Assembly (NCBI GenBank): GCA_035286465.1
Contig: DATEDF010000124.1
Span: 3,242-67,241 of the forward strand
Direction of reading: 5' to 3'
DNA length: 64,000 nucleotides
From: Gemmatimonadaceae bacterium
Lineage (GTDB): Bacteria; Gemmatimonadota; Gemmatimonadetes; Gemmatimonadales; Gemmatimonadaceae
Each line of letters opens with the position of its first letter. Position 1 is the first letter of the stretch. This document shows, one piece after another, positions 1-64,000 of the stretch. The notes under the pieces were generated by a model. The model saw only the letters and a list, made by a program, of their open reading frames with translations. It did no database searches and was not told where the DNA came from. Made by a program: the position numbers and the translations under genes.

Positions 1-261
1 GATGCGCGAGAACTTGAGGTCGAGCACCTTCGCGAACGTGTTGATGAGGAGCGTCTTCGCGAGGCCGGGCACGCCGATGATCAGCGAGTTGCCGCCCGTG
101 AGCAGCGTGAGCAGCACGAGCTCGATGACGCCCTCCTGCCCGACGATGAGCTTCTTGAGCTCCGTGCGGATCTGCTCGCACCCCGCCTTGAGGCGGTCGG
201 CGTGCGTGAGGTCGTCGGAGGACTCGAGGGCGGGGCTCAGGGGGGAGGCGGTCGCGGCCAC
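1..261 (-). CDS. MoxR-family AAA+ ATPase, N-terminal part (gene continues beyond the left edge)
   Basis: Not in the ORF track because it has no stop in the window. Minus-strand translation from GTG at 261 gives VAATASPLSPALESSDDLTHADRLKAGCEQIRTELKKLIVGQEGVIELVLLTLLTGGNSLIIGVPGLAKTLLINTFAKVLDLKFSRI. It has the Walker A GVPGLAKT and the MoxR-typical IVGQE..LL.GG..L..G.PGLAKT layout. It lies 33 nt downstream of the DUF4159 gene. Confidence 0.85.
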   Translation of the reverse strand, partial: MAATASPLSPALESSDDLTHADRLKAGCEQIRTELKKLIVGQEGVIELVLLTLLTGGNSLIIGVPGLAKTLLINTFAKVLDLKFSRI

Positions 262-294
262 GGCGGATACTCGGTTGAAGGGTGCGCTCGGCGC

Positions 295-1236
295 TCAGTG
301 CGTGAGCGCGTAGATCAGGTAGTTGACGCCCAGCTTGTACGCTTCGTTCGAGATGTCCACGGGAACCCACCCCGATCCCGACCACTGCCACGACTCGCCG
401 ATGTCGTTGTTGTAATTAATGATCGCGAGCAGGCGCTTCTTCGGATCGTTGTTCTCGTAGATCGCGAGATACGCGGGCCGCCCGTAGGACGAGATGCGCA
501 GTTGCGAGAGGTCAATCTTGTAGAAGGAGTCGAAGATCGGCTCCTTCCCGGTCATCTCCGTCACCCGCACGCCGGGGAGGACCTTCGAGATGGCCTGCTC
601 GAAGGTGCTCCAGTCCTGCCCGGGAAAATCATCCACGATCAGGAAGCCGCCCTTCTGCAGGTACTTCCGGAGCCCCTCGACCTCCTTGTCGTTCGGGAAC
701 CAGCCGCCCGGCTCCGAGAGGTAGGCGACCGGGTACTTGAAGAGGTCCGGCTCGTCGAGCCCGACGATGACGCCGCCCGCGCGGGGTCCCGACTCCTCGA
801 ACGGCCGGAGCGTGGTGATCTCCCGCATGATGCGCATCAGGTGCACCTCGGCGTGCGGATAGTCGTGCGACCAGCCGGGCCCTTCGCGCCCGTTGTAGCG
901 GCCGAAGCCCCGGTACTTGATGCGCGCGAAGGTGAAGCGCCCGTCGTAGGGCGGGTTCCCGTGCCAGTCGGGCGGCGTGAAGAAGTCGTTCGTGAAGAAC
1001 CGGGCGTAATCCCGGGGGTCCATGCCGCCGCCCCCGCGCCCGCCACGGCCGCCGCCGCGCTGGGCGTCCGCGACGGGCACGACCGCGAGCAGCGTCAGGC
1101 AGCCCACCGCGAGGCCGCACACCCAACCGAATCGCTTCGCTCTTCGCAATCCCTTCGCTCTTCGCAATCCCTTCGCTCTTCGCAATCGCTTCGCCCTTCG
1201 CACTTCGCACTTCGCCGTCGTCATGGCCGTCGTCAT
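295..1236 (-). CDS. DUF4159-family protein (Bat/MoxR-operon associated), signal-anchored
   Basis: Track ORF 295..1236. The core WSHDYPHAE...LFKYPVAYLSEPGG...LRKYLQKGGFLIVDDF matches my memory of DUF4159. Hydrophobic segment GLAVGCLTLLAVVPVADAQ. ATGA overlap with the upstream gene. The start is uncertain (ATG 1236, ATG 1224, or an internal GTG) because the 5' end is a tandem repeat. Confidence 0.8.
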   Translation of the reverse strand: MTTAMTTAKCEVRRAKRLRRAKGLRRAKGLRRAKRFGWVCGLAVGCLTLLAVVPVADAQRGGGRGGRGGGGMDPRDYARFFTNDFFTPPDWHGNPPYDGRFTFARIKYRGFGRYNGREGPGWSHDYPHAEVHLMRIMREITTLRPFEESGPRAGGVIVGLDEPDLFKYPVAYLSEPGGWFPNDKEVEGLRKYLQKGGFLIVDDFPGQDWSTFEQAISKVLPGVRVTEMTGKEPIFDSFYKIDLSQLRISSYGRPAYLAIYENNDPKKRLLAIINYNNDIGESWQWSGSGWVPVDISNEAYKLGVNYLIYALTH

Positions 1237-1246
1237 GGCCGTCGTC
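1135..1246. repeat. Tandem repeats: 18-nt unit cttcgctcttcgcaatcc x3 plus degenerate copies (1135-1216), then 12-nt unit gtcgtcatggcc x2.5 (1217-1246)
   Basis: Read directly. Units at 1135-1152, 1153-1170 and 1171-1188 are near identical. On the minus strand they encode RRAKGL repeats. The 12-nt unit duplicates the ATG (MTTA-MTTA). Confidence 0.9.
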
Positions 1247-3962
1247 CCTCCACGATGGTGAGCAGCAGCTCCTGCGCCGGCACGAAGTTCGGCGCGTCTT
1301 CCAGCGCGCGCAGCACGCTCGCGCGCGCCTGCTTCGGGTCACCCGCCTCGTGCCACGCCAGCGCGAGCCGGTAGTGCGCCTCGGCGATGTCCACGGGCGC
1401 GAGCGCGACCACCGCCCGGCGCTCCCGCACCACCTTCGCCTTCTCGCCCGTGGCACGATAAAGATCGGCGAGATGCTGGTGGAGCGCGATGTCGAACGGG
1501 TTGATGTAGAGCGCGCGCTCCAGCGCCTCCGCCGCCTTCGCCGTGTCGCCGAGCTGCTCACGGAGGCGCGACAGCTCGACGTTCGCGCCGAAATCCGACT
1601 CGTTCCGCACGGCGATCTCGGTGAGCGCGTCGGCGGCCTTGCGCCGCTCTCCCCGGGCGAGATAGAGGTGCGCGAGACGCCCGTGGGGCCCGTCCGCGCC
1701 GGCGTACTCGGGGAAGAGCGAGCGTGCCCGCTCGAAGAGCGCGATCGCCGTCGCCGTGTCGCCGCGCCCGGCCGCCGCCTCGCCCGCCATCATCTGCAGC
1801 CGGAAGCTCCTCGGCGCCGCGTTCGCCCGCGAGACGAGCAGCTCGGCGGGGAGCCCCTCCCGCGAGAGCCCCGCCGTGTCGCTCGCGAGCACCGCGAGCG
1901 CCGCGAGCGGGCCCGCGAAGCGCTGCTTGAGCCACGCATCGAAGCGCTTGTCGAGCGCCTTGGGGTCGGCACCGAGGACGGCCTGGAACGCCTGCTCCGT
2001 GGTCCGCCCCGCCTTGTACTCGTTGAGCATCGCGACGAGCGCCTTTTCGCCCCACTCCTTCGCGACCCACTCGCAGAAGAGCGACGCCTCGTAGTACGAG
2101 TGCTGCACCTGTTCGGGGTACGCCGGGCGCATGAAGCCGTCGTTCATCCGGCTCAGCGGCGCGAGCCGGCCCGCGCCGAGCGCGTCGAGGAACCCGACGG
2201 TCACGTGCGCGCCCCACCCGGGCCGGGCGAGGTGCTCCTCGTGCACCGAGAGCCCCTCCGAGAGCCAGCGCGGCACGCGATTCTCCGTGAGCCCGAGCGT
2301 GAAGGTGTGCGCCAGCTCGTGCCATACCACGGAGCCCCAGTTGAACGGCCCCGCGTCCTTGGCCGCGGGCGAGTCGAACGCGAGCGTCGTCCCGAAACTC
2401 ACCCCCAGCGCGCCGACCTCCGGGAGCCCGACCGTCCGCACCGAGAAGTCGGCCTGGCTCCGGTACACCTCGATCCGCACGGGCGGCGGCGGCGTGTACG
2501 CGTACTTCGCCGAGAACAGGGCGTGCGCGCGCTCGAGGAGGTCCGTCAGGTAGACGGAGAGGAGCGCGGATTCACTCTTCTCGATCATCAGCTGGAACTT
2601 CGCGGTGCTGATCACGTCGTAGTTCTTGAACGTGTCGAGCAGGTCGAGCGTGTTCTTGGTCCAGAGGTCGTACGGGTCGCCGGCGAACGCGGTCTCCAGA
2701 CTCTGCTTCCCTTCGGCGATCCTGCCGAGCCGGAGGAGGTTCATTCCGAGGAGGGCGTGCGATCGCCAGCTCTTCGCGTCGGCCGCGACGCCCTGCTTCG
2801 CGAAGTCCGCGGCCGCGGCGTACAGGCGGATGCGCCCGGCGACCTCGGCCATCGTCGCGAAGAACTCGCCGTTGTGCGCATCGAGGGCGAGCGCGCGCTG
2901 CTTCGCCGCGTCGTAGCCGCGCGGGTCGCCGCCCAGGAACCTGAGCGCGGCGGCGAGCGCGAGCGCGCCCCGCGCGGCGGGGTTCACCGCGAGCGCGCGA
3001 TCCACCTCGCGCTGGGCGGCCACGTAGTCCTCGAGGTCCATCAGCCCGCGCGCGCGGAGCACGCGGCCGTCCACGTAGTCGGGATTCACCTCGAGCGCGC
3101 GGGCCAGGAGCGAGTCGGCGCCGGGCTGAGCGTCGAAGATCAGGCGCCGGGCCTCGCCCACGAGCGCCCGCGGGTGCGACGGGTTCGCCGCGAGCACGCC
3201 GGTGAAGGCGGGCTGCGCCTCATTGGAGCTGTACTTCTCGAGAAAGAGCTCGCCGAGCGCGATCCGGGGATCGAGGTCGTCGCCGTCGAGCGCGATCGCG
3301 CGGTCGAACGCCTTGAGCGCGTCCTTGAAGAGCTGCGGATTGTCCACGCCCAGGTACCGGCAGGCGATCGCCACCGCCATAAACTCCCGGCTGGTGAGCG
3401 ACCCGGCGTTCGCGTTGTAGACGTCAATGAAGCGGTCGAACTCCCTGGCCGCGCGCGCGCGCTCCCCCGCGTCGTGGTGCAGGATGGCGAGGTTGAGCCG
3501 CGCGGTGAGACTGTCGGGCGCGTGCGCGAGAACGGCGCGAACGAAGGCGCTCTCGGCGGCCGCGAGCTTCCCGCGCTCGCGCAGCACCTCGCCGAGCGTG
3601 TTCCACATCGCCGCGCCGCCGGCCGGACCGGCGGCCGCGGCGCGCGCCGTCGCCTCCGCCTGATCGTACCGGCCCACGAGGGCGAGCGTGCGGGCGAGGT
3701 CGCGCTGCGCCGCGAGCCACGTGGTGTCGCCGCGCGGAATTCGCGAGAGCGCCGCGATCCCCTCCCGGTACTTGCCGGAGCGCACCAGCTCGCGGGCGTC
3801 GGTCAGGTCCTGCGCCGCGAGGCGGGTACCCATCGCGGAGAAGAGCGGTGTAGCCAGCAGGCACGCGAGGGAGGTGGCGGTGACGCCGCGCGCCGCACGG
3901 CGGCGCCACTCGGTCCGCGGAACGCCGGCCGCCTCAACGTTGCCGCCCGCCTCCCTCTTCAC
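1233..3962 (-). CDS. TPR-repeat protein with embedded gluzincin (peptidase MA-like) HExxH domain
   Basis: Track ORF 909 aa. Zinc motif VVWHELAHTF followed by WLSEGLSVHEE. TPR-like A/L/R-rich helical repeats sit on both sides. The N-terminus is signal-like (LACLLATPLFSAMG). GTGA overlap at 3959-3962 and ATGA overlap at 1233-1236. Confidence 0.8.
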   Translation of the reverse strand: MKREAGGNVEAAGVPRTEWRRRAARGVTATSLACLLATPLFSAMGTRLAAQDLTDARELVRSGKYREGIAALSRIPRGDTTWLAAQRDLARTLALVGRYDQAEATARAAAAGPAGGAAMWNTLGEVLRERGKLAAAESAFVRAVLAHAPDSLTARLNLAILHHDAGERARAAREFDRFIDVYNANAGSLTSREFMAVAIACRYLGVDNPQLFKDALKAFDRAIALDGDDLDPRIALGELFLEKYSSNEAQPAFTGVLAANPSHPRALVGEARRLIFDAQPGADSLLARALEVNPDYVDGRVLRARGLMDLEDYVAAQREVDRALAVNPAARGALALAAALRFLGGDPRGYDAAKQRALALDAHNGEFFATMAEVAGRIRLYAAAADFAKQGVAADAKSWRSHALLGMNLLRLGRIAEGKQSLETAFAGDPYDLWTKNTLDLLDTFKNYDVISTAKFQLMIEKSESALLSVYLTDLLERAHALFSAKYAYTPPPPVRIEVYRSQADFSVRTVGLPEVGALGVSFGTTLAFDSPAAKDAGPFNWGSVVWHELAHTFTLGLTENRVPRWLSEGLSVHEEHLARPGWGAHVTVGFLDALGAGRLAPLSRMNDGFMRPAYPEQVQHSYYEASLFCEWVAKEWGEKALVAMLNEYKAGRTTEQAFQAVLGADPKALDKRFDAWLKQRFAGPLAALAVLASDTAGLSREGLPAELLVSRANAAPRSFRLQMMAGEAAAGRGDTATAIALFERARSLFPEYAGADGPHGRLAHLYLARGERRKAADALTEIAVRNESDFGANVELSRLREQLGDTAKAAEALERALYINPFDIALHQHLADLYRATGEKAKVVRERRAVVALAPVDIAEAHYRLALAWHEAGDPKQARASVLRALEDAPNFVPAQELLLTIVEGRRP

Positions 3963-4960
3963 GTCCGTCCCTCCAGCGCGCGGATCTCGCGCGACTTCCG
4001 CGCCAGCGCCACCAGCAGCCGCTCCAGCTCGTCGTCGTATGCCTCGGCGGTCAGTTGCGCCTTGCGCCGCCGGAGCGCGTCGAGCTGGTCCTCGAGCGCG
4101 AAGCGGTCCGCGTAGAGGGCGGCCAGCCGCGGATCGCCGAGCGCGGCGCGCGCCGTGTACCGGCCGACGTCGAGAAAGAAGCGACGGGCGAGCATGCCGT
4201 CCCCGCCCCGCCCCGTCGGCTCGCCCGTTCCCTGCTTGTCGCCGTCGTCGTCGAGCTGCGCGTGCTCCGACTGGAGGTGCCCCTCGGTCTCGTAGTGGCG
4301 CTTCGTCTCGGCCGCCGCGTACCGGAACGCCTCGAAGAGCGAGACGCGCCCGTCCTTGTCCGTGTCCGCCACGTCCTTCGCGAGCGCGTCCACGAAGAAC
4401 TCCCCGAAGTGCGACTCGTTCCGCTCGAGCGCGGTCTTCGTCGCCGTGATGACCACGCGGTCCGCCCCGGAGAGCTGGCCGAGCATGTCGCCGCTCGCGC
4501 TCGTGAGGTTCACGAACGCGAGCCGCTGCGCCGTGAAGCGCGCGAGGAGCCGCTCGAAGTCGGCCGCCGTCAGGTCGGGCCCCGGGATGGAGAGGCGCGA
4601 GTCCGCGCCCTCGCCCGCGCCGTGGCCGATGAGCACGAAGACGATCTGCGCCCCCGCCTTCGCCCGCGCGGCCACGCCCTCCACCGCCCGCTCGACGTTC
4701 GCCTTCGTGGACTGCCCGGCGTAGCGGGGCGCCGCGCGCGCGGAATCCTCGCCCAGCCAGACGATGTCGGCGTCGGGAATGCCGAACCGCTCGTGCAGCG
4801 CGCCCGAGAGCCGGAGCGAGAGCGCGCGGAAGCGCGCGCTGTAGCGCGTCTCGCCGCCGAGGCCGGAGACGATGAGCACGTGCGTCTGGGCGCCGAGCGG
4901 GAGCGCGCGGAGCGGAAGCGCCGCGAGCAGCACCAGTGCCGCGAGCGATGCGCGCCTCAC
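3959..4960 (-). CDS. Secreted caspase/legumain-fold (peptidase C13-like) protein with an EF-hand-like Ca loop
   Basis: This is the C-terminal 333 codons of track ORF 3959..7345. The real start is GTG at 4960 (VRRASLAALVLLAALPLRALPLGAQ, a signal peptide), overlapping the upstream TGA as GTGA. Motifs: HVLIVSGLGG, FVLIGHGAGEG (His-Gly dyad), NLTSASGDM and DTDKDGRVSLFEAF. Confidence 0.55.
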   Translation of the reverse strand: MRRASLAALVLLAALPLRALPLGAQTHVLIVSGLGGETRYSARFRALSLRLSGALHERFGIPDADIVWLGEDSARAAPRYAGQSTKANVERAVEGVAARAKAGAQIVFVLIGHGAGEGADSRLSIPGPDLTAADFERLLARFTAQRLAFVNLTSASGDMLGQLSGADRVVITATKTALERNESHFGEFFVDALAKDVADTDKDGRVSLFEAFRYAAAETKRHYETEGHLQSEHAQLDDDGDKQGTGEPTGRGGDGMLARRFFLDVGRYTARAALGDPRLAALYADRFALEDQLDALRRRKAQLTAEAYDDELERLLVALARKSREIRALEGRT

Positions 4961-7293
4961 GCGAGCCCCCGCATCTTCCGGTACGCCCACTCGCTCCCCA
5001 CCAACGCCACGAGCAGGAGGAAGTTCACGGGCATGTCCCACAGGTCCATCTCGTTCACCACGGTCACGCCGCGCTTGCTCATCGCCACGTCGGCGGCGAG
5101 GGTGCCGATCCCGGCCGGCGTGTAGAAGCGGCCGCCCGTCTCGTCGGCGATGCGCCGGAGGAGCGACGCGCGCATCTCGGCGTCCACGAACTCGGCGTCC
5201 AGCTCCGCCACCCGCACGAACGCGGTGTCGGCCGCGGGGACGCTCTCGTCCCGGCGCTTCGCCTCGACGCGCACGACGTGAATGCCCGGCTCGTCGGGCG
5301 TGAAAGTCGCGCGATACTCGCCGTCGCGGTCCACGGCCCACTCGAGCGGCACGTCGCGCACCGTCTTCGACGGGCTCACCACGTGCGCCACCACCTCGGC
5401 GTCGTTGACCTTGAGGTGCGCGCTGTCCACGACCTCCGTGCGCAACTCCACCGGGCTCCGCGGATTCACCTGGTCGGGCGCGGCGCGCACGGTGACGCGG
5501 CCCGGGACGTCGCTCGTGAGCCAGCGCAGGAGCTGCCGCCAGAAGGTCGTGAACGTCGGGTCGCCGACGGGAATGTCGGCGTGCATCTGCCAGGTCCAGG
5601 AATCCTGGATCGGCAGCGCCACTGAGAGGCCGCGTCCATACCGCTGGTACACCAGCACCGGCTGCTCGTAGCCGGAGAGCGGCTCGCCGGGTTCGCCCGC
5701 GCGGCCGAGGCGCGGCGTCCGGCCGGTGATCAGCGTGACGGCGCCCGGCTTCACCCGGCGGATGCGGTTCACCGACGTGACCCACGGCAGCGTACGCCAC
5801 CGCTCCGCCGACTTCGCGGGATCGCCGGCGACCTGCGCCACGGCGTGGCTCTGGCCCGGCGGCGTGAGCGAGACCGCGAGATCGGCGAGGAGCGTGAGAC
5901 TGTCGGCGACGGCGGGCCCCTCGATCTCCACCGGCATCACCTCGGCGAGCGGCGTGCCCGCGTAGCCGCCCTCGGCGAACGCGCGCCGTGCGCCGAGGAG
6001 CAGCAGCCCGCCGCCGCGCACGCTCACGAAGTCGGCCAGCATCGTGAGCTGGTCGTGCGTGAAGAAGCTCGCTTCGATGCCGCCCAGCACCACGGCGCGG
6101 TAGCGGTAGAGTTCCGCGCGCGTCTTCGGGAAGCCGCCGAGCAGCTCGTCGGGGCCGTCCACGCCGAGCCGGAGGAACTTCCCCTCGGCCGTGCGCTGGA
6201 GCGCCACGAGCTGGAGGTTCGAGTCGGCCTCGACCGCGGCGCGGATGAAGCGCATCTCGTAGCGCGGCTCGCCCTCGACGTAGAGGATCTTCTCGCGTGC
6301 GTCGCGCACGCGCACCAGCGCGCGCTGGGCGTTGTTCTGCGTGACCTGCTCGCCCGCCTGGAGCGGGATGCGGAAGGTGAGCGTCCGGGCGCCGGGGTCG
6401 TTGAGCCGCGCCTGCACGCGCACGGGCGCCACCTCGCCGTCGCGCGGGAGCTGGACCTCCGTGCTCGCGACCACGCGGCCCTCGTCCTCGACGACGAGCG
6501 GCACCTTCGCGCCGGCGAATCCGCGCTGCCGCACCAGCACGTCGGCCATCACGGTGCTCCCCTCGAGCACCGCGTGCGCGCTCTCGACCCGGCGCACCTC
6601 GATGTCCTTCTCGAAGCGCTCGGCGCCGATCCCGACGGTGAACACCGGCACCGACCGGGCGCGGAGCGTCAGCAGCTCGTCGGCGATGGGGGTCCGCGCG
6701 TTGTCGGCGCCGTCGGTGAGCAGGACCATCCCGGAGAGCGGCAGCGACTCCATGTCGCGCCGCGCGGCCTCGAGCGCGTCGCCCAGCCGCGTCTCGTTGG
6801 CGTTGAAGGCGAGCCGCGTTCCGCCCTCCATCCGGTCCGCGGTGGCGCCGAAACGGAAGAGCCGCACCTGGAACTTCTCCTGGAGGGCGTCGAGGAGCGC
6901 GCTCCGGGGCGCGAGGATGGAGTCGCGCACGAAGTCGGCGCGCGCGCGGCCGGAGCGGTCGGCGATCTGCATGCTCCGGGAGTCGTCGAGCAGTACGCCG
7001 ACGTAGTTCCGGTGCGGCACCGCGGACGAGAGCAGGAGCTTCGGCCGGAAGAGCAGGACGACCAGCACGAGGAGTGCCGCGATCCGGAGCGCCACGAGCA
7101 CGACGCGGTCCCGCCGCGTGCTCTTGCCCCGGACGCCGCCGTAGGAGAGGAGCGCGGGCACCCCGATAGCGAGCCCGATGAGCGCCAGCACGATGAGCGG
7201 TGCGGGCGCGCCGAAGCCGAGGTCCCCCTGCTCGAAGACCGCGGGCCGGTACTTGAAGAAAAAGGCGAAGAGCGCGCCGAGCGCGTCGGTCAT
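4957..7293 (-). CDS. BatA-like membrane protein: N-terminal double-TM domain, vWA-like domain, large extracytoplasmic region, C-terminal TM
   Basis: Track ORF 4957..7347. ATG at 7293 is preferred (MTDALGALFAFFFKYRPAVFEQ.., two TM helices). GVLLDDSRSM.. is a MIDAS-like DxSxS. C-terminal helix VNFLLLVALVGSEWAY. It is the first gene of the Bat-like operon. Confidence 0.7.
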   Translation of the reverse strand: MTDALGALFAFFFKYRPAVFEQGDLGFGAPAPLIVLALIGLAIGVPALLSYGGVRGKSTRRDRVVLVALRIAALLVLVVLLFRPKLLLSSAVPHRNYVGVLLDDSRSMQIADRSGRARADFVRDSILAPRSALLDALQEKFQVRLFRFGATADRMEGGTRLAFNANETRLGDALEAARRDMESLPLSGMVLLTDGADNARTPIADELLTLRARSVPVFTVGIGAERFEKDIEVRRVESAHAVLEGSTVMADVLVRQRGFAGAKVPLVVEDEGRVVASTEVQLPRDGEVAPVRVQARLNDPGARTLTFRIPLQAGEQVTQNNAQRALVRVRDAREKILYVEGEPRYEMRFIRAAVEADSNLQLVALQRTAEGKFLRLGVDGPDELLGGFPKTRAELYRYRAVVLGGIEASFFTHDQLTMLADFVSVRGGGLLLLGARRAFAEGGYAGTPLAEVMPVEIEGPAVADSLTLLADLAVSLTPPGQSHAVAQVAGDPAKSAERWRTLPWVTSVNRIRRVKPGAVTLITGRTPRLGRAGEPGEPLSGYEQPVLVYQRYGRGLSVALPIQDSWTWQMHADIPVGDPTFTTFWRQLLRWLTSDVPGRVTVRAAPDQVNPRSPVELRTEVVDSAHLKVNDAEVVAHVVSPSKTVRDVPLEWAVDRDGEYRATFTPDEPGIHVVRVEAKRRDESVPAADTAFVRVAELDAEFVDAEMRASLLRRIADETGGRFYTPAGIGTLAADVAMSKRGVTVVNEMDLWDMPVNFLLLVALVGSEWAYRKMRGLA

Positions 7294-7333
7294 CAGGGCT
7301 GTTTGGAGGGGCGTGAGCCGGGGGGTGGTGCGG

Positions 7334-7369
7334 CCCCCCGGCCACATCTATTTAACACGTGCCGGGGGG
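7334..7369. promoter_or_regulatory. Perfect 9-bp GC inverted repeat (ccccccggc / gccgggggg) bracketing an AT-rich 18-nt box that contains TAAATAGAT on the minus strand. Candidate promoter/operator of the Bat-like operon.
   Basis: Read directly in the divergent intergenic region 7294-7444. The AT-rich box is 52 nt upstream of ATG 7293. Confidence 0.3.
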
Positions 7370-7444
7370 TGTTTGTTGAGTCCTCCGTCAGGACGTCGTT
7401 GGTTGCCACCCCTTGACACGATTCCCGCCGGAGCCCCCGCCGCC

Positions 7445-8428
7445 GTGCGCCCACCACTCGAGCCGCTCTCCCTCGCCGACGTCCACGCCGCTCGCGAGCG
7501 CATCGCCGGCGCCGTGGTCCGTACGCCGCTCCTCCGGCTGCCGGTGGACGCGCCCGCGGAGATCCACCTCAAACTGGAGAACCTCCAGCCGATCGGCTCC
7601 TTCAAGCTGCGCGGCGCGTTGAACGCGATGCGCGCGCTGCCGGCCGACCGCCTGCGCGAGGGCGTCTACACGGCGAGCGCCGGCAACATGGCGCAGGGAC
7701 TCGCGTGGGCCGCGCGCGAGCTGGGCGTGCCCTGCCGCATCGTCGCGCCCGACCACATTCCGGAGACCAAGGCCCGCGCCATCGAGCGGCTCGGTGCGAC
7801 GGTGCGGCGCGTGCCGTTCGCGGCGTGGTGGGAGGCGATCCTCGCGCACGAAGTGCCCGGCGAGCCCGGCGTCTTCATCCATCCCGGCGCCGACCGCGCG
7901 GTGATGGCCGGGAACGCGACCATCGGGCTCGAGATTCTCGAGGCGTTGCCCGACGTGGACGCGATCCTCGTGCCCTACGGCAGCGGCGGGCTCGCCTGCG
8001 GAATCGCGTGCGCCGCGCACGCGCTCCGGCCCGGGGTGAGGACGTATGCGTGCGAGCTGGAGGGACGCGCGCCGTTCGCGACTTCGCTCGCGGCGGGCCG
8101 CCCCGCGAGCATCGCATACACACCGTGCTTCGTGGACGGGATCGGCGGCAAGAGCGTGCTCGAGGAGATGTGGCCGCTCGCGCGCGCCGTGCTCGCCGGC
8201 TCGCTGACGGCGACGCTCGCCGAGGTGGCCGACGCGGTACGCGTGATTGCCGAGCGTGCGCGCGTGATCGCCGAGGGCGCAGGCGCCGCGCCGGTGGCCG
8301 CCGCGCTGCGCGACTCCGCGTTCCCCCCCGGCGAGGCGAAGAGGCCCCGGCGCATCGCGTGCGTCGTCTCCGGTGGCAACATTGACTCGGCGAAACTGGC
8401 GACGATCCTCGCGGGCGGAATCCCGTAG
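7445..8428 (+). CDS. PLP-dependent serine/threonine dehydratase-family enzyme
   Basis: C-terminal 327 codons of track ORF 7178..8428. LENLQPIGSFKLRGA carries the PLP lysine. Also YTASAGNMAQGLA and PYGSGGLACG (glycine loop). Start GTG 7445 chosen. An in-frame TTG at 7403 is possible. Confidence 0.8.
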   Translation: MRPPLEPLSLADVHAARERIAGAVVRTPLLRLPVDAPAEIHLKLENLQPIGSFKLRGALNAMRALPADRLREGVYTASAGNMAQGLAWAARELGVPCRIVAPDHIPETKARAIERLGATVRRVPFAAWWEAILAHEVPGEPGVFIHPGADRAVMAGNATIGLEILEALPDVDAILVPYGSGGLACGIACAAHALRPGVRTYACELEGRAPFATSLAAGRPASIAYTPCFVDGIGGKSVLEEMWPLARAVLAGSLTATLAEVADAVRVIAERARVIAEGAGAAPVAAALRDSAFPPGEAKRPRRIACVVSGGNIDSAKLATILAGGIP

Positions 8429-8482
8429 CCGCCGTCGGCCGCCATCTATCACCTGCCGGCCGACTGCCGGCCGACTGCTGGC

Positions 8483-9358
8483 CTACAGCGCCTTCACCGC
8501 CGCTTCGATCTGCGTCGCGTTCCCGCTCACGACGTACGTGATCCGGCCATCCGCGCTGATGACGTACACGAGCGACGGATGGGACAGATCGCCGGTCTTC
8601 ACGTTCCGCACGCGGGGCACGCGCCACCGGTCGAGCGCGCGCTCCACCTCCTCCGGCGCGCCACTCAGCACGTGCGCGTCGCCCGTGATTCCCCACTGCA
8701 TCGCGATCGCCGGCAGCCGGCTCGGCGTGTCGCGCCACGGGTCGAGCGTCAGCACGAGCACCACCGGCGGCCGCGCGCCCAGCCGGTCGCGCGCGAGCAG
8801 GACGTCGGAGACGGTGAGCGGGCACACGGTCTCGCAGTGCGCGTAGGCGAACGTCACGAGCACCGGCCGGCCCCGGAACTGCTCGAGCCTCACCGTGCGA
8901 CCCGCCTGATCCGTGAGCGCCATCGCCGGCGGCGCGTCGTTCACGCGGGTGAGCTGCCGCGCGAGGTCGGCGGCCGGACTCGTGGCGAAGGGTTGCGCGC
9001 TGGCCTCGCGCACCCGGACCACCACGCCTCCGAGCCCGGCCACCAGGCCGGCGAGCGTCACGCCGACCACCACCTGCCCCGAGGCCCGCTGCAGCACTGC
9101 GCGCAACCCCTCACGGACCTCGCGACCCCACGCCGCATAGAGCACCAGCACCATCCCGAGCGGCTGCCCCACGAGCAGCAGCCAGCCGCCGGCGTTCGGC
9201 AGCCCGTCGAGCGCGGCGCCGAAACACACCAGGCGCGTGCGCGCCATCCAGCCGGGCGTCGCCGCGCTCATCGGCCACAAGGCGAGCGCCCACCACGAGG
9301 CGGTGATCACGAGGATCAGCGCCAGCGCGGCGAGCGCCGCCTTGCCCGGCCGGGACAT
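8483..9358 (-). CDS. SCO1/SenC copper chaperone with extra N-terminal multi-TM domain
   Basis: Track ORF 8483..9475. ATG 9358 (MSRPGKAALAAL..) lies 2 nt after the oxidase I stop. Thioredoxin-fold CxxxC motif FAYAHCETVCP, and a distal His in DLSHPSLVYVI. Confidence 0.8.
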   Translation of the reverse strand: MSRPGKAALAALALILVITASWWALALWPMSAATPGWMARTRLVCFGAALDGLPNAGGWLLLVGQPLGMVLVLYAAWGREVREGLRAVLQRASGQVVVGVTLAGLVAGLGGVVVRVREASAQPFATSPAADLARQLTRVNDAPPAMALTDQAGRTVRLEQFRGRPVLVTFAYAHCETVCPLTVSDVLLARDRLGARPPVVLVLTLDPWRDTPSRLPAIAMQWGITGDAHVLSGAPEEVERALDRWRVPRVRNVKTGDLSHPSLVYVISADGRITYVVSGNATQIEAAVKAL

Positions 9359-9360
9359 CG

Positions 9361-11112
9361 TCAGCCGATCTTCCATACCGCCGAGAGAATCTTCCAGTTC
9401 GTGAAGAAATAGAGCGCGAACGCCGCGAGGAAGACGAGCACGAACACCATCGTGCCCGGCGCCGGCCCCATCCACCCCTTCGCCGCACCGTGCAGCTCGG
9501 CGTTCCGCTTCTCCACGTCGGCCGCGTGCACGGGCGGATTCCAGATGCCCTGCGGCACGCCGACCATCGCGACGCCCTTGGTGATGACGCCGAGCGGCTC
9601 ACCGAAGAACACCGACTTGACCGCGATCGCGATGAAGATGAACGCGGCCGTGGCGGCCATCACGCCGCCGAGGGCGACAAAGGCCAGAATGAGATCCACC
9701 GCGGGATTGAAGGGCACGGTGAACGCGGCCTGGCTGAAGGTGATGTCCCAGTGCCGGCGCGGGACGCCGAAGCTCCCCGCGAACGTCATCGCCAGCGTGA
9801 AGATGGCCATCCCGCCGGCGAAGAGATACGGCTGGATCTTCGCGAGCGTCCAGAACGCCACCTTCTTCCGGAACACGAGCGGGATCAGGTAGTACGTCGC
9901 CCCCATGAAGGCCAGCGCCGTGCCGAGCGCGACCGTGGCGTGGAAGTGCCCGGGCGAGCGCAGCGTGTTGTGCACGATGATGTTGATCTGCTCCGTGCCG
10001 ATCGTCACGCCCGTGATGCCGCCGATGAAGCCGAACCCCACGACCGAGAACACGAGCGAGCTGAAGCCGGGATCGCCCCACGGCGCCCGCCGCAGCCAGT
10101 CGAACATCCCGCGCGTGAACCCGCGCAGCCGCATCCCCAGCTCCATCCCCGCGGGCACCGTGAACCCGTGAATCATCGAGGCGAGCACCGCCATGTACAT
10201 GAAGTAGCTCGTGTTCGCCACTTTCCACGCCGGCCCCATCCCCGGATCCACCAGCAGGTGGTGCGCCGACGCCATCGAGATGAACAGGATGTAGAGCACG
10301 AACGCCGAGCGGCTGATCTTCTCGTTGAGCACCACCGCGCCGATGGTGAGGGCCCCGAGCATGTACCAGAGCGCCACCATCGCGGCGACGTTGATCTGCT
10401 GCGACGAGTGGCCGAGCGCCCACCAGATGAGCCGGTAGACCTCGGGATCCACCTTCATCAGGCCCAGCGACCAGAGGAAGGTCGGGATGTAGATGATCGC
10501 GCCGTGGACGAGCGTGATCACGGCGATGATCGCCGCGGTCATCGCCCCGTACACGACCAGGGGCAGCGATCCCTCGTAGCGCTTCTCCCGTTTGGCGACC
10601 ACGAGGTTCGCGAAGAAGATCCCCGTGACGATCAGCGCGCCGACCGCGAAGAGGATGATGCCGAGGTAGAACGCCGGATGCGCGCGCAACGGCACGTAGG
10701 ACGTGAAGAGCACGTCGGCCTTGCCGGCCCACATCAGCACCTCGACCATCAGGGTGCCCACCAGCATGAGCGCGAAGGAGAACCAGGAGAGCCCGGGTGC
10801 GCAACAGCGGGCGTTGACCAGCGCGGTGCTCGCGAAGTGCAGCACCGCCATCTCGAAGAAGATGATCCAGAAGATGAGCATGCTCATCCCGTGCACGCCG
10901 AGGATCCGGTAGAACCAGTCCGCCGGCAGGAGGTGCACGGCCTGCCACCGCGTGAGTACGACCAGCACCGCGGCGGCCGCGCCGACGAGCAGCGCGACGA
11001 CCGCCACGACGGCGTTCACCCGGACCAGCAGCTCCGCCTTGTCGTGGATCCTGAGACCCGTGACGCCGCACGTGCGGAAGACGGCGGCTGGTCTTGCGGC
11101 CGGGGCGGTCAT
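9361..11112 (-). CDS. Heme-copper oxidoreductase catalytic subunit I, B-family (ba3)-like, with an atypical active-site motif
   Basis: Track ORF 583 aa, about 12 TM. His ligands: GVHGMS, WWALGH, SAHHLLVDPG, PGHFHATV. The helix-VI motif is GHSSQQ instead of GHPxVY. ATGA overlap with subunit II. Confidence 0.9.
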   Translation of the reverse strand: MTAPAARPAAVFRTCGVTGLRIHDKAELLVRVNAVVAVVALLVGAAAAVLVVLTRWQAVHLLPADWFYRILGVHGMSMLIFWIIFFEMAVLHFASTALVNARCCAPGLSWFSFALMLVGTLMVEVLMWAGKADVLFTSYVPLRAHPAFYLGIILFAVGALIVTGIFFANLVVAKREKRYEGSLPLVVYGAMTAAIIAVITLVHGAIIYIPTFLWSLGLMKVDPEVYRLIWWALGHSSQQINVAAMVALWYMLGALTIGAVVLNEKISRSAFVLYILFISMASAHHLLVDPGMGPAWKVANTSYFMYMAVLASMIHGFTVPAGMELGMRLRGFTRGMFDWLRRAPWGDPGFSSLVFSVVGFGFIGGITGVTIGTEQINIIVHNTLRSPGHFHATVALGTALAFMGATYYLIPLVFRKKVAFWTLAKIQPYLFAGGMAIFTLAMTFAGSFGVPRRHWDITFSQAAFTVPFNPAVDLILAFVALGGVMAATAAFIFIAIAVKSVFFGEPLGVITKGVAMVGVPQGIWNPPVHAADVEKRNAELHGAAKGWMGPAPGTMVFVLVFLAAFALYFFTNWKILSAVWKIG

Positions 11113-11702
11113 CGGACACCTCCCGAACCGCTCGGCGCGACCGGCGCCGCGGCCGGCGCCTCCTCGACGATCACGCGACCGACCATCGTGTGATGGCCGA
11201 TGCCGCAGAACTCGTTGCAGATGATGCGGAAGTCACCCGCCGAGGTCGGCGTGACGCGCAGGCCGTAGTCGTAACCCGGCACGATCTGGAAGTTCACGTT
11301 GATCGGATAGAGCCCGAACCCGTGGTTCATGTCGAGCGACGAGAGGTGGAGCGTGTACTCCTTCCCCTTCTGCAGCTTGAGGATCGGCGTCCACTGGAAG
11401 GTCATCGCCGCGAGGTAGACGTCCGCGCCGGGCGGCGGCGCCACGATCGGCATGCCGCGATCCTCGCCGACCTTGTACTGCGCGATGAACTCGTTGGTCC
11501 GCTTGAAATAGGCCTCGGGCGTGGTGCGACGCCGGATGCCCGAGGGGTTCTGGCCGCCCTTCCAGTGCCAGAGCGGCATCATGGCGAAGAGCACCATGCA
11601 CCAGGCGAAGGCGATGGCGACCCACGTCTTTTCCGCCTTGTGCGCGGGCTTCCACCAGACGCCCTTGGGCGAGTCGAGGCCCGTGTGTGTGTCAATGTGC
11701 AT
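11109..11702 (-). CDS. Heme-copper oxidase subunit II with CuA centre
   Basis: Track ORF 197 aa. One N-terminal TM helix, a cupredoxin domain, and CuA ligands in SLDMNHGF and ICNEFCGIGHHTM. Confidence 0.9.
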   Translation of the reverse strand: MHIDTHTGLDSPKGVWWKPAHKAEKTWVAIAFAWCMVLFAMMPLWHWKGGQNPSGIRRRTTPEAYFKRTNEFIAQYKVGEDRGMPIVAPPPGADVYLAAMTFQWTPILKLQKGKEYTLHLSSLDMNHGFGLYPINVNFQIVPGYDYGLRVTPTSAGDFRIICNEFCGIGHHTMVGRVIVEEAPAAAPVAPSGSGGVR

Positions 11703-11711
11703 GGGCGCGCC

Positions 11712-11882
11712 TCACGGGAGAGTCGCCGGGGGGAGAGTGAGGATTTCCCACATCCCCCAGCCGGTGAAGATGACGAACATGATGACCACGCCGAGCACGA
11801 GCAGCAGGAACATGTTGTCGAACAGGCGCTGGCCGAGCGGAATGGGCTCCTGCGGCGACTCCTTGGGTGTTGGATCGGGCAT
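11712..11882 (-). CDS. Small single-TM protein (56 aa), candidate oxidase subunit IIa-like accessory subunit
   Basis: Below the track size cutoff. My translation: MPDPTPKESPQEPIPLGQRLFDNMFLLLVLGVVIMFVIFTGWGMWEILTLPPATLP. ACGGAG lies 7 nt upstream of the ATG. The stop is 9 nt before the subunit II ATG. GC3 is high. Confidence 0.5.
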   Translation of the reverse strand: MPDPTPKESPQEPIPLGQRLFDNMFLLLVLGVVIMFVIFTGWGMWEILTLPPATLP

Positions 11883-11969
11883 GGGCGCTCCGTCTTCCGA
11901 AGGTCTATTTTCCTGCAGGGCTTTTCACGGGCGGGACAAGCGACGACATTATAGCACAAAAAGTGGTAT

Positions 11970-13637
11970 GTGCCATACTTGTTTTCCAGTAAAGTAACCG
12001 TCTCGCCGGGCACGCACGCCCGAACTCTCGCCCATCCCATCCGGCCGACTCGCCCGATCGCCGCTCCCGTGGCCGCCCCTTCCCGCCCCACCGAACGCGT
12101 CGCCGAACGCGCGCTCATCGCGCTCGACGCCGTGTGCAACCGTCTGTACGGCTGGCGGGGCAACCCGCTCTACCAGAGCGGCACGATCGTCTTCGCGCTC
12201 TTCCTGGTGCTGCTCGCCACGGGACTCTGGCTGATCTTCTTCTACCGGGTGGGAGCGCCGTACGCGTCGGTGGCGCGCCTGACGGCGAACCCGTGGATCG
12301 GCAACTGGGTGCGCGGCTTCCATCGCTACGCGAGCGACGCCGCCGTGGTCGCCGCGCTGGTGCACGCGGTCCGGATGTATGCGCAGGGCCGGAGCTGGGG
12401 CCCGCGCGCGCTCGCCTGGATGACGGGCGTGCTGATGCTCATCGTCGTATTCATCTGCGGGTGGACCGGCTACGTGATGGTGTGGGACACTTTCGGCGAG
12501 CTGCTCGCGCGCGAGGGGGCGCGGATGCTCGACACGCTGCCGGTGCTCTCCGAGCCTACCGCGCGGGTGTTCACCGGCGAGCGGCCGATTCCGAGCGTCT
12601 TCTTCTTCCTCAACCTGTTCGCGCACGTCGGGCTGCCGCTCGCGCTCTTCGGCGGGCTCTGGCTGCACGTCTCGCGCGTGGCGCGCTCGGCGCTCCTCCC
12701 GCCGCGGCCGCTGCTCTGGAGCGTGATCGGGCTGCTCTTCGCGCTCTCGGTCGTACGCCCGCTCGCGATGGCGCCCGAGGCGAATCCATTCCGGCTTGCG
12801 GACGCGGTGCCGGCCGACTGGTTCTACGCCTTCTGGCTGCCGCTCTCGCGCTCGCTCGCCGCCGGTCCCGCGCTCGCGGGCGCGGTGCTGACGGCGCTCG
12901 CGCTCCTGCTCCTGCCCGTCGCCACGCGGCGGCGCGGGGCGTCGGCGCCGCCGCCGTCGCAGGTGGACGAGAGCCTCTGCACCGGCTGCCGCCAGTGCTT
13001 CGCCGACTGTCCGTACGAAGCCATCACGATGCGCACGCGCGCGGACGGCCGGGCCGACGAGGTGGCGCACGTCACGGGCGACCGTTGCGTGAGCTGCGGG
13101 ATCTGCGCGGGCTCGTGCGCGCCGATGGGCGTCGGTCCGCCGGGCCGCACGGGCCGCGACCAGCTCGAGCGCGTGCGGGAGTATCTCGCGCGAGCGGAGC
13201 CCGGGGCCGGCACGATCGTCGCCGTCTGTTGCGCGCGCGGCGCGGCGCGCTTCGGCCATCTGCTGGCCGCCGACGGCGCTGCGCTCCATCCTGTGGACTG
13301 CGCGGGGAACCTGCACACATCGGCGATCGAGCTGCTCATTCGCGGCGGCGCCGGGGGCGTGCTGGTGCTGGCCTGTCCTCCGCGCGACTGTTGGAACCGG
13401 GAGGGGCCGCGCTGGCTGATGGAGCGCATCTATCACGACCGGGAGGCGGAGCTGCAGCCACGGGTGGACCGGCGTCGCGTGCGCGTCGCGTACGCGAACG
13501 CCGGCGAGCCGAGCGCGGCATTGGCGGCGCTGCGCGAGTTCGCGGCGCAGGTCGCGGCGCTGGGCGCGACCACCGCGGAAGGGGCCGTCGAGCTCGAGGC
13601 GGTCTGCGAGCCGGCACCGGTGGCGGAGCGCTCGTGA
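11970..13637 (+). CDS. Fusion protein: cytochrome b (N-terminal, 4-5 TM) + 2x[4Fe-4S] ferredoxin + MvhD/FlpD-like domain
   Basis: Track ORF 555 aa. Cytochrome b signatures FHRYASDAAVVAALVHAVRMY, W..GV..L....GY...WD and FFFLNLFAHVGLPLALFGGLWLH. Ferredoxin motifs CTGCRQCFADCP and CVSCGICAGSCAP. MvhD-like IVAVCCARG...VDCAGN...GGAGGVLVLACPPRDCWNREG. The start is uncertain (GTG 11970 in an AT-rich spacer, or in-frame GTG 12069). Confidence 0.8.
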   Translation: MPYLFSSKVTVSPGTHARTLAHPIRPTRPIAAPVAAPSRPTERVAERALIALDAVCNRLYGWRGNPLYQSGTIVFALFLVLLATGLWLIFFYRVGAPYASVARLTANPWIGNWVRGFHRYASDAAVVAALVHAVRMYAQGRSWGPRALAWMTGVLMLIVVFICGWTGYVMVWDTFGELLAREGARMLDTLPVLSEPTARVFTGERPIPSVFFFLNLFAHVGLPLALFGGLWLHVSRVARSALLPPRPLLWSVIGLLFALSVVRPLAMAPEANPFRLADAVPADWFYAFWLPLSRSLAAGPALAGAVLTALALLLLPVATRRRGASAPPPSQVDESLCTGCRQCFADCPYEAITMRTRADGRADEVAHVTGDRCVSCGICAGSCAPMGVGPPGRTGRDQLERVREYLARAEPGAGTIVAVCCARGAARFGHLLAADGAALHPVDCAGNLHTSAIELLIRGGAGGVLVLACPPRDCWNREGPRWLMERIYHDREAELQPRVDRRRVRVAYANAGEPSAALAALREFAAQVAALGATTAEGAVELEAVCEPAPVAERS

Positions 13638-14263
13638 ACACGCTCCCCCGCGCGGCCGGCGCCGCGCTCGCCATCGTCCTCACGCTCGCGCTCGGGTGGG
13701 CGTCCGACGCCCCGATGCCCGCGTTCCGACCCACGGACGCGGTGGTGCGCGTGAGCTGGGGCGCCCGCCCCGAGCGCATCGAGACGTGCCGCACGCAGAG
13801 CGACGAGGAGCTGGCGAAGCTGATGCCGCAGATGCGGCAGCGCGTCGTGTGCGAGGGGACCACCGCGCGCTACCGGCTCGAGGTGCGCCACGACGGCCGT
13901 CTGCTCGCGTCGCAGGAGGTGCGCGGCGGCGGGCTGCGCCACGATCGCGAGCTCTATGTCTTCCGCGAGTTGCGGGTGCCGCCGGGCCCGTCCTCGCTCG
14001 ACGTGCGCTTCGTGCGGCTCGACTCCGTCCCGGCGGAACGGGAGGACGCGCGCGAGCGCGGGCCAGGCGCGGACAGCGCGAGCGGCGGCATCTCCCCGGA
14101 GCGCGTGCGCCGCGAAACCGAAGAGCGCCGGCGGCGCCGCGAGGAGGCCGTGCCGGCATCGCTCGCGCTCCGCTCCGACGTCACGCTCCGGCCCCGTGAG
14201 GTGTTGCTGGTGACCTACGACGCCGAGGCGCGCCGGCTCGTCGCTGTGCGGCGCACGCCGTGA
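13634..14263 (+). CDS. Hypothetical signal-anchored protein (209 aa), no recognised domain
   Basis: C-terminal part of track ORF 12134..14263. GTG 13634 overlaps the upstream TGA (GTGA). N-terminus VNTLPRAAGAALAIVLTLALGW. High GC3. Its own stop overlaps the ctaA start (GTGA). Confidence 0.6.
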   Translation: MNTLPRAAGAALAIVLTLALGWASDAPMPAFRPTDAVVRVSWGARPERIETCRTQSDEELAKLMPQMRQRVVCEGTTARYRLEVRHDGRLLASQEVRGGGLRHDRELYVFRELRVPPGPSSLDVRFVRLDSVPAEREDARERGPGADSASGGISPERVRRETEERRRRREEAVPASLALRSDVTLRPREVLLVTYDAEARRLVAVRRTP

Positions 14264-15375
14264 AACGTACGCTCGGCCGCGTCCTCGCCGTCTGGGCCGC
14301 GATGGTCGCGCTCCTCGTTCTCATCGGCGGCGCCACGCGCCTCACCGAGAGCGGCCTCTCGATCACCGAGTGGAAGCCGGTGAGCGGCGTCGTCCCGCCG
14401 CTCGGCGACGCGGCGTGGGCCGAGGAGTTCGCGAAGTACCGGCAGATCCCCCAGTACCAGCAGCTCAACGCGGCGATGACGCTCGGCCAGTTCAAGGCGA
14501 TCTACCTCTGGGAGTACGCGCACCGGTTCTGGGCGCGAGTCGTCGGCGTCGCGCTCGTGCTCCCGCTGCTCTGGCTCGCCGCGCGGCGACGGCTCCCGCG
14601 CGACACGTGGCCGCGGCTCGTCGGCCTGCTCGTGCTTCTCGGCCTCCAAGGAGCCATGGGCTGGTGGATGGTCGTGAGCGGGCTCTCCGAACGCACGAGC
14701 GTGAGCCAGTACCGGCTCGCGGCGCATCTCGCGATGGCGCTCGTGATCTTCCTGTTCACGCTCTGGACGGCGGCGGGGCTTCTCGAGGAGCGGCCGGCGC
14801 CGCGCGAGCCGGGAGACGCGAGGGCTCGCGATGCCGCCGGTGCGGGGCACGGCACGCGGGGTTGGCGCGCTACGGGGGTTCGGCGCGCGCTCGTCGCGCT
14901 CCTGGCGCTCGTGTTCTTCACCGCCGTGACCGGCGCGTTCGTCGCGGGCCTCGACGCGGGAAAGATCTACAACACCTTCCCGCTGATGGGCGCCGGGCTC
15001 GTGCCCGCCGAGTACGGCCAGCTCCAGCCCGCGTGGAAGAACTTCTTCGAGAATCCGTCGGCGGTGCAGTTCAACCACCGGTGCGTCGCGATCGTGACAC
15101 TGGTCGTGGCCGTGCTGCTCTGGGCCAGGCTCCGGCGCGCGGGTGACGAACGTCTTGCGCGACGGATGGGGTACGTCCTCGCCGCGGCGCTGCTTCAGAT
15201 GGCGCTCGGCGTCGCGACGCTCCTCCTGAGCGTCCCCGTCTGGCTCGGCGTCGCGCACCAGGGCGGGATGCTCGTCCTGCTCACGGCTGCGCTGCTCGCG
15301 CTGCACGCGAGCCCGCGCGGGGAGGCGGTCAGACCCTCGCTGACGCCTGGAGATGCCGTCGCGCCGTCGGCGTGA
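14260..15375 (+). CDS. ctaA: Heme A synthase (COX15/CtaA family)
   Basis: Track ORF 371 aa. GGATRLTESGLSITEWKP, YLWEYAHRFWARV, FNHRCVAIV. Multi-TM. Confidence 0.85.
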   Translation: MKRTLGRVLAVWAAMVALLVLIGGATRLTESGLSITEWKPVSGVVPPLGDAAWAEEFAKYRQIPQYQQLNAAMTLGQFKAIYLWEYAHRFWARVVGVALVLPLLWLAARRRLPRDTWPRLVGLLVLLGLQGAMGWWMVVSGLSERTSVSQYRLAAHLAMALVIFLFTLWTAAGLLEERPAPREPGDARARDAAGAGHGTRGWRATGVRRALVALLALVFFTAVTGAFVAGLDAGKIYNTFPLMGAGLVPAEYGQLQPAWKNFFENPSAVQFNHRCVAIVTLVVAVLLWARLRRAGDERLARRMGYVLAAALLQMALGVATLLLSVPVWLGVAHQGGMLVLLTAALLALHASPRGEAVRPSLTPGDAVAPSA

Positions 15376-15404
15376 CGGGTGAACTCACCTCCCGGTGCTC
15401 AACG

Positions 15405-15617
15405 CTATGACTGCGGGAGAAACCAGTGGATGTAGCCGCAGCGAGCGCAGACGTAACATTCCGCGTTCGCGCCGGTCCACTCGAGATCGAAGAACGAGGC
15501 CACGGCCGAGTGGAGCTGCGCCCGCCGCTGATGGAACTCCGTGTGCTTGCAGATCTCACAGCGTAGCGCGAAGCCCGCGACGGTGGCGGGCTCGGGGTCT
15601 TTCTTGAAGAGGCCCAC
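15405..15617 (-). CDS. Small zinc-ribbon protein (70 aa)
   Basis: Track ORF. Two CxxC pairs (CEICKH ... CARCGY). GC is lower than the surroundings. No family assigned. Confidence 0.5.
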   Translation of the reverse strand: MGLFKKDPEPATVAGFALRCEICKHTEFHQRRAQLHSAVASFFDLEWTGANAECYVCARCGYIHWFLPQS

Positions 15618-15655
15618 GTTTCGCTCCTGGCAGCGGGGGTGCGCCGCGTCACGAA

Positions 15656-15844
15656 TCAGGTATCCTGCAGGACGATGACCTGGTGGATCACCGTGTACGG
15701 AATGAACGTGGGCCCGTTCGGCAGATCAATCAGGATGCCCGCGGTGTCCACCTCGATCAGCTTGCCCTGAATGGGCGGCTCCCCAGCGGTCGAGTAGATG
15801 ACATGGACCTGCTTGCCGCGCCATCTGGAAAGTGCGTCTGCCAT
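15656..15844 (-). CDS. Small hypothetical protein (62 aa)
   Basis: Track ORF MADALSRWRGKQVHVIYSTAGEPPIQGKLIEVDTAGILIDLPNGPTFIPYTVIHQVIVLQDT. Non-low-complexity, beta-rich composition, co-directional with the zinc-ribbon ORF. Confidence 0.45.
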   Translation of the reverse strand: MADALSRWRGKQVHVIYSTAGEPPIQGKLIEVDTAGILIDLPNGPTFIPYTVIHQVIVLQDT

Positions 15845-16035
15845 TTGGGCCGCCGGGACTGGGTCGCCGTCTCACAACAATTCTACAGCGGGAGCACGCG
15901 CTGTGGCCGAGCGATCACTGCATGCCGCTGCCCACGTATCCCCACGTTCGCGACGCACCCTCGGCTTCGCAAGGCGCGACGCCACGCGCGATTGCGGAGT
16001 GGGGTCAACGACCCGGACTCGCGCGGCCGAACCCG

Positions 16036-16824
16036 CTACAGCAGCGTCCGCACCGACCCCCCGTCCACCAGGATCGCCTGCCCCGTGACGAACCCCGCGC
16101 GCTCCGACGCGAGGAACGCGATCACCGCCGCGATCTCGGCCGGGTTGCCCAGGCGCCGCATCGGCGTCTCCGCGCGATACCGGTCGTAGACCGCTTCCAC
16201 CGTCTCGCCCGTGCGCGTCGCCGTCGCCTCCGCGAGCGAGACGAGGCGCTCGGTGTCGGTGAAGCCCGGCAGCACGGTGTTCACCGTCACGCCGTCGGTG
16301 GCGACTTCGTCGGCCAGCGTGCGGTAGTAGCCGGTGACCGCGGCGCGCAGGCTGTTCGAGAGGACGAGGCCCGCCACCGGCTGCTTCACCGCGCGCGACG
16401 TGATGCCGATGACGCGCCCCCACTTCCGCTCGCGCATCCCCGGCACGAGCGCGCGCGTCAGCTCCACGGCGCTCCGGAGCAGCAGCTCCGCGGCGGCCTG
16501 CCACGCGGCCCAGTCGTGCCCCATCGGCGAGCCGACGGGCGGCCCGCCCGTGTTCGTGACGAGCACGTCCACGCGGCCGTACTGCTCAGTCGTACGCGCG
16601 ACGACGGTCTCGATGCCCGCGGTCGTGCTCAGGTCGGCGACGATGGGGAGCACCTTCGCGCCGTACGGCGCCAGCCGCTTCGCCGCGGCTTCGATCGCGG
16701 CCTGCTCGCGCGAGCAGATCGCGAGCGTCGCGCCCTCGCGCGCGAACTCCTCCGCCGCCGCGTAGCCGATCCCCTGGCTCGCGCCGCAGACGAGCGCGAC
16801 CTTGTTCGCGAGGCCCAGGTCCAC
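16036..16824 (-). CDS. SDR-family oxidoreductase
   Basis: Track ORF 262 aa. Rossmann motif ALVCGASQGIGYA, and NTGG for the NNAG-type motif. About 260 aa, classical SDR length. Confidence 0.85.
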   Translation of the reverse strand: MDLGLANKVALVCGASQGIGYAAAEEFAREGATLAICSREQAAIEAAAKRLAPYGAKVLPIVADLSTTAGIETVVARTTEQYGRVDVLVTNTGGPPVGSPMGHDWAAWQAAAELLLRSAVELTRALVPGMRERKWGRVIGITSRAVKQPVAGLVLSNSLRAAVTGYYRTLADEVATDGVTVNTVLPGFTDTERLVSLAEATATRTGETVEAVYDRYRAETPMRRLGNPAEIAAVIAFLASERAGFVTGQAILVDGGSVRTLL

Positions 16825-16825
16825 G

Positions 16826-17215
16826 CTACTTCTTTCCGCCGCGCAGGTACGCGTCCGACCCGTCGAGCCAGTCCTGCCGGGGCGGCGTGAAGACGTCCAC
16901 GTCGAGCGTGTCCGCGAGCGCGTGCGCCTGGTGCCGGAGGCCGCCGGGGATGAGCAACAGCTCGTCCTTCAGCACGTCCACGTACGGCGCGTCGGGCGCC
17001 TTGTCGGCGTGCGCACCGAGCCAGAAGCGGAGGCCGCCTTCGAGCACGTAGGTGATCTGCTCGTTGTGGTGCTCGTGCGCCGGGACCACGCACCCCTTCT
17101 TGAGGAAGACCTGCGTGATCATCGAGCGCTGGGCGGTGAGCACCTTGCGCGAGAGGAGCGGGTTGAGCTGCTCGAGGCGGACGTCGGACCAGCGATGGTG
17201 CTTGGCGTCTGGCAT
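16826..17215 (-). CDS. Cupin-domain protein
   Basis: Track ORF 129 aa. Cupin motifs VPAHEHHNEQITYVLEG and LLIPGGLRHQA. Its stop is 1 nt from the SDR start. Confidence 0.8.
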   Translation of the reverse strand: MPDAKHHRWSDVRLEQLNPLLSRKVLTAQRSMITQVFLKKGCVVPAHEHHNEQITYVLEGGLRFWLGAHADKAPDAPYVDVLKDELLLIPGGLRHQAHALADTLDVDVFTPPRQDWLDGSDAYLRGGKK

Positions 17216-17255
17216 CGGATGCTCGGGTTCGGGTGGGCTGCGATCGCCTAATCTA

Positions 17256-18350
17256 TCAGGGCCGCGCGAGCTTCGTCTTCGTCCACATCGCGATCGTCGT
17301 GCACGCGCGCCCGCTCACCTGGAACTCGGCGGGCACGTCGGCCGGACTCGAGTAGATCTCGACCGCCCCGACGTTCACGGCGTGGAACGCCTCGTCGAGG
17401 TCGCCCGGCTGCATCTGCTCGAAGCGCGCGTGGTCCACGAAGATGATGACGCAACCCGCCTCGGACAGGCCGGTGTTGCGCGTGGCCTGCACGACCCGTC
17501 CGGAGCCGCTCGACCGGACCGTCAGCCCCGGCACGGTCTGGAGCAGGTCGGTGAAGAGCAGCGGGTTGCGCTGTTCCACTTCCTCCGGGGAGATGAACCG
17601 GCCGCGGCCGAAGCGCTTCCGGTCCTCGAAGCCGATCTGCTTGAGGGCGTCATCGAGCTTCCCCACCACGCGCACCGCCTCGAGGAGGCGCGCGTCGGAC
17701 ATCGTCACCGTGACCTCGCGTGGCCGGAGCGTCGTGAGGTTCACCGCGACCGTCGCCGGCGCGTAGCCGATCTTCCTGGCCACGGTCGTGTGCGTGCCGG
17801 ACGGGAGCCCCGAGAGCGAGAACGCGCCGTCGGCTCCGGTGACCGCGTTCGCGCTCGTCCCCTCCACCGCCACCTGCGCGCCCGCGACCGGCGCGCCGCT
17901 CCGCGCCAGCACGCGTCCCTGCAGGACGGCGCGCGTGGCGCCCGAGACGTTGAGCGTGAGCACCGCCCCACCGAGCAGCCGGTCCGTGAACGCGATGGGC
18001 ACCTCGGGCGTGGTGAGCGCGCCGCGCGCGGCCTGCACCGTGCCGGCGTAGCGCTCGGGGAGCCCGCAGATCGCGAAGGTGCCGTCGTCCGCCGAGCGTG
18101 CGCGGCGGACGCGCTCGGCCGGCGGCTGCGCGAGCGAATCGGTGTAGACGAGCGAGACGTTCGCGCCGGCCAGCGGCGCGTCGGTATCGGCGTCGAGCAC
18201 GCGCCCGAAGAGGATCGCCGGCGCCCTGACGACGCCCCCCGGCGGGCAATAGCGCGCTTTCGCCTGGTCGTACGTCAGCACGCCGCCCTGCGCGTTCGCC
18301 ACACACGCGGCGAACGCGCACAAGACGGGGAGGAGCGACGCGCGGCTCAG
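17256..18350 (-). CDS. Secreted CarboxypepD_reg-like domain protein with TonB-plug-like C-terminal domain
   Basis: The track ORF starts at TTG 18323 (MCAFAAC..), which truncates a signal peptide. An in-frame CTG at 18350 overlaps the upstream TGA (CTGA) and gives LSRASLLPVLCAFAACVANAQ. Internal motifs: LQGRVLARSGAPVAGAQVAVEG.. (CarboxypepD_reg) and FTDLLQTVPGLTV (plug). Confidence 0.7.
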   Translation of the reverse strand: MSRASLLPVLCAFAACVANAQGGVLTYDQAKARYCPPGGVVRAPAILFGRVLDADTDAPLAGANVSLVYTDSLAQPPAERVRRARSADDGTFAICGLPERYAGTVQAARGALTTPEVPIAFTDRLLGGAVLTLNVSGATRAVLQGRVLARSGAPVAGAQVAVEGTSANAVTGADGAFSLSGLPSGTHTTVARKIGYAPATVAVNLTTLRPREVTVTMSDARLLEAVRVVGKLDDALKQIGFEDRKRFGRGRFISPEEVEQRNPLLFTDLLQTVPGLTVRSSGSGRVVQATRNTGLSEAGCVIIFVDHARFEQMQPGDLDEAFHAVNVGAVEIYSSPADVPAEFQVSGRACTTIAMWTKTKLARP

Positions 18351-21300
18351 CGCTGCCGGCGCCCCCGGCGCTCGTCCGGCGTTCCGAACGGCGAGCCGGC
18401 GCCGCCGCTGCCGCCCGCGCGCTCGACGCGGAGCAGCTGACGGTATGTCTGGCCGGCCACCGTCATCGTGACGACGTAGTCGCCGCTGTTCGCGGTGAAA
18501 CCGCCCGCGGCGCCACCGCCGCGCCCGCCGCCCCCGCCGCCCCCGCGACCGCCGCCGCCCAAGGGCGTCATCCCGACGATCTGGAAGATGCGGACGACAT
18601 TTGCCGCCGGCGCCCCACCGCGGCCGCCGAACCCGCCGCCGCCGCCGCCCGCGGCGCCTTCACCCGGCCGGGCGCAGAAGGGATCGCCCTGCACCAGCGG
18701 ACGCTCGCACCCGGCCACTCCCCGGCCGCCGCCGCCGCCGCCCGCGCCCCCGCCCCCGCCCCCGCCCCCGCCCCCGCGGCCGCCGGCGAGCGCCGCCGCG
18801 GCTGCGGCCGCCGCGGCCGGGTTCGTGACTGCCGCGATCAGCTGCTTCGCCTGCGCGATCGCGGCCGTGTCGTACCCCGCCTTCTGCAGCGAGTCGAGCA
18901 CCTGCGGCGCGCGCGCCACGCGCAGGATGCTGTCGCGCTTCTCCGAGGCCGACAGCTCGGCCACCGCCGCCACCGCCCGGCGCTGCCCCTGGAAGTTCCA
19001 GACCACGCCGTGCAGCCCGGGCCCGCCGGGACCGTTCAGCGTCGCGATCGTGTCGCCCGTGGCGTCGCTGATCTGGATCCGCACCGGCCCCGCGGGCGTG
19101 CCGGCGCCGAGCCGATAGTTGATCGCCGCACCGTAGGGCGGACTCCGCACCTCGAAGAACGCCTGCGCGTTCCCGTTGCCGCTCGCCGAGAGCGTCGGGG
19201 CCTCACCCCACTGGAACGCCGTCTTCGGCTTGAAGAGGTGCGCGCCCGCCGCCACCACCGTCGCCGTCATCTGTTCGAGCGGCGCGATGTCCACGATCCA
19301 GAAGCTGCGCCCGTGCGTCGCCGCGATCAGCTCGCGGTCGCGTGGATGGACCTGGAGGTCGTACACCGGCACCGAGGGCAGGCCGCTCGCGAACTTCGAC
19401 CAGCTCCGTCCGCGATCAATCGAGACGTACGTGCTGAGCGACGTGCCCACGAAGAGCAGGTCCCGGTTGTGCGGGTCTTCGCGCACGACGTGCACGAAGT
19501 CACCCGGCCCGTCCCTCGGCAGGTTGTTCACGATCGAGCGGAAGCTCTTCCCGCCGTCGTTGGTCGCATAGACGTAGGGCGTGAAATCGTTCCAGCGGTG
19601 ATTGTCGAACGTGACGTAGAACGCCAGCGTGTCGAAGTGCGAGGGCTCGATGCGCGAGACGTACACGTCGCTCGAGGGCAGCCCCGGGAACCGCGCCGAG
19701 AGATTCTCCCAGGAGCCGCCGTCATTGTGCGTCTTCCAGACGTTGCCGTCGTCCGTGCCCGCGAAGACGAGGCCCGGTTTCACGTACGATTCCGCGAGGG
19801 CCACCACGGTGCCGTACGTCTCGGCGCCGGTCGCGTCAATCGTGATGCCGCCCGTCCACCTGGTGGACGTGTCAATCTTGGCCTGCAGCTTCTTCGAGAG
19901 GTCGGGCGAGATCAGGAAGAACTCCTCTCCGCGCTTCAGAGACTTGAGCACCCGGTTGCCGCCGAAGTAGACGACCGCCGGATTGTGCGGTGAGAGGAAG
20001 AACGGCGAGTTCCAGTTGAAGCGGAGCGCGAGGTCAATTGAATCCTGCCGCTGCAAGGCGCGCAGCGCGCTGATCTTCGCGGTCATCTCCCGCGTCTCGG
20101 GCCTGAGCGGATCGCCGCGTATGATCGCGATCGAGTCCTCCCACACCCGGTATCGCGCCTGCCAGTTCGGCTTGACGAACGCCATCCGCTCGCCGGTCCG
20201 GAGGTTCACGCGCGAGGCGTTCCCGCCCTGCGACTCGCCGTAGACGATGTTCGGGTCGGTGGGGTCCTGTGCGGTGTAGAAGCCGTCGCCACCGGCGATG
20301 GTGAACCAGTACGCGTTGTTCACGGTGCCGCTTCTCCGCCGGCTCGGTCCGCACCACGAGCCGTTGTCCTGCGCGCCACCGCAGATGTTGTACGGCACGG
20401 CGAAGTCGTAGCTCACCTCGTAGAACTGCGCGAGCGGGAGGTGCATCGGCTGCAGGAAGTTGCCGCCCCGGTCGAACGTGAGCGCGTAGCCGCCGTCGTT
20501 CGCGAGCACCCAGCGCTCGGGATCGTTCGGGTCAATCCAGAGCCCGTGGTCGTCCACGTGCACGTTCTGCGCGGCGGAGCGCGCGTTCTTCCCACCCGAG
20601 TCCGACACGAGGAGCGGCGTGGAGGAGAAGTAGACGCGATCCGGGTTCCTCGGATCCACGCGCACCTGCGAGTAATAGAAGGGGCGCGTGTTCGCGTCAT
20701 TCGTCTTGGTCCAGGTCCGCCCTGCGTCGGTGGAGCGATAGAGGCCGTTGTCCGTCTGATTGCCCGGCGACGGCGTGTAGCTCCCGTCCTTCGACGGCTT
20801 TGCCGCCTCGACCATGGCATACACGTAGTCCGGGTTGCTGAGCGCGATCGCGAGGCTCATCCGGCCCTTCGTCCCTTCCGGGAAGCCACTTCCCTTGATC
20901 TCGGTCCAAGTGGCGCCGCCGTCCGTGGACTTCCAGAGCGCCGAGCCCGGTCCGCCGCTCTTGAGCGAATAGGGCGTGCGCAGGCGCTCCCAGGCCGCGG
21001 CATAGACCACCTCGGGATTCCGCGGGTCGAGCGCGACGTCCACGAAACCGGCCTTGTCGCTGATGAACTTCACGAGCTGCCAGCTCTGGCCGCCGTCGGT
21101 CGTCTTGTAGAGCCCGCGGTCGGGATTCGCCTTCCACGCGGCCCCGAGCGCCGCGACGTACACGATGTTCGGGTTTCGCGGGTGCACCGCGATGCGCCCG
21201 ATGTGCTGCGTCTTCTCGAGCCCCATCGGCTTCCACGTGATGCCGCCGTCGGTGGACTTGAAGATGCCGCCGCCCGGCTCGATGGAGTTGCGCGAGTTCG

Positions 21301-21640
21301 GCTCTCCGGTGCCCGCCCACACCTGCTGCGTGTCGGACGCCGCAATCGCGAGCATCCCCATCGAGATCACCCGTTTGTCGTCGAAGACGGGCCGCCAGGT
21401 GAGACCGTTGTTGGTGGTCTTCCAGATGCCGCCCGCCGCCGCCGCGATGAAGAGCGTCTTCGACGGCCCCGGGATGCCGACGACGTCGGAGAGCCGGCCC
21501 ATGAAGTTGGCGGGCCCGACGGTGCGCCAGCGGAGGCCGGCGATGGTGGCGGAGTCGAGGGTCTGCGCGGCGGCCGTAAGCGTGACGAGCGTGAGCGCGG
21601 CGGCGCCGGCGATGACGGAACGGAGGGACGAGCGAGCCAT
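18347..21640 (-). CDS. Sortilin/VPS10-type BNR (Asp-box) repeat protein, secreted, with long Gly/Arg-rich C-terminal tracts
   Basis: Track ORF 18347..21682. ATG 21640 (MARSSLRSVIAGAAALTLV.., AGGTGA SD) is preferred. Many S-x-D-x-G-x-T-W Asp-boxes (STDGGITW, TTDGGQSW, STDGGATW, STDAGRTW). Paralog of 45616..48933. Confidence 0.85.
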   Translation of the reverse strand: MARSSLRSVIAGAAALTLVTLTAAAQTLDSATIAGLRWRTVGPANFMGRLSDVVGIPGPSKTLFIAAAAGGIWKTTNNGLTWRPVFDDKRVISMGMLAIAASDTQQVWAGTGEPNSRNSIEPGGGIFKSTDGGITWKPMGLEKTQHIGRIAVHPRNPNIVYVAALGAAWKANPDRGLYKTTDGGQSWQLVKFISDKAGFVDVALDPRNPEVVYAAAWERLRTPYSLKSGGPGSALWKSTDGGATWTEIKGSGFPEGTKGRMSLAIALSNPDYVYAMVEAAKPSKDGSYTPSPGNQTDNGLYRSTDAGRTWTKTNDANTRPFYYSQVRVDPRNPDRVYFSSTPLLVSDSGGKNARSAAQNVHVDDHGLWIDPNDPERWVLANDGGYALTFDRGGNFLQPMHLPLAQFYEVSYDFAVPYNICGGAQDNGSWCGPSRRRSGTVNNAYWFTIAGGDGFYTAQDPTDPNIVYGESQGGNASRVNLRTGERMAFVKPNWQARYRVWEDSIAIIRGDPLRPETREMTAKISALRALQRQDSIDLALRFNWNSPFFLSPHNPAVVYFGGNRVLKSLKRGEEFFLISPDLSKKLQAKIDTSTRWTGGITIDATGAETYGTVVALAESYVKPGLVFAGTDDGNVWKTHNDGGSWENLSARFPGLPSSDVYVSRIEPSHFDTLAFYVTFDNHRWNDFTPYVYATNDGGKSFRSIVNNLPRDGPGDFVHVVREDPHNRDLLFVGTSLSTYVSIDRGRSWSKFASGLPSVPVYDLQVHPRDRELIAATHGRSFWIVDIAPLEQMTATVVAAGAHLFKPKTAFQWGEAPTLSASGNGNAQAFFEVRSPPYGAAINYRLGAGTPAGPVRIQISDATGDTIATLNGPGGPGLHGVVWNFQGQRRAVAAVAELSASEKRDSILRVARAPQVLDSLQKAGYDTAAIAQAKQLIAAVTNPAAAAAAAAALAGGRGGGGGGGGGGAGGGGGGRGVAGCERPLVQGDPFCARPGEGAAGGGGGGFGGRGGAPAANVVRIFQIVGMTPLGGGGRGGGGGGGRGGGAAGGFTANSGDYVVTMTVAGQTYRQLLRVERAGGSGGAGSPFGTPDERRGRRQR
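18746..18775. repeat. Hexanucleotide microsatellite (gccccc)x5 inside the Gly-rich coding tract
   Basis: Read directly. It encodes poly-Gly on the minus strand and is in frame (6 nt). Confidence 0.9.
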
Positions 21641-21768
21641 GGGATCACCTGCGAATGGGGGAGCGTTCGAGCCGAACGCCATCTATAAAATACGAGCGCG
21701 GCGCGGCGGCCGTTGGCGGCGCGTCCGGCCGGAGACCGGGGATCGCGCGAGGCGCTCGCCGAACCACT

Positions 21769-23091
21769 TCACCGGATGTTCCACCCGTTCACCGGCCCGC
21801 CGTGGAAGAACTTCTCCGGCGTCATCACGCCGTTCTGCTTGAAGACCATGCCGTCCTTCATCACGAACTGCACGTCGCGCAGCGCGTCAATGCTCTCGAG
21901 CGGATTCCCCGTGACGGCGATCAGGTCAGCGGCGAGGCCCGGCTTGATCGGCCCGCGCCGGTTCAGCGTCTCGCTCACCTTGTAGCCGCCGATCGTCATG
22001 GCGCGGAGGATGTCCACCGCCGGGATTCTCGCGGCCTTCCACGTCTCGATGAACTCGATCGCGACCTGGCCGCGCGTCTTGCCGGGCACGTAGTAGTCGG
22101 CGTCGGTCGAGAAGGTGAGCGGCACCTTGTTGTCGTAGGCGTTCTTCAGCCCGGCGACCGTGCGCTCGTAGCGCGCCGGCGTCGTGTGGCCGGTGAGCGA
22201 GATCGGCGTCTCGGTGCCCGCGCGCCAGACCCCTTTCTGCGCCATCAGCTTGTGCATCTCGTCGTTCAGGCCGCTGTCGTGCGCGATGGACCAGACGCCC
22301 GCCTCGATCGCGCGGCGCGCGCCGTCCACGGTCTGCACGTGCCCTTCGACCTTGAGCCCGATCTTCGCCGCCTCGCTGATGAAGAGCCGGATGTCCTCGA
22401 CCGAGTAGCCCCAGGGCTTGCAGTCCACGCAGATCTTGATCACGCGCGCGCCGAAGAGCGCGTTCTGGCGCACCGCCTTGATGATCTCGTCGCGCGTGTC
22501 GGCGTCGAGGTATTCGGGATACATGATCTTGTGATCGAGGGCCATCTCGGGAGTGGGCCAGAACTGCCCGCCCATCCCGCCGATGATGATCCCGGAGTTG
22601 ATGATGGCGGGCCCCGGGATCCACCCCATCTCGATCGCCTGACGCAATGCCGTGTCCACGTAGTTGCCGTTGTTCCCCATGTCGCGGACGATCGTGAAGC
22701 CGCTGGCGAGCATCTGCATCCCGTTCGACGCCGCCTGGATCGCGCGCAGCGGCGAGGACTCGGCGATGTACGTGTAGTAGTAGATGTTGCGCTCGGGGAC
22801 CTCCTTGTACGTGAGCGCGAGGTGGTTGTGCGCGTCCACGAGGCCGGGGAGCACCGTGAGGCGCGAGAGGTCCACCACCTCGGCGCCGCTCGGAATGGCC
22901 ACGTTGGGTCCGATGGCCGTGAAGCGGCCGTTCTCGATGAGAATGACCTGATTGGCGCTGACCGTTCCGGTCTCCGGATCAATGAGACGGCCGGCGCGGA
23001 TGGCGGTGACCTGGGCCGCCGCCGGCGGCGTGACGAGCGGGAACAGCACAAGGCAGAGCGTGGTAACCAGAGACTTCGTCGCGAAGCGCAT
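21769..23091 (-). CDS. Secreted amidohydrolase-family metallo-hydrolase
   Basis: Track ORF 440 aa. Signal peptide MRFATKSLVTTLCLVLFPLVTPPAAAQ. LPGLVDAHNHL metal-binding HxH. GGAGGA SD. Confidence 0.85.
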   Translation of the reverse strand: MRFATKSLVTTLCLVLFPLVTPPAAAQVTAIRAGRLIDPETGTVSANQVILIENGRFTAIGPNVAIPSGAEVVDLSRLTVLPGLVDAHNHLALTYKEVPERNIYYYTYIAESSPLRAIQAASNGMQMLASGFTIVRDMGNNGNYVDTALRQAIEMGWIPGPAIINSGIIIGGMGGQFWPTPEMALDHKIMYPEYLDADTRDEIIKAVRQNALFGARVIKICVDCKPWGYSVEDIRLFISEAAKIGLKVEGHVQTVDGARRAIEAGVWSIAHDSGLNDEMHKLMAQKGVWRAGTETPISLTGHTTPARYERTVAGLKNAYDNKVPLTFSTDADYYVPGKTRGQVAIEFIETWKAARIPAVDILRAMTIGGYKVSETLNRRGPIKPGLAADLIAVTGNPLESIDALRDVQFVMKDGMVFKQNGVMTPEKFFHGGPVNGWNIR

Positions 23092-23205
23092 CGCCCCGAT
23101 CCTCCATCGCGGAATGTCCGGTCCGGCCTAGCCGACGGCACGCGCGCGCGTGCATCTTGCGTCGGCCCGAGGCAACTATACCTGCTTCGTGAGACGCTGT
23201 CACGC

Positions 23206-25821
23206 ATGCCGAGCGCCGCACGCGAAGGTCCGCCGGACGAACCCCCGCGCGAGCGGCATCTGCCGCTCCTGCTCCTGCTCTTCGTCGCGAGCGGGTGCGC
23301 GGCCCTGATCTACGAGATCGTCTGGTTCCAGCTCCTCGAGCTGGTGATCGGCTCGACGGCCGCGTCGCTCGCCGTCGTGCTCGGGACCTTCATGGGCGGG
23401 CTCTGTCTCGGCAGTCTCCTCCTCCCGCGCGTGGTGGGCTGCGACCGGCACCCGCTCCGCGTGTACGCCGCGCTCGAGTTCGGCACCGGCATCCTTGCCA
23501 TCGCCGTGCTCTTCGGCGTGCCGGCGGCGAGCGACCTCTATGCGGCCGCGGTGGCGCCGGGTCCCCTGGGGCTCGTGCTCCGCGCGGCGTTCGTCGCGCT
23601 CTGCCTGCTCGCGCCCACGCTGCTCATCGGGGGGACGCTGCCGGCCATCGCGCGCTGGCTCGACGCATCGCCCCGGGGCATCGCCTGGCTCGGCTTCTTC
23701 TATGGCGGGAACATCGCGGGCGCGGTCGTCGGCTGCCTGCTCGCCGGGTTCTACCTGCTCCGGGTGTACGACATGGCGACCGCGACCTGGCTCGCGGCGG
23801 CGATGAATGGCGCCGTCGGAGCCATCGCGCTCGTGATCGCGGCGCGCGTGCCCCACGCGACCGACTCCGCGCGCGCGCCGGCCACGATCGCTGAGGCCGG
23901 GGCGAGCGCCGCGATCGCCGCAAGTGGCGCGAGTGACGCGACGACGCTCCGGTCGCGGGACGCGCGCCCGGTGCACATCGCCATCGCGCTCTCCGGCCTC
24001 ACCGCGCTCGGCGCCGAGGTGGTGTGGACGCGCGTGCTCTCGCTCACGCTCGGGCCGACCGTCTATACTTTTTCGATCATTCTCGCCGTGGTGCTCCTCG
24101 GGCTCGGCATCGGGAGCGGCGCGGGCTCGGCGCTGGGGCGTGCGATCGCGCGGCCGCGGATCGCCCTCGGCGTCTGCCAGATGCTGCTGGCGGCCACCAT
24201 CGCGTGGGCCGCGTCTCCGCTCGCGACCTCCCTCGGCTTCCAGAGCGACGAGCTGCCCCGCTCGGCCGCCCCGTGGCCCGGCTTCGCGCGCGATCTCGCG
24301 CGCTGCTTCTGGGCGGTGTTCCCGTCCACGCTCCTCTGGGGCGCGAGCTTCCCGCTCGCGCTCGCGGCCGCCGCGCGCAACGCGCGCGCCGCGCGCGACA
24401 CCGGTCGCGTCGTCGGCAGCCTGTACGCGGCGAACACGATGGGCGCGATCGCGGGCGCGGTCGGCTTCAGCGTGATCGTCATCCCGATCTGGGGCACGCA
24501 ACAGGCGGAGCGAGCGCTCATCGGCCTCGCCACGCTCGCGGGGCTCGTCGCGCTCGCGCCGCTGCTCGTGCCGCTGTTCGTGCCGGCGCGCGCGACGCCG
24601 GGCGAGGGCCGCGCGTCCGGCGCGCGGGTGGGCCACGCGGTCGGCGCGCGGGTGGGCCACGCGTTCGGCGCGCGGGTGGGCCGCCCGTCCAGCGCGCGGA
24701 TCGTCGGCTTCACCTGGCTGGCGGCGGGCACCGCGACGGCGCTCCTGCTCGCGCTCACGGTGCCGCCGATCTCGCCGCAGCTCGTCGCGTGGGGACGCCT
24801 CCTCAAACACCAGCGGAACCTGCCCCGGGTCGTCTACGTCGGCGAGGGAGCGAACTCGTCGGTGGCCGTCACGGAGCGCGCCGACGGCGTGCGCGCCTTT
24901 CACGTCGCGGGCAAGGTCGAGGCGTCCACCGATCCGCAGGACCTCCGGCTCCTGCGGATGCTCGCGCACTTCCCCGCCCTCGTGCACCCGAACCCACGCT
25001 CGGTGCTCGTCGTGGGCTTCGGCGCCGGGATCACCGCGGGGACGTTCCTCCTCTACCCCGGCGTCGAGCGCATCGTCATCTGCGAGATCGAGCCGATCAT
25101 TCCGCCGAACGTCGGGCCGTTCTTCCGCCGCGAGAACCTCGACGTGCTCGACGATCCGCGCGTCGAGATCGTCTACGACGATGCGCGCCACTACGTCCTC
25201 ACCTCGCGCGAGCGCTTCGACGTCATCACGTCCGACCCGATCCACCCGTGGGTGAAGGGCTCGGCCACGCTGTACACCCGCGAGTACTACGCGCTCGTGA
25301 AGCGTCTCCTGAATCCCGGCGGGGTCATCGCGGAGTGGGTGCCGCTCTACGAGAGCCGGGAGGAGGCGGTCACGAGCGAAGTGGCGACGTTCCTCGACGT
25401 CTTCCCGGAGGGGACGCTCTGGGGAAGCCGGCCGTCCGCCGGGGGCGGCTACGACCTGATCCTGCTCGGCCAGGACGGCCCGACCACGATTGACGTGGAC
25501 GCGCTCCAGCGCCGGGTCGTGCGCCCCGGGTACCTGCGGGTGATCCGGTCACTCGTCGAGAGCGGCTTCGGCTCGATGCTCGACCTCTTCTCGACGTACG
25601 TTGGCGATCGCGCGAGCATGGCGAGCGCGCTGCGCGGCGCGCAGGCCAACCTCGATCGGAACCTGCGGCTGCAGTACCTCGCGGGTTTCGCGGCCGCGGA
25701 GCGCGAGCACGAGCGCATCTACGCGCACCTCGTGGAACGGCGCGGTTTCCCCGACCAGCTGTTCAGCGCCTCCACCGAGTGGAAGGCGCAGCTCGAGAAG
25801 GCGCTCGCGCGGACCAGGTAG
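23206..25821 (+). CDS. Fused multi-TM (MFS-like) / spermidine-synthase-like aminopropyltransferase
   Basis: C-terminal 871 codons of track ORF 21655..25821, starting at ATG 23206. About 12 TM helices, then VLVVGFGAGITAG (SAM-binding) and DVITSDPIHPW. Confidence 0.8.
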   Translation: MPSAAREGPPDEPPRERHLPLLLLLFVASGCAALIYEIVWFQLLELVIGSTAASLAVVLGTFMGGLCLGSLLLPRVVGCDRHPLRVYAALEFGTGILAIAVLFGVPAASDLYAAAVAPGPLGLVLRAAFVALCLLAPTLLIGGTLPAIARWLDASPRGIAWLGFFYGGNIAGAVVGCLLAGFYLLRVYDMATATWLAAAMNGAVGAIALVIAARVPHATDSARAPATIAEAGASAAIAASGASDATTLRSRDARPVHIAIALSGLTALGAEVVWTRVLSLTLGPTVYTFSIILAVVLLGLGIGSGAGSALGRAIARPRIALGVCQMLLAATIAWAASPLATSLGFQSDELPRSAAPWPGFARDLARCFWAVFPSTLLWGASFPLALAAAARNARAARDTGRVVGSLYAANTMGAIAGAVGFSVIVIPIWGTQQAERALIGLATLAGLVALAPLLVPLFVPARATPGEGRASGARVGHAVGARVGHAFGARVGRPSSARIVGFTWLAAGTATALLLALTVPPISPQLVAWGRLLKHQRNLPRVVYVGEGANSSVAVTERADGVRAFHVAGKVEASTDPQDLRLLRMLAHFPALVHPNPRSVLVVGFGAGITAGTFLLYPGVERIVICEIEPIIPPNVGPFFRRENLDVLDDPRVEIVYDDARHYVLTSRERFDVITSDPIHPWVKGSATLYTREYYALVKRLLNPGGVIAEWVPLYESREEAVTSEVATFLDVFPEGTLWGSRPSAGGGYDLILLGQDGPTTIDVDALQRRVVRPGYLRVIRSLVESGFGSMLDLFSTYVGDRASMASALRGAQANLDRNLRLQYLAGFAAAEREHERIYAHLVERRGFPDQLFSASTEWKAQLEKALARTR
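24619..24690. repeat. 24-nt tandem repeat x3 (ggcgcgcgggtgggccacgcggtc), coding GARVGHAV/GARVGHAF/GARVGRPS
   Basis: Read directly. It lies in a loop between TM segments of the spermidine-synthase-like protein. Confidence 0.9.
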
Positions 25822-25863
25822 CTCGCGCGCGGCGCGGGCGGCCGGGCGGGAGCCTGCGCCGAA

Positions 25864-26277
25864 CTACCTGGCCGTTCGCCGCCGCCGCTGCGAGTTGTCG
25901 CGAAGCCACCTCGCCAGGGCGTCCTCGGTCATCGTTCCGTCGGCGACGGCGAGCATCGTGATGACGGCTTCGGGTTCGGGCGCGCTCAACGTGAATCCGT
26001 TGCGCTCGAAGAACGTCGCCATCGCGACGAACGCGGTGCGCTTGTTGCCATCGCTGAAAGCGTGGCTCTTCGCGAGCGCAAACCCGTAGGCCGCGGCGCA
26101 AGCCGCTGCATCGTCGGCGGCTCCGTAATGCCAGCGGTTCTGAGGGCGACCGAGCGCGGATTCCAGTGCGCCCACGTCGCGAACCCCCGGCAACCCGCCG
26201 TGCTGCTCGAGCTGCAGCCCGTGAATCGCCTCGACCTGCTCGCGCGTCAGCCACCTGGGCTCGCGACGCTTCGGCAT
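25864..26277 (-). CDS. doc: Doc (death-on-curing) Fic-fold toxin
   Basis: Track ORF 137 aa. Fic/Doc motif HAFSDGNKRTA. It lies 13 nt downstream of the antitoxin gene. Confidence 0.9.
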   Translation of the reverse strand: MPKRREPRWLTREQVEAIHGLQLEQHGGLPGVRDVGALESALGRPQNRWHYGAADDAAACAAAYGFALAKSHAFSDGNKRTAFVAMATFFERNGFTLSAPEPEAVITMLAVADGTMTEDALARWLRDNSQRRRRTAR

Positions 26278-26290
26278 CGTCCCGGCTCCG

Positions 26291-26524
26291 TCAGCGCTTC
26301 GAGAGTTCCCGGAGCGCGTTCCGGTACCTCTTCCCGACCTTGCGCGCAGTCGCCATCACATCGGCGAAATCGGGATCATACGGCGTGACGAGGATTCCCT
26401 CCGCAGTCTCCTGAATGGAGACGCGGTCGCCTTTGTCGAGGTCGTACTTCTCGAGCATCTCCTTCGGGATGGTGACGCCCGCGGAGTTGCCGAAGGGGCG
26501 GATGACGGTCTCTTTCACGCGCAT
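26291..26524 (-). CDS. AbrB/MazE/SpoVT-type antitoxin
   Basis: Track ORF 77 aa. The N-terminus VIRPFGNSAGVTIPKEMLEKYDLDKGDRV is a swapped-hairpin AbrB-like motif. Confidence 0.85.
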   Translation of the reverse strand: MRVKETVIRPFGNSAGVTIPKEMLEKYDLDKGDRVSIQETAEGILVTPYDPDFADVMATARKVGKRYRNALRELSKR

Positions 26525-26543
26525 TCCAGGGTCCTGAGGATGT

Positions 26544-26559
26544 TATGACATATGTAATA
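26544..26559. promoter_or_regulatory. 16-bp near-perfect palindrome TATGACAT|ATGTAATA (7/8 per half-site), candidate operator/-10 region of the toxin-antitoxin operon
   Basis: Read directly. It sits 20 nt upstream of the antitoxin ATG (26524) and is the most AT-rich spot in the local region. Confidence 0.4.
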
Positions 26560-26673
26560 CCCCGGTGCATCGGGCGCAAGGTAACCGGGACACGGTGCAC
26601 GACCGCGTCGTCGCCTGTCGCGGATGCGGGTTTTCCGTACATTCCGCGTGGGTCCGATCCCCCGGAGAGCGTG

Positions 26674-26853
26674 ATGCCGCTCGACGGCAAGGCGGTTCTC
26701 GAGCAGTCCGCCGCCGCGCTGGCCGCGCTCGACTTCGCGACCGCCGTCCCCGGCTTCATCGGGAAGGACCCGTACGCAGTGGACGCGGATCACCTCGAGG
26801 AGATCCGGGTGGTGCGGACAGCGATGCGCGAAACGACGACGCACGAGGGGTAG
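26674..26853 (+). CDS. Small hypothetical protein (59 aa), adjacent to the aldo/keto reductase gene
   Basis: Part of track ORF 26545..26853. ATG 26674 is preceded by GGAGAG. High GC3. The TAG stop is immediately followed by the AKR ATG (TAGATG). Confidence 0.35.
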   Translation: MPLDGKAVLEQSAAALAALDFATAVPGFIGKDPYAVDADHLEEIRVVRTAMRETTTHEG

Positions 26854-27885
26854 ATGCAATACACGCAGCTCGGCCGGTCCGGCCTCACCGTTTCCCGCCT
26901 CGCCCTCGGGTGCATGACCTACGGCACGTCGAAGTGGCGCAACTGGGTGCTCGACGAGGCCGACGCGCAGCCGTTCTTCCGGAAGGCCGTCGAGGCGGGG
27001 ATCACCTTCTTCGACACGGCCGACATGTACTCGATGGGCGTGAGCGAGGAGGTCACGGGCCGCGCGCTCAGGGAGTTCGCGAATCGTGAGGAGGTCGTGC
27101 TCGCCACGAAGCTCAACTTCCCGATGGGCGGCGGCCCGAACATGGGCGGCCTCTCACGCAAGCACGTCGTGCAGGCGTGCGAGGCGAGCCTCCGGCGGCT
27201 CGGCGTGGAGGTGATTGACCTCTACTATATCCACCGCTTCGATCCGAAGACGCCGCTCGACGAGTGGCTCGAGGCGCTCGACGATCTCGTGCGCTGGGGG
27301 AAGGTGCGCTACCTCGGCGCCAGCTCGGGCCCCGCGTGGCAGATGGCGCTCGCGCTCTCGGCGTCGGAGCGCCGCGGCTGGGCGCGATTCGTCGCGATGC
27401 AGAATCACTACAACCTCCTCTATCGCGAGGAGGAACGCGAGATGATCCCGCTCTGCGCGCACGAGGGCGTGGGGCTCGTGCCGTGGAGTCCGCTCGCGCG
27501 CGGGCTGCTCGCGCGGCCCAGGCCCGCCGACGCGAAGATCAGGAGCGCCGGCACCTCACGGGCCGCGAACGACACCTACTCCGAGCAGCTCTACGACCAC
27601 CCGGGCGACTGGGACGTGGTGGACGCGGTCGAGAAGGTCGCGAAGTCGCGGGGCGTGACAATGGCCGAGGTGGCGCTCGCGTGGCTGCTCGCTCGGCCGG
27701 GCGTCGTGGCGCCGGTCGTCGGCGCGACGAAGATGCCGCACCTGGAGGCGGCGCTCCGCGCGCTCGACGTGAAGCTCACGGCGGAAGAATGCGCCGCGCT
27801 CGAGGCGCCGTACACGGCGCACGCGGTGCGCGGGTACGCGTTTCCGGAGCCGGCCCGGCAGGGGGGTGTTTCGCGAAGCTCGTGA
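26854..27885 (+). CDS. Aldo/keto reductase
   Basis: Track ORF 343 aa. LGRSGLTVSRLALGCMTYG, FFDTADMY, and the IDLYYIHRFD family signatures. Confidence 0.9.
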   Translation: MQYTQLGRSGLTVSRLALGCMTYGTSKWRNWVLDEADAQPFFRKAVEAGITFFDTADMYSMGVSEEVTGRALREFANREEVVLATKLNFPMGGGPNMGGLSRKHVVQACEASLRRLGVEVIDLYYIHRFDPKTPLDEWLEALDDLVRWGKVRYLGASSGPAWQMALALSASERRGWARFVAMQNHYNLLYREEEREMIPLCAHEGVGLVPWSPLARGLLARPRPADAKIRSAGTSRAANDTYSEQLYDHPGDWDVVDAVEKVAKSRGVTMAEVALAWLLARPGVVAPVVGATKMPHLEAALRALDVKLTAEECAALEAPYTAHAVRGYAFPEPARQGGVSRSS

Positions 27886-27906
27886 CGTCGTTCAACGAGG
27901 GAGCCT

Positions 27907-29238
27907 ATGGAGAGAGGCCTGCAGTCTGACCGGGTGGAGCCCATCTGCAGGCGCGCTCCCCGGTGCGCGCGCTCGCTGGCCGTCTTCCTTTGCTTCACGG
28001 CGGCCGCCGCGACGGAGGCGATGCCGCAGCCGACGCTGCAGCCCGAGCGGCGCATCGGCGTGTTCTTCGATTGTCAGAGCGGCTGCGACTTCGACTACAT
28101 CCGCACCGAGATGGAGTTCGTGGACTACGTGCGCAACCGCGAGGACGCCGACGTTCACATCCTCGTCACGGCGCAGGCGACCGGGGCGGGCGGCCGCGAG
28201 TTCACCATCAACTTCATCGGCCTCCGGACGTTTGCGCGTTTCTCGGACACGCTGCGATACGTCTCGGCGCAGGACGCCACCGACGACGAGCGTCGGCGTG
28301 GCCTGCTCCGCGTGCTGCAGGTGGGGATGATGCGATTCATCGGCACCACCTCGCTCGCGGCGCGCATGCAGATCGAGGTCGCGCGCGAGGCGGAAGAGCA
28401 GGAACCGGGTGCGCGCGGGCCCGGCGCGCAGGGACGGGACCGGTGGGACTTCTGGGTGTTCCGCGTGGGGCTCGACGGCTCCCTGAGCGGCGAGAGCCGG
28501 CAGGCGTCGAGAGACATGAGCATGGATCTCTCCGTCAACCGCACGACCGAGCGGTGGAAGATCGACGTCGGGCTCGATGGCAACTATGACGACGAGCGGT
28601 TCGAGATCGAAGAGGAGGACACGACGACTTTGACGTCGGTGCGGAGGAGCTACTCCCTCGAGGTTCTGGTGGCGAAGAGCCTGGGCGCTCACCTGAGCGC
28701 CGGCCTGTGGGGCAACCTCGAGTCCAGTACGTTCGGCAACCAGCAGCTCGCGTGGACCCTCGCGCCCGCGGTGGAGTACAACGTCTTCCCCTACTCGGAG
28801 TCCACCCGTCGCATTTTCACTATTCTCTACGGCGTCGGGATGACCGCCTTCGCCTGGCGGGAGGTGACGATCTTCGACCGGACGCGGGAGACCCGGCCAT
28901 TACATGCGCTCGAGGCCTCGTACGCGACGCGCCAGCCCTGGGGCAGCATGAACGCGTCCGCGGACTTCTCGCAGTACCTGCACGATACCAGCAAGAACCG
29001 GATCGAGGTCTCGGGGGGCATGGAGGTGCGGTTGTTCCGCGGCTTCTCACTGGAGATGGACGCCAGCTACGCGCGCGTGCACGACCAGCTCTCGATTCCG
29101 GCGCGGGGCGCCTCGCGCGACGAGATCCTGCTCCGCCTGCGCCAGCTCCGCACCAGCTACGAGTACGACCTGAGCCTCGGCATCTCGTACCGGTTCGGCT
29201 CGATCTTCAACAACGTGGTGAATCCGCGGTTCCGGTGA
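27907..29238 (+). CDS. Hypothetical outer-membrane beta-barrel protein with N-terminal soluble domain
   Basis: Track ORF 443 aa. GAGGGAG SD. Signal-like SLAVFLCFTAAAATEA. The C-terminal half shows alternating beta-strand patterns and ends ..YRFGSIFNNVVNPRF (terminal aromatic). No family recognised. Confidence 0.6.
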   Translation: MERGLQSDRVEPICRRAPRCARSLAVFLCFTAAAATEAMPQPTLQPERRIGVFFDCQSGCDFDYIRTEMEFVDYVRNREDADVHILVTAQATGAGGREFTINFIGLRTFARFSDTLRYVSAQDATDDERRRGLLRVLQVGMMRFIGTTSLAARMQIEVAREAEEQEPGARGPGAQGRDRWDFWVFRVGLDGSLSGESRQASRDMSMDLSVNRTTERWKIDVGLDGNYDDERFEIEEEDTTTLTSVRRSYSLEVLVAKSLGAHLSAGLWGNLESSTFGNQQLAWTLAPAVEYNVFPYSESTRRIFTILYGVGMTAFAWREVTIFDRTRETRPLHALEASYATRQPWGSMNASADFSQYLHDTSKNRIEVSGGMEVRLFRGFSLEMDASYARVHDQLSIPARGASRDEILLRLRQLRTSYEYDLSLGISYRFGSIFNNVVNPRFR

Positions 29239-29283
29239 GCGGGGCCGGCCGGTTTTCCGTCGCGCCTCGGTGCGTGGGCGGAC

Positions 29284-30921
29284 TCAAGGGCGCGCAGGCG
29301 CGCGCTTCAGCACCCGCCCCGGCCGCGCCTCCGTGAACCTCCCGCCGTCCACGACCGGCACCCCGTTCACGATCACGTAGGGAATCCCCTCCGGATAGTG
29401 GTGCGGATCGGTGAAGGTGCCCACGTCCTTCACCGTGTTGGCGTCGAAGACGGTGATGCTCGCGACGCACCCCTCGCGGATGCAGCCGTAGTCTTTCAGG
29501 CCGAGCCGCGCGGCGGGCATCCTGGTCATCTTGTGCACCGCCGTCTCCAGCGCCAGCACCTTCTGCACCCGCACGTATTCGCCGAGCACGCGCGGGAAGG
29601 TGCCGTACGCGCGCGGATGCGGCACGCCCTGCCCCGGCCGCGCGAGGCGGCCGTCGCTCGCGATCATCGTCATCGGGTGCGCCATGATGCGGCGCACGTC
29701 GCCTTCGTCCATCACGTGGAAGACCATCGAGGCGCCGCCGGCGAGCGCGCCCTCGATGCCGGGCGTCCCCGGACCGACCACACCTTCAATCACGAGTGGG
29801 GCCGCCTTCTCCGGCGTGGGCTCGATGCCGCGGCGGACCGCCCAGTCGTAGAGTGTCTTTCCTTCGAGCGACCGGTCCCACGCCACGCTCGAGAACTGCA
29901 CGCGCCGGATGTCGCCGCCGCCGCGATCGTTCAACAGGTACTCCACGACGCCCTTCAGGATGCTGTCCTTCAACACCGGGTCGGCGAGCCGCTGCCGGAG
30001 CCGCGCCACGCCGCCCTCCAGCGCCCAGGGCGGCACCAGCACGTCGAGCCCCGTGCTGCTCGCCGTGTATGGATACTGGTCAATCATCACGTCGGTGCCC
30101 GCGGCGCGCGCCGAGTCTACCATATGGAGCGTGACGACGCTCTTCCCCCACATGCGCCGGCCGATCGCCTTGTGGTGCGTGAGGATCACCGGGATGTGCG
30201 CCTGCCGCCCGATCTCGAGCGCCTCCGCGACGCCCTCGAAGAGCCCGAGCCCCTCCTCACGCAGATGCGACGTGTAGATGCCGCCCGAGTCGGCCGCCGC
30301 CTTCGCGAGCGCGACGACCTCGTCGGTCTTCGAGAAGAAGCCGGGGAGATAGCGGAGGCCGGTGCTCATGCCGAACGCGCCCTCGTGCATGGATTGCGCG
30401 ACCATCGCCTTCATTCGCGTGAGCTCCGCGTCGGTGGGCGCGCGGTTCGCCGTGCCCATCACCGTGCGGCGAATCGTGTTGTGCCCCGCGAGGTACGCGA
30501 CGTTCATCCCGAGCGGCTTCTTCGCGACCGAATCGAGGTAGGCGCCGAAGGGCCACGGCCCGCCGCCGTCGGGCCCGCCGAGGGCGAGCGTGACGCCCTG
30601 CCGCACGTGGCTCTGCGCGTCGGGCATCTGCGGAAGCGGCTCGAGGTGCGCGTGCAGATCAATGAACCCCGGCGCGACGATGAGCCCGCTCGCGTCAATC
30701 GTTCGCCTCGCCTCGCGCGCGTCAATCGGCGCCCGGGAGACGCGCACGATGCGGTCGCCCGCGACCGCGACGTCGGCGCGCACCCCCGCGGCACCCGTGC
30801 CGTCGAGCACGGTGCCGTTCCGGAGCAGGAGGTCGTAGCGGGGAGTGCCTTGCGCGAAGACCGGAAGTCCGAGCGCGCAGGAGGAGAGGCAGAGGAGCCA
30901 CAGGCGCGTGGAGTTTCGCAT
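29284..30921 (-). CDS. N-acyl-D-amino-acid deacylase (D-aminoacylase)-family amidohydrolase, secreted
   Basis: Track ORF 29284..30981. ATG 30921 (MRNSTRLWLLCLSSCALGLPVFAQ) is preferred. APGFIDLHAHLE HxH motif. C-terminal ..ITVFDANTV. Confidence 0.85.
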   Translation of the reverse strand: MRNSTRLWLLCLSSCALGLPVFAQGTPRYDLLLRNGTVLDGTGAAGVRADVAVAGDRIVRVSRAPIDAREARRTIDASGLIVAPGFIDLHAHLEPLPQMPDAQSHVRQGVTLALGGPDGGGPWPFGAYLDSVAKKPLGMNVAYLAGHNTIRRTVMGTANRAPTDAELTRMKAMVAQSMHEGAFGMSTGLRYLPGFFSKTDEVVALAKAAADSGGIYTSHLREEGLGLFEGVAEALEIGRQAHIPVILTHHKAIGRRMWGKSVVTLHMVDSARAAGTDVMIDQYPYTASSTGLDVLVPPWALEGGVARLRQRLADPVLKDSILKGVVEYLLNDRGGGDIRRVQFSSVAWDRSLEGKTLYDWAVRRGIEPTPEKAAPLVIEGVVGPGTPGIEGALAGGASMVFHVMDEGDVRRIMAHPMTMIASDGRLARPGQGVPHPRAYGTFPRVLGEYVRVQKVLALETAVHKMTRMPAARLGLKDYGCIREGCVASITVFDANTVKDVGTFTDPHHYPEGIPYVIVNGVPVVDGGRFTEARPGRVLKRAPARP

Positions 30922-30933
30922 GACTGAAAACTC

Positions 30934-30974
30934 GCGCGCCGAGCCGCGACTTGGAAGTCGCGGGCTCGGCGCGC
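30934..30974 (-). terminator. Intrinsic terminator of lipoprotein copy 1
   Basis: Stem of about 17-19 bp, gcgcgccgagccgcgac(tt)/(aa)gtcgcgggctcggcgcgc, with one bulge. It is followed on the minus strand by GAGTTTTCAG. Confidence 0.65.
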
Positions 30975-31033
30975 CGGCCAAACGTCTCCGGACTACAGCG
31001 TACTGCTCGCGGCGTGCGACTCGCGGCTTTCGG

Positions 31034-31456
31034 CTACGGCACCACCGTGAGCGTGACGCCCGATCCGGGCTTTCCCTCGAGCGTGCAGACCAGAGTGTTT
31101 GTCCCGTCCACGAGCGTGACCGGAACGGTGAGCGACAGCGGCGCGTTCCCCCCGACCATCGGGTGCGTCACCACCGTCACCCCGTTGAGGTCAATCGTGC
31201 CGTTGATCCCCAGCTCCCCGTTCCCCGTGACCACAAGCGAGGCGGGCCCCGCGACCGCCTCAAACGGCCACTCCACGCCCACGGGTTTGCCGGTCTCGCG
31301 CAGGCAGTCCACCGGGCCGAACCCCGCCGGCCCGACCACATTGAGGCGCGGAGCGTTCGGATTCGGGCCCCTTCGCGCGGCGGCGACGGGCGTGGTGGGC
31401 TCGGAGCAGGCGGCGATGACAAGTGCCGCCGCCAGCGGCAGCATCAGGTACTTCAC
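31034..31456 (-). CDS. Small lipoprotein, paralog copy 1 (140 aa)
   Basis: Track ORF 31034..31480. GTG 31456 is preceded by GGAGG. Lipobox in MKYLMLPLAAALVIAAC. About 65% identical to 31789..32223. Confidence 0.7.
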   Translation of the reverse strand: MKYLMLPLAAALVIAACSEPTTPVAAARRGPNPNAPRLNVVGPAGFGPVDCLRETGKPVGVEWPFEAVAGPASLVVTGNGELGINGTIDLNGVTVVTHPMVGGNAPLSLTVPVTLVDGTNTLVCTLEGKPGSGVTLTVVP

Positions 31457-31599
31457 GGTAACCTCCGGGTAGTGAGTCAAGCCCGAAAATGCCGCGCCGT
31501 GAGCGGCCGCCCCGTGTGCTGCATCACGTCCCCGGTTCCGCGGTCGTAAAAAACCGTGTTACCTCTGATTGACCCAAATCGTCACGCGCGACCCCGGTT

Positions 31600-31710
31600 T
31601 CGCCGCGCAACTTGATCGTGCACGCGGGCGTGACGATCAGGTTGCTCGCGTCCATTGTGCGCCTGGGTTCGCGCGTCGATCGGCGCACGGGAAAGGCGCA
31701 CGATCTCGCG
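31600..31710 (-). pseudogene. Decayed fragment of the D-aminoacylase 5' region (duplication relic)
   Basis: Minus-strand translation gives EIVRLSRAPIDAR, then a 1-nt deletion, then EPRRTMDASNLIVTPA. The intact gene reads RIVRVSRAPIDAREARRTIDASGLIVAPG (nt about 30660-30760). By eye the nucleotide identity is about 75-80%. It has no start codon and is frameshifted. Confidence 0.65.
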
Positions 31711-31724
31711 TGGCTCGAAAAACC

Positions 31725-31765
31725 GAGCGCCGAGCCGCGACGAAGATTTCGCGGGCTCGGCGCTC
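31725..31765 (-). terminator. Intrinsic terminator of lipoprotein copy 2
   Basis: Stem gagcgccgagccgcga / tcgcgggctcggcgctc, 8-nt loop, followed on the minus strand by GGTTTTTCGAG. Homologous to the hairpin at 30934-30974. Confidence 0.65.
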
Positions 31766-31788
31766 CCGGCCTGTCGGCCGCAACGGAG

Positions 31789-32223
31789 CTACGGCACTAC
31801 CGTCATCGTGAGGCCCGATCCGGGCTTGCCCTCGAGCTTGCAGACAAGCGTGTTGTCCGCGGTCGGCGCGATGAGGACGGAGAGGGCGACCGGCGCGTTA
31901 CCGCCGAGCATCGGGTGCGTGACGACCGTCACCCCGTTCAGTTCGATGGTGCCGTTCAGGCCCTTCACGCCGTTGTCCGTCACTATGAGAGTGGCGGGTA
32001 CGCCGTCAGACCACGGGAACGGGAACGACTCGGCAACCGGCTTCCCCTTGGCACGCAGGCACGCGACGGGCCCGAACGGTAGCGGGCCGATGGGCAAAGC
32101 CGCCAGCCGAGGAGCATTCGGATTGGGCCCCACTCTCGTCGCCTTCGCGACCGGCGTTGTGGGCTCAGTGCACGCCGCGGCGACGACAACCGCCGCGAGC
32201 AGCGCCGACGTGGCAAGCTTCAT
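31789..32223 (-). CDS. Small lipoprotein, paralog copy 2 (144 aa)
   Basis: Track ORF 31789..32322. ATG 32223 is preceded by GGGAGGA. Lipobox in MKLATSALLAAVVVAAAC. Both copies share the ending LEGKPGSG(V/L)T(L/M)TVVP. Confidence 0.7.
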   Translation of the reverse strand: MKLATSALLAAVVVAAACTEPTTPVAKATRVGPNPNAPRLAALPIGPLPFGPVACLRAKGKPVAESFPFPWSDGVPATLIVTDNGVKGLNGTIELNGVTVVTHPMLGGNAPVALSVLIAPTADNTLVCKLEGKPGSGLTMTVVP

Positions 32224-32368
32224 GAAGATCCTCCCGGATGGTGAGAGTGTGTGCACGACGCGGAGTCCAGCCACCCACAACGCTAACGATTTCACCGCGC
32301 AGCCTCCAGTGACGCGCATCACGCGCGCCGCGTGCCCACGCCGACGATCTCGGCCGCGGGCGCCGTGC

Positions 32369-32887
32369 TCAGCCGAGGTACCGCGCCACCGCCATCGTCA
32401 CGGCGGCGACGAACAGCAATCCCGCGGTCCAGCGCACGCTGGTCTTCGAGCGCTGCCGGAGCGCGCCCATCGGCGCCATCGCGGCGTCGCGCGCGGGGCC
32501 CTCGGGGAGCTTCGCCGCTTCCGCGCCCAGCGCCATCATCCGGAGCGCCGTCGGCCGCATCACGAACATCCCGACGAGAAACGCCAGCACGCCCGCGAGT
32601 CCCCCGAGCGAGAGCGCCGCACCCTGAGGCGAGCCCATCCACGGCGACGTGAAGCCGCCCGAATCCATCCAGAGGAGCGCCACGCCGGAGAGCAGCGCGA
32701 GGAGTGCGATGACCGGCATGATGTTGAAGTGGCCGAGGCGATGGAGCCCCTGCATCACGGGTACCCCGGCCGGGCCGGCGCCGCGCACCGCCGGCTCCAG
32801 GAAGATCGCGACGAAGAGGATCGTCCCCGCCCAGTACACGGCGCAGAGGATGTGCACGAGACGAAGCGCGACGAACGTCGTGTCCAT
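32369..32887 (-). CDS. Hypothetical 4-TM membrane protein
   Basis: Track ORF 172 aa. Four hydrophobic helices, high GC3, no family recognised. Confidence 0.6.
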   Translation of the reverse strand: MDTTFVALRLVHILCAVYWAGTILFVAIFLEPAVRGAGPAGVPVMQGLHRLGHFNIMPVIALLALLSGVALLWMDSGGFTSPWMGSPQGAALSLGGLAGVLAFLVGMFVMRPTALRMMALGAEAAKLPEGPARDAAMAPMGALRQRSKTSVRWTAGLLFVAAVTMAVARYLG

Positions 32888-32930
32888 GGCGGGCGGGCTC
32901 CGGGATCGGGTCGTGAGGTGGCGAGCGCCC

Positions 32931-34325
32931 TCACGTTATCGCGCCGGGGCCTCCGTGGCGAGTCTCGCCGTACAGGTCGCTCCGGGTGAGCGGCACCACG
33001 TGCCGGCCATTCGCGTCGGGCTTCGCGAGCAGCAGCTGCACGACGGCGAGCCGCCCCGTCGCGAATCCACGCGCCGCCGCGGCGAGATAGAGGCGCCATA
33101 CGCGGTATGCCGCCTCGCCGACCATCCCCGCCGCCTCCGCGTGGTGCGCCTCCAGCCGGCTGCTCCAGTGCCGCAGGGTGCGCGCATAGTGCTCGCGGAG
33201 GCTCTCGACGTCGCGCGTCTCGAAGCCGGCGAGTTCCGCCGCCCGGACCAGCTCCGCGAGCTGGACGACCTCGCCGTCCGGGAAGATGTAGCGCTCGATG
33301 AACTCGCCCCGCCGCCAGAGGCGGTCCCGCACGCGCTCGCGCACGCCTCGCCGGCGCGCGTCGTCCAGCGCCACGATCCCGTGCGTGAGAAACACGCCGC
33401 CGGGCCGGAGCAGATCGAACGCCGTGGCGAAGTAGCTTTCCAGCTGCAGGCCCCTGACGTGCTCGAGCATGCCGACGCTCGCGATCTTGTCGAACCGGCC
33501 GAACTCCCGGAGCCGCCGGTAGTCCCGGATGCAGACTTCCGCGCGACCGGCGAGTCCGGCCTCCGCGATCGCGCGATGCGCGAAGGCGGCCTGCTTGTGG
33601 CTGAGCGTCACGCCGACCGCCTCCACGCCGTACCGCTGCACCGCGTGCAGCACGAGCCCGCCCCACCCGCAGCCGATGTCGAGCAGCCGCTCGCCGGGCC
33701 GGACCCGGAGCTTCCGGCAGGTCAGATCGAGCTTCGCTTCCTGGGCGTCGTCCAGCGTCTCCGCGCCGGTCGCGAAATACGCGCAGGAGTACACCATCCG
33801 CCGGTCGAGCCAGAGCGCGTAGAAGTCGTCGCCGAGATCATAGTGGAATCGGATCGCGGCGGCGTCGCGCGGCTCGGCGTGGCGCGTTCCGAAGTCGGAG
33901 AGTCCGTCGGCGACGCGCAGCCGGCCCCTGCCGGCGCGCGGGCTCCTCGGCAGGGCGAGCAGGTGGGGCACGACCCGCGCCATCGTCCTCCACGAGACGG
34001 CACGTTCGGCGAGGAGATCCCCGAGGCGCACCGCCGCCTCGAGGTCACCCTCGATGTCGAAGTCGTTCCGCGCGAACGCTTCCGCGAGGCGCCGTTCCGA
34101 GGGCGGGAGGAGCACCCGGCGCAACACGTCGGGCTGCCGGAGCACGAGCGTGAACCGGCTGTCCGGCGGCCCTTCGACGGTGCCGTCCCAGAGGCGCACA
34201 CAGAAGGCGCGCGTGCCCGCGGGGCCGAACAGCAGCTCCAGCGCATCGCGCGCGTGACGCGTGCGCGACGCGTCCGCACGCGGGAGGACGGCGCGCGGTG
34301 AAGGCGGCGCGACGGTGGCTTTCAC
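32931..34325 (-). CDS. cfa: Cyclopropane-fatty-acyl-phospholipid synthase-family SAM methyltransferase
   Basis: Track ORF 464 aa. HYDLGDDFY, YSCAYF, LLDIGCGWGGL (SAM motif I), YLAAAARGF. Confidence 0.85.
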   Translation of the reverse strand: MKATVAPPSPRAVLPRADASRTRHARDALELLFGPAGTRAFCVRLWDGTVEGPPDSRFTLVLRQPDVLRRVLLPPSERRLAEAFARNDFDIEGDLEAAVRLGDLLAERAVSWRTMARVVPHLLALPRSPRAGRGRLRVADGLSDFGTRHAEPRDAAAIRFHYDLGDDFYALWLDRRMVYSCAYFATGAETLDDAQEAKLDLTCRKLRVRPGERLLDIGCGWGGLVLHAVQRYGVEAVGVTLSHKQAAFAHRAIAEAGLAGRAEVCIRDYRRLREFGRFDKIASVGMLEHVRGLQLESYFATAFDLLRPGGVFLTHGIVALDDARRRGVRERVRDRLWRRGEFIERYIFPDGEVVQLAELVRAAELAGFETRDVESLREHYARTLRHWSSRLEAHHAEAAGMVGEAAYRVWRLYLAAAARGFATGRLAVVQLLLAKPDANGRHVVPLTRSDLYGETRHGGPGAIT

Positions 34326-34608
34326 GGCGTGGCCTGCGATCTTCCGGACATCACCAGCTCCGTGCCGCGAACCCTAGCGGCGGTGGCACGCGTTCACCAT
34401 CCGCAGAACGCCGAATGTGGGTAGGGCTTTCCCGCACCGGGAACTGCCGCTCTTCCGGTTTCGCCGGGCGCACGCGCGGCCCATCTTCCGCGTGTGATGA
34501 GGCGAGCGTGAGGACCGTGCGCTCCCGGCCGGTTACCGCTGCACGGGCGCGCGACCGCGAGCGGCCGGGCGCGCACGCGCACGAGGCAGTACGCGTCCCG
34601 GCGCGCCG

Positions 34609-35016
34609 GTGATGCGCAACTGGTCGCGCTCGGAGGAGCACACCGGCGAGTGGAAGGTGCGCGTGCGCGCCGACTCGCTGAGCGCGCTCTTCGCCGAGGT
34701 GGCGCGCGTGGTCGCCGGCGCCGCGGGTCCAGCGCGCGGGCCGAGCGGCGACTGGGAGCCGGTCGCGCTCGGCGCCCGCGACGCGCCCGCGCTCCTCGTC
34801 GCGTGGGCAAATGAGTTGCTGGGCCGCGGCGAGGTGCGCCGCCGCGCCTACCGTGACGTGCGGCGCCTCACCGTCGCGAACGGCCGCCTCACCGCACAGG
34901 TGCGCGGGCCGCGCGTCGCCGAGTGGCGCTCGCCGCTCAAGGCCGCCACGTATCACGGGCTCACGCTCGAGCGGCGCGGCCGCCGGTGGGCGGCCCTCCT
35001 CCTGTTCGACGTCTAG
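34609..35016 (+). CDS. Archease (RtcB activator)
   Basis: Track ORF 135 aa. EEHTGEWKVRVRADSLSALF at the N-terminus and LKAATYHGLTLE near the C-terminus. Immediately upstream of rtcB. Confidence 0.8.
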   Translation: MMRNWSRSEEHTGEWKVRVRADSLSALFAEVARVVAGAAGPARGPSGDWEPVALGARDAPALLVAWANELLGRGEVRRRAYRDVRRLTVANGRLTAQVRGPRVAEWRSPLKAATYHGLTLERRGRRWAALLLFDV

Positions 35017-35029
35017 CGCGACGACCCCT

Positions 35030-36466
35030 GTGCTTCCCGAAGAGCTGAGCCAGATCGGGCCCTGCGCGTACGAGATTCCCGTCGCGCGCCGCGCCGACAT
35101 GCGCGTGAGCGCCGTCGTCTACGCGGACGAGGAGCTGCTCGCCGCGATCCTCGCCGGCGACGCGGTCGGCCAGCTCCAGAACGTCACCACGCTCCCGGGC
35201 GTGACGGGCCACGTCTTCGGCATGCCCGACATGCACGAGGGGTACGGCTTTCCCGTGGGCGGCGTCGCGGCCACGCGGATGCCGGACGGCGTGGTCTCGC
35301 CGGGCGGCGTGGGCTTCGACATCAACTGCGGCGTGCGGCTGCTGGCGACGCCACTCACGCGCGCGGCCGTCGGCGACCGGCTGACCGACCTCGTGCACGA
35401 GATCTCGCGCAGCGTTCCCGCCGGCACCGGCCGCGGCGGCCAGTGGACGCTCACCGACGCCGAGCTCGACGGCGTGCTCACCGAGGGGAGCGCGTTTCTC
35501 GTGCGCGAGCACGGCTTCGGCCTCTCCGACGACGTCGCGCACACCGAGTCGCTCGGGTGCCTGGAGGGCGCGGATCCGGCCAGGCTCTCGGCGCGCGCGC
35601 GCGACCGCGGGCGCGACCAGCTCGGCACCCTGGGCGCGGGCAATCACTTCATCGAAGTGCAGGTCGTGGACGAACTGTTCGATGAGGACGCGGCCCGCGC
35701 GTTCGGCCTCGAGCCGGGCACGCTCGCCATCCTCATCCACACCGGCTCGCGCGGCCTCGGGCACCAGGTGTGCACCGATTACGTGAAGCTGATGGACGCC
35801 CGCCTCGCGGAGCACGGCATCACGCTGCCCGACCGCCAGCTCTCGTGCGCGCCCGCGTCGTCGCGCGACGGCCGGGACTACCTCGCGGCGATGGCGGGCG
35901 CGGCGAACTTCGCGTGGGCGAACCGGCAGCTCATCGCGCATCGCGTGCGGCAGGCGGTCGCACGCCTCTTTCCCGCGGTGGCGCCCGAGGCCGTGCGACT
36001 GGTCTACGACGTCGCGCACAACATCGCGAAGCTCGAGACGCACGGCGGCGCGCGGCTGTGCGTGCACCGGAAAGGCGCCACGCGTGCCTTCGGCGCGGGG
36101 CACCCCGAGGTGCCGGCGCCGTACCGCGCCGTCGGGCAGCCCGTCTTCGTGCCGGGAAGCATGGGGACGGCCTCCTTCGTGCTCGCGGGCCTCGCGACGT
36201 CGGAGTCGCGCGCGTGGAGCAGTTGCTGCCACGGCGCCGGACGGAGTCTCAGCCGGACCGCCGCCAAGCGCCAGGTCGCCGGCAGCGAGCTGCGCGCGCA
36301 GCTCGAGGCACAAGGCATCGTCGTGCGCTGCCCGTCGAACAAGGGGCTCGCGGAGGAAGCGCCCCTGGCCTACAAGGACGTCGAGCGCGTGGCCGAAGTG
36401 GTCGAGCGCGCCGGCCTCGCGCGGCGCGTGGCGCGGCTCAGGCCCGTCGGCGTCGTGAAGGGGTGA
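35030..36466 (+). CDS. rtcB: RNA 3'-phosphate ligase RtcB
   Basis: C-terminal 478 codons of track ORF 34811..36466, starting at GTG 35030. PDMHEGYGFPVGGVAA, GFDINCGVR, GAGNHFIE, HTGSRGLGHQV, HNIA, CHGAGR. Confidence 0.9.
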   Translation: MLPEELSQIGPCAYEIPVARRADMRVSAVVYADEELLAAILAGDAVGQLQNVTTLPGVTGHVFGMPDMHEGYGFPVGGVAATRMPDGVVSPGGVGFDINCGVRLLATPLTRAAVGDRLTDLVHEISRSVPAGTGRGGQWTLTDAELDGVLTEGSAFLVREHGFGLSDDVAHTESLGCLEGADPARLSARARDRGRDQLGTLGAGNHFIEVQVVDELFDEDAARAFGLEPGTLAILIHTGSRGLGHQVCTDYVKLMDARLAEHGITLPDRQLSCAPASSRDGRDYLAAMAGAANFAWANRQLIAHRVRQAVARLFPAVAPEAVRLVYDVAHNIAKLETHGGARLCVHRKGATRAFGAGHPEVPAPYRAVGQPVFVPGSMGTASFVLAGLATSESRAWSSCCHGAGRSLSRTAAKRQVAGSELRAQLEAQGIVVRCPSNKGLAEEAPLAYKDVERVAEVVERAGLARRVARLRPVGVVKG

Positions 36467-36546
36467 CGCGCGACGGGTTCACTGCGCACGACACGTGAGT
36501 CGCCGGCGCCGCGAAGTCGGCCGCGGCGCGCCGGGGTGGTCCACGG

Positions 36547-36768
36547 TCAGTCGAGGATGTAGACCATCCCCGTCTCTTCGTCGTACACGTACGCGGGCGC
36601 GAGCCCGTCGTCCGACGCGCGCACGTAGCGCATCGTCGGTGTCGCGAACGCGGGCTGCCCACGGAATGCGCCGAGAATGCGCGCGAGGTCCTTGTCATCC
36701 AGCTCGTCCAGGTCGTCCGGGCCGGCCTCCTCGGGCGGAGGCGCCAGCGTGCTGCCGATCTTCGACAT
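36547..36768 (-). CDS. Small acidic hypothetical protein (73 aa)
   Basis: Track ORF 36547..36786. ATG 36768 is preceded by AGGGGG. High GC3. No family recognised. Confidence 0.45.
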   Translation of the reverse strand: MSKIGSTLAPPPEEAGPDDLDELDDKDLARILGAFRGQPAFATPTMRYVRASDDGLAPAYVYDEETGMVYILD

Positions 36769-36898
36769 GGCTCGCCCCCTTTGCAATCCCGCTACGGGGA
36801 CGATGCGATCGCCTGCCGGCGGCCGTCAGGCGAAGAACCCTGATCCTCCGTCGGGCGCGGCCCGACGAGCAGCCGGGAGGCTCCCTGAGCGGTCGCGC

Positions 36899-37390
36899 CT
36901 ACATCCAGGGCTCGTCCGCCGACGGCCCGTAGATGGACGGCACCTTTCCGCCCGCCATCCGGAGGTACACCGAGAGCTGGCCGCGGTGGTGCACCTGGTC
37001 CATCAGCATCAGCCACATGATGTCGAGGATCGGCACCTTGCCCATCTGCTTGGGGCCGGTGTAGAAGTCCACGGTCTCGTGCAGCCGCGAGTCCGGCACC
37101 TTGCCGAGCGCCTGCTCCACCGACTGGCACCCCTTCTCGAACGCGGCGATGGCGAGGGCGATCGAGACCGGCTCCGGCGGCATGTTCGGCGGCATGGTGA
37201 GCGTGCCGTTGATCGCCGCGGCGACGACTCCCTGCTCCATGCCGAACGTGTGCATCAGCCGCTTCGCGCTCGCTGACCGCGGGTGCGGCTGGAACTCCGC
37301 CTTGTCGGCGGGATACGCCTTCATCACTTTGACGGTCGTCGCGTGTTCTTTCCGGTAGACGTCCAGAAACTGCTCCTTGGGGCTCGGCAT
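36899..37390 (-). CDS. DinB-family protein
   Basis: C-terminal 163 codons of track ORF 36899..37804. ATG 37390 is preceded by GGAGGG. Four-helix-bundle His motifs, including MDQVHHRGQLSVYLR. Confidence 0.8.
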   Translation of the reverse strand: MPSPKEQFLDVYRKEHATTVKVMKAYPADKAEFQPHPRSASAKRLMHTFGMEQGVVAAAINGTLTMPPNMPPEPVSIALAIAAFEKGCQSVEQALGKVPDSRLHETVDFYTGPKQMGKVPILDIMWLMLMDQVHHRGQLSVYLRMAGGKVPSIYGPSADEPWM

Positions 37391-37505
37391 CGCGGTACCC
37401 TCCGTGAGCGGAGATGAGCACTGAGCGAGCGAATCTGGGTCACGCCCGGGCCGGGCGTCAACCGCCAGTATCCGCGCCGCACGGCGAAGCGTACTTTCCT
37501 GCGCT

Positions 37506-40271
37506 ATGCGCCGAGGACTTCCCGCCAGGCCGGCCGCGTCGCCCCGTCGCGCCGTCGCGCGCGCCGTGCTTGTCACGCGCTCCCCGCTCGTCACGCGTGC
37601 CGCGGTCGCTACCCGCGCCACGCTCGTCGCCGCGCTCGCTGCGCTCGCCGCCGCCGCCGCGCGCCCGCTCGCCGCGCAAGGCGCGGACAGCACGACCGTG
37701 CCCGTTCTCTTCAGCGTGAGCGGCGCGGCCTCCCTCGGCACGTACCAGTCGGGCGTGACCTGGGCGGTCGTGCGCTTCCTGCAGCTCGCGAACGGCGATT
37801 CCACGCTCCGCCCGAGCGCGCATCGCGCGCTCCGCTACCGGCTCGGCGCGATCAGCGGCGCCTCGGCCGGCAACATCAACGCGGTGATCTCGTCGCTCGA
37901 ATGGTGCCGGAAGGATGCCGTGCGGCCCGAGAACAGCCTCTTCGCCCAGCTCTGGCTCAACGTCGGCCTCGGCCAGCTCAACCCGGTCCACGATTCCGGC
38001 GGCGCGACGCTGCCCTCCAGCGGCCGGGCGCCGGGCGCCGCCGGCCTGATGTCGCGCGCGTTCTTCCAGACGCTCTGGGATTCGCTCACCGCCGCGATGG
38101 CGCGGCCGCTCTTCGATCCGCGGTGCGACATCCCGGTGGGCGTGACGATGACGCGGCTCATCCCCGCGATGTACTCGCTGCAGCGGACGGACGAGACCGA
38201 TCCCGCCCTCACGGCGGCCACGCAGCGCTTCGTCGCGCGGTGGCGCGTGCAGGCCGACAGCGCCGGACTCGAGCGCGACCGCGCCCCCCTCGTGGTGCGC
38301 CCGCCCGAGATCCCGCGCGACCCGCGCCTCTTCGGCGCGGAGTACCTCATCAGCATCGGCGCGGACCGATCGGGCAAGGACACCGTGGACCGGCGCATCG
38401 TCTTCGGCGCGGTGCAGGCCTCGGCCGCCGTGCCGCTCGTGTGGGCGGCGGTGCCGCTTCCGACGCCCGTGGACAGCAACTTCGCGGCCCGCGCGAAGCG
38501 CGCGTCGCTCGAGCGTGCGTTCCGTGCCGAGGCGCGCGCCGGCGGCACCGGCGGCGCCGGCGCGCGCGTGCCGAAGGACTCGGCGCTCTTCGTGGACGGC
38601 GGACTCTTCGACGCCGACCCGCTGGGTCTCGCAAACGACATGTGGAGCCAGGAACGCGCGACGCCGGGAAGCCGCGAGGCGCGCCCGCTGCTCGTCCGCA
38701 TTGACCCGGACGACCTGCGCGGCCTCCTCCTCCTCAACACGCAGCAGAAGGAGGCCGCCTCCGGCGCGGCGAAGCAGCCCCCGCCGAGCGGGATCGAGCC
38801 CGTCCTCACCCTGCTCGGCGGCTTTCTGCCGAGTGCGCGCGGCTACGAGCTCCAGTCGCTCGGCCGCCTGCTCGCGCGGCACGCGAACGACCCCGTGTCG
38901 CCGCGCATCGTCCACACGTCGCGCGCGTTTCCCGCGGTCGCGGCGCACCTCCTGCATTTCGGCGGGTTCATGGGTCGCCCCTTCCGCGACCACGACTTCT
39001 ACCTCGGCATCTACGACGGCCTGCGCTTCGCCGCCGAGCAGTTGCTCTGTGCCGATCCCGTCGCGCGTGACGCCGCGCCGCCCGCCGCCTCGTGCGTGGA
39101 CAGCGTCCTCACGCACACGGTGATCCCCGCCGTCGAGCGCGCGCTTCCCGACGCGCAGCCGATTCCGCTCGTGCGCGAATTCGCGCGGTGTGAGTCGCTC
39201 GGGTGGCGCGACGACGCCTGCACCTTCCCGCCCGACACCCTCACGCGTGACCCGCTGCTCCGCGCCCGCTACCGCGTGGAAGCCACCATCGCGCGGGCGA
39301 ACCAGCAGATGCTCCACTACACGCCGCCGCCGAAGGACACGACGCGCCCGAGGCAGTGCGGCCCGCGCGCGTGCGACGGCTTCGTGGCCTCCATCGTCTG
39401 GAACGACGACTTCGGCGTGCTGCTCTCGTCGCTCGCCGCCGACACCGGGTACCGGAGCGCCATCCGGACGATGCACGCCCTGACGAAGCCCGTTTGCTGG
39501 GGGCGCGAGGCGGCGTGGGGCTCGCCGGATCCCACCTGTCCCGCGGACAGCGCCTTCGCGCGCCTGGTGAACGACCCGGAGACGGTGCTCGACTTCGCGC
39601 TCCGCTGGGAGCTGCGCCGCCTCTCGGAGATCGAGGAACGCCAGCGACGCGGGAGCAAGACCGCCTCGCGCATCGCAGCGCTCACGGAGCTGGCCTACAC
39701 GGCGCAGGGGTTCCCGTATCGCACCGGCCATTTCGCGCCGACGACGGTGCCGGCGTTGGCGCCCAAGCGCCTTGCCTGGAACCTCCTTCCATACTATGTG
39801 GCGGCGGGAGCGCCCGGACGCGGGGGCGTCGAGCTGGGCTGGGACTTCGTGCTGCGCTACTGGCGCGACGCGCACGTCGGCATCACGGCGCCCATCAGCT
39901 GGTGGTACCGGCCGGGCGCGAACGGCGCGCGCACGAGCCAGGCGCTGGCGTTCGGCCTGGGTGCCTTCGTGCGCCCGCCGCCGGCGCAGCAGTGGCTCGC
40001 CTTCCAGGTCGCGGTGCAGTATCCGGGGGAGGCGGTCGCGCGCGGGCTGTGGAGCGCTCGGCTGCTCTCGCCGGAACTCGCGTGGACGCCGCCGCTCGCC
40101 TCGAAGCTGCGCTTCGCGTACCGGTGGGGGCCCTCGCTCTTCGATCCGTCGCGGGCGGGCTTCGGGCCCGCGCCGTTCGGCAACTCGGCGGGTGCGCGCG
40201 GCGGCGGCGCGTTCTCGATCGGCCTGGCGGACGTTCCCGGCCTGCTCTACTGGGCCTGGCGGTTGCTCTGA
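37506..40271 (+). CDS. Secreted patatin-like phospholipase with a long uncharacterised C-terminal extension (921 aa)
   Basis: Track ORF. Signal-like LVAALAALAAAAARPLAAQG. Patatin motifs SGAASLG (oxyanion), GASAG (nucleophile) and FVDGGLFDADPLG (Asp). FRDHDFYLGIYDG resembles DUF3376-type patatin extensions (from memory). The last 200 aa are aromatic-rich with alternating polarity. Confidence 0.8.
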   Translation: MRRGLPARPAASPRRAVARAVLVTRSPLVTRAAVATRATLVAALAALAAAAARPLAAQGADSTTVPVLFSVSGAASLGTYQSGVTWAVVRFLQLANGDSTLRPSAHRALRYRLGAISGASAGNINAVISSLEWCRKDAVRPENSLFAQLWLNVGLGQLNPVHDSGGATLPSSGRAPGAAGLMSRAFFQTLWDSLTAAMARPLFDPRCDIPVGVTMTRLIPAMYSLQRTDETDPALTAATQRFVARWRVQADSAGLERDRAPLVVRPPEIPRDPRLFGAEYLISIGADRSGKDTVDRRIVFGAVQASAAVPLVWAAVPLPTPVDSNFAARAKRASLERAFRAEARAGGTGGAGARVPKDSALFVDGGLFDADPLGLANDMWSQERATPGSREARPLLVRIDPDDLRGLLLLNTQQKEAASGAAKQPPPSGIEPVLTLLGGFLPSARGYELQSLGRLLARHANDPVSPRIVHTSRAFPAVAAHLLHFGGFMGRPFRDHDFYLGIYDGLRFAAEQLLCADPVARDAAPPAASCVDSVLTHTVIPAVERALPDAQPIPLVREFARCESLGWRDDACTFPPDTLTRDPLLRARYRVEATIARANQQMLHYTPPPKDTTRPRQCGPRACDGFVASIVWNDDFGVLLSSLAADTGYRSAIRTMHALTKPVCWGREAAWGSPDPTCPADSAFARLVNDPETVLDFALRWELRRLSEIEERQRRGSKTASRIAALTELAYTAQGFPYRTGHFAPTTVPALAPKRLAWNLLPYYVAAGAPGRGGVELGWDFVLRYWRDAHVGITAPISWWYRPGANGARTSQALAFGLGAFVRPPPAQQWLAFQVAVQYPGEAVARGLWSARLLSPELAWTPPLASKLRFAYRWGPSLFDPSRAGFGPAPFGNSAGARGGGAFSIGLADVPGLLYWAWRLL

Positions 40272-42778
40272 CCGCGCGCGTCGCGATCATCGCGGTGCAC
40301 GGCGTCGGGAGTCCCGCGCCGCTGAGCACGGCACAGGCGACGGCCGAACTCCTCGTGCGGCACCAGCCAAACGGCGCGCGCTTCAGCGCGTTCGAGGAGC
40401 GCCGGCTCACGATCCCCACCGACAAGCTCAACATCACGCCGTCCAGATGGGACACCGTCGCGCCGCGGTCCGCGCGCCCCGCGGCCGCGCCGCCGCCCCC
40501 GCCCCCGCCCCCCGCGGTGAAGCAGTCACGGCTCGCGGCCCGGCTCGAGGAGGATCGTTCGGCGCTCGGGCGGAACCGCGACCGGCCCTCGGGCCCCGAC
40601 ATCGCCTTCATGCGTGAGCAGCTCGACGGCTACGAGAGCGACCACGCGCCGTACGAGACCGCGGAACTGGTGGGCGAGCGCACCGACGCCACGGGCGCGC
40701 GCACCGCCGTGCACGTCTTCGAGATGTACTGGGCCGACCTCTCGCGCGTCGGCTCGGGGCTCCTCCGCGTGCTCGGCACCATCTACCAGCTCATCCTCCA
40801 CATCAGCCACCTGGGCCGCAAGACGCTCGACGTCGCGTGGCAGTACGCGCCCGATCCGGAGGACCTGGCGCTGAACGAGGCCTGGCGGCGCTTCAGCGCG
40901 TGTCACGCGTGGGCCGTGCGACTGTTCACGATCGGCGTGCCGCTCGCCACGGTCCTGATGCTCTGCTGGAGCGTGCTCTTCGTGCCCGCGGCGATCCCCG
41001 CGAATGCGCGCCCCGTGGCCGGCATCGCGGCGAGCGCGATCATCGCGATCGCCGCCGCCGGCCTGCTCTGCTTCACCCGCCTCAAGACCGCGAGTGCCGC
41101 GACGGCCTTCGTGCTGCTCTCGCTGGCCATTCTCGGGGCCGGCGGATGGCTCTACTGGACCTTGCCGGCTCGCGCCGGGCTGCTCGGCACCGGCATCCTC
41201 AGCGTGACGCTCGGCCTCGTGACCCTCGTCGCCTACGAGGCGACCCTCCGTTTCTACGAGCGCTCGCGCCCGGGCGCGCTCGTGCTGGGACGCGTGGGCG
41301 CGCTCCTCCTCCTCGCGCTCACCGCCGTCTCCTGGCCGCTGGTGGACCGCGCGCTCGAGCCCGCGGAGATCATTCGGCAGCTCGCGTTCTTCGCGTTCCA
41401 GTGGGGGTACATCCTCAACATGCTCCTCTGGCTGACGCTCTGGGGCGTGGCGTTTGCCGCCTTCCTCCTCGGCGTGCGGGTCTGGCAGCGCACGACGGCT
41501 CCCGTCGAGCGCCGGCGGATGCGGCGCGCGGGCTGGACGGCGCGCGTGACGCTCTGCTTCTCGCTCTTCGCGTTCATCGTCACGGTGCTGATCGGCTATC
41601 AGGCGATGCTCGCGCTCGCGTCGCAGTACACGAGCTGGGTGGATCTCCTTCCCAAGGCGCAGCTCCGGACGGTCGCGACCTGGTTCCTTCCCGCCGCACG
41701 CGGCGCGGTGCCCGACTTCCTGCAGGCACTGATCGCGGCGGGCGGTACGTCGGCGCTGCCGTGGATCATCGCCGGGCTTGGCTTCGCGCTGCTGCTCGTG
41801 CTCTGGTTCCTGCTCCTCGTCGGCTTCACGAGCGCGCGCCGGCTGTCCGAAGACTGGAAGTTCTCGCGCCAGCTCGGCGAGTGGTTCACCGCGGGCTTCG
41901 TCTGGCTCCGCGCGTCGGGGAATCTCGCGACGTCGGTGATCTACGGCGGGTTCATCGTCGGGGGCGTCGTCGGATTCGCGCCGGCGATCTTCGGGTTCAC
42001 TTGGCCGGCCGAGGTGACGGACTTCTTCGACGAACGCCGGACGACGCGATTGATCACCGCGATGACATACGCCGTGCTCGCCTCGGCGGCGACGGTGGCG
42101 GCGGTGAAGCTCCGCCTCACCGCGCTCGCCTCACGCGCGCGCCCCGCGCTCGGCATCGTGCTCGACGTGGACAACTACCTGCGCGAATCGCCCTGGGAGG
42201 CGACGCCACGCGCGAAGATGGCCGAGCGGCTCGCCTCGCTGCTCCGGAACGTCGAGGACCGCAGGAACGCGGACGGAACGCCGTACTTCGACCGCGTCGT
42301 CTTCATCTCGCACAGCCAGGGCACCGTGCTGACGGCCGACTTCCTGCGCTTTCTCGCCGCGGAGAAGATCCAGTGCCCCGAGGTGCGCGCCGAGCGCTTC
42401 CGCCTCCTCACGATGGGGTCGCCGCTCCGCCAGCTCTACGCCGCGAACTTCCCGCACCTCTACAAGTGGGTGGACTCGTCCGACGACCGCGAGCCCCGGA
42501 AGCGGGACGACGCGCTCGCGGCGGAAGCGCTCGCGCGGCGGACGCCCGACCCGGCCGCGCTCCGCGTCGGCAAGTGGGTGAATCTCTACACATCGGGCGA
42601 CTACGTCGGCCGCGCCCTCTGGCGGCGCGAAGACGCGCCGGGCGTGTGGTCGTGCGAGACATACGCGGGCGCGAGCGAGGCCGGCAACCGGCGGGAGCGC
42701 TGCCTCGGCGCTGGGACGCACACGCGCTATTGGTCGAGCGCCGCGGTGGCGGAGGAGCTGGACGCGCTGCTGGTTTGA
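40268..42778 (+). CDS. Membrane protein: alpha/beta-hydrolase-like fold split by a polytopic TM insertion of about 10 helices (836 aa)
   Basis: C-terminal part of track ORF 39356..42778. N-terminal motifs RVAIIAVHGVGS and VHVFEMYWADL, then about 10 hydrophobic helices, then VVFISHSQGT (GxSxG-like), GDYVG and GAGTHTRYW. No ATG/GTG/TTG occurs before GTG 40295. A CTG at 40268 overlaps the patatin TGA (CTGA). The start is therefore 40268 or 40295. Confidence 0.65.
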   Translation: MTARVAIIAVHGVGSPAPLSTAQATAELLVRHQPNGARFSAFEERRLTIPTDKLNITPSRWDTVAPRSARPAAAPPPPPPPPAVKQSRLAARLEEDRSALGRNRDRPSGPDIAFMREQLDGYESDHAPYETAELVGERTDATGARTAVHVFEMYWADLSRVGSGLLRVLGTIYQLILHISHLGRKTLDVAWQYAPDPEDLALNEAWRRFSACHAWAVRLFTIGVPLATVLMLCWSVLFVPAAIPANARPVAGIAASAIIAIAAAGLLCFTRLKTASAATAFVLLSLAILGAGGWLYWTLPARAGLLGTGILSVTLGLVTLVAYEATLRFYERSRPGALVLGRVGALLLLALTAVSWPLVDRALEPAEIIRQLAFFAFQWGYILNMLLWLTLWGVAFAAFLLGVRVWQRTTAPVERRRMRRAGWTARVTLCFSLFAFIVTVLIGYQAMLALASQYTSWVDLLPKAQLRTVATWFLPAARGAVPDFLQALIAAGGTSALPWIIAGLGFALLLVLWFLLLVGFTSARRLSEDWKFSRQLGEWFTAGFVWLRASGNLATSVIYGGFIVGGVVGFAPAIFGFTWPAEVTDFFDERRTTRLITAMTYAVLASAATVAAVKLRLTALASRARPALGIVLDVDNYLRESPWEATPRAKMAERLASLLRNVEDRRNADGTPYFDRVVFISHSQGTVLTADFLRFLAAEKIQCPEVRAERFRLLTMGSPLRQLYAANFPHLYKWVDSSDDREPRKRDDALAAEALARRTPDPAALRVGKWVNLYTSGDYVGRALWRREDAPGVWSCETYAGASEAGNRRERCLGAGTHTRYWSSAAVAEELDALLV

Positions 42779-42849
42779 AGTTGAACCGTCGGGCCCTCGT
42801 GAGCGCGCCGGTCCGGCGCGCGCGGGCACGCCACCCGCGCCCGCCCGCC

Positions 42850-44094
42850 TCACCCCGCGAACCACCCGATCGCGAACTGACAGAACACCGCCCCCACCAC
42901 CGCCATCGCGAACCCCCAAGCCAGCAGCTTGCGGAAAAGCGGCCGCGGATCCTGGCCGCCCGGGAGCGCCGCGAGGCAGAGCGCGCCGATCGTCGAGAGC
43001 GGCGACACGTCCACGAGCGCGGCGCCGACGTTGATGCTCATCGCCACCTGCAGCGGGTCGCCGCCGCCCAGCTTCAGCACGAGCCCGGGCACGGCGGGAA
43101 GGAACGCCGGGTAGACGACGCCCGAGGTGGAGCTGTAGGTCGAGATGACGCCCGTCACGAAGGCGATCGTCCCGTTCACCGTCCCCGGCGTCGAGATGCG
43201 CGCGAGCATCGTCGTGAAGAGGTCCATCCCGCCCGTCTTCTCGAGCACGCCGATGAGCACGCTCACCCCGCACACCATCACGATCACCGACCACGGCACC
43301 GCCTTCACCGACGCGACGTCCTCGGCGGCGCCCGCGAGAATGAGCACGGCCGCCGCCGCAAAGGCCGAGAGGCCGGGGTTCGCCTTGAATGCCACGACGC
43401 CGACGATCCACGCGGCCGTCACCGCGAGCGTGAGCCAGTGACGGCGCTCAATCGGCGGCGCGGCGACGACCGTCGAGACCCGAGCCGCACGTGCGAGCCG
43501 CACGCCGCCGAAGAGCAGGAACGCGCCAAGCGCGACCAGCGCGTGCACGACGAAGTTCGCGGCCCAGACGCTCCACTCGTGGCCGCCGAGCCCCGCGGAC
43601 TTCATCAGCTCCTGCACCATCGCGCCGACGGCGCTGATCGGGGAGAGATTCCCCGCGTTCGCGCCATTGCCGACCATCAACGCCACGAGAAACGCCGGCA
43701 CGCCCGCCGAGCCGCCGATGGCCATCGCGAGCGGCGCGATGAGCGCGCTCGCCGCGATCGCGCCCGGTCCGACCGTCGAGACGGCGCACGCGAGGAGGAA
43801 GAAGAGCGGCGGCAGGAGCGCGACGTGGCCGCCGGCGAGCCGCACCGCGCGGTGCGCGAGCGCGGCGAGCGTCCCGTTCGCCTGCGCCACCGCGAAGAGG
43901 AGCGTCACCCCGAGCAGCGTGAGGAAGAGGGTGGCCGGGAACGTCGCCATCAGCACGTCGGCCTTCCACTGCGCCGCGTAGAGCCCGATCGGCCACGCGA
44001 GCGCCACCGCCAGCACGCCGACGTTGATGCGCGACGTGAGGCTCGTGAGCAGCACGAGGAGCAGCGCGACGAGCGAGAGCACGGCCGGGCTCAC
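42850..44094 (-). CDS. Anion/dicarboxylate permease (ArsB/NhaD-SLC13 superfamily, MatC-like by context)
   Basis: C-terminal 414 codons of track ORF 42850..44514. GTG 44094 overlaps the ligase TGA (GTGA). About 12 TM, with GNGANAGNLSPIS-type hairpin motifs. Confidence 0.7.
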   Translation of the reverse strand: MSPAVLSLVALLLVLLTSLTSRINVGVLAVALAWPIGLYAAQWKADVLMATFPATLFLTLLGVTLLFAVAQANGTLAALAHRAVRLAGGHVALLPPLFFLLACAVSTVGPGAIAASALIAPLAMAIGGSAGVPAFLVALMVGNGANAGNLSPISAVGAMVQELMKSAGLGGHEWSVWAANFVVHALVALGAFLLFGGVRLARAARVSTVVAAPPIERRHWLTLAVTAAWIVGVVAFKANPGLSAFAAAAVLILAGAAEDVASVKAVPWSVIVMVCGVSVLIGVLEKTGGMDLFTTMLARISTPGTVNGTIAFVTGVISTYSSTSGVVYPAFLPAVPGLVLKLGGGDPLQVAMSINVGAALVDVSPLSTIGALCLAALPGGQDPRPLFRKLLAWGFAMAVVGAVFCQFAIGWFAG

Positions 44095-45569
44095 GACGGG
44101 CTCCAGGGCGGCAAGAGGTGCTTCTGGACCTTGCCGAGCGCGGTGCGCGGCAGCGCGTCCACGCGCACGTAGCCGCGCGGGAGCTTGAAGGATGCGAGTA
44201 CGGCACCGAGCCCCTCGCGGAGCGCGCGCTCGTCGAGCGGCACGTCGGAGACGAGGTACGCCACTGGCACCTCGCCGCGCACGGGATCCGTGGCGCCGAT
44301 CACCACGGCCTCGCGCACGCCCGGCTGCGCGAGGAGCAGCTCCTCGACCTCGCGTGGGTAGACGTTGAACCCGCCCGAGATGATCAGGTCGCTGACGCGC
44401 CCCCGGAGCGTGAGGTAGCCGTCGCTCGAGCGCGCGCCGAGGTCGCCCGTGCGGAACCACCCGTTCCGGAACGCCGCGGCCGTCTCGGCCTCGCGCTTCC
44501 AATACCCGGCGCACACGTTGGGCCCACGCACCCAGACCTCGCCCGTCGCGCCGTCGGCCACGGGCGCGCCCAGTTCGTCGAGCACGCGCAGCTCCACGTG
44601 CGGCAGCGGCGGCCCCACCGTTCCCGCGCGCCGCTCGCCATCATGGGGATTGCTCGCGTTCATCAGCGTTTCCGTCATCCCGTAGCGCTCGAGGATCACG
44701 TGGCCGTAGCGCGCACGGAAGGCCTCCAGGACCTGCGGCGGGAGCGGCGCCGAGCCCGAGACGAAGAGCCGCATCCGTTCGCCGATCCCTCGGGCGCGCG
44801 CGGCGGGCACGTCGAGCAGCCGCACGTAGATCGTCGGCACGCCGAAGAAGAGCGTGGGCCGGTACTCCTCGAACAGGTCGGCGGCGGTGGCGTGCTCGAA
44901 TCGCTCGATGAGCCGCATGTGGCACCCGCTCGCGAGCCAGCAGTGCACGCCGTTGCCGAGCCCGTGCACGTGAAAGAGCGGGAGCACGGCCAGATAGCGA
45001 TCGGCGCTCGTGATGCGCCACGCTCCGGTGAGCGCGCGGGCGTTCGCCGCGAAGTTGCCGTGCGTCAGCACGGCCCCCTTCGACGCGCCCGTCGTCCCCG
45101 ACGTGTACACGAGCGCCGCCGGCGCGTCGTCATCGAGGGCGATCCGCGGGCGGTCCGAGGCGCACGGCGCCCACTCGGCCTCGAGCGAATCCACGTCCCA
45201 GCACGCGGTGCCGGCGGGGACGTCGGTCGCGCGCGCGCTCGTCGCCACCACCGCGCGGGGCTCCGCGTCGCGCACGATGTGGCCGATCTCGCGCGCGGTG
45301 TACAGCACGTTGACCGGCACCACGATCACACCGAGCTTGGCGCACGCGAGCCAGAGGTCCACGATCTCGACGCGATTCGCGAGGCAGAACGCGAGTCGGT
45401 CACCGCGCACGAGCCCGCGGGCGGCGAGGAGTTGCGCGAGCCGGTTGCTGCGCGCCTCGAGGTCGCCGAAGGTCAGTGACACCCGCGGTGCGCCCGGACG
45501 GTCCCATTCGAGCGCGCACGCGCCCGCGCGCTGGATGAGCGAGCGGTCGAAGAGCTCGGTCAGCAGCAT
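44091..45569 (-). CDS. AMP-forming acyl-CoA synthetase, malonyl-CoA synthetase (MatB)-like
   Basis: Track ORF 492 aa. LVYTSGTTGASKGAVLTH (AMP motif), GVPTIYVRLL, LFVSGSAPL, ILERYGMTET, GWFRTGDLG, ISGGFNVYPREVE, GKVQK. These blocks closely resemble Rhizobium MatB as I remember it. Confidence 0.85.
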   Translation of the reverse strand: MLLTELFDRSLIQRAGACALEWDRPGAPRVSLTFGDLEARSNRLAQLLAARGLVRGDRLAFCLANRVEIVDLWLACAKLGVIVVPVNVLYTAREIGHIVRDAEPRAVVATSARATDVPAGTACWDVDSLEAEWAPCASDRPRIALDDDAPAALVYTSGTTGASKGAVLTHGNFAANARALTGAWRITSADRYLAVLPLFHVHGLGNGVHCWLASGCHMRLIERFEHATAADLFEEYRPTLFFGVPTIYVRLLDVPAARARGIGERMRLFVSGSAPLPPQVLEAFRARYGHVILERYGMTETLMNASNPHDGERRAGTVGPPLPHVELRVLDELGAPVADGATGEVWVRGPNVCAGYWKREAETAAAFRNGWFRTGDLGARSSDGYLTLRGRVSDLIISGGFNVYPREVEELLLAQPGVREAVVIGATDPVRGEVPVAYLVSDVPLDERALREGLGAVLASFKLPRGYVRVDALPRTALGKVQKHLLPPWSPS

Positions 45570-45615
45570 CGCGCGAGCCGCACCGGCCCCGGTCCGGGCA
45601 CCCGGCGTCCGGTGT

Positions 45616-48600
45616 TTACGGCAGCACCGCCGGTTTCACCCCCACCAGCTGGTTGAACCGCGCGAGCTCCCGGTCCATCACCGCCTTGTAGCTCGCCTTC
45701 GCCGCCGCGAGGTCCTTCTCGATGTCCGCGAGCCACGCCAGCGACGCGTCGGTCGGCCGGAACTCCGCGCCGCCCGCGACGTCGCCCGCGCCCGTCCCCA
45801 CCTCACCCGACAGCCAGATCAGCGACAGGTAGATCCTGAACGGCTCCACGTACCACTTGTCGTCGCTGTGCAGATCGGAGCGCGAGAGCAGGAGCAGCTC
45901 CACGTCGAGGAGCTTCCGGTCCAGCTCGCCGAGCGCCGCCCTGTCCTCGGCGCGCGTGCTGTCGGACTTGCGCTTGTCCTCGATCTGTTTCCGCATCACC
46001 TCGAGCCGGTTCACCATGTCGGCGGTCGCGTTCATCGCGTCGCGAATCCGGATCTGTGCGGCGAGTGAGGCGCCCAGGTCGGCGTCCGTCGTCGTGATCT
46101 CGGGATCGCGCATGACCTCGAGCGGCTGCGCCACCGTCTGCCCGTCCACCGTGAGGCGCGCCGTGTACTTGCCCGGCAGCGCGAGCGGCCCGTTCGCCAT
46201 CGGTCCGCCGATGCCCCAGTGCACGATCGGCCGCGTCTTCTGGTCGCGGAATCGTGGCTCGTCCCAGATGAACGGATTGTCCGGCGCCACCGTGCGCAGT
46301 TCGACGCGCGTGGGCGGATCGTAACGCAGGTCCCACGTCGTGAGGTTCATGCCGCTCCGGCCGAGCTGCCTGATGGTGCGCAACGCGCTCCCCTTCGCGT
46401 CCACGATCTCGACCTTCACCGTGTCCTTCGGGACGGCCTTGAGCGAGAACTGGAGGCTCGCGGACCCGCTGCGCGCCTCGCGAACGCCCGCGCGCGGCGT
46501 GAAGAGGTGCAGGTCGGCGTTCGCGGCCGCCGCGTCCCGCTGCTCGAGCGTCGTGATGTCGCGCAGCACGTAGATCCCGCGCCCGTACGTTGAAACCAGC
46601 ACGTCGTGCCACGGCTTCGGCGTGGAGATCCACGTCACCGGCGCCGCGGGGAGCCCGTCCTGGAACTGCGTCCAGTGCGCGCCGTCGTCCATCGAGTAGT
46701 AGAACGCGTTCCCCGTTCCCGCGAACAGCATCCCCCTGCGATTCGGGTTCTCCGCCACCGCGAGCACGTACGCGAGGGGATGCTTCGCCGGCAGGTCGCC
46801 CGTGATCTTCTTCCACGTCTGCCCGAAGTCCGTCGTCTTGTAGAGGAAGGGCTCGCGATTGTCCATCATGTGGAAGTCCACCGCGACGTATGCCGTGCCC
46901 GCGTCGAAGCGCGAGGGTTCGATCTTGCGGATCGTGCCCCAGGCGGGAAGTCCCGTGATGTTCTTCGTGACGTCGTTCCACTTCTGGCCGCCGTCGCGGG
47001 TGTACCAGAGCTTCCCGTCGTTCGTGCCGGCCCAGATGAGCCCGCGCTGGATCTCCGACGGAGCGATCGCGAACACCACCTCGCCGTAGAACTGGCCGAG
47101 GTTGTCCTCGACGATGCCGCCCGACGAGACGATGCGGCTCGGATCGTTCGTCGAGAGATCGGGACTGATCACGGCCCAGCTCTGGCCGCCGTTCGACGTC
47201 CTGAAGATCACCTGGCAGCCGTAGTAGACGATGTTGCGGTCGAACGGGTCAATCGCCAGGGGCGGCGTCCAGTGGCAGCGGTACTTCGACTTGTTGGGCG
47301 GCGAATCGAGCGTGTGAATCCACGGGCTCACCGAGCGCGCGCGGCGCACGCGGTGGTCGTAGCGCGTGACCGTGTTCCCGTAGCACGACGCCCAGACGAT
47401 GTTCGGATCGGCGGGATCGGGGAGCGTGAACCCGGACTCGCAACCGCCGAGCCCGTGGTCCCAGGTGGAGAATCCACCGCCGCGGCCGCCGCCGCCAAAG
47501 CCGCCCCCTCCGCCGCCACGGCCGCCGCCGTCCCCGCCGCCACGACCGGTGTAGACCGCCAACGCGGCGCGCCCGCCCGACGTGGGCGGCGTCTCGGGCG
47601 CGGTGCTCGGCCCTCGGAACGTCCCGTCATCCTGCCGGTTGCCGTACACCCAGTACGGCACCTGGTTGTCCACCGTCATGTGGTACATCTGCGCGATCGG
47701 CAGCGAGATGCTCTGTGTCGTGCGGCCGCGGTCCGTCGTGATCCGCGCGCCCGCGTCGTTCGTCATCCCCAGATGGTCGGGGTTCTTCGGGTCCACCCAG
47801 ATGTCGTGGTTGTCGCCGCCCCACGGCACCGTCGCAAACGTGAGCCCGCCGTCCGTCGAGCGATGAAAGCTGCTGCTCGCGACGTACACCTCGTTCGCGT
47901 CGCCGCTCGACACCTTGATGTTGATGTAGTAACCCGCGCGTCCGATGAGCGGCCGCGACCAGCTCACCACCTTCCACGACGCGCCGCCGTCGTCGGAGCG
48001 CCAGACCGAGCCCTGCGCGTCGGTCTGAATGAGCGCGTAGACGCGCCGCGAATCGGTCGGCGCCACCGCGACGTCGATCTTGCCGAGCGGCGGCTTCGGG
48101 AGCCCCGGGTGCACGACGTGCGTCCAGGTCGCGCCGGCGTCGTGCGTCACGTAGATCCCGCTCGACGGCCCGCCCGAGTACATCGCGTACGTGTGCATCA
48201 CCACCTGCCACATCCCCGCGAAGAGCGTGTTCGGGTCCTTCCAGTCAATCCCGAGCCCCGAGCAGCCCGTGTTCTCGTCCACGAAGAGCGAGCGCTGCCA
48301 CGTGCGGCCGCCGTCGGTCGTGCGATACACGCCGCGCTCCTGTTGCGGACCGGTGGCGCGTCCGAGCGCGCACACGTAGACGACGTTCGGATTCGTGGGG
48401 TGCACGATGATCCGGCCGATGCGCCCGGTCTCCACGAGCCCGACGTTGGTCCACGTCGCGCCGGCGTCGGTGGACTTGTAGATCCCGTCCCCCATCACGT
48501 CGGCGTCGCGGATGGCCCACGCCTCACCCGTGCCGGCCCACACCTGGCTGGGGTCGGAGGGCGCGACGGCCAGCGCGCCGATCGCCTGCGCGCTCTGCTT

Positions 48601-48933
48601 GTCGAAGACGGGCACGAAGGTGTTGCCCTCGTCCACCGACTTCCAGACGCCGCCGCTGGCGGCGCCCAGGTACCAGGTGCGCACGTCGCCGGGGACGCCG
48701 GCGATGGCGGCCACCCGCCCTCCGCTCGAGGGGCCGAGCAGCTGGAACTGGAGCGGCGGCGGCGCCGGCGGCGGGCCGCCCCGGCCGCCGCGGCCGCCCG
48801 GCGGCTGCGCGGCGCCGAGCGCCGGGATCAGCACCGGGATGAGCGCGAGAATGACGGGCGCGGCGAGCGCGCGGAGCGCGCGCAGAACGCGCGGCACGCG
48901 AGCGTGAAGGCTGGGGATCATGGTCGGTTCCAT
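45616..48933 (-). CDS. Sortilin/VPS10-type BNR (Asp-box) repeat protein, secreted, paralog 2
   Basis: Track ORF 45616..49062. ATG 48933 or 48921 (MEPTMIPSLHARVPRVLRALRALAAPVILALIPVLIPALGAAQ). Asp-boxes STDAGATW, TTDGGRTW, SDDGGASW, STDGGLTF, TSNGGQSW. Gly/Arg-rich inserts. Confidence 0.85.
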   Translation of the reverse strand: MEPTMIPSLHARVPRVLRALRALAAPVILALIPVLIPALGAAQPPGGRGGRGGPPPAPPPLQFQLLGPSSGGRVAAIAGVPGDVRTWYLGAASGGVWKSVDEGNTFVPVFDKQSAQAIGALAVAPSDPSQVWAGTGEAWAIRDADVMGDGIYKSTDAGATWTNVGLVETGRIGRIIVHPTNPNVVYVCALGRATGPQQERGVYRTTDGGRTWQRSLFVDENTGCSGLGIDWKDPNTLFAGMWQVVMHTYAMYSGGPSSGIYVTHDAGATWTHVVHPGLPKPPLGKIDVAVAPTDSRRVYALIQTDAQGSVWRSDDGGASWKVVSWSRPLIGRAGYYINIKVSSGDANEVYVASSSFHRSTDGGLTFATVPWGGDNHDIWVDPKNPDHLGMTNDAGARITTDRGRTTQSISLPIAQMYHMTVDNQVPYWVYGNRQDDGTFRGPSTAPETPPTSGGRAALAVYTGRGGGDGGGRGGGGGGFGGGGRGGGFSTWDHGLGGCESGFTLPDPADPNIVWASCYGNTVTRYDHRVRRARSVSPWIHTLDSPPNKSKYRCHWTPPLAIDPFDRNIVYYGCQVIFRTSNGGQSWAVISPDLSTNDPSRIVSSGGIVEDNLGQFYGEVVFAIAPSEIQRGLIWAGTNDGKLWYTRDGGQKWNDVTKNITGLPAWGTIRKIEPSRFDAGTAYVAVDFHMMDNREPFLYKTTDFGQTWKKITGDLPAKHPLAYVLAVAENPNRRGMLFAGTGNAFYYSMDDGAHWTQFQDGLPAAPVTWISTPKPWHDVLVSTYGRGIYVLRDITTLEQRDAAAANADLHLFTPRAGVREARSGSASLQFSLKAVPKDTVKVEIVDAKGSALRTIRQLGRSGMNLTTWDLRYDPPTRVELRTVAPDNPFIWDEPRFRDQKTRPIVHWGIGGPMANGPLALPGKYTARLTVDGQTVAQPLEVMRDPEITTTDADLGASLAAQIRIRDAMNATADMVNRLEVMRKQIEDKRKSDSTRAEDRAALGELDRKLLDVELLLLSRSDLHSDDKWYVEPFRIYLSLIWLSGEVGTGAGDVAGGAEFRPTDASLAWLADIEKDLAAAKASYKAVMDRELARFNQLVGVKPAVLP

Positions 48934-49069
48934 CGGATGGGAAACGGACTCGAGAAACTCGCCACTCGAGGCCGTCATGCCACGCTCTCGGAGCGGAAAG
49001 TCACGCCATACGCTGCCGCGTGCGCACGCGCGGAGCAAGAGGCAGGCCTGCTGCGGCCACACGACGCGA

Positions 49070-51040
49070 TCAGGGCGTGGCCGGCACCGGCGCCGCGCGG
49101 AGTGACAGCTCCGCCTCCCCCCGGGCCGCGTCGAAGAGCGGCGTCACCGACTCCCCCTGGCGCACGCGCTCGACGCCGCGCTCCGACCTGGCGACGGTCT
49201 CGATGTCGTACCGCCAGACCTCCAACGCGCCCGGGGCGTCGAGCGCGAGCGGCCCGGCGAGCGACAGCTCGGGCGCGAACCGCGCGCCGTCGGGCAGCGA
49301 CGTCGCGTCCCACCAATAGCGCACGCCGAGCGCGCCACCGGCGCCGAATCGCCACCGCACCGTGAATCCGGGCGTCTCGCAGCAGACGGTGATGGCGTCG
49401 CTGTCCACCTCCACCGTCGCCGCGCACCGCGCGCGCGACCAGGAAGCGACCGGCGCATACGACGCCGCGGCGTAGGCCTCTTCGGACAGGTCCGCGCTGA
49501 TGACGCGTGCGACGCCGATCGCGCGGTCGTCGAGGTCCGCGGGCGGCGGCGCCGTGAGCAGGTGCGATCCCTCCAGCTCGTGAATGCTCGGCGTGCCGTC
49601 GTGCCCGGCCGGAGACGTGCGCGGGTGCAGCGAGGGAAGGTGGTACGCCTCGCGCCGGCGCGTGAGCACGTCGGCGTGGTTCACGCCGCGCGCGAAGTGC
49701 GTGAACTCCACGAGCGCGCCGCCGTGCGCCGGGGCGACCACCGCCGACCAGTCGGCGCAATGCACCCAGATCTCCTCGGCGCCGTCGGCGTCGAGGTCGA
49801 GCGTTTCGGCGGCGAGCGGCTCCCCCAAGCGGAGCACTCGCTCGGCGATGGCGAGCTGCCGCCAGACGGCGGCGCGCAGGTGCGGCAGGTAGAGCCCCCC
49901 GAACACGCCGTGCCAGAGCGCATCGTTGCACTGGGCGCGGCCGATCGCGCGGCGCGCCTCCGCCGGGTCGCCGCGCCGCCGGCAGAGCGCGCTCAGTGCG
50001 CACGTCTTCTTGTGCATCCGGTTCGCTTCGGCGTACCGCGCGAGGAAGTTCCGCCAGTGCGAGCCGCGCACGAGCGCGCCGTCGGAGCTGCCCATCCGCT
50101 CCGTTCCGAGCTGGTGCTCGAGCGCGTTGAGCCGGTGAGCCGCGTCCGGCGGGAGCGCCCACCCCTCCATCTCCCGGTACGAAGCGGTCGGCAGGTACGC
50201 GATCCCGCCGCACGGCACCGCGTCCACCGCCTCCCGCCCCGTGCAGAGGCGCAGGACGCCCTCGTCGCGCAACGCGTCGAGCACGTCGCAGAACGCGTCG
50301 AACCAGCCGCGGCGGTAGACCCAGTCGCCGGTTCCGGGCCAGCCACCGAACTTCTCCCCGTCGTCGGCGAACACGGCGAGCGGCCGGCCGGCCGCGTGCA
50401 GCGCGTGCACGTACTCCGCCATCTCTCGCGCCGGGCGGAAGGGGATCAGGTAGCGCAGGCGTTCGTCAATGGCGAGCACCGTCACCGCCATCCCGTCGCT
50501 CTCGGTGCGCCAGGGCACGTGCAACTGGTCGCGGTGGAACCCGCAGACGAGGAAGTGGCGGTCGTCCACGAGCACGTAGCGTATGCCCGCCGACGCCAGG
50601 TCGAACGGCAGCTCCGGCTCCCACACGCGCTCGCTGAGCCAGAGCCCGTCGCCGGCGACGCCGAACCGCGCGTGCAGCGCCTCGCGCAGCCACGCGATCT
50701 GCTCCACGCGGTCCGCGCGCGGGAGCGCGGCGAGGATCGGCTCGTACATCCCCGAGAGCAGGAACTCGATCGCCCCGTCGGCGGCGAGCCGCCCGACCTG
50801 GTCGAGCAGCGCCGCATCGTGCGCTTCGAGCCATTCGAGCAACGGGCCGGAGATGTGCAGCAGCGCCGGCCGGAGGTGGCGGCGCGCGAGCTGATCGAGC
50901 AGCGGGCGATAAACGTCGCGGGCGTGCTCGGCGAAGACGTGATCGAAGTTGCCCACCGGCTGGTGGAGGTGCACGCCGAAGACGAGGCGCACGGGCGGCC
51001 GCGCGGGGGGGAGCGCCGACGCCTGCGTGGCGGGGTTCAC
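49070..51040 (-). CDS. GH57-family alpha-amylase/4-alpha-glucanotransferase-like protein
   Basis: C-terminal 656 codons of track ORF 49070..51571. GTG 51040 overlaps the upstream TGA (GTGA). FGVHLHQPVGNF, WLSERVWEP, DDGEKFGGWPG. Confidence 0.85.
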   Translation of the reverse strand: MNPATQASALPPARPPVRLVFGVHLHQPVGNFDHVFAEHARDVYRPLLDQLARRHLRPALLHISGPLLEWLEAHDAALLDQVGRLAADGAIEFLLSGMYEPILAALPRADRVEQIAWLREALHARFGVAGDGLWLSERVWEPELPFDLASAGIRYVLVDDRHFLVCGFHRDQLHVPWRTESDGMAVTVLAIDERLRYLIPFRPAREMAEYVHALHAAGRPLAVFADDGEKFGGWPGTGDWVYRRGWFDAFCDVLDALRDEGVLRLCTGREAVDAVPCGGIAYLPTASYREMEGWALPPDAAHRLNALEHQLGTERMGSSDGALVRGSHWRNFLARYAEANRMHKKTCALSALCRRRGDPAEARRAIGRAQCNDALWHGVFGGLYLPHLRAAVWRQLAIAERVLRLGEPLAAETLDLDADGAEEIWVHCADWSAVVAPAHGGALVEFTHFARGVNHADVLTRRREAYHLPSLHPRTSPAGHDGTPSIHELEGSHLLTAPPPADLDDRAIGVARVISADLSEEAYAAASYAPVASWSRARCAATVEVDSDAITVCCETPGFTVRWRFGAGGALGVRYWWDATSLPDGARFAPELSLAGPLALDAPGALEVWRYDIETVARSERGVERVRQGESVTPLFDAARGEAELSLRAAPVPATP

Positions 51041-52479
51041 GCGGCCGTTCCAGCGCGTGAGCGGTGCGCGCGCGAGCGATAGACCTGCGCGCCGTCCCCG
51101 GCCCCGGCGTCGTTCGCGGGCGCGACCGCGAGCCGATCGAGCAGGCCGCGCTCGAGCGCGTCGTCGCCGAGGAGCTCGAGCGCGTACGCGGCCAGGCGCA
51201 GCATCAGCACCGTCTCGTGGCCGGCGACGTCGTCGAAGAACCAGGCGCACGAGCCGAACATGCCGAGGCGCGCGCTCACGCCGTCCAGGAGCCGCGTCGC
51301 GCGCTCGGCGTCGGTCCCGTCGCGCACGCGCGCCGCCGCGAACGCGTGGCGCGCGGCGCGCGGGAGCGCGGCCACGGCGCCGAACGCATCGCGCACGCGC
51401 CAGGGGTCCGGGAAGAAAGTGGCGCCCTCCGACTCGAAGCGGTGGTCCAGCTCGCGCGCGAGCCAGTTGAGCGCCGCGCGCAGCGGGCGCCGCCACGCCT
51501 GCGACGTGCCCGGCGTCGCGCGGCACCCACAGTCCGCGCGCCAGCGCTCGACGCCGTGCGGGCAGCTCCACGACGACCCCTCCACGATCCGTGCGTCCAC
51601 GAGCGCCGGCGCGCGCGCGAGCACGGCCGCGAAGTTCTCGATGCGTACCGCGGGCCGCGCGAGGAGGAGCGCGACGGCCCGGGCGAGCGCCATCTCGGCG
51701 AACTTGCGGTGGTGCCCGAAGGTCTCGCCGTCCATCGCGAGCGTCGTGAGCGTGAACGCGTCACGCGAGGCGGTCTCGTCGAGGATCGGCGGCGCGAGGT
51801 GGCGCGCGAGTTCCGCGCCGTCTTCCACGAGCCGGCCGAACGCCACGCCCGGCGAGAGCGTGCCGTCGTACGCGAAGATCGCCAGCTCGCGGCCACCGCC
51901 GGCGACGAAGCGCAGCGGCGCGCCCCCCGACGGCGGAGGCTCCACCTGATGCGGCGCGAGCACCGTGAAGCGCACCCCCTCCTCCGCCAGCACCACCAGC
52001 GTCTCCTCGTCCACGGCGGTCTCGGGAAGCCAGAGCCCTTCGGCGCCGCGGCCGAAACGCCGGCGGAAATCGGCGAGCCCCCACCGCACCTCCGTCACCT
52101 TGTCCCGCCGCGACGCGAGCGGAAGGATCACGTGGTGGTACGGCATCGCGATGGCGTTGCCGTGCCCGCGCAGGCGCCGCACGCTCGCCCGGTCGCCGTC
52201 GAGGATGGCGCGATACACCTCCGGCGCGTTCGGCTCGAGCCAGCGGAGCAGGGTGGTCGCCGCGTCGAAGCTCGCCCACTCGAAGAGATTGACGTGTCCC
52301 TGCACGCGACCGGCCGCGTCGCGCAGGCGGGCCGTCGCGAAGGGGCGGTAACACTCGTGCGTGACGCGCTCGTTCCAGTCGTGGAACGGCGCGGCGGTCG
52401 GCTCCTCCTCCACCTCGTCCCGCCAGGGATTCTCGCGAGGCGGCTGGTAGAAATGGGCGTGGACGACGACCGAGTGCAC
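51037..52479 (-). CDS. GH57-family protein (DUF3536-type)
   Basis: Track ORF 480 aa. VVHAHFYQPPRENPW, NAIAMPYHHVILPL, LWLPETAVD. Confidence 0.8.
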   Translation of the reverse strand: MHSVVVHAHFYQPPRENPWRDEVEEEPTAAPFHDWNERVTHECYRPFATARLRDAAGRVQGHVNLFEWASFDAATTLLRWLEPNAPEVYRAILDGDRASVRRLRGHGNAIAMPYHHVILPLASRRDKVTEVRWGLADFRRRFGRGAEGLWLPETAVDEETLVVLAEEGVRFTVLAPHQVEPPPSGGAPLRFVAGGGRELAIFAYDGTLSPGVAFGRLVEDGAELARHLAPPILDETASRDAFTLTTLAMDGETFGHHRKFAEMALARAVALLLARPAVRIENFAAVLARAPALVDARIVEGSSWSCPHGVERWRADCGCRATPGTSQAWRRPLRAALNWLARELDHRFESEGATFFPDPWRVRDAFGAVAALPRAARHAFAAARVRDGTDAERATRLLDGVSARLGMFGSCAWFFDDVAGHETVLMLRLAAYALELLGDDALERGLLDRLAVAPANDAGAGDGAQVYRSRAHRSRAGTAA

Positions 52480-52486
52480 CGCCGGC

Positions 52487-54136
52487 TCACACCGTCGCCG
52501 GCGCGGGCATCAGCGCGCGCGCGACCGCGTCGAGCACGTCGGGAAAGAGCGCATCCCGTGCCCAGAGCGCCTCCGCCTCCCGCGCCGCGCCGGCCACGTC
52601 CCCCCCGGTCTCGAGACCAGTCACGAGCGATTCCGTCGCCTCGACGTGCAGGCGGAACCTCCGTTCCCCGTAATCGGTCACTTCGCCGGTCGAAATGATG
52701 AACTGCCAGTCCGACGCTTGCGCGAGCATCAGCTCCCGCGCCGCCTGCGCGAGGACAGGCCGGACCGGCGGCAGCGCAAGCGCCGCCGGCGCGACGCGCC
52801 AGAAGCGCTCCTCGACCTCCCAGAGTCGCGTCCACGTCCACGCCGTCCGTGGATTGAGCCACATGCTGAAGTCGCCGTCCCTCCCCCACGACCCGGACGG
52901 CAGATCCAGTGGCGCGACCAGCGTCGAGGCCTGGACGTGCGCCGAGGCCGTCAACGGGCGCACGCCGGGATGCCGCCGGAGCGCCCGGAACGTGTCGGCG
53001 AGGAAGTCCGGGCCCTCGAGCCACCAGTGGCCGAACAGCTCGGCGTCGAACGGCGCCACGATGAGGCGCTCGGCGCGCGACGCGCGGCCATGCGCGACGC
53101 CGTCGAGGAGAGCCGCGAAATGCCCGGCGTGCTCGCGCGCGAGCGCGCGCGCGCGGCCCGGATCGTATTGCCGCTTGTCGCCCAGCGGAACGCCCGCGCC
53201 CGTGACTTCCCAGAGCCGGAGGCCGCCCGGGTACCGGATCTTGTGGAACTCGAGATACGCGGACGCACCGGGATAGCCTTCATCGCGGCTCCACACCCGG
53301 TGCGTCGAGGCCGGGTCGCGCACCAGGGCGCGCACGGCGTTCGGCCCCGACCCGATCGCGTATTCCCGGTACGGCGACCGGACCGCGCCGCCCCTGCCCG
53401 CGGCCGCGCCCGCGCCCGCGCGGTACGCCTCGAGCGGCCGCCCCGCGTTCGCCAAGTGCGAGTCAACGATCACGAACCGGTATCCCGCGTCCTCGAGATG
53501 GCGCTCGAGTCCCGGCCGATCGGCCGCGCGCGGACCGTGCGGCCACGGCGCCCACGGCCCGGCCGGACGGTACGCGCACTCGGGGAGCCAGCAGCCCGCG
53601 CTCGCGCGGCCGAAGAGCCGCTCGTGCTCCGCGCGCCCGGCGAGGAGCTGGAGGCGCACGCTCTCGTCGCGACGGAGGAGCGGCAGGAACGCGTGCGTGG
53701 CCGCGGAGCTCATCAGTTCGATGCGCTCGTCGCGCTCGAGCATCCGCAGCGCGCCGATGAGATCGCCGTCGAGCGCCTCGAACACGCCGGCGACGTGCCG
53801 ATACCGGTCCCGCCAGAACCGAACCACCGGGATGAGCCCTTCCTCGCGGCCGGCCGAGAGCTCCCGCTCCGCGTCGTCGCACGCGGCGAGGCGCTGGGCG
53901 AGAAACGCGCGCAGCTCCGCCGCGAACGAGGGCGCGGCGAGCTGTGCGGCGAGCACCGGCGTCACGCTCACCGTCACCGCCGCGCTCGTCTGCTCGTCGC
54001 GCAGCGTCACCAGCGTGTCGAGGAGCGGAAGGTACGAGTCGAGCGTGGCTTCCATCAGCCAGTCGCTGCCGTGGGGCCAGCGACCGTGCCCCAGCACCCA
54101 GGGCAGATGCGTGTGCAGGACGAGGACGAAGTCCAT
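52487..54136 (-). CDS. GH57-family 1,4-alpha-glucan branching enzyme-like protein
   Basis: Track ORF 52487..54268, start ATG 54136 (MDFVLVLHTHLPWVLGHGRWPHG). ECAYRP and PFDAELFGHWW. Confidence 0.85.
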   Translation of the reverse strand: MDFVLVLHTHLPWVLGHGRWPHGSDWLMEATLDSYLPLLDTLVTLRDEQTSAAVTVSVTPVLAAQLAAPSFAAELRAFLAQRLAACDDAERELSAGREEGLIPVVRFWRDRYRHVAGVFEALDGDLIGALRMLERDERIELMSSAATHAFLPLLRRDESVRLQLLAGRAEHERLFGRASAGCWLPECAYRPAGPWAPWPHGPRAADRPGLERHLEDAGYRFVIVDSHLANAGRPLEAYRAGAGAAAGRGGAVRSPYREYAIGSGPNAVRALVRDPASTHRVWSRDEGYPGASAYLEFHKIRYPGGLRLWEVTGAGVPLGDKRQYDPGRARALAREHAGHFAALLDGVAHGRASRAERLIVAPFDAELFGHWWLEGPDFLADTFRALRRHPGVRPLTASAHVQASTLVAPLDLPSGSWGRDGDFSMWLNPRTAWTWTRLWEVEERFWRVAPAALALPPVRPVLAQAARELMLAQASDWQFIISTGEVTDYGERRFRLHVEATESLVTGLETGGDVAGAAREAEALWARDALFPDVLDAVARALMPAPATV

Positions 54137-54153
54137 CGTCGGGATTGCGGCCG

Positions 54154-55689
54154 TCAAGCCGGCGCCGCCACCCGGGATGCCGCCGCGCGGTAGGCCTCGC
54201 CGTAGGCCTTCAACGCGTGCTCCCAGCCGAAGTCCCGCGCCATTGCGCGCCGCATCGTCGCCACCCACGCGCGGCGATTGGCGAACCGGGCGACGGCGCG
54301 GTCAATGGCCCGGTCGAGCGCCGACGCGTCGAACTCGTCGAACAGGAAACCCGTCGCGTTGTCCACCACCGTGTCGCCGATGCCGCCAACTCTCCGCCCG
54401 ACCACCGGCGCGCCGTAGCGCTGGGCGTGCATCTGCGTCAGGCCGCACGGTTCGTACTGCGAGGGCATCAGCACGATGTCCGCGCCGGCCATCAAGCGGT
54501 GCTCGAGCAGGTCCGTGAAGCCGTACTCGACGGCCACCCGCCCCGGATTCTCCCGCGCGAGCGCCGAGAGCGCCGCCCGGTAGTCCGCATCGCCCATCCC
54601 CAGGAACACGAACTGCGCGTCCAGCGACCGCAGGCGCTCGCTGCGGAGCACGATGTCGAAGCCCTTCTGCCGGACCAGTCTGGCGCTCATCCCGATGAGC
54701 GGCACGTCCGCGCGGCGCGCGAATCCGAAACTGCTCTGCAGCGCGTCCTTGCACGCCGCCTTGCCCGACAGGTCGCGTCGCGAATAGTTCGCCGCGATGA
54801 GCGGATCGCTGGCCGTGTCCCACACGCCCTGGTCAATGCCGTTGCAGATGCCGACGAGCCGCGCGCCGAGCTGCCGGAACGTGTCGTGCAAGCCGAAGCC
54901 GCCCTCCGGCGTGCACAGCTCCCGCGCGTGCGTCGGGCTCACGGTCACCGCCACATCGCAGAACGAGAGACCGCCCTTGAGCACGTTGACCCGGTCGTAC
55001 CACTCGAGGTGGTCGAGGCTCCACAGCTCGTGCGGGAGCCCGAGCGCCGTCAGGGCCGAGTGCGCGAAGTGGCCCTGGTAGCCGGCGTTGTGCACGGAGA
55101 GCACGGTCGGCGTCGGCCCGAAGCGCGAGGCGACGCCCTCGTCAGCGCGGAGGTAGACGGGCACGAGGGCGGCGTGCCAATCGTGCCCGTGCAGCAGCAC
55201 CGGACCGCTCACAAGCTGGCTCACGCCGGCCAGCGCCGCGCGGGAGAGCAGCGCGAACCGCAGGTGATTGTCGGGGTAATCCGCTCCCTGCTCGCCGTAC
55301 AGGCCGGCGCGCTCGAAGTAACGGGGCGCGTCCACGAAGATGACGTGCGGACTCTCGGCGCGACCGGCCTCGCGGAAAAAGCGCACCTTCTCCACGCACT
55401 CGCCCACGGCGACGCGCTGCGGCGGCGCGACCGGCTCCAGGTCGGGCGCGACCTCACGCACCGACGGATAGAGCGGCAGGAAGACGACGACCTTCGCCCC
55501 GACGCGCGCCTGGAAGGTGGCGAGCCCCGCGACGGCTTCCGCGAGGCCGCCGGTGCGCGCGAACGTACCGTATTCGGCGGTTATGTGCACGATCGTGCGT
55601 CGCGCGGGGAGCCTAACGCTGCGTCCGCGCCGCGTCCGGCCGCGCTTCGGCCTCTTGGTTCGCCCGCGTGGGCGTGCCGTGGTTGCCAC
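54154..55689 (-). CDS. glgA: Glycogen synthase (GT5)
   Basis: Track ORF 511 aa. VHITAEYGTFARTGGLAEAV (KTGGL-type motif), HDWHAAL, MPSQYEPCGLTQM. The N-terminus is uncertain (GTG 55689 gives a 32-aa basic extension; GTG 55590 is the alternative). Confidence 0.9.
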   Translation of the reverse strand: MATTARPRGRTKRPKRGRTRRGRSVRLPARRTIVHITAEYGTFARTGGLAEAVAGLATFQARVGAKVVVFLPLYPSVREVAPDLEPVAPPQRVAVGECVEKVRFFREAGRAESPHVIFVDAPRYFERAGLYGEQGADYPDNHLRFALLSRAALAGVSQLVSGPVLLHGHDWHAALVPVYLRADEGVASRFGPTPTVLSVHNAGYQGHFAHSALTALGLPHELWSLDHLEWYDRVNVLKGGLSFCDVAVTVSPTHARELCTPEGGFGLHDTFRQLGARLVGICNGIDQGVWDTASDPLIAANYSRRDLSGKAACKDALQSSFGFARRADVPLIGMSARLVRQKGFDIVLRSERLRSLDAQFVFLGMGDADYRAALSALARENPGRVAVEYGFTDLLEHRLMAGADIVLMPSQYEPCGLTQMHAQRYGAPVVGRRVGGIGDTVVDNATGFLFDEFDASALDRAIDRAVARFANRRAWVATMRRAMARDFGWEHALKAYGEAYRAAASRVAAPA

Positions 55690-55790
55690 TGTCTCGGCGC
55701 TCCGAGTCGTCGAGGGAGAATGGCCAAGGTGCCCCCGCCGAGGGACACTGTCTGTCAGACACCCCCCGAGGGGGCGTAGGGGAAGTTGCT

Positions 55791-55830
55791 CCCGGGGGCG
55801 CCCGGGGGCGCCCGGGGGCGCCCGGAGGGC
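55791..55830. repeat. 10-nt tandem repeat cccgggggcg x3.5 in the glgP-glgA intergenic spacer
   Basis: Read directly at 55791-55800, 55801-55810, 55811-55820 and 55821-55830 (the last copy is degenerate). Confidence 0.9.
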
Positions 55831-55861
55831 CGTCTCGCCCTCGGTTGGCCGCGCGAAACGC

Positions 55862-58048
55862 TCAGGCCGTGGGCGGGGTGTCCGCCATCGCGTCGCCGAC
55901 GATGGACGGCACGTAGTAGTCCCGCACGTAGTCCATCAGCATCCGTCGCGCCGTGAATCGGGCGCCCGACGCGCGCAGCGCGTGCTTCATCACGGAGAGC
56001 CAGCGGCGCGGAAGCCCCGTGGCGTCGAGGTCGTAGAACGTCGGGACGACCTCGTTCTCGAGGAGATCGTAGAACTGCCCCGCCGCCGTCGCGTCGGCTT
56101 CGGCGCTCGTCTCGCCCGATTCGGCGGACGTGATCGCCCAGCCGTTGTGCCCGTCGAATCCCTCCTCCCACCAGCCATCGAGCGTGCTGAGCTGCGGCAC
56201 GCCGTTCAGCCCGGCCTTCATCCCGCTCGTCCCGGACGCCTCCATCGGCACGCGCGGCAGGTTGAGCCAGAGATCCACCCCCTGCACGAGGACGTGGGCC
56301 ATGTGCAGGTCGTAGTCCACGACGAACGCGATGCGGCCTTCGAAGCGGGGATCGCGCGTCGTCTGGTAGACCTCCTGCAGCACCTGCTTCCCGGGCGTGT
56401 CCGCGGGATGCGCCTTCCCCGCGAAGACGATCTGCACGGGCCGCGCCGGATTCGTCAGGATGCGCAGCAGGCGCTCCACATCGTGGAAGATCAGATTCGC
56501 CCGCTTGTAGGTCGCGAAGCGGCGCGCGAAGCCGATCGTCAGCGCGTCGGGAGCGAGGAGGACGCCCGAGCCCACGAGCTGCGCCGCCTCGCGCGAGCGC
56601 TGCGCGAACGCGTGACGCGCCTCCTCGCGCACGAGCGAGAGCAGCGTGCGCTTGAGCCGCATATGCGCGCGCCAGAGCTGCTCGTCGTCCAGTTCGAGCA
56701 CGCGCTCCCAGAGCTCCGGATCGTCCACGCGCGTCCCCCACCCCTCGCCCAGGTGGCGGTCGAGCAGGTCCATCACGGTGTAGGCCATCCAGGTCGCGAG
56801 GTGGACCCCGTTGGTGACGTGGCCGACGGGGATCTCACTCACGCGCAGCGCCGGCCAGAGCGACGCCCAGAGGTGGCGGGTGACCGCTTCGTGCGGCCGG
56901 GACACGCCGTTGACGCGACGGCAGAGGCGGATGGCCGCCACCGGCATGTGGAAGAGCGCATGGTCCACGGCGGGATGACGGCCGAGCGCCACGAACCGCT
57001 CACGGCTGATCGCCATCTCGTCCCAGATCGGCCCCGCGCATTGGGCGACCTGCTCCGTCGGGAACATGTCGTGACCGGCCGGCACCGGTGTGTGCGTCGT
57101 GAAGCTGCTCGTCGCGCGCACCCGTTGCACCGCCTCATCGTACGGCACGCCGCCAGCCACGAGTTCACGCACGCGCTCGATGAGCATGAACGCGGCGTGC
57201 CCCTCGTTGGCGTGCCACGCCGCGGGCTCGATCCCGAGCGCGCGCAGCACGCGCACGCCTCCGACGCCGAGCAGCCACTCCTGCCGCAGGCGCAGCTCGG
57301 GACCGCCCGCGTACAGCTTGCTGAGCAGGCCGCGGTCCTCGTGGTGATTCTCCTCCAGCTCCGTGTCGAGCAGATAGACCGGCACGCGCCCCACCGCGAG
57401 CCGCCACGCCCGGACGCGCACGTCACGCCCCGCGGTGCGGACCACCGTGAGGTACGGCTCCCCGCGCGGGCCGCTGATCGGCTCGAGCGGCGTCTGGCGC
57501 GGGTCGAGGTGATCGTCCACGTCCTCCTGCCAGCCGTCCAGGCGGATGCGCTGGTCGAAGTAGCCGCCCCGATAGAGAATGCCCACGCCGACGAGGGGCA
57601 CGCCGAGGTCGGACGCCGTCTTGCAGTGGTCGCCGGCGAGCACGCCGAGACCGCCCGAGTAGATCGGCACGCTGTAGTAGACCCCGAACTCGGCGCAGAA
57701 GTAGGCCACCGTCCGGCCGCGGAGCGCGGGGTACGTCGTCGCGAACCAGGTGAGATCCGCCGATTTCTCGGACGCCAGCCAGCGCATCACCGCGTCGTAC
57801 CGGGCCAGGAAGTACCGATCGGTCGCGCATTGCGCCAGCCGCTCCGCCCCGACCTCGCCCAGCATCCGGAGGGGATCGTACCGGTTGCGGATCCACAGGT
57901 GCTCGTCAATCGAACGGAAGAGCGCGCGCGCCTCGCGATTCCAGCTCCACGACAGATTGCAGGCGAGGTCGGCGAGGCCGGCGAGGCGCGGCGGGAGAAG
58001 CGGGAAGCTCGGTGGCATTGGGGAGGTGTGCTCGCGCGGGGCGCCCGG
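55862..58048 (-). CDS. glgP: Alpha-glucan (glycogen/maltodextrin) phosphorylase, GT35
   Basis: C-terminal 728 codons of track ORF 55862..58654. ATG 58048 (MPPSFPLLPPRLAGLADLACNLSWSWN). IYSGGLGVLAGD. EASGTSGMKAGLNG carries the PLP lysine. Confidence 0.9.
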   Translation of the reverse strand, partial: PGAPREHTSPMPPSFPLLPPRLAGLADLACNLSWSWNREARALFRSIDEHLWIRNRYDPLRMLGEVGAERLAQCATDRYFLARYDAVMRWLASEKSADLTWFATTYPALRGRTVAYFCAEFGVYYSVPIYSGGLGVLAGDHCKTASDLGVPLVGVGILYRGGYFDQRIRLDGWQEDVDDHLDPRQTPLEPISGPRGEPYLTVVRTAGRDVRVRAWRLAVGRVPVYLLDTELEENHHEDRGLLSKLYAGGPELRLRQEWLLGVGGVRVLRALGIEPAAWHANEGHAAFMLIERVRELVAGGVPYDEAVQRVRATSSFTTHTPVPAGHDMFPTEQVAQCAGPIWDEMAISRERFVALGRHPAVDHALFHMPVAAIRLCRRVNGVSRPHEAVTRHLWASLWPALRVSEIPVGHVTNGVHLATWMAYTVMDLLDRHLGEGWGTRVDDPELWERVLELDDEQLWRAHMRLKRTLLSLVREEARHAFAQRSREAAQLVGSGVLLAPDALTIGFARRFATYKRANLIFHDVERLLRILTNPARPVQIVFAGKAHPADTPGKQVLQEVYQTTRDPRFEGRIAFVVDYDLHMAHVLVQGVDLWLNLPRVPMEASGTSGMKAGLNGVPQLSTLDGWWEEGFDGHNGWAITSAESGETSAEADATAAGQFYDLLENEVVPTFYDLDATGLPRRWLSVMKHALRASGARFTARRMLMDYVRDYYVPSIVGDAMADTPPTA

Positions 58049-58237
58049 CGATGTAGACGAAGAAGGTAGCGTGCGAGGCGCGACGCGGGAAAGATCGTCG
58101 GCTGCGGGCGCGTGCTCGTCGGACGTTCCCCTACGCGCGCCGGGGAAGCGTCCGCCTTGACGGACGGGCGGCGAGCGCCCATGCTGGCAGATGGGGGAAG
58201 GGGTTTCGCGCGAAGCTCCCCGGCGGAGGGACGCTCC

Positions 58238-58684
58238 ATGAAAGCCCGCGACATCATGATGACGCATCCGTCCGTGGTGACACCGGACGACACGATGGCG
58301 GCCGCGGCGCGGATCATGCGCGATCGCAACCTCGGCGTGCTTCCCGTCATTGACGATCTTCTCAGTCGTTGCCTCGCGGGCATCCTCACCGACCACGACA
58401 TCGTCGTGCGGTGCGTCGCCGAGGGGCACGAAGCCGGCTGCCGCGTGCGCGATCACATGACGACGGCACGACTGGTGTGGGTGGACGCCGACGCGGACGT
58501 GAGCGAGGTGGCGGCGAAGATGGAGGAGGCCGGGCTCCGGCGCATTCCCGTGCTCGACGAGGGCCATCGTGTCGTGGGCGTCGTGGTGCTCGCGGACCTC
58601 CACGTGCGGGTCCGGTTGAGCAACCCGGTCCTGGTCGAGGAGCTCGAGCAGCACCTCTATCCGCCGGGCGCCGCGACGACCTGA
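58238..58684 (+). CDS. CBS-pair domain protein
   Basis: Part of track ORF 58112..58684. ATG 58238 is preceded by GGAGGG. Two CBS motifs (ARDIMMTHPSVVTPDD...LGVLPVID; VRDHMT...LRRIPVLD). Confidence 0.8.
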   Translation: MKARDIMMTHPSVVTPDDTMAAAARIMRDRNLGVLPVIDDLLSRCLAGILTDHDIVVRCVAEGHEAGCRVRDHMTTARLVWVDADADVSEVAAKMEEAGLRRIPVLDEGHRVVGVVVLADLHVRVRLSNPVLVEELEQHLYPPGAATT

Positions 58685-58810
58685 ACCCGGCGCGGCGGCG
58701 CAGCGGCGCGGCAGCTCGCCGCCCGCCGTTGGCGGCCGGGAGCGCGCGGCGTATTATCGGTGCACGGACGGACGCCGTCGCGAGGCCCCACTGACACGAG
58801 GAGACTGACG

Positions 58811-58927
58811 ATGGGACGAGGTGACCGCCGTTCGCGGCGCGGGAAGATCTATCGCGGCACGTACGGCAAGCGGCGGCCGCGGCCGAAGCGGAAGAAGAAA
58901 GGAGCGAGCGCCGCCAAGAAGAAGTGA
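58811..58927 (+). CDS. 30S ribosomal protein Thx (38 aa)
   Basis: Below the track cutoff. My translation is MGRGDRRSRRGKIYRGTYGKRRPRPKRKKKGASAAKKK. This is nearly collinear with Thermus Thx ([26 protein letters not shown], from memory). GAGGAG lies 7 nt upstream. Confidence 0.75.
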   Translation: MGRGDRRSRRGKIYRGTYGKRRPRPKRKKKGASAAKKK

Positions 58928-58949
58928 ACGTCACGGCGGGCGCCGCCGC

Positions 58950-60500
58950 TCACGCCCGCTCGATTCCCGCCCTGCCCCGCCGCACCACCCACGCGCTCGC
59001 CGTCTCCACCGGCGCACCCGGCCGCGAGACGAACGGCACCGTCCGGTAGTCCGCGCGCCACTCGTCGGGCGTCACCGCGCACGTCACGTAGCCCCGCCGC
59101 GCGTTCTGCCACTTGAGGTGCGGGTTCTCCGGCATCGTGCGCTCGTTCACGTTCTGCGAGCGGTCCGCGCCGTCGCCTCCGGACGAGATGCTCGTCCCCA
59201 CGAACTCGGCGGCGACCGCCGGCGCGCCGGGCCGCGTGAACCCGGCACGCAGCTCGTTCACCCAGTTGGAGTGGATGTCGCCGCTGAGCACGACGGTCCG
59301 GTTGGGCGCGCGCTGCGCGATCGCGCCCAGGAGCCGGTCGCGCGCCACGGGGTAGCCGCCCCACGCGTCCATGTGGCTCCGCACCTGCTCGCCCGGCGTG
59401 TCGTCGAACGGGGCCATCATCACCTGTTGCGCGATCACCTGCCACCGCGCCCTGCTCGTGGCGAGGCCGTCCACCAGCCACTGCTCCTGCGCGTCGCCCA
59501 GCAGCGTGCGCGTGGGGTCGCCCCAGGTGCCGCAGGGCACCACGCGGGTGCCGTCGCCGCACGCCTGATCGCTCCGGTACTGGCGCGTGTCGAGCACCCA
59601 GAACCGCGCGAGCGCCCCCCAGTCGAGCGCGCGCGTGATGTTGAGATCGGCCCACGACCGCGCGCGCGGCACGCGCACCGGCTGGTGCTCCCACCACGCC
59701 TGGTACGCCGCGGCGCGGCGCGCGCGCATCTGCTCTTCCGACTCGAACTCGTTCTCGCCGACGAGCCCGGCGTAGTTGTTGTCCACCTCGTGGTCGTCCC
59801 ACGTGAGGATCCACGGGCACTTCGCGTGCGCCGCGCGGAGGAGCGCGTCGGTCTTGTACTGCGCATACCGGATGCGGTAGTCGGCCAGCGCGATGCACTC
59901 CGGGTTGGCGTGGCGGCGGACGCGCCCGTCAATCGCCGCGTATTCATAGATGTAGTCGCCGAGGTGCGCGACGAGGTCCAGCTCCTCCGCGGCGAGGTGC
60001 TGGAACGCGGTGTAGAGCCCCTGCTCCCAGTGCTGGCAGCTCACGAAGGCGAAGCGGAGCGGTTGCGTCGCGCCCTCGGCGGGCGCGGTGCGTGTGCGGG
60101 CCACCGCGCTCACCGCGCCTCCGGCCGTGAACCGGTAGAAGAACCAGCGGTCCGGCGGGAGCCCCTGCACGTCCGCGTGGATGCTGTGTCCCAGCTCCGG
60201 CGCCGCCGTGGCGCGGCCGCGCTGCACGACCTTCGCGAACCCCTCGTCCTCGGCGACCTCCCACGTGACGACCACGCGGTCGCCACTCATCCCGCCGTCG
60301 GGCTCGAGCGGCTTCGGCGCGAGCCGGGTCCAGAGCATCACGCCGGTGGGCGTGGGATCTCCGGAAGCGACGCCGAGCGTGAACGGGTCGTCGGCCAGGA
60401 GCGGGTGATGCCGCACGCGCCACTCGTTGGGGACGGCGGCACAGAGCGCGGCGTAGCGGGCGAGGTCGGCGACGTCGGCGACGAAATGGCGGCGATCCAT
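58950..60500 (-). CDS. phoD: Alkaline phosphatase D (PhoD-like phosphodiesterase/phosphatase)
   Basis: Track ORF 516 aa. GVASGDPTPTGVMLWTR, FVSCQHWEQG, HLGDYIYEY, TWDDHEVDNN. The N-terminal RRHF is only a degenerate twin-arginine motif. Confidence 0.9.
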   Translation of the reverse strand: MDRRHFVADVADLARYAALCAAVPNEWRVRHHPLLADDPFTLGVASGDPTPTGVMLWTRLAPKPLEPDGGMSGDRVVVTWEVAEDEGFAKVVQRGRATAAPELGHSIHADVQGLPPDRWFFYRFTAGGAVSAVARTRTAPAEGATQPLRFAFVSCQHWEQGLYTAFQHLAAEELDLVAHLGDYIYEYAAIDGRVRRHANPECIALADYRIRYAQYKTDALLRAAHAKCPWILTWDDHEVDNNYAGLVGENEFESEEQMRARRAAAYQAWWEHQPVRVPRARSWADLNITRALDWGALARFWVLDTRQYRSDQACGDGTRVVPCGTWGDPTRTLLGDAQEQWLVDGLATSRARWQVIAQQVMMAPFDDTPGEQVRSHMDAWGGYPVARDRLLGAIAQRAPNRTVVLSGDIHSNWVNELRAGFTRPGAPAVAAEFVGTSISSGGDGADRSQNVNERTMPENPHLKWQNARRGYVTCAVTPDEWRADYRTVPFVSRPGAPVETASAWVVRRGRAGIERA

Positions 60501-60567
60501 GGGTAGGTGCGGACGAGGGTTGCTCTAACGTACACGCGCGGCGCCGCGTCGCACCGTCACGAGTCGG

Positions 60568-62379
60568 TCACATCGGGTCCCGTCGGAACGGCGCGCGCGC
60601 CCAGACCACCTTCCCGCCCAGAATGGTCAGCACGGCCTGCACGTCCTTGATGCGCGCCGGCGTAATCCGGAAGAGATCCTCGGAGAGCACGGTGACGTCG
60701 GCCAGCATGCCCGGCGCGAGCTTCCCCTTGATCCGCTCCTCGCCCGCGGCCCAGGCGGTGTTCACGGTGTACGACCGGAGCGACGTCTCCACGTCGAGCC
60801 GTTCCTCCGGGAACCAGCCGCCCGCCGGCTTGCCGTCGAGCGTCTGCCGCGTGACGGCCGCGTAGATGATCTTCATCGGGTCGGCCGTGTACCAGCTCGC
60901 GTTCGTGCCGGGCCAGTCCGAGCCGAAGAGGAGCGGCACGCCCGCCTTCCGGAACGTGTTGAACGCGTACGCCCAGCGCGAGCGCGTGCCGATCCGCTCT
61001 TCCATCCACCGCATGTCGTCTATCGCGTGGTACGGCTGCACCTCCGCGATCACGCCGAGCCGCGCGTAGCGGCGCGCGACGGTCGAGTCGCGGATCACCT
61101 GCGAGTGAATGATCCGCCAGCGCCGCTCCGTCGGGCCGTTGACGGTCATCACCTTCTCGAAGAGCGTGAGCAGCGTGTCTATCGCCTCGTCGCCGATGGC
61201 GTGCACGTGGGCCCAGTAGCCGGAGGAGTCGAGGCCGAAGAGGAGGCGCTCCATGTTCCCCGGCGGCATCATCCCCGAGCCAGGGCCCGAGGTCGCCCCG
61301 GTGTTCGTCGAATCGCGCCACTCGCCGCGCCGCCCCGAATGCAGTTGCGGCTCGTAGAACCGTGCGGTCGAGTTGCCCTGGATGCCGTCCACGAAGCCCT
61401 TGAGTCCGCCGATCCTGAGCAGCTCGTCGCCGAACCCCATCGGCACGCCCGCCATCCGGAGATCGTCGTACTTGTCGAGCGTGGGGCGCGCGTAGACGCG
61501 CAGGGTGAGCTCGCCCCGTGCCTTGAGCGCGTGGTAGACCTGGAGCTGCTCCGGCGGGGTGATGTCGTGAATCCCGGTCACGCCCAGCTCGGCGAGGTGC
61601 GTGAGCGCCGTGCGACTCTCGCGGAGCCGCTGCTCAAACGACTTGGGGGGGATCGCCGCGCGCACGCGGCGAAGCGCCTCGCCCGTCACGCGCCCGGTCG
61701 CCGCGCCGCCCTCGCACTCCAGCCCCTGCACGGGCGCGGCGCAGGAGAGCGCGGCGAGCACGAGCGCCCGGCCGTTGGCGAGGTACGCGCTCCGGTCGAA
61801 GCGGTTGATCAGGATGGGCGTGACCGGGGTGATGGAGTCGAGCATCGCGCGGTGCGGACTGAAGCGCGCGCGGGACGGTGCGGCACCGCCCGCCGCGCCG
61901 CGCCCCGCTGCGCCGCGCCCCGCCGCGCCCGCTGCGCCCGTCGCGCCCGGCGAGTTCGCCGACCATTCCTCGTATGCCCCCCAGTCGCCCCCCGTGATCC
62001 AGGCACCGACCGGAAGCCGGTCGCGCGCCTCGCGAAGGCGCTGCACGAGCGTCGCGGCGTCGCTCACGTCGAGCAGGTTCGCGCCGAGGAGGAGCGCGCC
62101 GGCACTCGCGAAGTGCGTGTGGTCGTCAATGAAGCCGGGCGTCGCGAAGCGCCCGCCCAGGTCAATCACGCGCGTGGCCGGCGTCCGGTGTCGCTCCATC
62201 TCGGCGCTCGTGCCCACGGTGATGATCCGGTCGTTGCGGACCGCGAGCGCTTCCGCCCACGGCCGCGCGGAATCACCGGTCCAGAGGCGGCCGTTCCGGA
62301 GAATGAGATCGGCGGGCTGCGCAGCGAGCGCGAGCGGAAGGCCGCACGCCGCGAAGGCGATCAGGACGCGTCGGATCAT
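60568..62379 (-). CDS. Secreted amidohydrolase-3 (YtcJ-like) metallo-hydrolase
   Basis: Track ORF 60568..62421. ATG 62379 (MIRRVLIAFAACGLPLALAAQ). TPGFIDDHTHF, HAIGDEAID, GSDWP. Contains a Gly/Ala/Arg tandem insert. Confidence 0.85.
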   Translation of the reverse strand: MIRRVLIAFAACGLPLALAAQPADLILRNGRLWTGDSARPWAEALAVRNDRIITVGTSAEMERHRTPATRVIDLGGRFATPGFIDDHTHFASAGALLLGANLLDVSDAATLVQRLREARDRLPVGAWITGGDWGAYEEWSANSPGATGAAGAAGRGAAGRGAAGGAAPSRARFSPHRAMLDSITPVTPILINRFDRSAYLANGRALVLAALSCAAPVQGLECEGGAATGRVTGEALRRVRAAIPPKSFEQRLRESRTALTHLAELGVTGIHDITPPEQLQVYHALKARGELTLRVYARPTLDKYDDLRMAGVPMGFGDELLRIGGLKGFVDGIQGNSTARFYEPQLHSGRRGEWRDSTNTGATSGPGSGMMPPGNMERLLFGLDSSGYWAHVHAIGDEAIDTLLTLFEKVMTVNGPTERRWRIIHSQVIRDSTVARRYARLGVIAEVQPYHAIDDMRWMEERIGTRSRWAYAFNTFRKAGVPLLFGSDWPGTNASWYTADPMKIIYAAVTRQTLDGKPAGGWFPEERLDVETSLRSYTVNTAWAAGEERIKGKLAPGMLADVTVLSEDLFRITPARIKDVQAVLTILGGKVVWARAPFRRDPM

Positions 62380-62438
62380 CGGGCGCTCGCGTGGAGGAGA
62401 AACCGCCGGAGGGCACGCCATGCTGGACGGGGCCGCGC

Positions 62439-64000
62439 TTACGGCACCACCGTCCGCGGCGGACGCGCCGGCCGCGTGCCATTCATGCGCGGCCGTGGCC
62501 CGTTCGCCACTTCGACCGTGAGTTCCCGGACGTAGTCCGTGACCTTCGCATAGTGCGGGTAGTCAATGAACTCCGGCTCGTCGGTGCGCTGGTGATAATC
62601 ACCGTGCAGCCCGGTGAAGAAGAACGCGATCGGAATGCCCGCCAGTGCGTAGTTGTAGTGATCGCTCCGGCCGTAGATGTTGTTGTAGCCGGACCAGGCG
62701 ATCGTCGAGTCGAACTTGTAGTCGAGCGCGAGCGGCGTCGCCCGCTTCTGGTTCACCGCGGTGACCATCTCGCCCAGGTCCCGGGAGTCGAACGACGAGC
62801 CCACGACTCCGAGGTAGTCGGGCCCGCCTCCCGGCAGGTCTTCGGCGCGGCCGCGGCCGATCATGTCCATGTTGATCTGCGCCACCACCGAGTCAATCGG
62901 CACGGTGGGATTGCGCACGAAGAACGCGGAGCCGACGAGCCCGCCCTCCTCGCCGGTGTGCCACACGAAGAGCGTGGAACGCTTCGGCTTCACCCGCATC
63001 GCCTGGATCGCCTCGGCGATCTCGAGCATCGCCATCGAGCCCGAGCCGTCGTCGTCGGCGCCGTTGTTGATCGAGTCGAGCCGCGGCCGCGGAACCAGCT
63101 TCCTGATGCTGTCCATGTTCACGCGGATCGTCGCGAGCTGTTCGGGCGTGAGCTGGATCATGTTGTTCGCGAGCAGCATCCGGTTCCGCGCGTTGTTGAA
63201 CGCCTTGAGCGAGTCCCGGTCCACGGGCGTGTTGAACCCCACGTGATCGTTGTGCGAGCCGATCGCCACGTATTGGTGCTTGAGCACCGGATCGCTGCCC
63301 GGGATGATCCCGACGACGTTACGCGCGAACTCGCTCGGCAGCTCGACGTAGTCGAGCGACGCCGTCACGGTGCCGCCCCTCGTGCCGGCGGTGAGCCCGT
63401 CCACCGCGCGGCCGCCGAAGAGCCGTGAGGCCGCGGCCCGCGTCAGGCGAATGACCGCCTGCGGCGCCAGCGCGTCCACCTGCGCCCGGGCGAGCGCGAG
63501 CGAGTCCACCGGCGCCGGCGCGGCGGCTCCGCGGCCGCCGGCGCCGCGGCCCCCACGCCCGCCGCCGCTCTGCGTCGCCACGGTCGGTGTGTTGAGCGCC
63601 ACGCGCTGTGCCGGCGACAACGCATCGAGGTCCATCGTCGCGATGGCGACCGCCTCGGCGAAGCGCGCGGGACCCGCCGGGAACCCGCCCCGCCCGCGCC
63701 CGCCGCCGGCCGCGCCGCGACCCGCGGGCTGCGGTGGCGCGGGAAAGAGCACCACGAACTTCCCGGCCGCCTGCGCGGCGGTGATCTGGGTCGTCGTGTC
63801 GCCCGCGGTGCCGCCGAGAATCACCTCGGCGTCGCTGATGGGCCGGGGCGCGCGCGTGCCCGGCACGGCCACCCACTCCTCGTTCCACGCGAGCGGACTG
63901 CCGCTGGCCGTCAGGCGTGAGTGGTTCGTGAACTGGCGCAGGTGATATGGCAGCACCTGGAACCAGGTACCGTTGTGGCCGGCGGGCTGCACGCCGAGCC
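62439..64000 (-). CDS. M28-family aminopeptidase with PA-like insert. 5' end lies beyond the right edge.
   Basis: Track ORF 62439..63992 begins at an internal GTG. The frame stays open to the window edge and no signal peptide is seen. Motifs: IGSHNDHVG, GADDDGSGS, HTGEEGGLVGS, SDHYNYA, HGDYHQ. Confidence 0.8.
   Translation of the reverse strand, partial: LGVQPAGHNGTWFQVLPYHLRQFTNHSRLTASGSPLAWNEEWVAVPGTRAPRPISDAEVILGGTAGDTTTQITAAQAAGKFVVLFPAPPQPAGRGAAGGGRGRGGFPAGPARFAEAVAIATMDLDALSPAQRVALNTPTVATQSGGGRGGRGAGGRGAAAPAPVDSLALARAQVDALAPQAVIRLTRAAASRLFGGRAVDGLTAGTRGGTVTASLDYVELPSEFARNVVGIIPGSDPVLKHQYVAIGSHNDHVGFNTPVDRDSLKAFNNARNRMLLANNMIQLTPEQLATIRVNMDSIRKLVPRPRLDSINNGADDDGSGSMAMLEIAEAIQAMRVKPKRSTLFVWHTGEEGGLVGSAFFVRNPTVPIDSVVAQINMDMIGRGRAEDLPGGGPDYLGVVGSSFDSRDLGEMVTAVNQKRATPLALDYKFDSTIAWSGYNNIYGRSDHYNYALAGIPIAFFFTGLHGDYHQRTDEPEFIDYPHYAKVTDYVRELTVEVANGPRPRMNGTRPARPPRTVVP

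Follow-up and report, generated by a model that had tools for sequence, protein, structure and literature searches.

A heme-copper oxidoreductase with glutamine in place of the cross-linked tyrosine: a probable NO reductase of the eNOR family

The DNA analysed here, a stretch of 64 kb referred to as the window, carries a pair of genes for a heme-copper oxidoreductase that resembles the B-family oxygen reductases and in which the tyrosine of the His-Tyr cofactor is missing, which raises the question of whether the enzyme reduces O2 or NO. A preliminary description of the locus had proposed a B-family-derived, tyrosine-less enzyme of the NO-reductase type (of the eNOR, sNOR or gNOR kind) equipped with CuA, and had warned that it would be auto-annotated as an oxidase. 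Both points hold: eNORs are routinely mislabelled as oxidases, and the residue at position 239 together with the clade of the protein narrows the type to eNOR. The two genes are predicted, with a probability of roughly 0.8, to encode a CuA-containing NO reductase belonging to the eNORs, which derive from the B-family oxygen reductases. The protein is an ordinary member of this already described family and represents a kind of enzyme already known; how well known and how common eNOR is had been underestimated. The family was first defined by Hemp and Gennis in 2008 and was characterised by Murali et al. in 2024 (PMC11214002).

Metal ligands, the helix VI site and the CuA domain

Subunit I (positions 9361..11112, minus strand; 583 amino acids) was recognised by the Pfam COX1 model with an E-value of 5e-57. 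The best match among solved structures, obtained with phmmer against the PDB, was CbaA of the Thermus ba3 oxidase (E about 1e-44; PDB 1EHK, 3S8F). Translation and alignment with ba3 confirmed that all six canonical histidine ligands are present, in the motifs GVHGMS (His74), WWALGHSSQQ (His235), SAHHLL (His284/285) and PGHFHAT (His389/391); His74, 235, 284, 285, 389 and 391 correspond to His72, 233, 282, 283, 384 and 386 of ba3. The predicted roles are those of low-spin heme ligands for His74 and His391, of the high-spin heme ligand for His389, and of metal-B ligands for His235, His284 and His285, none of the last three being replaced.

The family-diagnostic element is the helix VI motif G234-H235-S-S-Q238-Q239 (10396..10413, minus strand), which was read by direct translation as GHSSQQ. 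Since the phmmer alignment pairs it with G-H233-P-I-V-Y237 of ba3, Gln239 occupies the position of the cross-linked tyrosine, as had been proposed. The K-channel positions Tyr250, Ser312 and Thr318 (Tyr248, Ser309 and Thr315 in ba3) are all kept and invariant, while Thr312 of ba3 is changed to an invariant His315 and Tyr244 to Val246. From these comparisons Tyr250, Ser312, His315, Thr318 and Tyr274 are inferred to be the K-channel-like residues of the protein.

Subunit II (11109..11702, minus strand) consists of one N-terminal transmembrane helix and a periplasmic cupredoxin domain. It matched CbaB of ba3 in the phmmer search of the PDB (E 1e-17) and, weakly, the NCBIfam CoxB model. The full CuA site claimed for it was borne out, all ligands being aligned with those of CbaB: the pattern H-x34-C-x3-C-x3-H-x2-M (MNHGF...CNEFCGIGHHTM) is complete and lies over CNQYCGLGHQNM of ba3. 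The same motif is present in the subunit II homologues of Thermus, Defluviimonas and Thermomicrobium. The stop codon of the subunit II gene overlaps the start codon of the subunit I gene in the sequence ATGA (11109-11112), and the two genes adjoin in 177 of 188 non-redundant loci.

Assignment among the tyrosine-less enzymes

Glutamine at the position of the cross-linked tyrosine is the published diagnostic of eNOR (PMC8756737 Table A4, after Hemp and Gennis 2008). The purified enzyme of Rhodothermus marinus, the one eNOR assayed so far, reduced NO, did not reduce O2 with any electron donor tried, and contained heme As (PMC11214002). The protein encoded in the window shares with the eNORs of R. 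marinus DSM 4252 (Rmar_0161) and Magnetospirillum (the "cytochrome a1-like hemoprotein") the Gln-for-Tyr substitution, the three metal-B histidines, the CuA-bearing subunit II, the K-channel-like residues, and the presence of ctaA and sco1 in the gene cluster; it also falls in the same glutamine clade as lineages named as eNOR in the literature. It differs from the characterised eNOR in belonging to a distinct subclade, about 55% identical to Rhodothermales-type sequences. The tie to the R. marinus enzyme was made through metagenome-assembled genomes (MAGs) of Rhodothermales, whose proteins carry GHPAQQ and are about 55% identical to the query, and through the literature-named eNOR lineages.

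The other members of the superfamily were set aside on their active-site motifs. The Thermus thermophilus ba3 enzyme, a B-family O2 reductase, has the same six histidines, a CuA subunit II and the K-channel residues Tyr248, Ser309 and Thr315, but its helix VI sequence G-H-P-I-V-Y-F-W is replaced in the query by G-H-S-S-Q-Q-I-N (Tyr237 to Gln, Val236 to Gln, Trp239 to Asn), with further changes of Tyr244 to Val, Thr312 to His and Ala85 to Glu. With GHSSQQ and no cross-link tyrosine in helix VI, the query is not of the ba3 type, and the eNOR family, unlike ba3, is expected not to reduce O2. The sNORs and bNOR (qCuANOR of Bacillus azotoformans) are likewise B-family-derived, tyrosine-less NO reductases, or candidates for this activity, with cupredoxin subunits. 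Published descriptions set them apart by an asparagine at the tyrosine position of sNOR (PMC8756737 Table A4) and by the statement that bNOR has the active site of sNOR (PMC11214002), whereas position 239 of the query is glutamine. In gNOR one metal-B (CuB) histidine is replaced by aspartate and subunit II lacks the CuA ligands (PMC11214002); here three metal-B histidines and a complete CuA site are found. The cNOR and qNOR motifs H-x-Arom-x-E and H-H-x-Arom-Arom-x17-E (PMC3084760) are not matched by H-S-S-Q-Q in helix VI and H-H-L-L-V in helix VII, and the CuA cupredoxin of subunit II also speaks against cNOR, qNOR and nNOR; the last of these has a His/Met low-spin heme, as opposed to the predicted His/His pair of the query.

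The substitution recurs throughout the relatives. The motif GH-x-x-Q-Q was found in all 229 loci gathered by protein similarity. A degenerate DNA scan for W-x2-G-H-[PGRA]-[AS]-Q-Q-[VI]-N gave at least 120 matches, and among the matches listed, which were the ones used, 115 of the 116 loci encoding a subunit I homologue contained it, the sole exception being a truncated ORF with an empty motif line. Q-Q is thus invariant in about 345 homologous loci from the similarity and pattern sets together, and because the motif recurs in this way the change of Tyr to Gln is neither a sequencing accident nor the result of chance. An alignment of 191 sequences, comprising two main bacterial subclades and one haloarchaeon, contained 152 positions conserved at 98% or more, all metal ligands included. 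In a broader set of 50 sequences, which took in haloarchaea and more of the bacterial phyla, conservation was 96-100% at Q-Q and at the remaining signature positions. Relatives of the query (E <= 1e-3) occur in more than 575 species-level genomes, the best 80 being 72-83% identical.

In trees computed by a distance method only (neighbour joining, 100 bootstraps), the query fell in a glutamine clade recovered in 100 of 100 bootstraps together with haloarchaea, Anaerolineae, Thermus (a His/Lys variant), Thermomicrobium and the Rhodothermales MAGs. The classical B-family proteins (GHPxVY) lay outside this clade, and all 14 classical sequences compared have tyrosine at the cross-link position. The query thus does not fall in a tyrosine-bearing, O2-reducing clade, the placement that had been named as counting against the proposal. 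Its own subclade, with 100% bootstrap, is formed by Gemmatimonadota, Vicinamibacterales and Thermoanaerobaculia. The His/Lys low-spin heme variant, described for "some eNORs", was found in the Thermus and Aquificota members of the glutamine clade. Archaeal relatives that retain the tyrosine (GH-[TS]-x-Q-Y) are the proteins P0126 and P0132 from MAGs of Hodarchaeales and Thermoproteota. At 41-45% identity to the query, they have Glu87, Gln238, Asn241, Tyr274 and His315, all residues of the eNOR type, in common with it and group with the glutamine sequences at 100% support; they differ in keeping the active-site tyrosine and in lacking Tyr303. They are presumably O2 reductases and constitute a basal grade to eNOR.

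Gene neighbourhood, proposed mechanism and physiological role

Directly downstream of subunit I, in an arrangement found in 142 of 188 loci, lies the gene for a copper chaperone of the SCO1/SenC type that is anchored in the membrane by its N-terminus (8483..9358, minus strand; Pfam SCO1-SenC E 5.5e-23). Its likely start is the ATG at 9358, the maximal ORF reaching 9475, and the protein presumably serves CuA assembly. The subunit II, subunit I and SCO1 genes are separated by a divergent intergenic region (11703..11969), which presumably holds both promoters, from an operon of opposite orientation. This contains a cytochrome b/Fe-S fusion gene, a small gene here called orfX and ctaA; unlike in the characterised eNOR system, these genes are divergent and do not lie downstream of subunit I. 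The heme A synthase (CtaA/COX15) gene occupies 14260..15375 on the plus strand (Pfam COX15-CtaA E 2e-105; NCBIfam heme A synthase E 1e-91). The adjacent heme A synthase of the preliminary description is thus present, but on the opposite strand and in the divergently transcribed operon. In the clade of the query, 32 of 80 loci have ctaA no more than about 4.5 kb from subunit I; ctaA is found in many eNOR operons, and heme a (As) is the heme used by eNOR (PMC11214002). At the level of gene context, a-type (As) hemes are accordingly a supported prediction for the query.

The fusion gene (11970..13637, plus strand; Pfam Cytochrome_B, Fer4 and FlpD) encodes a diheme, b6-like cytochrome b with about six transmembrane helices, joined to a ferredoxin domain of the 2x[4Fe-4S] kind and to an FlpD/MvhD-like domain for which a cytoplasmic location is predicted; its true start probably lies some 40-55 codons inside this maximal ORF. 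The PDB matches were cytochrome b6 (E 2e-17) and the ferredoxin domains of HdrA and NuoI, and four histidines and eight cysteines are invariant. The fusion gene adjoins eNOR in 152 of 188 loci (about 80%), in both bacterial subclades and across phyla, and its product is 34% identical to that of the equivalent gene on a Defluviimonas plasmid. It is followed by orfX (13634..14263, plus strand), which encodes about 209 amino acids with an N-terminal hydrophobic segment and is translationally coupled both to the fusion gene (GTGA overlap) and to ctaA. No match to orfX was obtained in Pfam, NCBIfam or the PDB; it is present in 63 of 80 loci of the query's clade, and a homologue occupies the corresponding place in Defluviimonas (30% identity, pairwise E 5e-9). 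A preprint on Ferrigenium reports proteins of this kind both from the eNOR operon and from the proteome, and proposes a supercomplex (10.64898/2026.01.22.701106). It may be, though this is less likely than not, that eNOR in most bacteria is no simple two-subunit enzyme fed by cytochrome c but the core of a four-component module, in which the fusion protein and the membrane-anchored orfX product would form an electron path across the membrane between NO reduction and either the quinone pool or a redox carrier of the cytoplasm.

By homology, CuA of subunit II would be reduced by a periplasmic one-electron donor and would pass electrons to the low-spin heme (His74/His391), and two molecules of NO would be converted at the active site into N2O and H2O. 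Having Gln239 in place of the His-Tyr cofactor, this site would be unable to supply the fourth electron for O2 reduction. Protons would probably be taken up from the cytoplasm through a K-channel analogue formed by Thr318, Tyr250, His315, Ser312 and perhaps Tyr274, in which case the reaction would be electrogenic. The neighbouring genes would provide the cofactors, CtaA the a-type heme and SCO1 the copper of CuA, and the fusion protein and orfX, as conserved companions, are candidates for electron input or for accessory subunits.

Pfam scans of about 35 ORFs, together with tblastn searches of the window in which NirK, NirS, Rrf2 and Crp sequences of related loci served as queries, detected no nir, nar, nos or nor-regulator genes within the 64 kb. 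As nir, nor-regulator and nos genes are lacking in the window, a respiratory role in the source organism is only putative. Among 188 related loci, the gene for the copper nitrite reductase (TIGR02376, 358 bits) was found within 10 kb in 14 and that for the cd1 enzyme in seven, and Rrf2-family regulators adjoin 51; these neighbours count in favour of the eNOR assignment. The absence of nir, nar and nos genes from the 64 kb, and the fact that only 21 of the 188 loci have a nitrite reductase gene within 10 kb, would suit an eNOR protein with a job other than respiratory denitrification. It might serve NO detoxification or scavenging in an aerobic soil bacterium or, in view of the fusion gene co-located in about 80% of loci and of the supercomplex proposed for Ferrigenium, belong to a larger complex through which NO (or another oxidant) is coupled to quinol or to redox carriers of the cytoplasm. 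Such a job is judged improbable, although it is the most plausible of the competing readings. Denitrification genes are often scattered in genomes, the analysis here covering 64 kb of this one, and the active-site chemistry would still be the reduction of NO, so that this proposal refines the eNOR assignment and does not replace it.

Other tyrosines, oxygen reduction and the significance of the locus

The protein could still be an oxygen reductase if Tyr274 of helix VII, or Tyr303 or Tyr306 of helix VIII, took the place of the cross-linked tyrosine, as happens in the C-family. These three residues are invariant in the 191-sequence alignment. Tyr303 is moreover specific to the glutamine clade, the tyrosine-retaining sister sequences having Leu, Ile or Val, and its gain maps to the node that marks the loss of the active-site tyrosine. 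The helix VII tyrosine of the C-family is situated, in the P. stutzeri cbb3 structure, six residues before the HH pair. The equivalent position here is an invariant Ile278, so that the cbb3-like helix VII tyrosine, named in the preliminary description as a finding that would count against it, is absent. Tyr274 precedes HH by ten residues and lies roughly one turn of the helix deeper, at the depth of the K-channel Tyr244 that is lost in eNOR (Val246), and it does not compensate for the loss of the active-site tyrosine because it is also found in the tyrosine-retaining sister clade. Heme A synthesis needs O2 and the hosts of eNOR are aerobes or microaerobes, which would suit an oxidase; against this, the structural models of the family study showed no migration of the tyrosine, and no O2 reduction was seen with the R. 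marinus enzyme (PMC11214002). An AlphaFold2 model of the query, computed from an alignment of 33 close homologues, had a mean pLDDT of 56.8 and stayed under 50 throughout residues 234-343, a range that includes the active-site helices. Taken together, the data make oxygen reduction through a relocated tyrosine very unlikely.

The tyrosine of VALWYML, which had also been put forward and had been placed 13 residues downstream, is Tyr250, situated 11 residues after Gln239 and 15 after His235. It was rejected as a substitute cofactor, as its counterpart in ba3 is the K-channel Tyr248 and the tyrosine-bearing oxidases have it too. The idea of a decayed, non-functional oxidase paralogue that lost its tyrosine by drift has nothing in its favour beyond the missing tyrosine itself, and it is effectively refuted by the pattern of conservation (152 positions at 98% or more among 191 sequences, all metal ligands included; signature positions at 96-100% in the set of 50; relatives in more than 575 species-level genomes), the operon also being intact and translationally coupled.

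The assignment to eNOR adds little in itself, as the family was proposed in 2008, its NO reductase activity was demonstrated in 2024, and counts of it in metagenomes are now routine; in a 2026 estuary study eNOR ranked first among nor types in both abundance and expression (PMC13592168). What the window illustrates is a matter of scale and of annotation, namely a tight eNOR subclade with relatives in over 575 Gemmatimonadota and Vicinamibacterales genomes at species level. No model recognising this subclade was found in the NCBIfam search, so that these organisms would escape inventories of N2O producers that are based on standard annotation. For understanding the connection of eNOR to the respiratory chain, the conserved cytochrome b/Fe-S/MvhD-like partner may offer the better starting point, and if the four-component module were true, the bioenergetic accounting of eNOR-based denitrification would change.

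Active site and gene layout

The subunit I gene of the window (9361-11112, minus strand; Pfam COX1, 5e-57) encodes a protein of 583 residues, in whose translation all four motifs listed in the preliminary description were found, GHSSQQ being the translation of 10396-10413 (minus strand). The closest solved structures are the CbaA chains of Thermus cytochrome ba3, a B-family O2 reductase (E ~1e-44), and the HMMER alignment sets G-H-S-S-Q-Q over G-H233-P-I-V-Y237, which bears out the reported replacement of the active-site Tyr by Gln. The residue correspondence was obtained by rebuilding the ba3 fragment from the HMMER alignment, with the numbering checked: His74, 235, 284, 285, 389 and 391 of the query are ba3 His72, 233, 282, 283, 384 and 386, and Gln239 is Tyr237. 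The CuA ligands of subunit II (11109-11702, minus strand) were likewise found to be kept in the alignment to ba3 CbaB (1e-17). Neither subunit brought any NCBIfam model up to its cutoff.

The alignment position occupied by Gln239 is diagnostic, with Tyr in oxygen reductases, Glu in cNOR/qNOR, Asn in sNOR and Gln in eNOR (PMC8756737), and the query thus bears the eNOR signature. Tyr-less families derived from the B-family were described by Murali et al. in 2024; CuA-type subunits occur in eNOR, sNOR and nNOR, and gNOR has one His replaced by Asp and no CuA (PMC11214002). The purified R. marinus eNOR reduces NO at 0.68 per second (25 °C) and shows no O2 reduction; both of its heme sites contain heme As (PMC11214002).

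The window has a G+C content of 69-75%, and real genes were told apart by a codon-position GC filter. Two divergent operons surround the eNOR site. On the minus strand, subunit II is followed by subunit I, the stop of the former and the start of the latter sharing an ATGA overlap, and by a SCO1/SenC gene (8483-9358), whose ATG lies two bases past the subunit I stop. The plus-strand operon consists of a cytochrome b/Fe-S fusion gene (11970-13637), an open reading frame here called orfX (13634-14263) and the heme A synthase gene ctaA (14260-15375), with a 4-base start/stop overlap at each junction, so that orfX is translationally coupled to both neighbors. The gene ctaA is found in many eNOR operons (PMC11214002).

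Elsewhere in the window there are an upstream block at 295-7347 (minus strand) coding for a DUF4159 protein, a 909-aa TPR/peptidase-MA protein and one of 796 aa for which a Pfam search gave no match, two Sortilin/BNR-repeat proteins of about 1100 aa each (18347-21682 and 45616-49062) and a glycogen-metabolism cluster (51037-58654). No tie of these genes to the eNOR cluster is evident.

Phylogeny and distribution

A large protein database gave 8000 matches to the query, of which the top 120 were all at least 79% identical, came from Gemmatimonadota and Vicinamibacterales MAGs and were named 'cytochrome c oxidase subunit 1' or 'cbb3-type...'. With one genome per species scanned, relatives were found in more than 575 genomes, the best 80 being 72-83% identical. 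A HMMER search of the full set of 1.8 billion cluster representatives found just 1237 matches at E <= 0.001; the full-length ones formed three main groups, with GH-x-x-Q-Q, GH-[TS]-x-Q-Y and the classical GHP-x-V-Y-F-W, besides a few odd sequences without canonical ligands. Representatives of the Q-Q type included P0121 (55% identical to the query) and P0127 from the haloarchaeon Natrarchaeobius (41%). With P0121 and a Rhodothermales MAG protein as seeds, further family scans added Q-Q proteins from Myxococcota, Leptospiraceae, Planctomycetota, Opitutales, Rhodothermales and Balneolales, the last including the isolate Fodinibius halophilus. The GH-x-x-Q-Q motif was present in 229 of 229 loci.

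The motif was also sought as a degenerate DNA pattern, which returned at least 120 stretches; 119 were fetched as new loci, and 118 of these code for homologues that share 40-72% identity with the query, many from Anaerolineae, others from Thermus altitudinis, Natrarchaeobius chitinivorans, Aquificota, Nitrospirota and Alphaproteobacteria. Some homologues are plasmid-borne, on a Defluviimonas plasmid (50% identity), the Thermomicrobium roseum megaplasmid (52%) and Thermus thermophilus plasmids (47-49%). In the Thermus (L230, L255) and Aquificota (L248, L308, L346) loci and in L249, the second His of G-H-F-H is Lys, matching the His/Lys low-spin heme variant of some eNORs (PMC11214002). On the Thermus plasmids the eNOR gene adjoins an Rrf2 regulator, and genes for a multicopper-oxidase-domain protein and a cytochrome c lie about 1.7-4.8 kb upstream.

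In neighbour-joining trees (about 500 well-aligned columns, 100 bootstraps each; distance-based only), the Gln clade, i.e. the GH-x-x-Q-Q homologues, received 100% bootstrap, as did its union with Tyr-retaining archaeal sequences and the query's own subclade, which comprises Gemmatimonadota and Vicinamibacterales and has Thermoanaerobaculia close to it. The classical B-family, ba3 included, branches outside, and by these distances the query does not fall within the verified O2-reducing clades. At the base of the Gln clade the Q-Y sequences make up a grade, a topology that fits the published origin of eNOR from oxygen reductases.

Compared with the classical B-family, the Gln clade, represented by 50 diverse sequences, has fixed Glu87 (ba3 Ala85), Gln238 (Val236), Gln239 (Tyr237), Asn241 (Trp239), Tyr274 (Phe272), Tyr303 (Val300) and His315 (Thr312). 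The Tyr-retaining archaeal relatives P0125 and P0126 (Hodarchaeales MAGs), P0132 (Thermoproteota MAG) and P0144, 37-45% identical, keep the active-site Tyr in GH-[TS]-x-Q-Y and already possess the eNOR-type Glu87, Gln238, Asn241, Tyr274 and His315. It is plausible that such proteins represent an oxygen-reducing intermediate on the path to eNOR.

A second eNOR type with GHGSQQ occurs in some Gemmatimonadota MAGs (L236, L291) and in L332; since it groups with haloarchaeal sequences and not with the query's clade, inter-domain transfer is suggested. Distant HCO-like proteins without canonical ligands were also encountered (P0176 from a Dehalococcoidia MAG, P0185, P0212, P0266; P0228, P0260). One group has F-H-x-x-H-Y in helix VI, L-Y-H in place of H-H in helix VII and, where the third motif would read G-H-F-H, one of G-Y-F-H, A-Y-L-H and A-Y-V-H; the second group has Gln (F-G-Q) for the first CuB His.

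Candidate substitute tyrosines

The query might still be an oxidase if another tyrosine had taken over the active-site role. Tyr303 of helix VIII (codon 10204-10206, minus strand) is invariant in the Gln clade, whereas the sisters that retain the active-site Tyr have Leu, Ile or Val there; its appearance and the loss of the active-site Tyr fall on the same node. An AlphaFold2 model from 33 close homologues had pLDDT below 50 across residues 234-343, which span the active site. Tyr274 lies ten residues ahead of HH; it does not vary in the 191-sequence alignment (96% conserved in the broader 50-sequence set) and is shared with the Tyr-retaining sisters. It looks like a channel residue, because it lies at the depth of the K-channel Tyr244, which is replaced in eNOR by Val246. 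The C-family cofactor Tyr is presumably located six residues before the HH pair, as in the P. stutzeri structure, a position that corresponds to the invariant Ile278 in eNOR. The placement of this C-family Tyr on helix VII is documented (PMC3084760). Tyr250 of VALWYML, proposed in the preliminary description, aligns with the K-channel residue Tyr248 of ba3 and is present in Tyr-bearing oxidases too. As no Tyr migration was seen in the published structural models of the family and the R. marinus enzyme does not reduce O2 (PMC11214002), an oxidase function is unlikely.

The reading as a Tyr-less, CuA-bearing enzyme of NO-reductase type therefore stands, on the signature Gln239 and the fully supported Gln clade, and by its sequence the query is an eNOR, an already known kind. 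It belongs to a very common subclade of predicted NO reductases from Gemmatimonadota and Acidobacteriota.

Gene neighbourhood and accessory module

The open reading frames of 188 non-redundant loci were clustered and the genes near subunit I counted. Subunit I itself was recovered in 187 loci, subunit II in 177, the cytochrome b/Fe-S fusion in 152 and SCO1 in 142, followed by orfX of the query's clade by BLAST clustering (56), an Rrf2-family regulator (51), a UbiA-type heme O synthase (38), CtaA (30), copper nitrite reductase (14; TIGR02376, 358 bits, above cutoff), a Crp/Fnr regulator (13), an FGE-sulfatase-like gene (11) and cd1 nitrite reductase (7; Pfam Cytochrom_D1, 406 bits). The nitrite reductase genes, with five of the nirK-linked loci in the query's own clade, support an NO-related role of the family; the 64-kb window contains no nitrite reductase or regulator gene of these kinds. 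In this organism the enzyme may serve either respiration or detoxification.

The fusion comprises a b6-like diheme cytochrome b (His118, 132, 219 and 233 invariant), two [4Fe-4S] motifs of eight invariant Cys and an FlpD/MvhD-like domain in which Cys421, 444 and 469 are 95% conserved. The topology of the cytochrome b and a positive patch after the sixth helix would place the Fe-S part in the cytoplasm. The fusion accompanies eNOR in Gemmatimonadota, Acidobacteriota, Myxococcota, Bacteroidota/Rhodothermota, Planctomycetota, Verrucomicrobiota and Alphaproteobacteria (window; L081-L229, L231). In the query's clade its gene and the eNOR genes point in opposite directions; the other bacterial clade has it downstream and co-directional, in the order subII-subI-(SCO1)-cytb/FeS-orfX (128 of 149 loci). 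The protein encoded by orfX has about 209 aa, a hydrophobic N-terminal segment and two conserved Cys, and had no match in Pfam, NCBIfam or PDB. The Defluviimonas plasmid carries subII, subI, cyoE, SCO, a cytochrome b protein (34% identical to the window fusion), a hypothetical protein at the position equivalent to orfX (30% identical to it) and hemerythrin.

The main text of the PNAS eNOR paper (PMC11214002) does not mention the cytochrome b/Fe-S partner, and the only literature mention found is a 2026 preprint on Ferrigenium straubiae (10.64898/2026.01.22.701106). It describes a common operon of eNOR II, eNOR I, heme o synthase, sco1 and an 'eNOR scaffold protein', to which orfX possibly corresponds, and two operon cytochrome b/Fe-S proteins, detected in the proteome and called 'rather unusual', and it proposes a supercomplex. 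The frequency of the fusion among the 188 loci suggests that eNOR loci as a rule carry this partner. The eNOR finding as stated adds little; the accessory module of the cytochrome b/Fe-S fusion and orfX is a moderate lead.

Follow-up and report, generated by a model that had tools for sequence, protein, structure and literature searches.

The window, a stretch of 64,000 nucleotides from a Gemmatimonadaceae bacterium (contig DATEDF010000124.1), encodes a protein that joins a bc-type cytochrome b to cytoplasmic iron-sulfur domains beside a heme-copper enzyme of the eNOR type, a recently recognized kind of nitric oxide reductase. We tentatively propose, at slightly less than even probability, that this fusion protein and the 209-aa protein encoded after it are one functional unit, present as a single polypeptide in most other lineages, and that they act together as a membrane redox partner dedicated to the eNOR next to them. 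They would form a Rieske-less, quinol-oxidizing electron-input module. The features on which this proposal draws are listed in Table 1.

Table 1. Features around the fusion gene, in window coordinates.
Feature	Position	Strand	Description and basis
SCO1/SenC copper chaperone	8483..9376	-	Pfam SCO1-SenC E 5.5e-23; 297 aa in public gene call; last gene of eNOR operon
Heme-copper subunit I, eNOR type	9361..11112	-	Pfam COX1 E 5e-57; B-family-like
Subunit II, complete CuA site	11109..11702	-	TIGR CoxB E 3e-11; H...C-x-E-x-C-x3-H-x2-M
56-aa single-helix protein	11712..11882	-	ORF and public gene call; first gene of eNOR operon
Divergent intergenic region	11883..12068		186 nt; contains AT-rich stretch
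Fusion protein	12069..13637	+	522 aa (ORF open from GTG 11970, 555 aa); Pfam, homologue lengths, public gene call
Membrane domain, residues ~1-290	12069..12938	+	Six helices; cytochrome b6 match, Foldseek, conservation, hydropathy
2x[4Fe-4S] ferredoxin domain, cytoplasmic (predicted)	12954..13133	+	Fer4 families; C304/307/310/314 and C340/343/346/350
MvhD/FlpD-like domain	13206..13568	+	Pfam FlpD 42.6 bits; NCBIfam HdrA2 C-terminal part; four Cys
209-aa partner protein	13634..14263	+	N-terminal membrane helix, then orphan beta-sandwich; AlphaFold2, hydropathy
Heme A synthase CtaA	14260..15375	+	Pfam COX15-CtaA E 1.8e-105; accessory, variable neighbour

The fusion protein combines three modules. 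The names of public entries for its family are generic ("hydrogenase iron-sulfur subunit", "4Fe-4S binding protein", "ferredoxin"), and no source examined assigns the family a function. An initial annotation made from the sequence had read the order as cytochrome b, two [4Fe-4S] clusters, and MvhD. Profile searches of the 11970-13637 reading frame bear this out, each module scoring above its Pfam threshold: Cytochrome_B at residues 67-234 (47.9 bits; cutoff, 27.2), Fer4 families at 331-384, and FlpD at 438-532 (cutoff, 22.3), all in 555-aa numbering. The length of 555 aa given in that annotation is probably too great. Nearly all close homologues have 522 aa, as does the gene in the public annotation of identical contigs, so GTG 12069 is most likely the true start; the 33 additional N-terminal residues show no conservation. 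The AlphaFold2 model of the single chain is confident and rigid (pLDDT 94.1, pTM 0.90), with the cytoplasmic part packed rigidly onto the membrane domain.

The membrane domain is, by homology, a bc-type cytochrome b with helices A-F, and two b hemes are predicted from the ligand pairs H85/H99 and H186/H200. Both pairs had been noticed at the outset, and all four histidines are invariant in a 100-sequence alignment (522-aa numbering here and below). The domain matches cytochrome b6 (E 2e-17), and its best Foldseek matches are full-length bc1 cytochrome b proteins. These alignments span 280-350 columns, which shows that helices E and F and the Qo-site loop are kept. Four helices would be enough for a mere heme scaffold, so the retention of helices A-F argues for a Qo site. 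The P-side loop carries the motif P-A-D250-W-F-Y-x-F-W-L-P, in which D250 is Asp in 92% and Asn in 7% of the aligned sequences; in its position and its one acidic residue, the motif resembles PEWY. From cytochrome b6/bc1 homology and hydropathy, the PEWY-like loop is predicted to lie on the periplasmic side and the Fe-S domains on the cytoplasmic side.

The cytoplasmic part resembles components of Hdr-type complexes. Of the eight cysteines in its two CxxCxxCxxxCP motifs, seven are invariant in the same alignment and the other, C307, is kept in at least 90% of the sequences. The nearest solved relatives of this ferredoxin domain are the HdrA C-terminal ferredoxin domain and NuoI/TYKY. The MvhD/FlpD identity of the C-terminal domain, proposed initially from its cysteine pattern, is supported both by the FlpD score and by an NCBIfam match to the C-terminal part of HdrA2 (E 1.1e-15). 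Its four cysteines (C388, 100%; C411, 100%; C436, 99%; C441, 89%) are predicted to bind a [2Fe-2S] cluster.

The 209-aa protein is, judging from its relatives, the true partner of the fusion protein, because it is fused to the cytochrome b/Fe-S protein in most of them. Of 150 family representatives, 105 (~70%) carry its domain as a C-terminal extension of the fusion protein, preceded by a membrane helix; it is encoded in 85 of 86 loci. In five of these 105 representatives the chain continues into a terminal class I cytochrome c (CxxCH; Pfam Cytochrom_C), a type that matures only in the periplasm. We therefore infer that the beta-sandwich is periplasmic, since some relatives add a c-type cytochrome after it. 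The protein had been described as signal-anchored and of unknown function. It does have an N-terminal hydrophobic helix, and it has no Pfam or NCBIfam match; a Foldseek search of its AlphaFold2 model (pLDDT 88.4) against the PDB returned nothing below E 0.05. No cofactor motif was found in the domain. Two nearly invariant cysteines, C52 and C73, fall in different strands of the modelled beta-sandwich (residues 48-54 and 71-77). The most conserved histidine of the domain is Gln in this window.

The neighboring heme-copper enzyme has the sequence signature of eNOR. Its subunit I retains every metal-ligand histidine and has Gln in place of the cross-linked Tyr, GHSSQQ standing opposite GHPIVY of Thermus thermophilus ba3 in the alignment; the same motif is shared by 69 of 75 neighboring heme-copper enzymes. 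The initial label of an atypical oxidase was thus right about the missing Tyr, but the residues at this position are those of eNOR (PMC8756737 Table A4; PMC11214002). Subunit II carries the CuA-site sequence FRIICNEFCGIGHHTM and is present in 80 of 86 loci. The 56-aa gene (81 of 86 loci) separates the CuA gene from the fusion gene. Its product has one hydrophobic helix and no Pfam match; we take it as a possible counterpart of subunit IIa of ba3 oxidases. With this gene present and the fusion starting at GTG 12069, the divergent intergenic region is 11883-12068. The 90-nt AT-rich promoter region proposed earlier, before the 56-aa gene was recognized, is replaced by this longer interval, which has an AT-rich stretch inside it. 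The interval contains a short inverted repeat (GTATG-TGC-CATAC, 11966-11978); no FNR/DNR-type TTGA-N6-TCAA box was found in it or in 81 related regions. On the other side, the proposed GTGA stop/start overlaps with the 209-aa gene and ctaA are both present (13634-13637 and 14260-14263). The operon as first drawn holds for the 209-aa gene, but ctaA is near only 15 of 86 clusters and is therefore placed outside the conserved unit. eNOR uses heme As, and many eNOR operons include ctaA (PMC11214002).

Linkage of the fusion to eNOR is close and widespread. A cytochrome b/Fe-S protein, with its small, presumably periplasmic companion, lies beside eNOR in hundreds of bacterial species from at least five phyla named in the source records. 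A six-gene core (fusion, 209-aa protein, 56-aa protein, CuA subunit II, eNOR subunit I, and SCO1) occurs in all 80 species-level genome loci, as far as each contig reaches. SCO1 itself occurs in 70 of 86 loci; contig ends cut the remainder. The initial annotation had suggested surveying co-occurrence with Tyr-less heme-copper genes, and the adjacency in these 80 loci recurs in a sample seeded solely on the eNOR active-site motif. There, 13 of the 15 loci that have 2 kb on both sides contain the fusion, as do 28 of the 31 that have 2 kb downstream. These loci are mostly co-linear, in the order small-II-I-SCO1-fusion, and usually form one operon. Two loci show an NO-related context: NnrS and hemerythrin adjoin the cluster, and in one of them (L093, the other being L089) NirK is directly downstream. 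Neither the cluster gene tables that were inspected nor the recurrent gene families include a cytochrome c or Rieske gene, and therefore no alternative CuA donor is encoded locally. About 90 loci contain no HdrA flavoprotein, HdrBC, or hydrogenase gene within 10 kb.

Some loci depart from this pattern. The fusion is missing from two well-covered eNOR-motif loci (L110 and L124), and for one relative (L091) the available sequence contains no heme-copper gene; these loci, with the His-to-Gln change in the 209-aa protein, are counted against a role as redox partner. The one cytochrome c-tailed relative whose surroundings were inspected (L090) has as its neighbor a B-family oxidase that contains the Tyr and has a CuA subunit, which is in line with a donor-to-CuA role.

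The fusion protein shares parts with several known systems. Its similarity to cytochrome b of the bc1 and b6f complexes includes homology to b6, a structural match over helices A-F, four bis-His ligands with canonical spacing, and an acidic residue before W-F-Y. However, its cluster encodes neither a Rieske protein nor cytochrome c1 or f, the protein is cut after helix F, cytoplasmic Fe-S domains stand where the Qi side would be, and the heme cn Cys of b6f is Gln. It is thus outside the bc complexes as defined. Its ferredoxin-MvhD pair aligns with HdrA2 residues 571-775, and its FlpD profile score and four cysteines are shared with MvhD/FlpD, but here MvhD is tethered to a membrane cytochrome, in hosts that have heme-copper enzymes. 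NosGH/NapGH and NosR are membrane modules dedicated to one periplasmic reductase, with [4Fe-4S] domains toward the cytoplasm, and NosZ has CuA. The concept is the same, but the membrane parts are non-homologous, the fusion has no FMN-binding or NapH-type domain, and those modules contain no hemes. In QmoC, HdrDE, DsrMK, and NarGHI, a dihaem membrane cytochrome b and cytoplasmic Fe-S clusters link the quinone pool to the cytoplasm. These differ in having a cytochrome b of the NarI/HdrE type, which belongs to another fold family, in having a catalytic cytoplasmic subunit, and in lacking a periplasmic domain.

Two further systems are comparable by gene order or description. The norSY-senC-orf1 cluster of ammonia oxidizers (sNOR) has the same order of CuA subunit, heme-copper subunit I, SenC/SCO1, and one further gene (PMC4940428, PMC4964001), with Asn at the Tyr position rather than Gln (PMC8756737 Table A4). 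Expression of NE0681, which adjoins senC, is 2.2-fold up under oxygen limitation. The eNOR operon of Ferrigenium straubiae, described in a bioRxiv preprint of May 2026, likewise contains sco1 and genes for a cytochrome b with an Fe-S domain, although one paralogue bears FAD and NADH domains absent from the window protein (10.64898/2026.01.22.701106). Its authors call these proteins unusual, use them as Ferrigenium markers, and propose a supercomplex with eNOR; they also state that the eNOR-operon proteins they discuss, two cytochrome b/Fe-S proteins among them, had appeared in an earlier proteome from denitrifying Fe(II)-oxidizing culture. The preprint gives no description of MvhD, of the fused periplasmic domain, or of how widely the family is distributed. 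One such protein is also listed in PMC8756737 Table A3, and prior notice of the family is limited to this row and the preprint. Contrary to what had first been supposed, the module is thus not wholly undescribed, but its function is indeed unassigned.

If the pair is the electron-input module of eNOR, quinol would be oxidized in a periplasm-side, Qo-like pocket of the fusion protein. One electron would pass to the CuA center of eNOR subunit II, onto which the beta-sandwich would dock; in the cytochrome c-tailed variants, the tail itself would carry this electron. The other would traverse the membrane by way of hemes bL and bH and enter an Fe-S wire ending at the exposed MvhD cluster, which would exchange electrons with a soluble cytoplasmic partner encoded elsewhere. 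We infer this direction of flow. All known Qo sites, to our knowledge, pass the first electron to a Rieske cluster. None is present here, and the 209-aa domain has neither a cofactor motif nor a known fold; therefore, the step from quinol site to CuA is unexplained, which counts against the proposal.

The same cofactors could be read in the opposite direction. MvhD is the electron-entry adaptor in Mvh-Hdr complexes, all the cofactor sites fall along a single line that leads from the cytoplasm to the periplasm, and the cytochrome c-tailed variants prolong that line. Electrons from ferredoxin or an NAD(P)H/flavoprotein might then run through MvhD, the two [4Fe-4S] clusters, bH, and bL to CuA without any quinone, much as in NADPH oxidase, ferric reductase, or MsrQ-type electron export, and NO detoxification would be powered from the cytoplasm. 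We consider such a conduit unlikely. It would not need the retained helices E and F, the Qo-type loop, or the nearly invariant Asp; all characterized bc-type cytochrome b family members that we know of react with quinones; and no flavoprotein or ferredoxin gene is conserved near the clusters. The Ferrigenium paralogue with FAD and NADH-binding domains (10.64898/2026.01.22.701106) reads equally well as a route from NADH through the hemes to eNOR or as the reverse, NO reduction coupled to NAD+ reduction having been proposed for it in the same preprint. Structural evidence identical to that for the electron-input module would also accommodate bifurcation, with one quinol electron going downhill to NO, whose reduction has a very high potential, and the other uphill via the b hemes and Fe-S/MvhD domains to ferredoxin or NAD(P)+, so that NO respiration would pay for reverse electron flow. 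The low-potential branch would end in MvhD, a module otherwise of flavin-based bifurcating Hdr-type complexes, and the HdrA2 match of the ferredoxin-MvhD part agrees with this. A similar idea has reportedly been put forward for anammox bc1-type complexes. However, neither the fusion protein nor the 150 representatives contain an NAD(P)- or flavin-binding domain, and the hosts look like heterotrophic Gemmatimonadota and Acidobacteriota with no obvious need for reverse electron flow, which makes bifurcation distinctly improbable.

Two explanations place the fusion protein outside the electron supply of eNOR. As a maturation or repair factor, it might deliver reductant across the membrane to CuA-site cysteines, SCO1, or copper, reactivate eNOR, or serve heme A synthesis by CtaA. 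There is precedent in NosR and NapH, which sit in the membrane, carry Fe-S clusters on the cytoplasmic side, and assist copper enzymes of the periplasm; NosR probably reactivates N2O reductase. SCO1 always co-occurs with the fusion, the 209-aa gene overlaps ctaA in this window, and C52 and C73 could be a redox pair. Yet with ctaA so seldom nearby, with seven helices and five cofactors elaborate for a chaperone-type role, with c-tailed variants that resemble respiratory donors, and with cysteines whose separate strands may mean merely a structural disulfide, we regard this role as slightly less probable still than bifurcation. Fe-S clusters, two hemes, and a periplasm-side quinone site are also the design of dihaem succinate:menaquinone reductases and NarGHI. 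An oxidoreductase in its own right (quinol:X or X:quinone; NarI, DsrMK, or dihaem succinate dehydrogenase type) that acts on a cytoplasmic substrate and is only co-regulated with eNOR would suit this design and the locus without a heme-copper gene. It is highly improbable, as it leaves the periplasmic domain, the cytochrome c extension, and the near-obligate adjacency to eNOR across at least five phyla, mostly in one operon, unaccounted for, and no catalytic cytoplasmic subunit is conserved nearby.

A role as redox partner of eNOR therefore remains our preferred, if tentative, explanation of the fusion protein and its 209-aa partner. If it is correct, a Rieske-less "complex III" would be encoded inside an NO reductase operon, and eNOR would have no need for a soluble cytochrome c.

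The three-module architecture claimed for the fusion in the initial annotation is borne out by profile searches. Translated as a 555-aa open reading frame, the fusion matches Cytochrome_B and Cytochrom_B_N_2 at residues 67-241, several 4Fe-4S families at 331-384, and FlpD/MvhD at 438-532, in that order and all above the curated Pfam thresholds. NCBIfam returned sub-threshold matches only (cytochrome ExtP, cytochrome b6, and the C-terminal ferredoxin-MvhD part of HdrA2). The 555-aa length and the GTG start at 11970 probably do not stand: almost all close homologues are ~522 aa long, the public gene call on contigs identical to the window begins 33 codons downstream of 11970, and the extra N-terminus shows no conservation among homologues. 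Together, these observations place the start probably at GTG 12069, and residue numbers here follow the resulting 522-aa form. Both claimed GTGA overlaps, between the fusion gene and the gene for the 209-aa protein and between the latter and ctaA (heme A synthase), are present in the window, which has a G+C content of ~72%. The earlier observation is thus confirmed with corrections; its interpretation was right in outline and incomplete in detail.

Coordinates of the eNOR-fusion cluster and of other features, in the window unless a related locus (L handle) is named
Feature	Coordinates	Strand	Remark
SCO1/SenC gene	8483-9376	-	opposite strand to fusion
Heme-copper subunit I gene	9361-11112	-	opposite strand to fusion
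Subunit II gene, complete CuA motif	11109-11702	-	opposite strand to fusion
56-aa single-helix gene	11712-11882	-	overlooked in the initial annotation
Divergent intergenic region	11883-12068		
Shorter repeat GTATG-TGC-CATAC	11966-11978		
555-aa open reading frame	11970-13637	+	initial reading of the fusion gene
Fusion gene, probable start	12069-13637	+	522 aa
209-aa protein gene	13634-14263		GTGA overlap with preceding gene
Charged insert of 209-aa protein	14024-14146		residues ~131-171
ctaA	14260-15375		GTGA overlap with preceding gene
Sortilin/BNR-repeat proteins	18347-21682 and 45616-49143 (- strand)		
Glycogen metabolism cluster	51037-58753		unrelated to the finding
~300-aa extra gene	L124 9359-10243; L125 3581-4489; L127 1306-2208		between subunit I and SCO1
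NnrS/hemerythrin/NirK neighbourhood	L089 4644-6435; L093 464-2292 and 10699-11269		
Cytochrome c-tailed relative P0256	L090 4152-6461		

The membrane part of the fusion is homologous to the cytochrome b of bc-type complexes. PF00033 scores 47.9 bits (cutoff 27.2) and PF13631 41.8 (cutoff 27), and the PDB contains cytochrome b6 chains matching at E 2e-17. The heme-ligand His pairs H85/H99 and H186/H200, on helices B and D for hemes bL and bH, are invariant among 100 aligned sequences; the heme cn-binding Cys of b6f is replaced by Gln. The 522-aa protein yields a rigid AlphaFold2 model of very high confidence (pLDDT 94.1, pTM 0.90), whose best PDB matches (Foldseek) are full-length bc1 cytochrome b subunits, over 280-350 alignment columns. 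Matches of this length indicate that the modelled membrane part exceeds the four-helix N-terminal domain, with helices E and F and the intervening loop kept. In complex III, the E-F loop forms part of the Qo quinol-oxidation site. Following helix E, the family has the motif D-[W/L/I]-F-[Y/F]-x-F-W-L-P; its first position is Asp in 92% of the 100 sequences and Asn in 7%. P-x-D-W-F-Y sits at the place equivalent to PEWY, an equivalence drawn from position and Foldseek coverage rather than from residue-level structural alignment, and by position the D-W-F-Y loop may be read as a PEWY-like motif.

The cytoplasmic modules retain their cofactor ligands. The ferredoxin domain matches Fer4_7, Fer4, and Fer4_6 above threshold and contains two CxxCxxCxxxCP motifs; seven of the eight Cys are invariant in the 100-sequence alignment, while the remaining one, C307, is kept in at least 90%. 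An HMM search, the check proposed with the initial assignment, matched the C-terminal domain to FlpD (PF02662) at 42.6 bits against a cutoff of 22.3, covering profile positions 29-123 of 123. The Cys of this domain (C388 100%, C411 100%, C436 99%, and C441 89% conserved in the same alignment) match the predicted [2Fe-2S] site.

The 209-aa protein and the fusion are parts of one unit. Many fusion-family representatives are 650-750 aa long and continue from MvhD through a hydrophobic helix into a domain homologous to the 209-aa protein; a profile of that domain finds it fused in 105 of 150 representatives. Five of these (P0256, P0235, P0253, P0269, and P0270) further end in a class I cytochrome c (CxxCH; Pfam Cytochrom_C). 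Since c-type cytochromes mature only in the periplasm, this tail must be periplasmic. Hydropathy, the cytochrome c tail, and orientation by homology to cytochrome b6 and bc1 cytochrome b suggest a topology with a cytoplasmic N-terminus, six cytochrome b helices, cytoplasmic Fe-S and MvhD domains, a further membrane-crossing helix, and a periplasmic beta-sandwich.

For the 209-aa protein, AlphaFold2 predicts with confidence (pLDDT 88.4) one helix and approximately ten strands. A highly charged insert of ~40 residues (AEREDARERG...RRRRREEA), specific to the clade of the window protein, is missing from most homologues and has low model confidence. Searching the PDB with this structure gave nothing below E 0.05 and generic beta-sandwiches only; no Rieske fold is among the 50 best matches listed, and the copper-binding CopC and FtrA-P19 reach no better than E 0.3-0.45. 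Pfam assigned the protein to no family, and a profile search returned only homologues named “hypothetical protein”. Conserved residues of the family are R39, C52, E59, P64, H66 (Gln in the window protein), M67, C73, Y80, G88, G100, and D104, to which none of the known cofactor motifs fits.

The neighbouring heme-copper enzyme carries the signature of an eNOR, a nitric-oxide reductase type. Subunit I aligns with the Thermus thermophilus ba3 oxidase (E ~1e-44) and keeps all six heme/CuB ligand His, including the HH and GHFH motifs, while the cross-linked Tyr of ba3 (GHPIVY) is replaced by Gln in the window (GHSSQQ). The “atypical oxidase” of the initial annotation is therefore a Tyr-less heme-copper enzyme, as described, but one with the eNOR signature. 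The residue at the Tyr position is Gln in eNOR, Asn in sNOR, and Asp in gNOR (PMC8756737, Table A4), which rules out an sNOR identity. The orf1 gene of the norSY-senC-orf1 (sNOR) cluster in ammonia oxidisers is a candidate counterpart of the fusion gene; published papers give it by cluster name and gene number only. Subunit II has the CuA ligand pattern H...CNEFCGIGHHTM and matches TIGR CoxB at E 3e-11. According to PMC11214002, eNOR uses heme As and many eNOR operons carry ctaA, a link that explains the ctaA gene beside the window cluster. The diagnostic Gln, the CuA subunit, and the ctaA link argue that the neighbour is of the eNOR type.

Several smaller features accompany the enzyme genes. 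The 56-aa protein, encoded upstream of the CuA subunit gene, has no Pfam match; by position and size, it may correspond to subunit IIa of ba3-type oxidases. In the SCO1/SenC protein, the N-terminal ~120 residues contain three hydrophobic segments predicted by hydropathy, not the usual single anchor. Several co-linear clusters have an extra gene of ~300 aa, which could be the heme O synthase that a preprint mentions for the eNOR operon of Ferrigenium straubiae (10.64898/2026.01.22.701106). The FNR/DNR-type box TTGA-N6-TCAA is absent from the divergent promoter of the window and from all 81 related regions. An 18-bp palindrome, TATGA-N6-TCATA, lies between the small gene and the fusion gene in 8 of 79 related loci (L004, L009, L011, L012, L014, L018, L019, and L021), with none expected from shuffles, and is likely an operator. 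Hosts of these loci, where the record labels them, are Acidobacteriota MAGs (L004 is unlabelled). At the corresponding promoter, the window has a shorter repeat with different spacing, overlapping the GTG start of the initial annotation.

The fusion family is large and phylogenetically widespread. A word-indexed search returned more than 2500 matches at E < 1e-5, of which the best 120 all have three modules, and an HMMER scan of 50%-identity representatives found 412 clusters at E < 1e-30. Species-level genomes encoding a relative number at least 444, and the phyla named in source records at least five; host labels include Gemmatimonadota, Acidobacteriota (Vicinamibacterales), Armatimonadota, Methylomirabilota, Bdellovibrionales, and a Geminicoccaceae-labelled MAG. 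The records call these proteins “hydrogenase iron-sulfur subunit”, “4Fe-4S binding protein”, “cytochrome b N-terminal domain-containing protein”, or “ferredoxin”.

We find that the fusion is linked to eNOR genes across this range. The best 80 genome loci and 6 metagenome loci, searched with the window's proteins, contain the fusion (86/86), the 209-aa protein (85/86), the 56-aa protein (81/86), subunit II (80/86), subunit I (76/86), and SCO1 (70/86); core genes fall short of 86 because contigs end there. The operon initially described thus holds for the 209-aa protein but not for ctaA, present in only 15 of the 86 loci. The neighbouring subunit I has HSSQQ or HASQQ in 69 of 75 cases. Distant long-form relatives lie in co-linear clusters in the order small gene, II, I, SCO1, fusion (L088, L089, L092 from a Methylomirabilota MAG, and L093 from a Bdellovibrionales MAG); the short contig L087 covers only the last part of this order, from the end of subunit I through SCO1 to the fusion. 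The motif could be read in four of the distant long-form loci, and in each it is that of eNOR. In two distant lineages (L089 and L093), the cluster is directly preceded by NnrS and hemerythrin genes, and in L093 it is directly followed by a gene for the copper nitrite reductase NirK; L089 also has a Nar/Nxr-like molybdoenzyme and cofactor biosynthesis genes.

Seeding independent of the fusion gives the same picture. Metagenome contigs were scanned with a degenerate DNA pattern encoding G-H-S-S-Q-Q-I-N-V; where subunit I is flanked by at least 2 kb on each side, 13 of 15 loci contained the fusion, as did 28 of 31 with at least 2 kb downstream, mostly oriented like the enzyme genes. This upholds the initially proposed linkage to Tyr-less heme-copper genes. 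No fusion was found at L110 and L124, eNOR-motif loci with ample flanks, which may use a different donor. L110 has a divergently placed ctaA, and in L124 SCO1 is followed by a 470-aa ORF weakly similar to subunit I. Among the cytochrome c-tailed relatives, the one whose locus was examined (P0256 in L090) neighbours a B-family oxidase with the active-site Tyr (WFTGHPLVYFW) and two SCO1 genes; judging from this single locus, the module family would thus work with ordinary B-family oxygen reductases as well. In the short sequence available around the relative in L091, no heme-copper gene was found.

Clustering of ORFs from 91 loci showed that, beyond the core and antisense shadow ORFs, recurrence is confined to an SDR (16 loci) and ctaA (11 loci); HdrA, hydrogenase, flavoprotein, ferredoxin, Rieske, and cytochrome c are not among the recurrent clusters. 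Likewise, no other respiratory or denitrification genes were detected among 20 ORFs scanned in the rest of the 64-kb window. Unrelated to the finding, that region encodes two very large proteins with Sortilin/BNR repeats, one of them containing long Gly-rich tracts, as well as a cluster for glycogen metabolism (GH57 branching enzyme, starch synthase-type glycosyltransferase, and phosphorylase).

The fusion is probably a dedicated membrane electron-transfer module, built from known parts in a combination not characterised in the literature. Its cytochrome b is homologous to that of bc1 and b6f, but the cluster lacks a Rieske [2Fe-2S] subunit and cytochrome c1 or f: no such genes occur in the window cluster, the gene tables of related loci, or the recurrent families of 91 loci, although a Rieske gene may lie elsewhere in the genome. 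Its MvhD domain is homologous to known MvhD, whose HdrA or Mvh-type hydrogenase partners are missing from the inspected neighbourhoods and the recurrent gene families of the 91 loci. QmoC, HdrDE, DsrMK, and NarGHI share the cytochrome b plus Fe-S design with unrelated membrane parts. The module was initially called undescribed, which holds for its characterisation; it had been partly noticed, in one Table A3 row listing a protein with cytochrome b6, DMSOR_beta-like, FlpD, and cytochrome c domains (PMC8756737), and in the Ferrigenium preprint, where cytochrome b/Fe-S genes in eNOR operons are called “rather unusual” (10.64898/2026.01.22.701106). The present loci show such genes to be the rule for eNOR-type enzymes.

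Cofactor-binding residues, domain order, the Rosetta-stone fusion, and gene linkage are direct observations; we infer that the fusion and the 209-aa protein form the dedicated redox partner of eNOR. Quinol would be oxidised at a Qo-like pocket. One electron would pass to CuA, with the beta-sandwich docking there or, in some lineages, the cytochrome c tail acting as relay, and the other would travel through bL and bH to the Fe-S wire and exit at the MvhD cluster. The module could alternatively be a quinone-free conduit from the cytoplasm to CuA. Quinol oxidation is favoured because a heme scaffold alone needs neither helices E and F nor the conserved acidic loop, and because the cluster encodes no other periplasmic donor, which CuA requires. 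Its weak points are that the cluster has no Rieske-type first acceptor, the periplasmic domain no visible cofactor, and the recurrent ORFs of the 91 loci no cytoplasmic partner.

A further reading is quinone-based bifurcation at a Rieske-less Qo-type site, with one quinol electron going to NO via CuA and the other driven across the membrane, through the two b hemes and the Fe-S/MvhD wire, to form a low-potential reductant in the cytoplasm (ferredoxin or NAD(P)H). The 2026 preprint suggests such a mechanism for a Ferrigenium paralogue bearing FAD and NADH domains; odd-length representatives of the present family are fragments only, with no FAD or NAD domains, and we regard bifurcation as improbable here. 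A role in maturation or repair, as for NosR, is another rival. NosGH, NapGH, and NosR are dedicated quinol-dehydrogenase modules like the fusion in design, but their membrane parts are unrelated: neither a NapH-type four-helix core with CX3CP nor an FMN-binding periplasmic domain gave a Pfam or NCBIfam match in the fusion, and the resemblance is one of function only. The fusion might also be an unrelated oxidoreductase merely co-regulated with eNOR.

The module occurs widely, is linked to an N2O-forming enzyme of environmental importance, and is mechanistically odd. As described in excerpts of PMC11214002, eNOR was established as a genuine NO reductase only in 2024, and in environmental data it reportedly ranks among the commonest enzymes that form N2O; activity was assayed with an artificial donor, and these excerpts do not address the physiological one. 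The fusion family is the obvious candidate; it adjoins most eNOR genes sampled and shares their operon in most lineages. If the fusion oxidises quinol, eNOR-based denitrification would bypass complex III and soluble cytochrome c, changing how its energy yield is modelled. A Rieske-less bc-type cytochrome b, with cytoplasmic Fe-S clusters taking the place of a Qi site as acceptor of the low-potential electron, would then be a new test case for Qo chemistry, and if bifurcation were true, NO reduction would directly drive reverse electron flow in one compact supercomplex. The fusion gene also provides a practical genomic marker for this cluster type.
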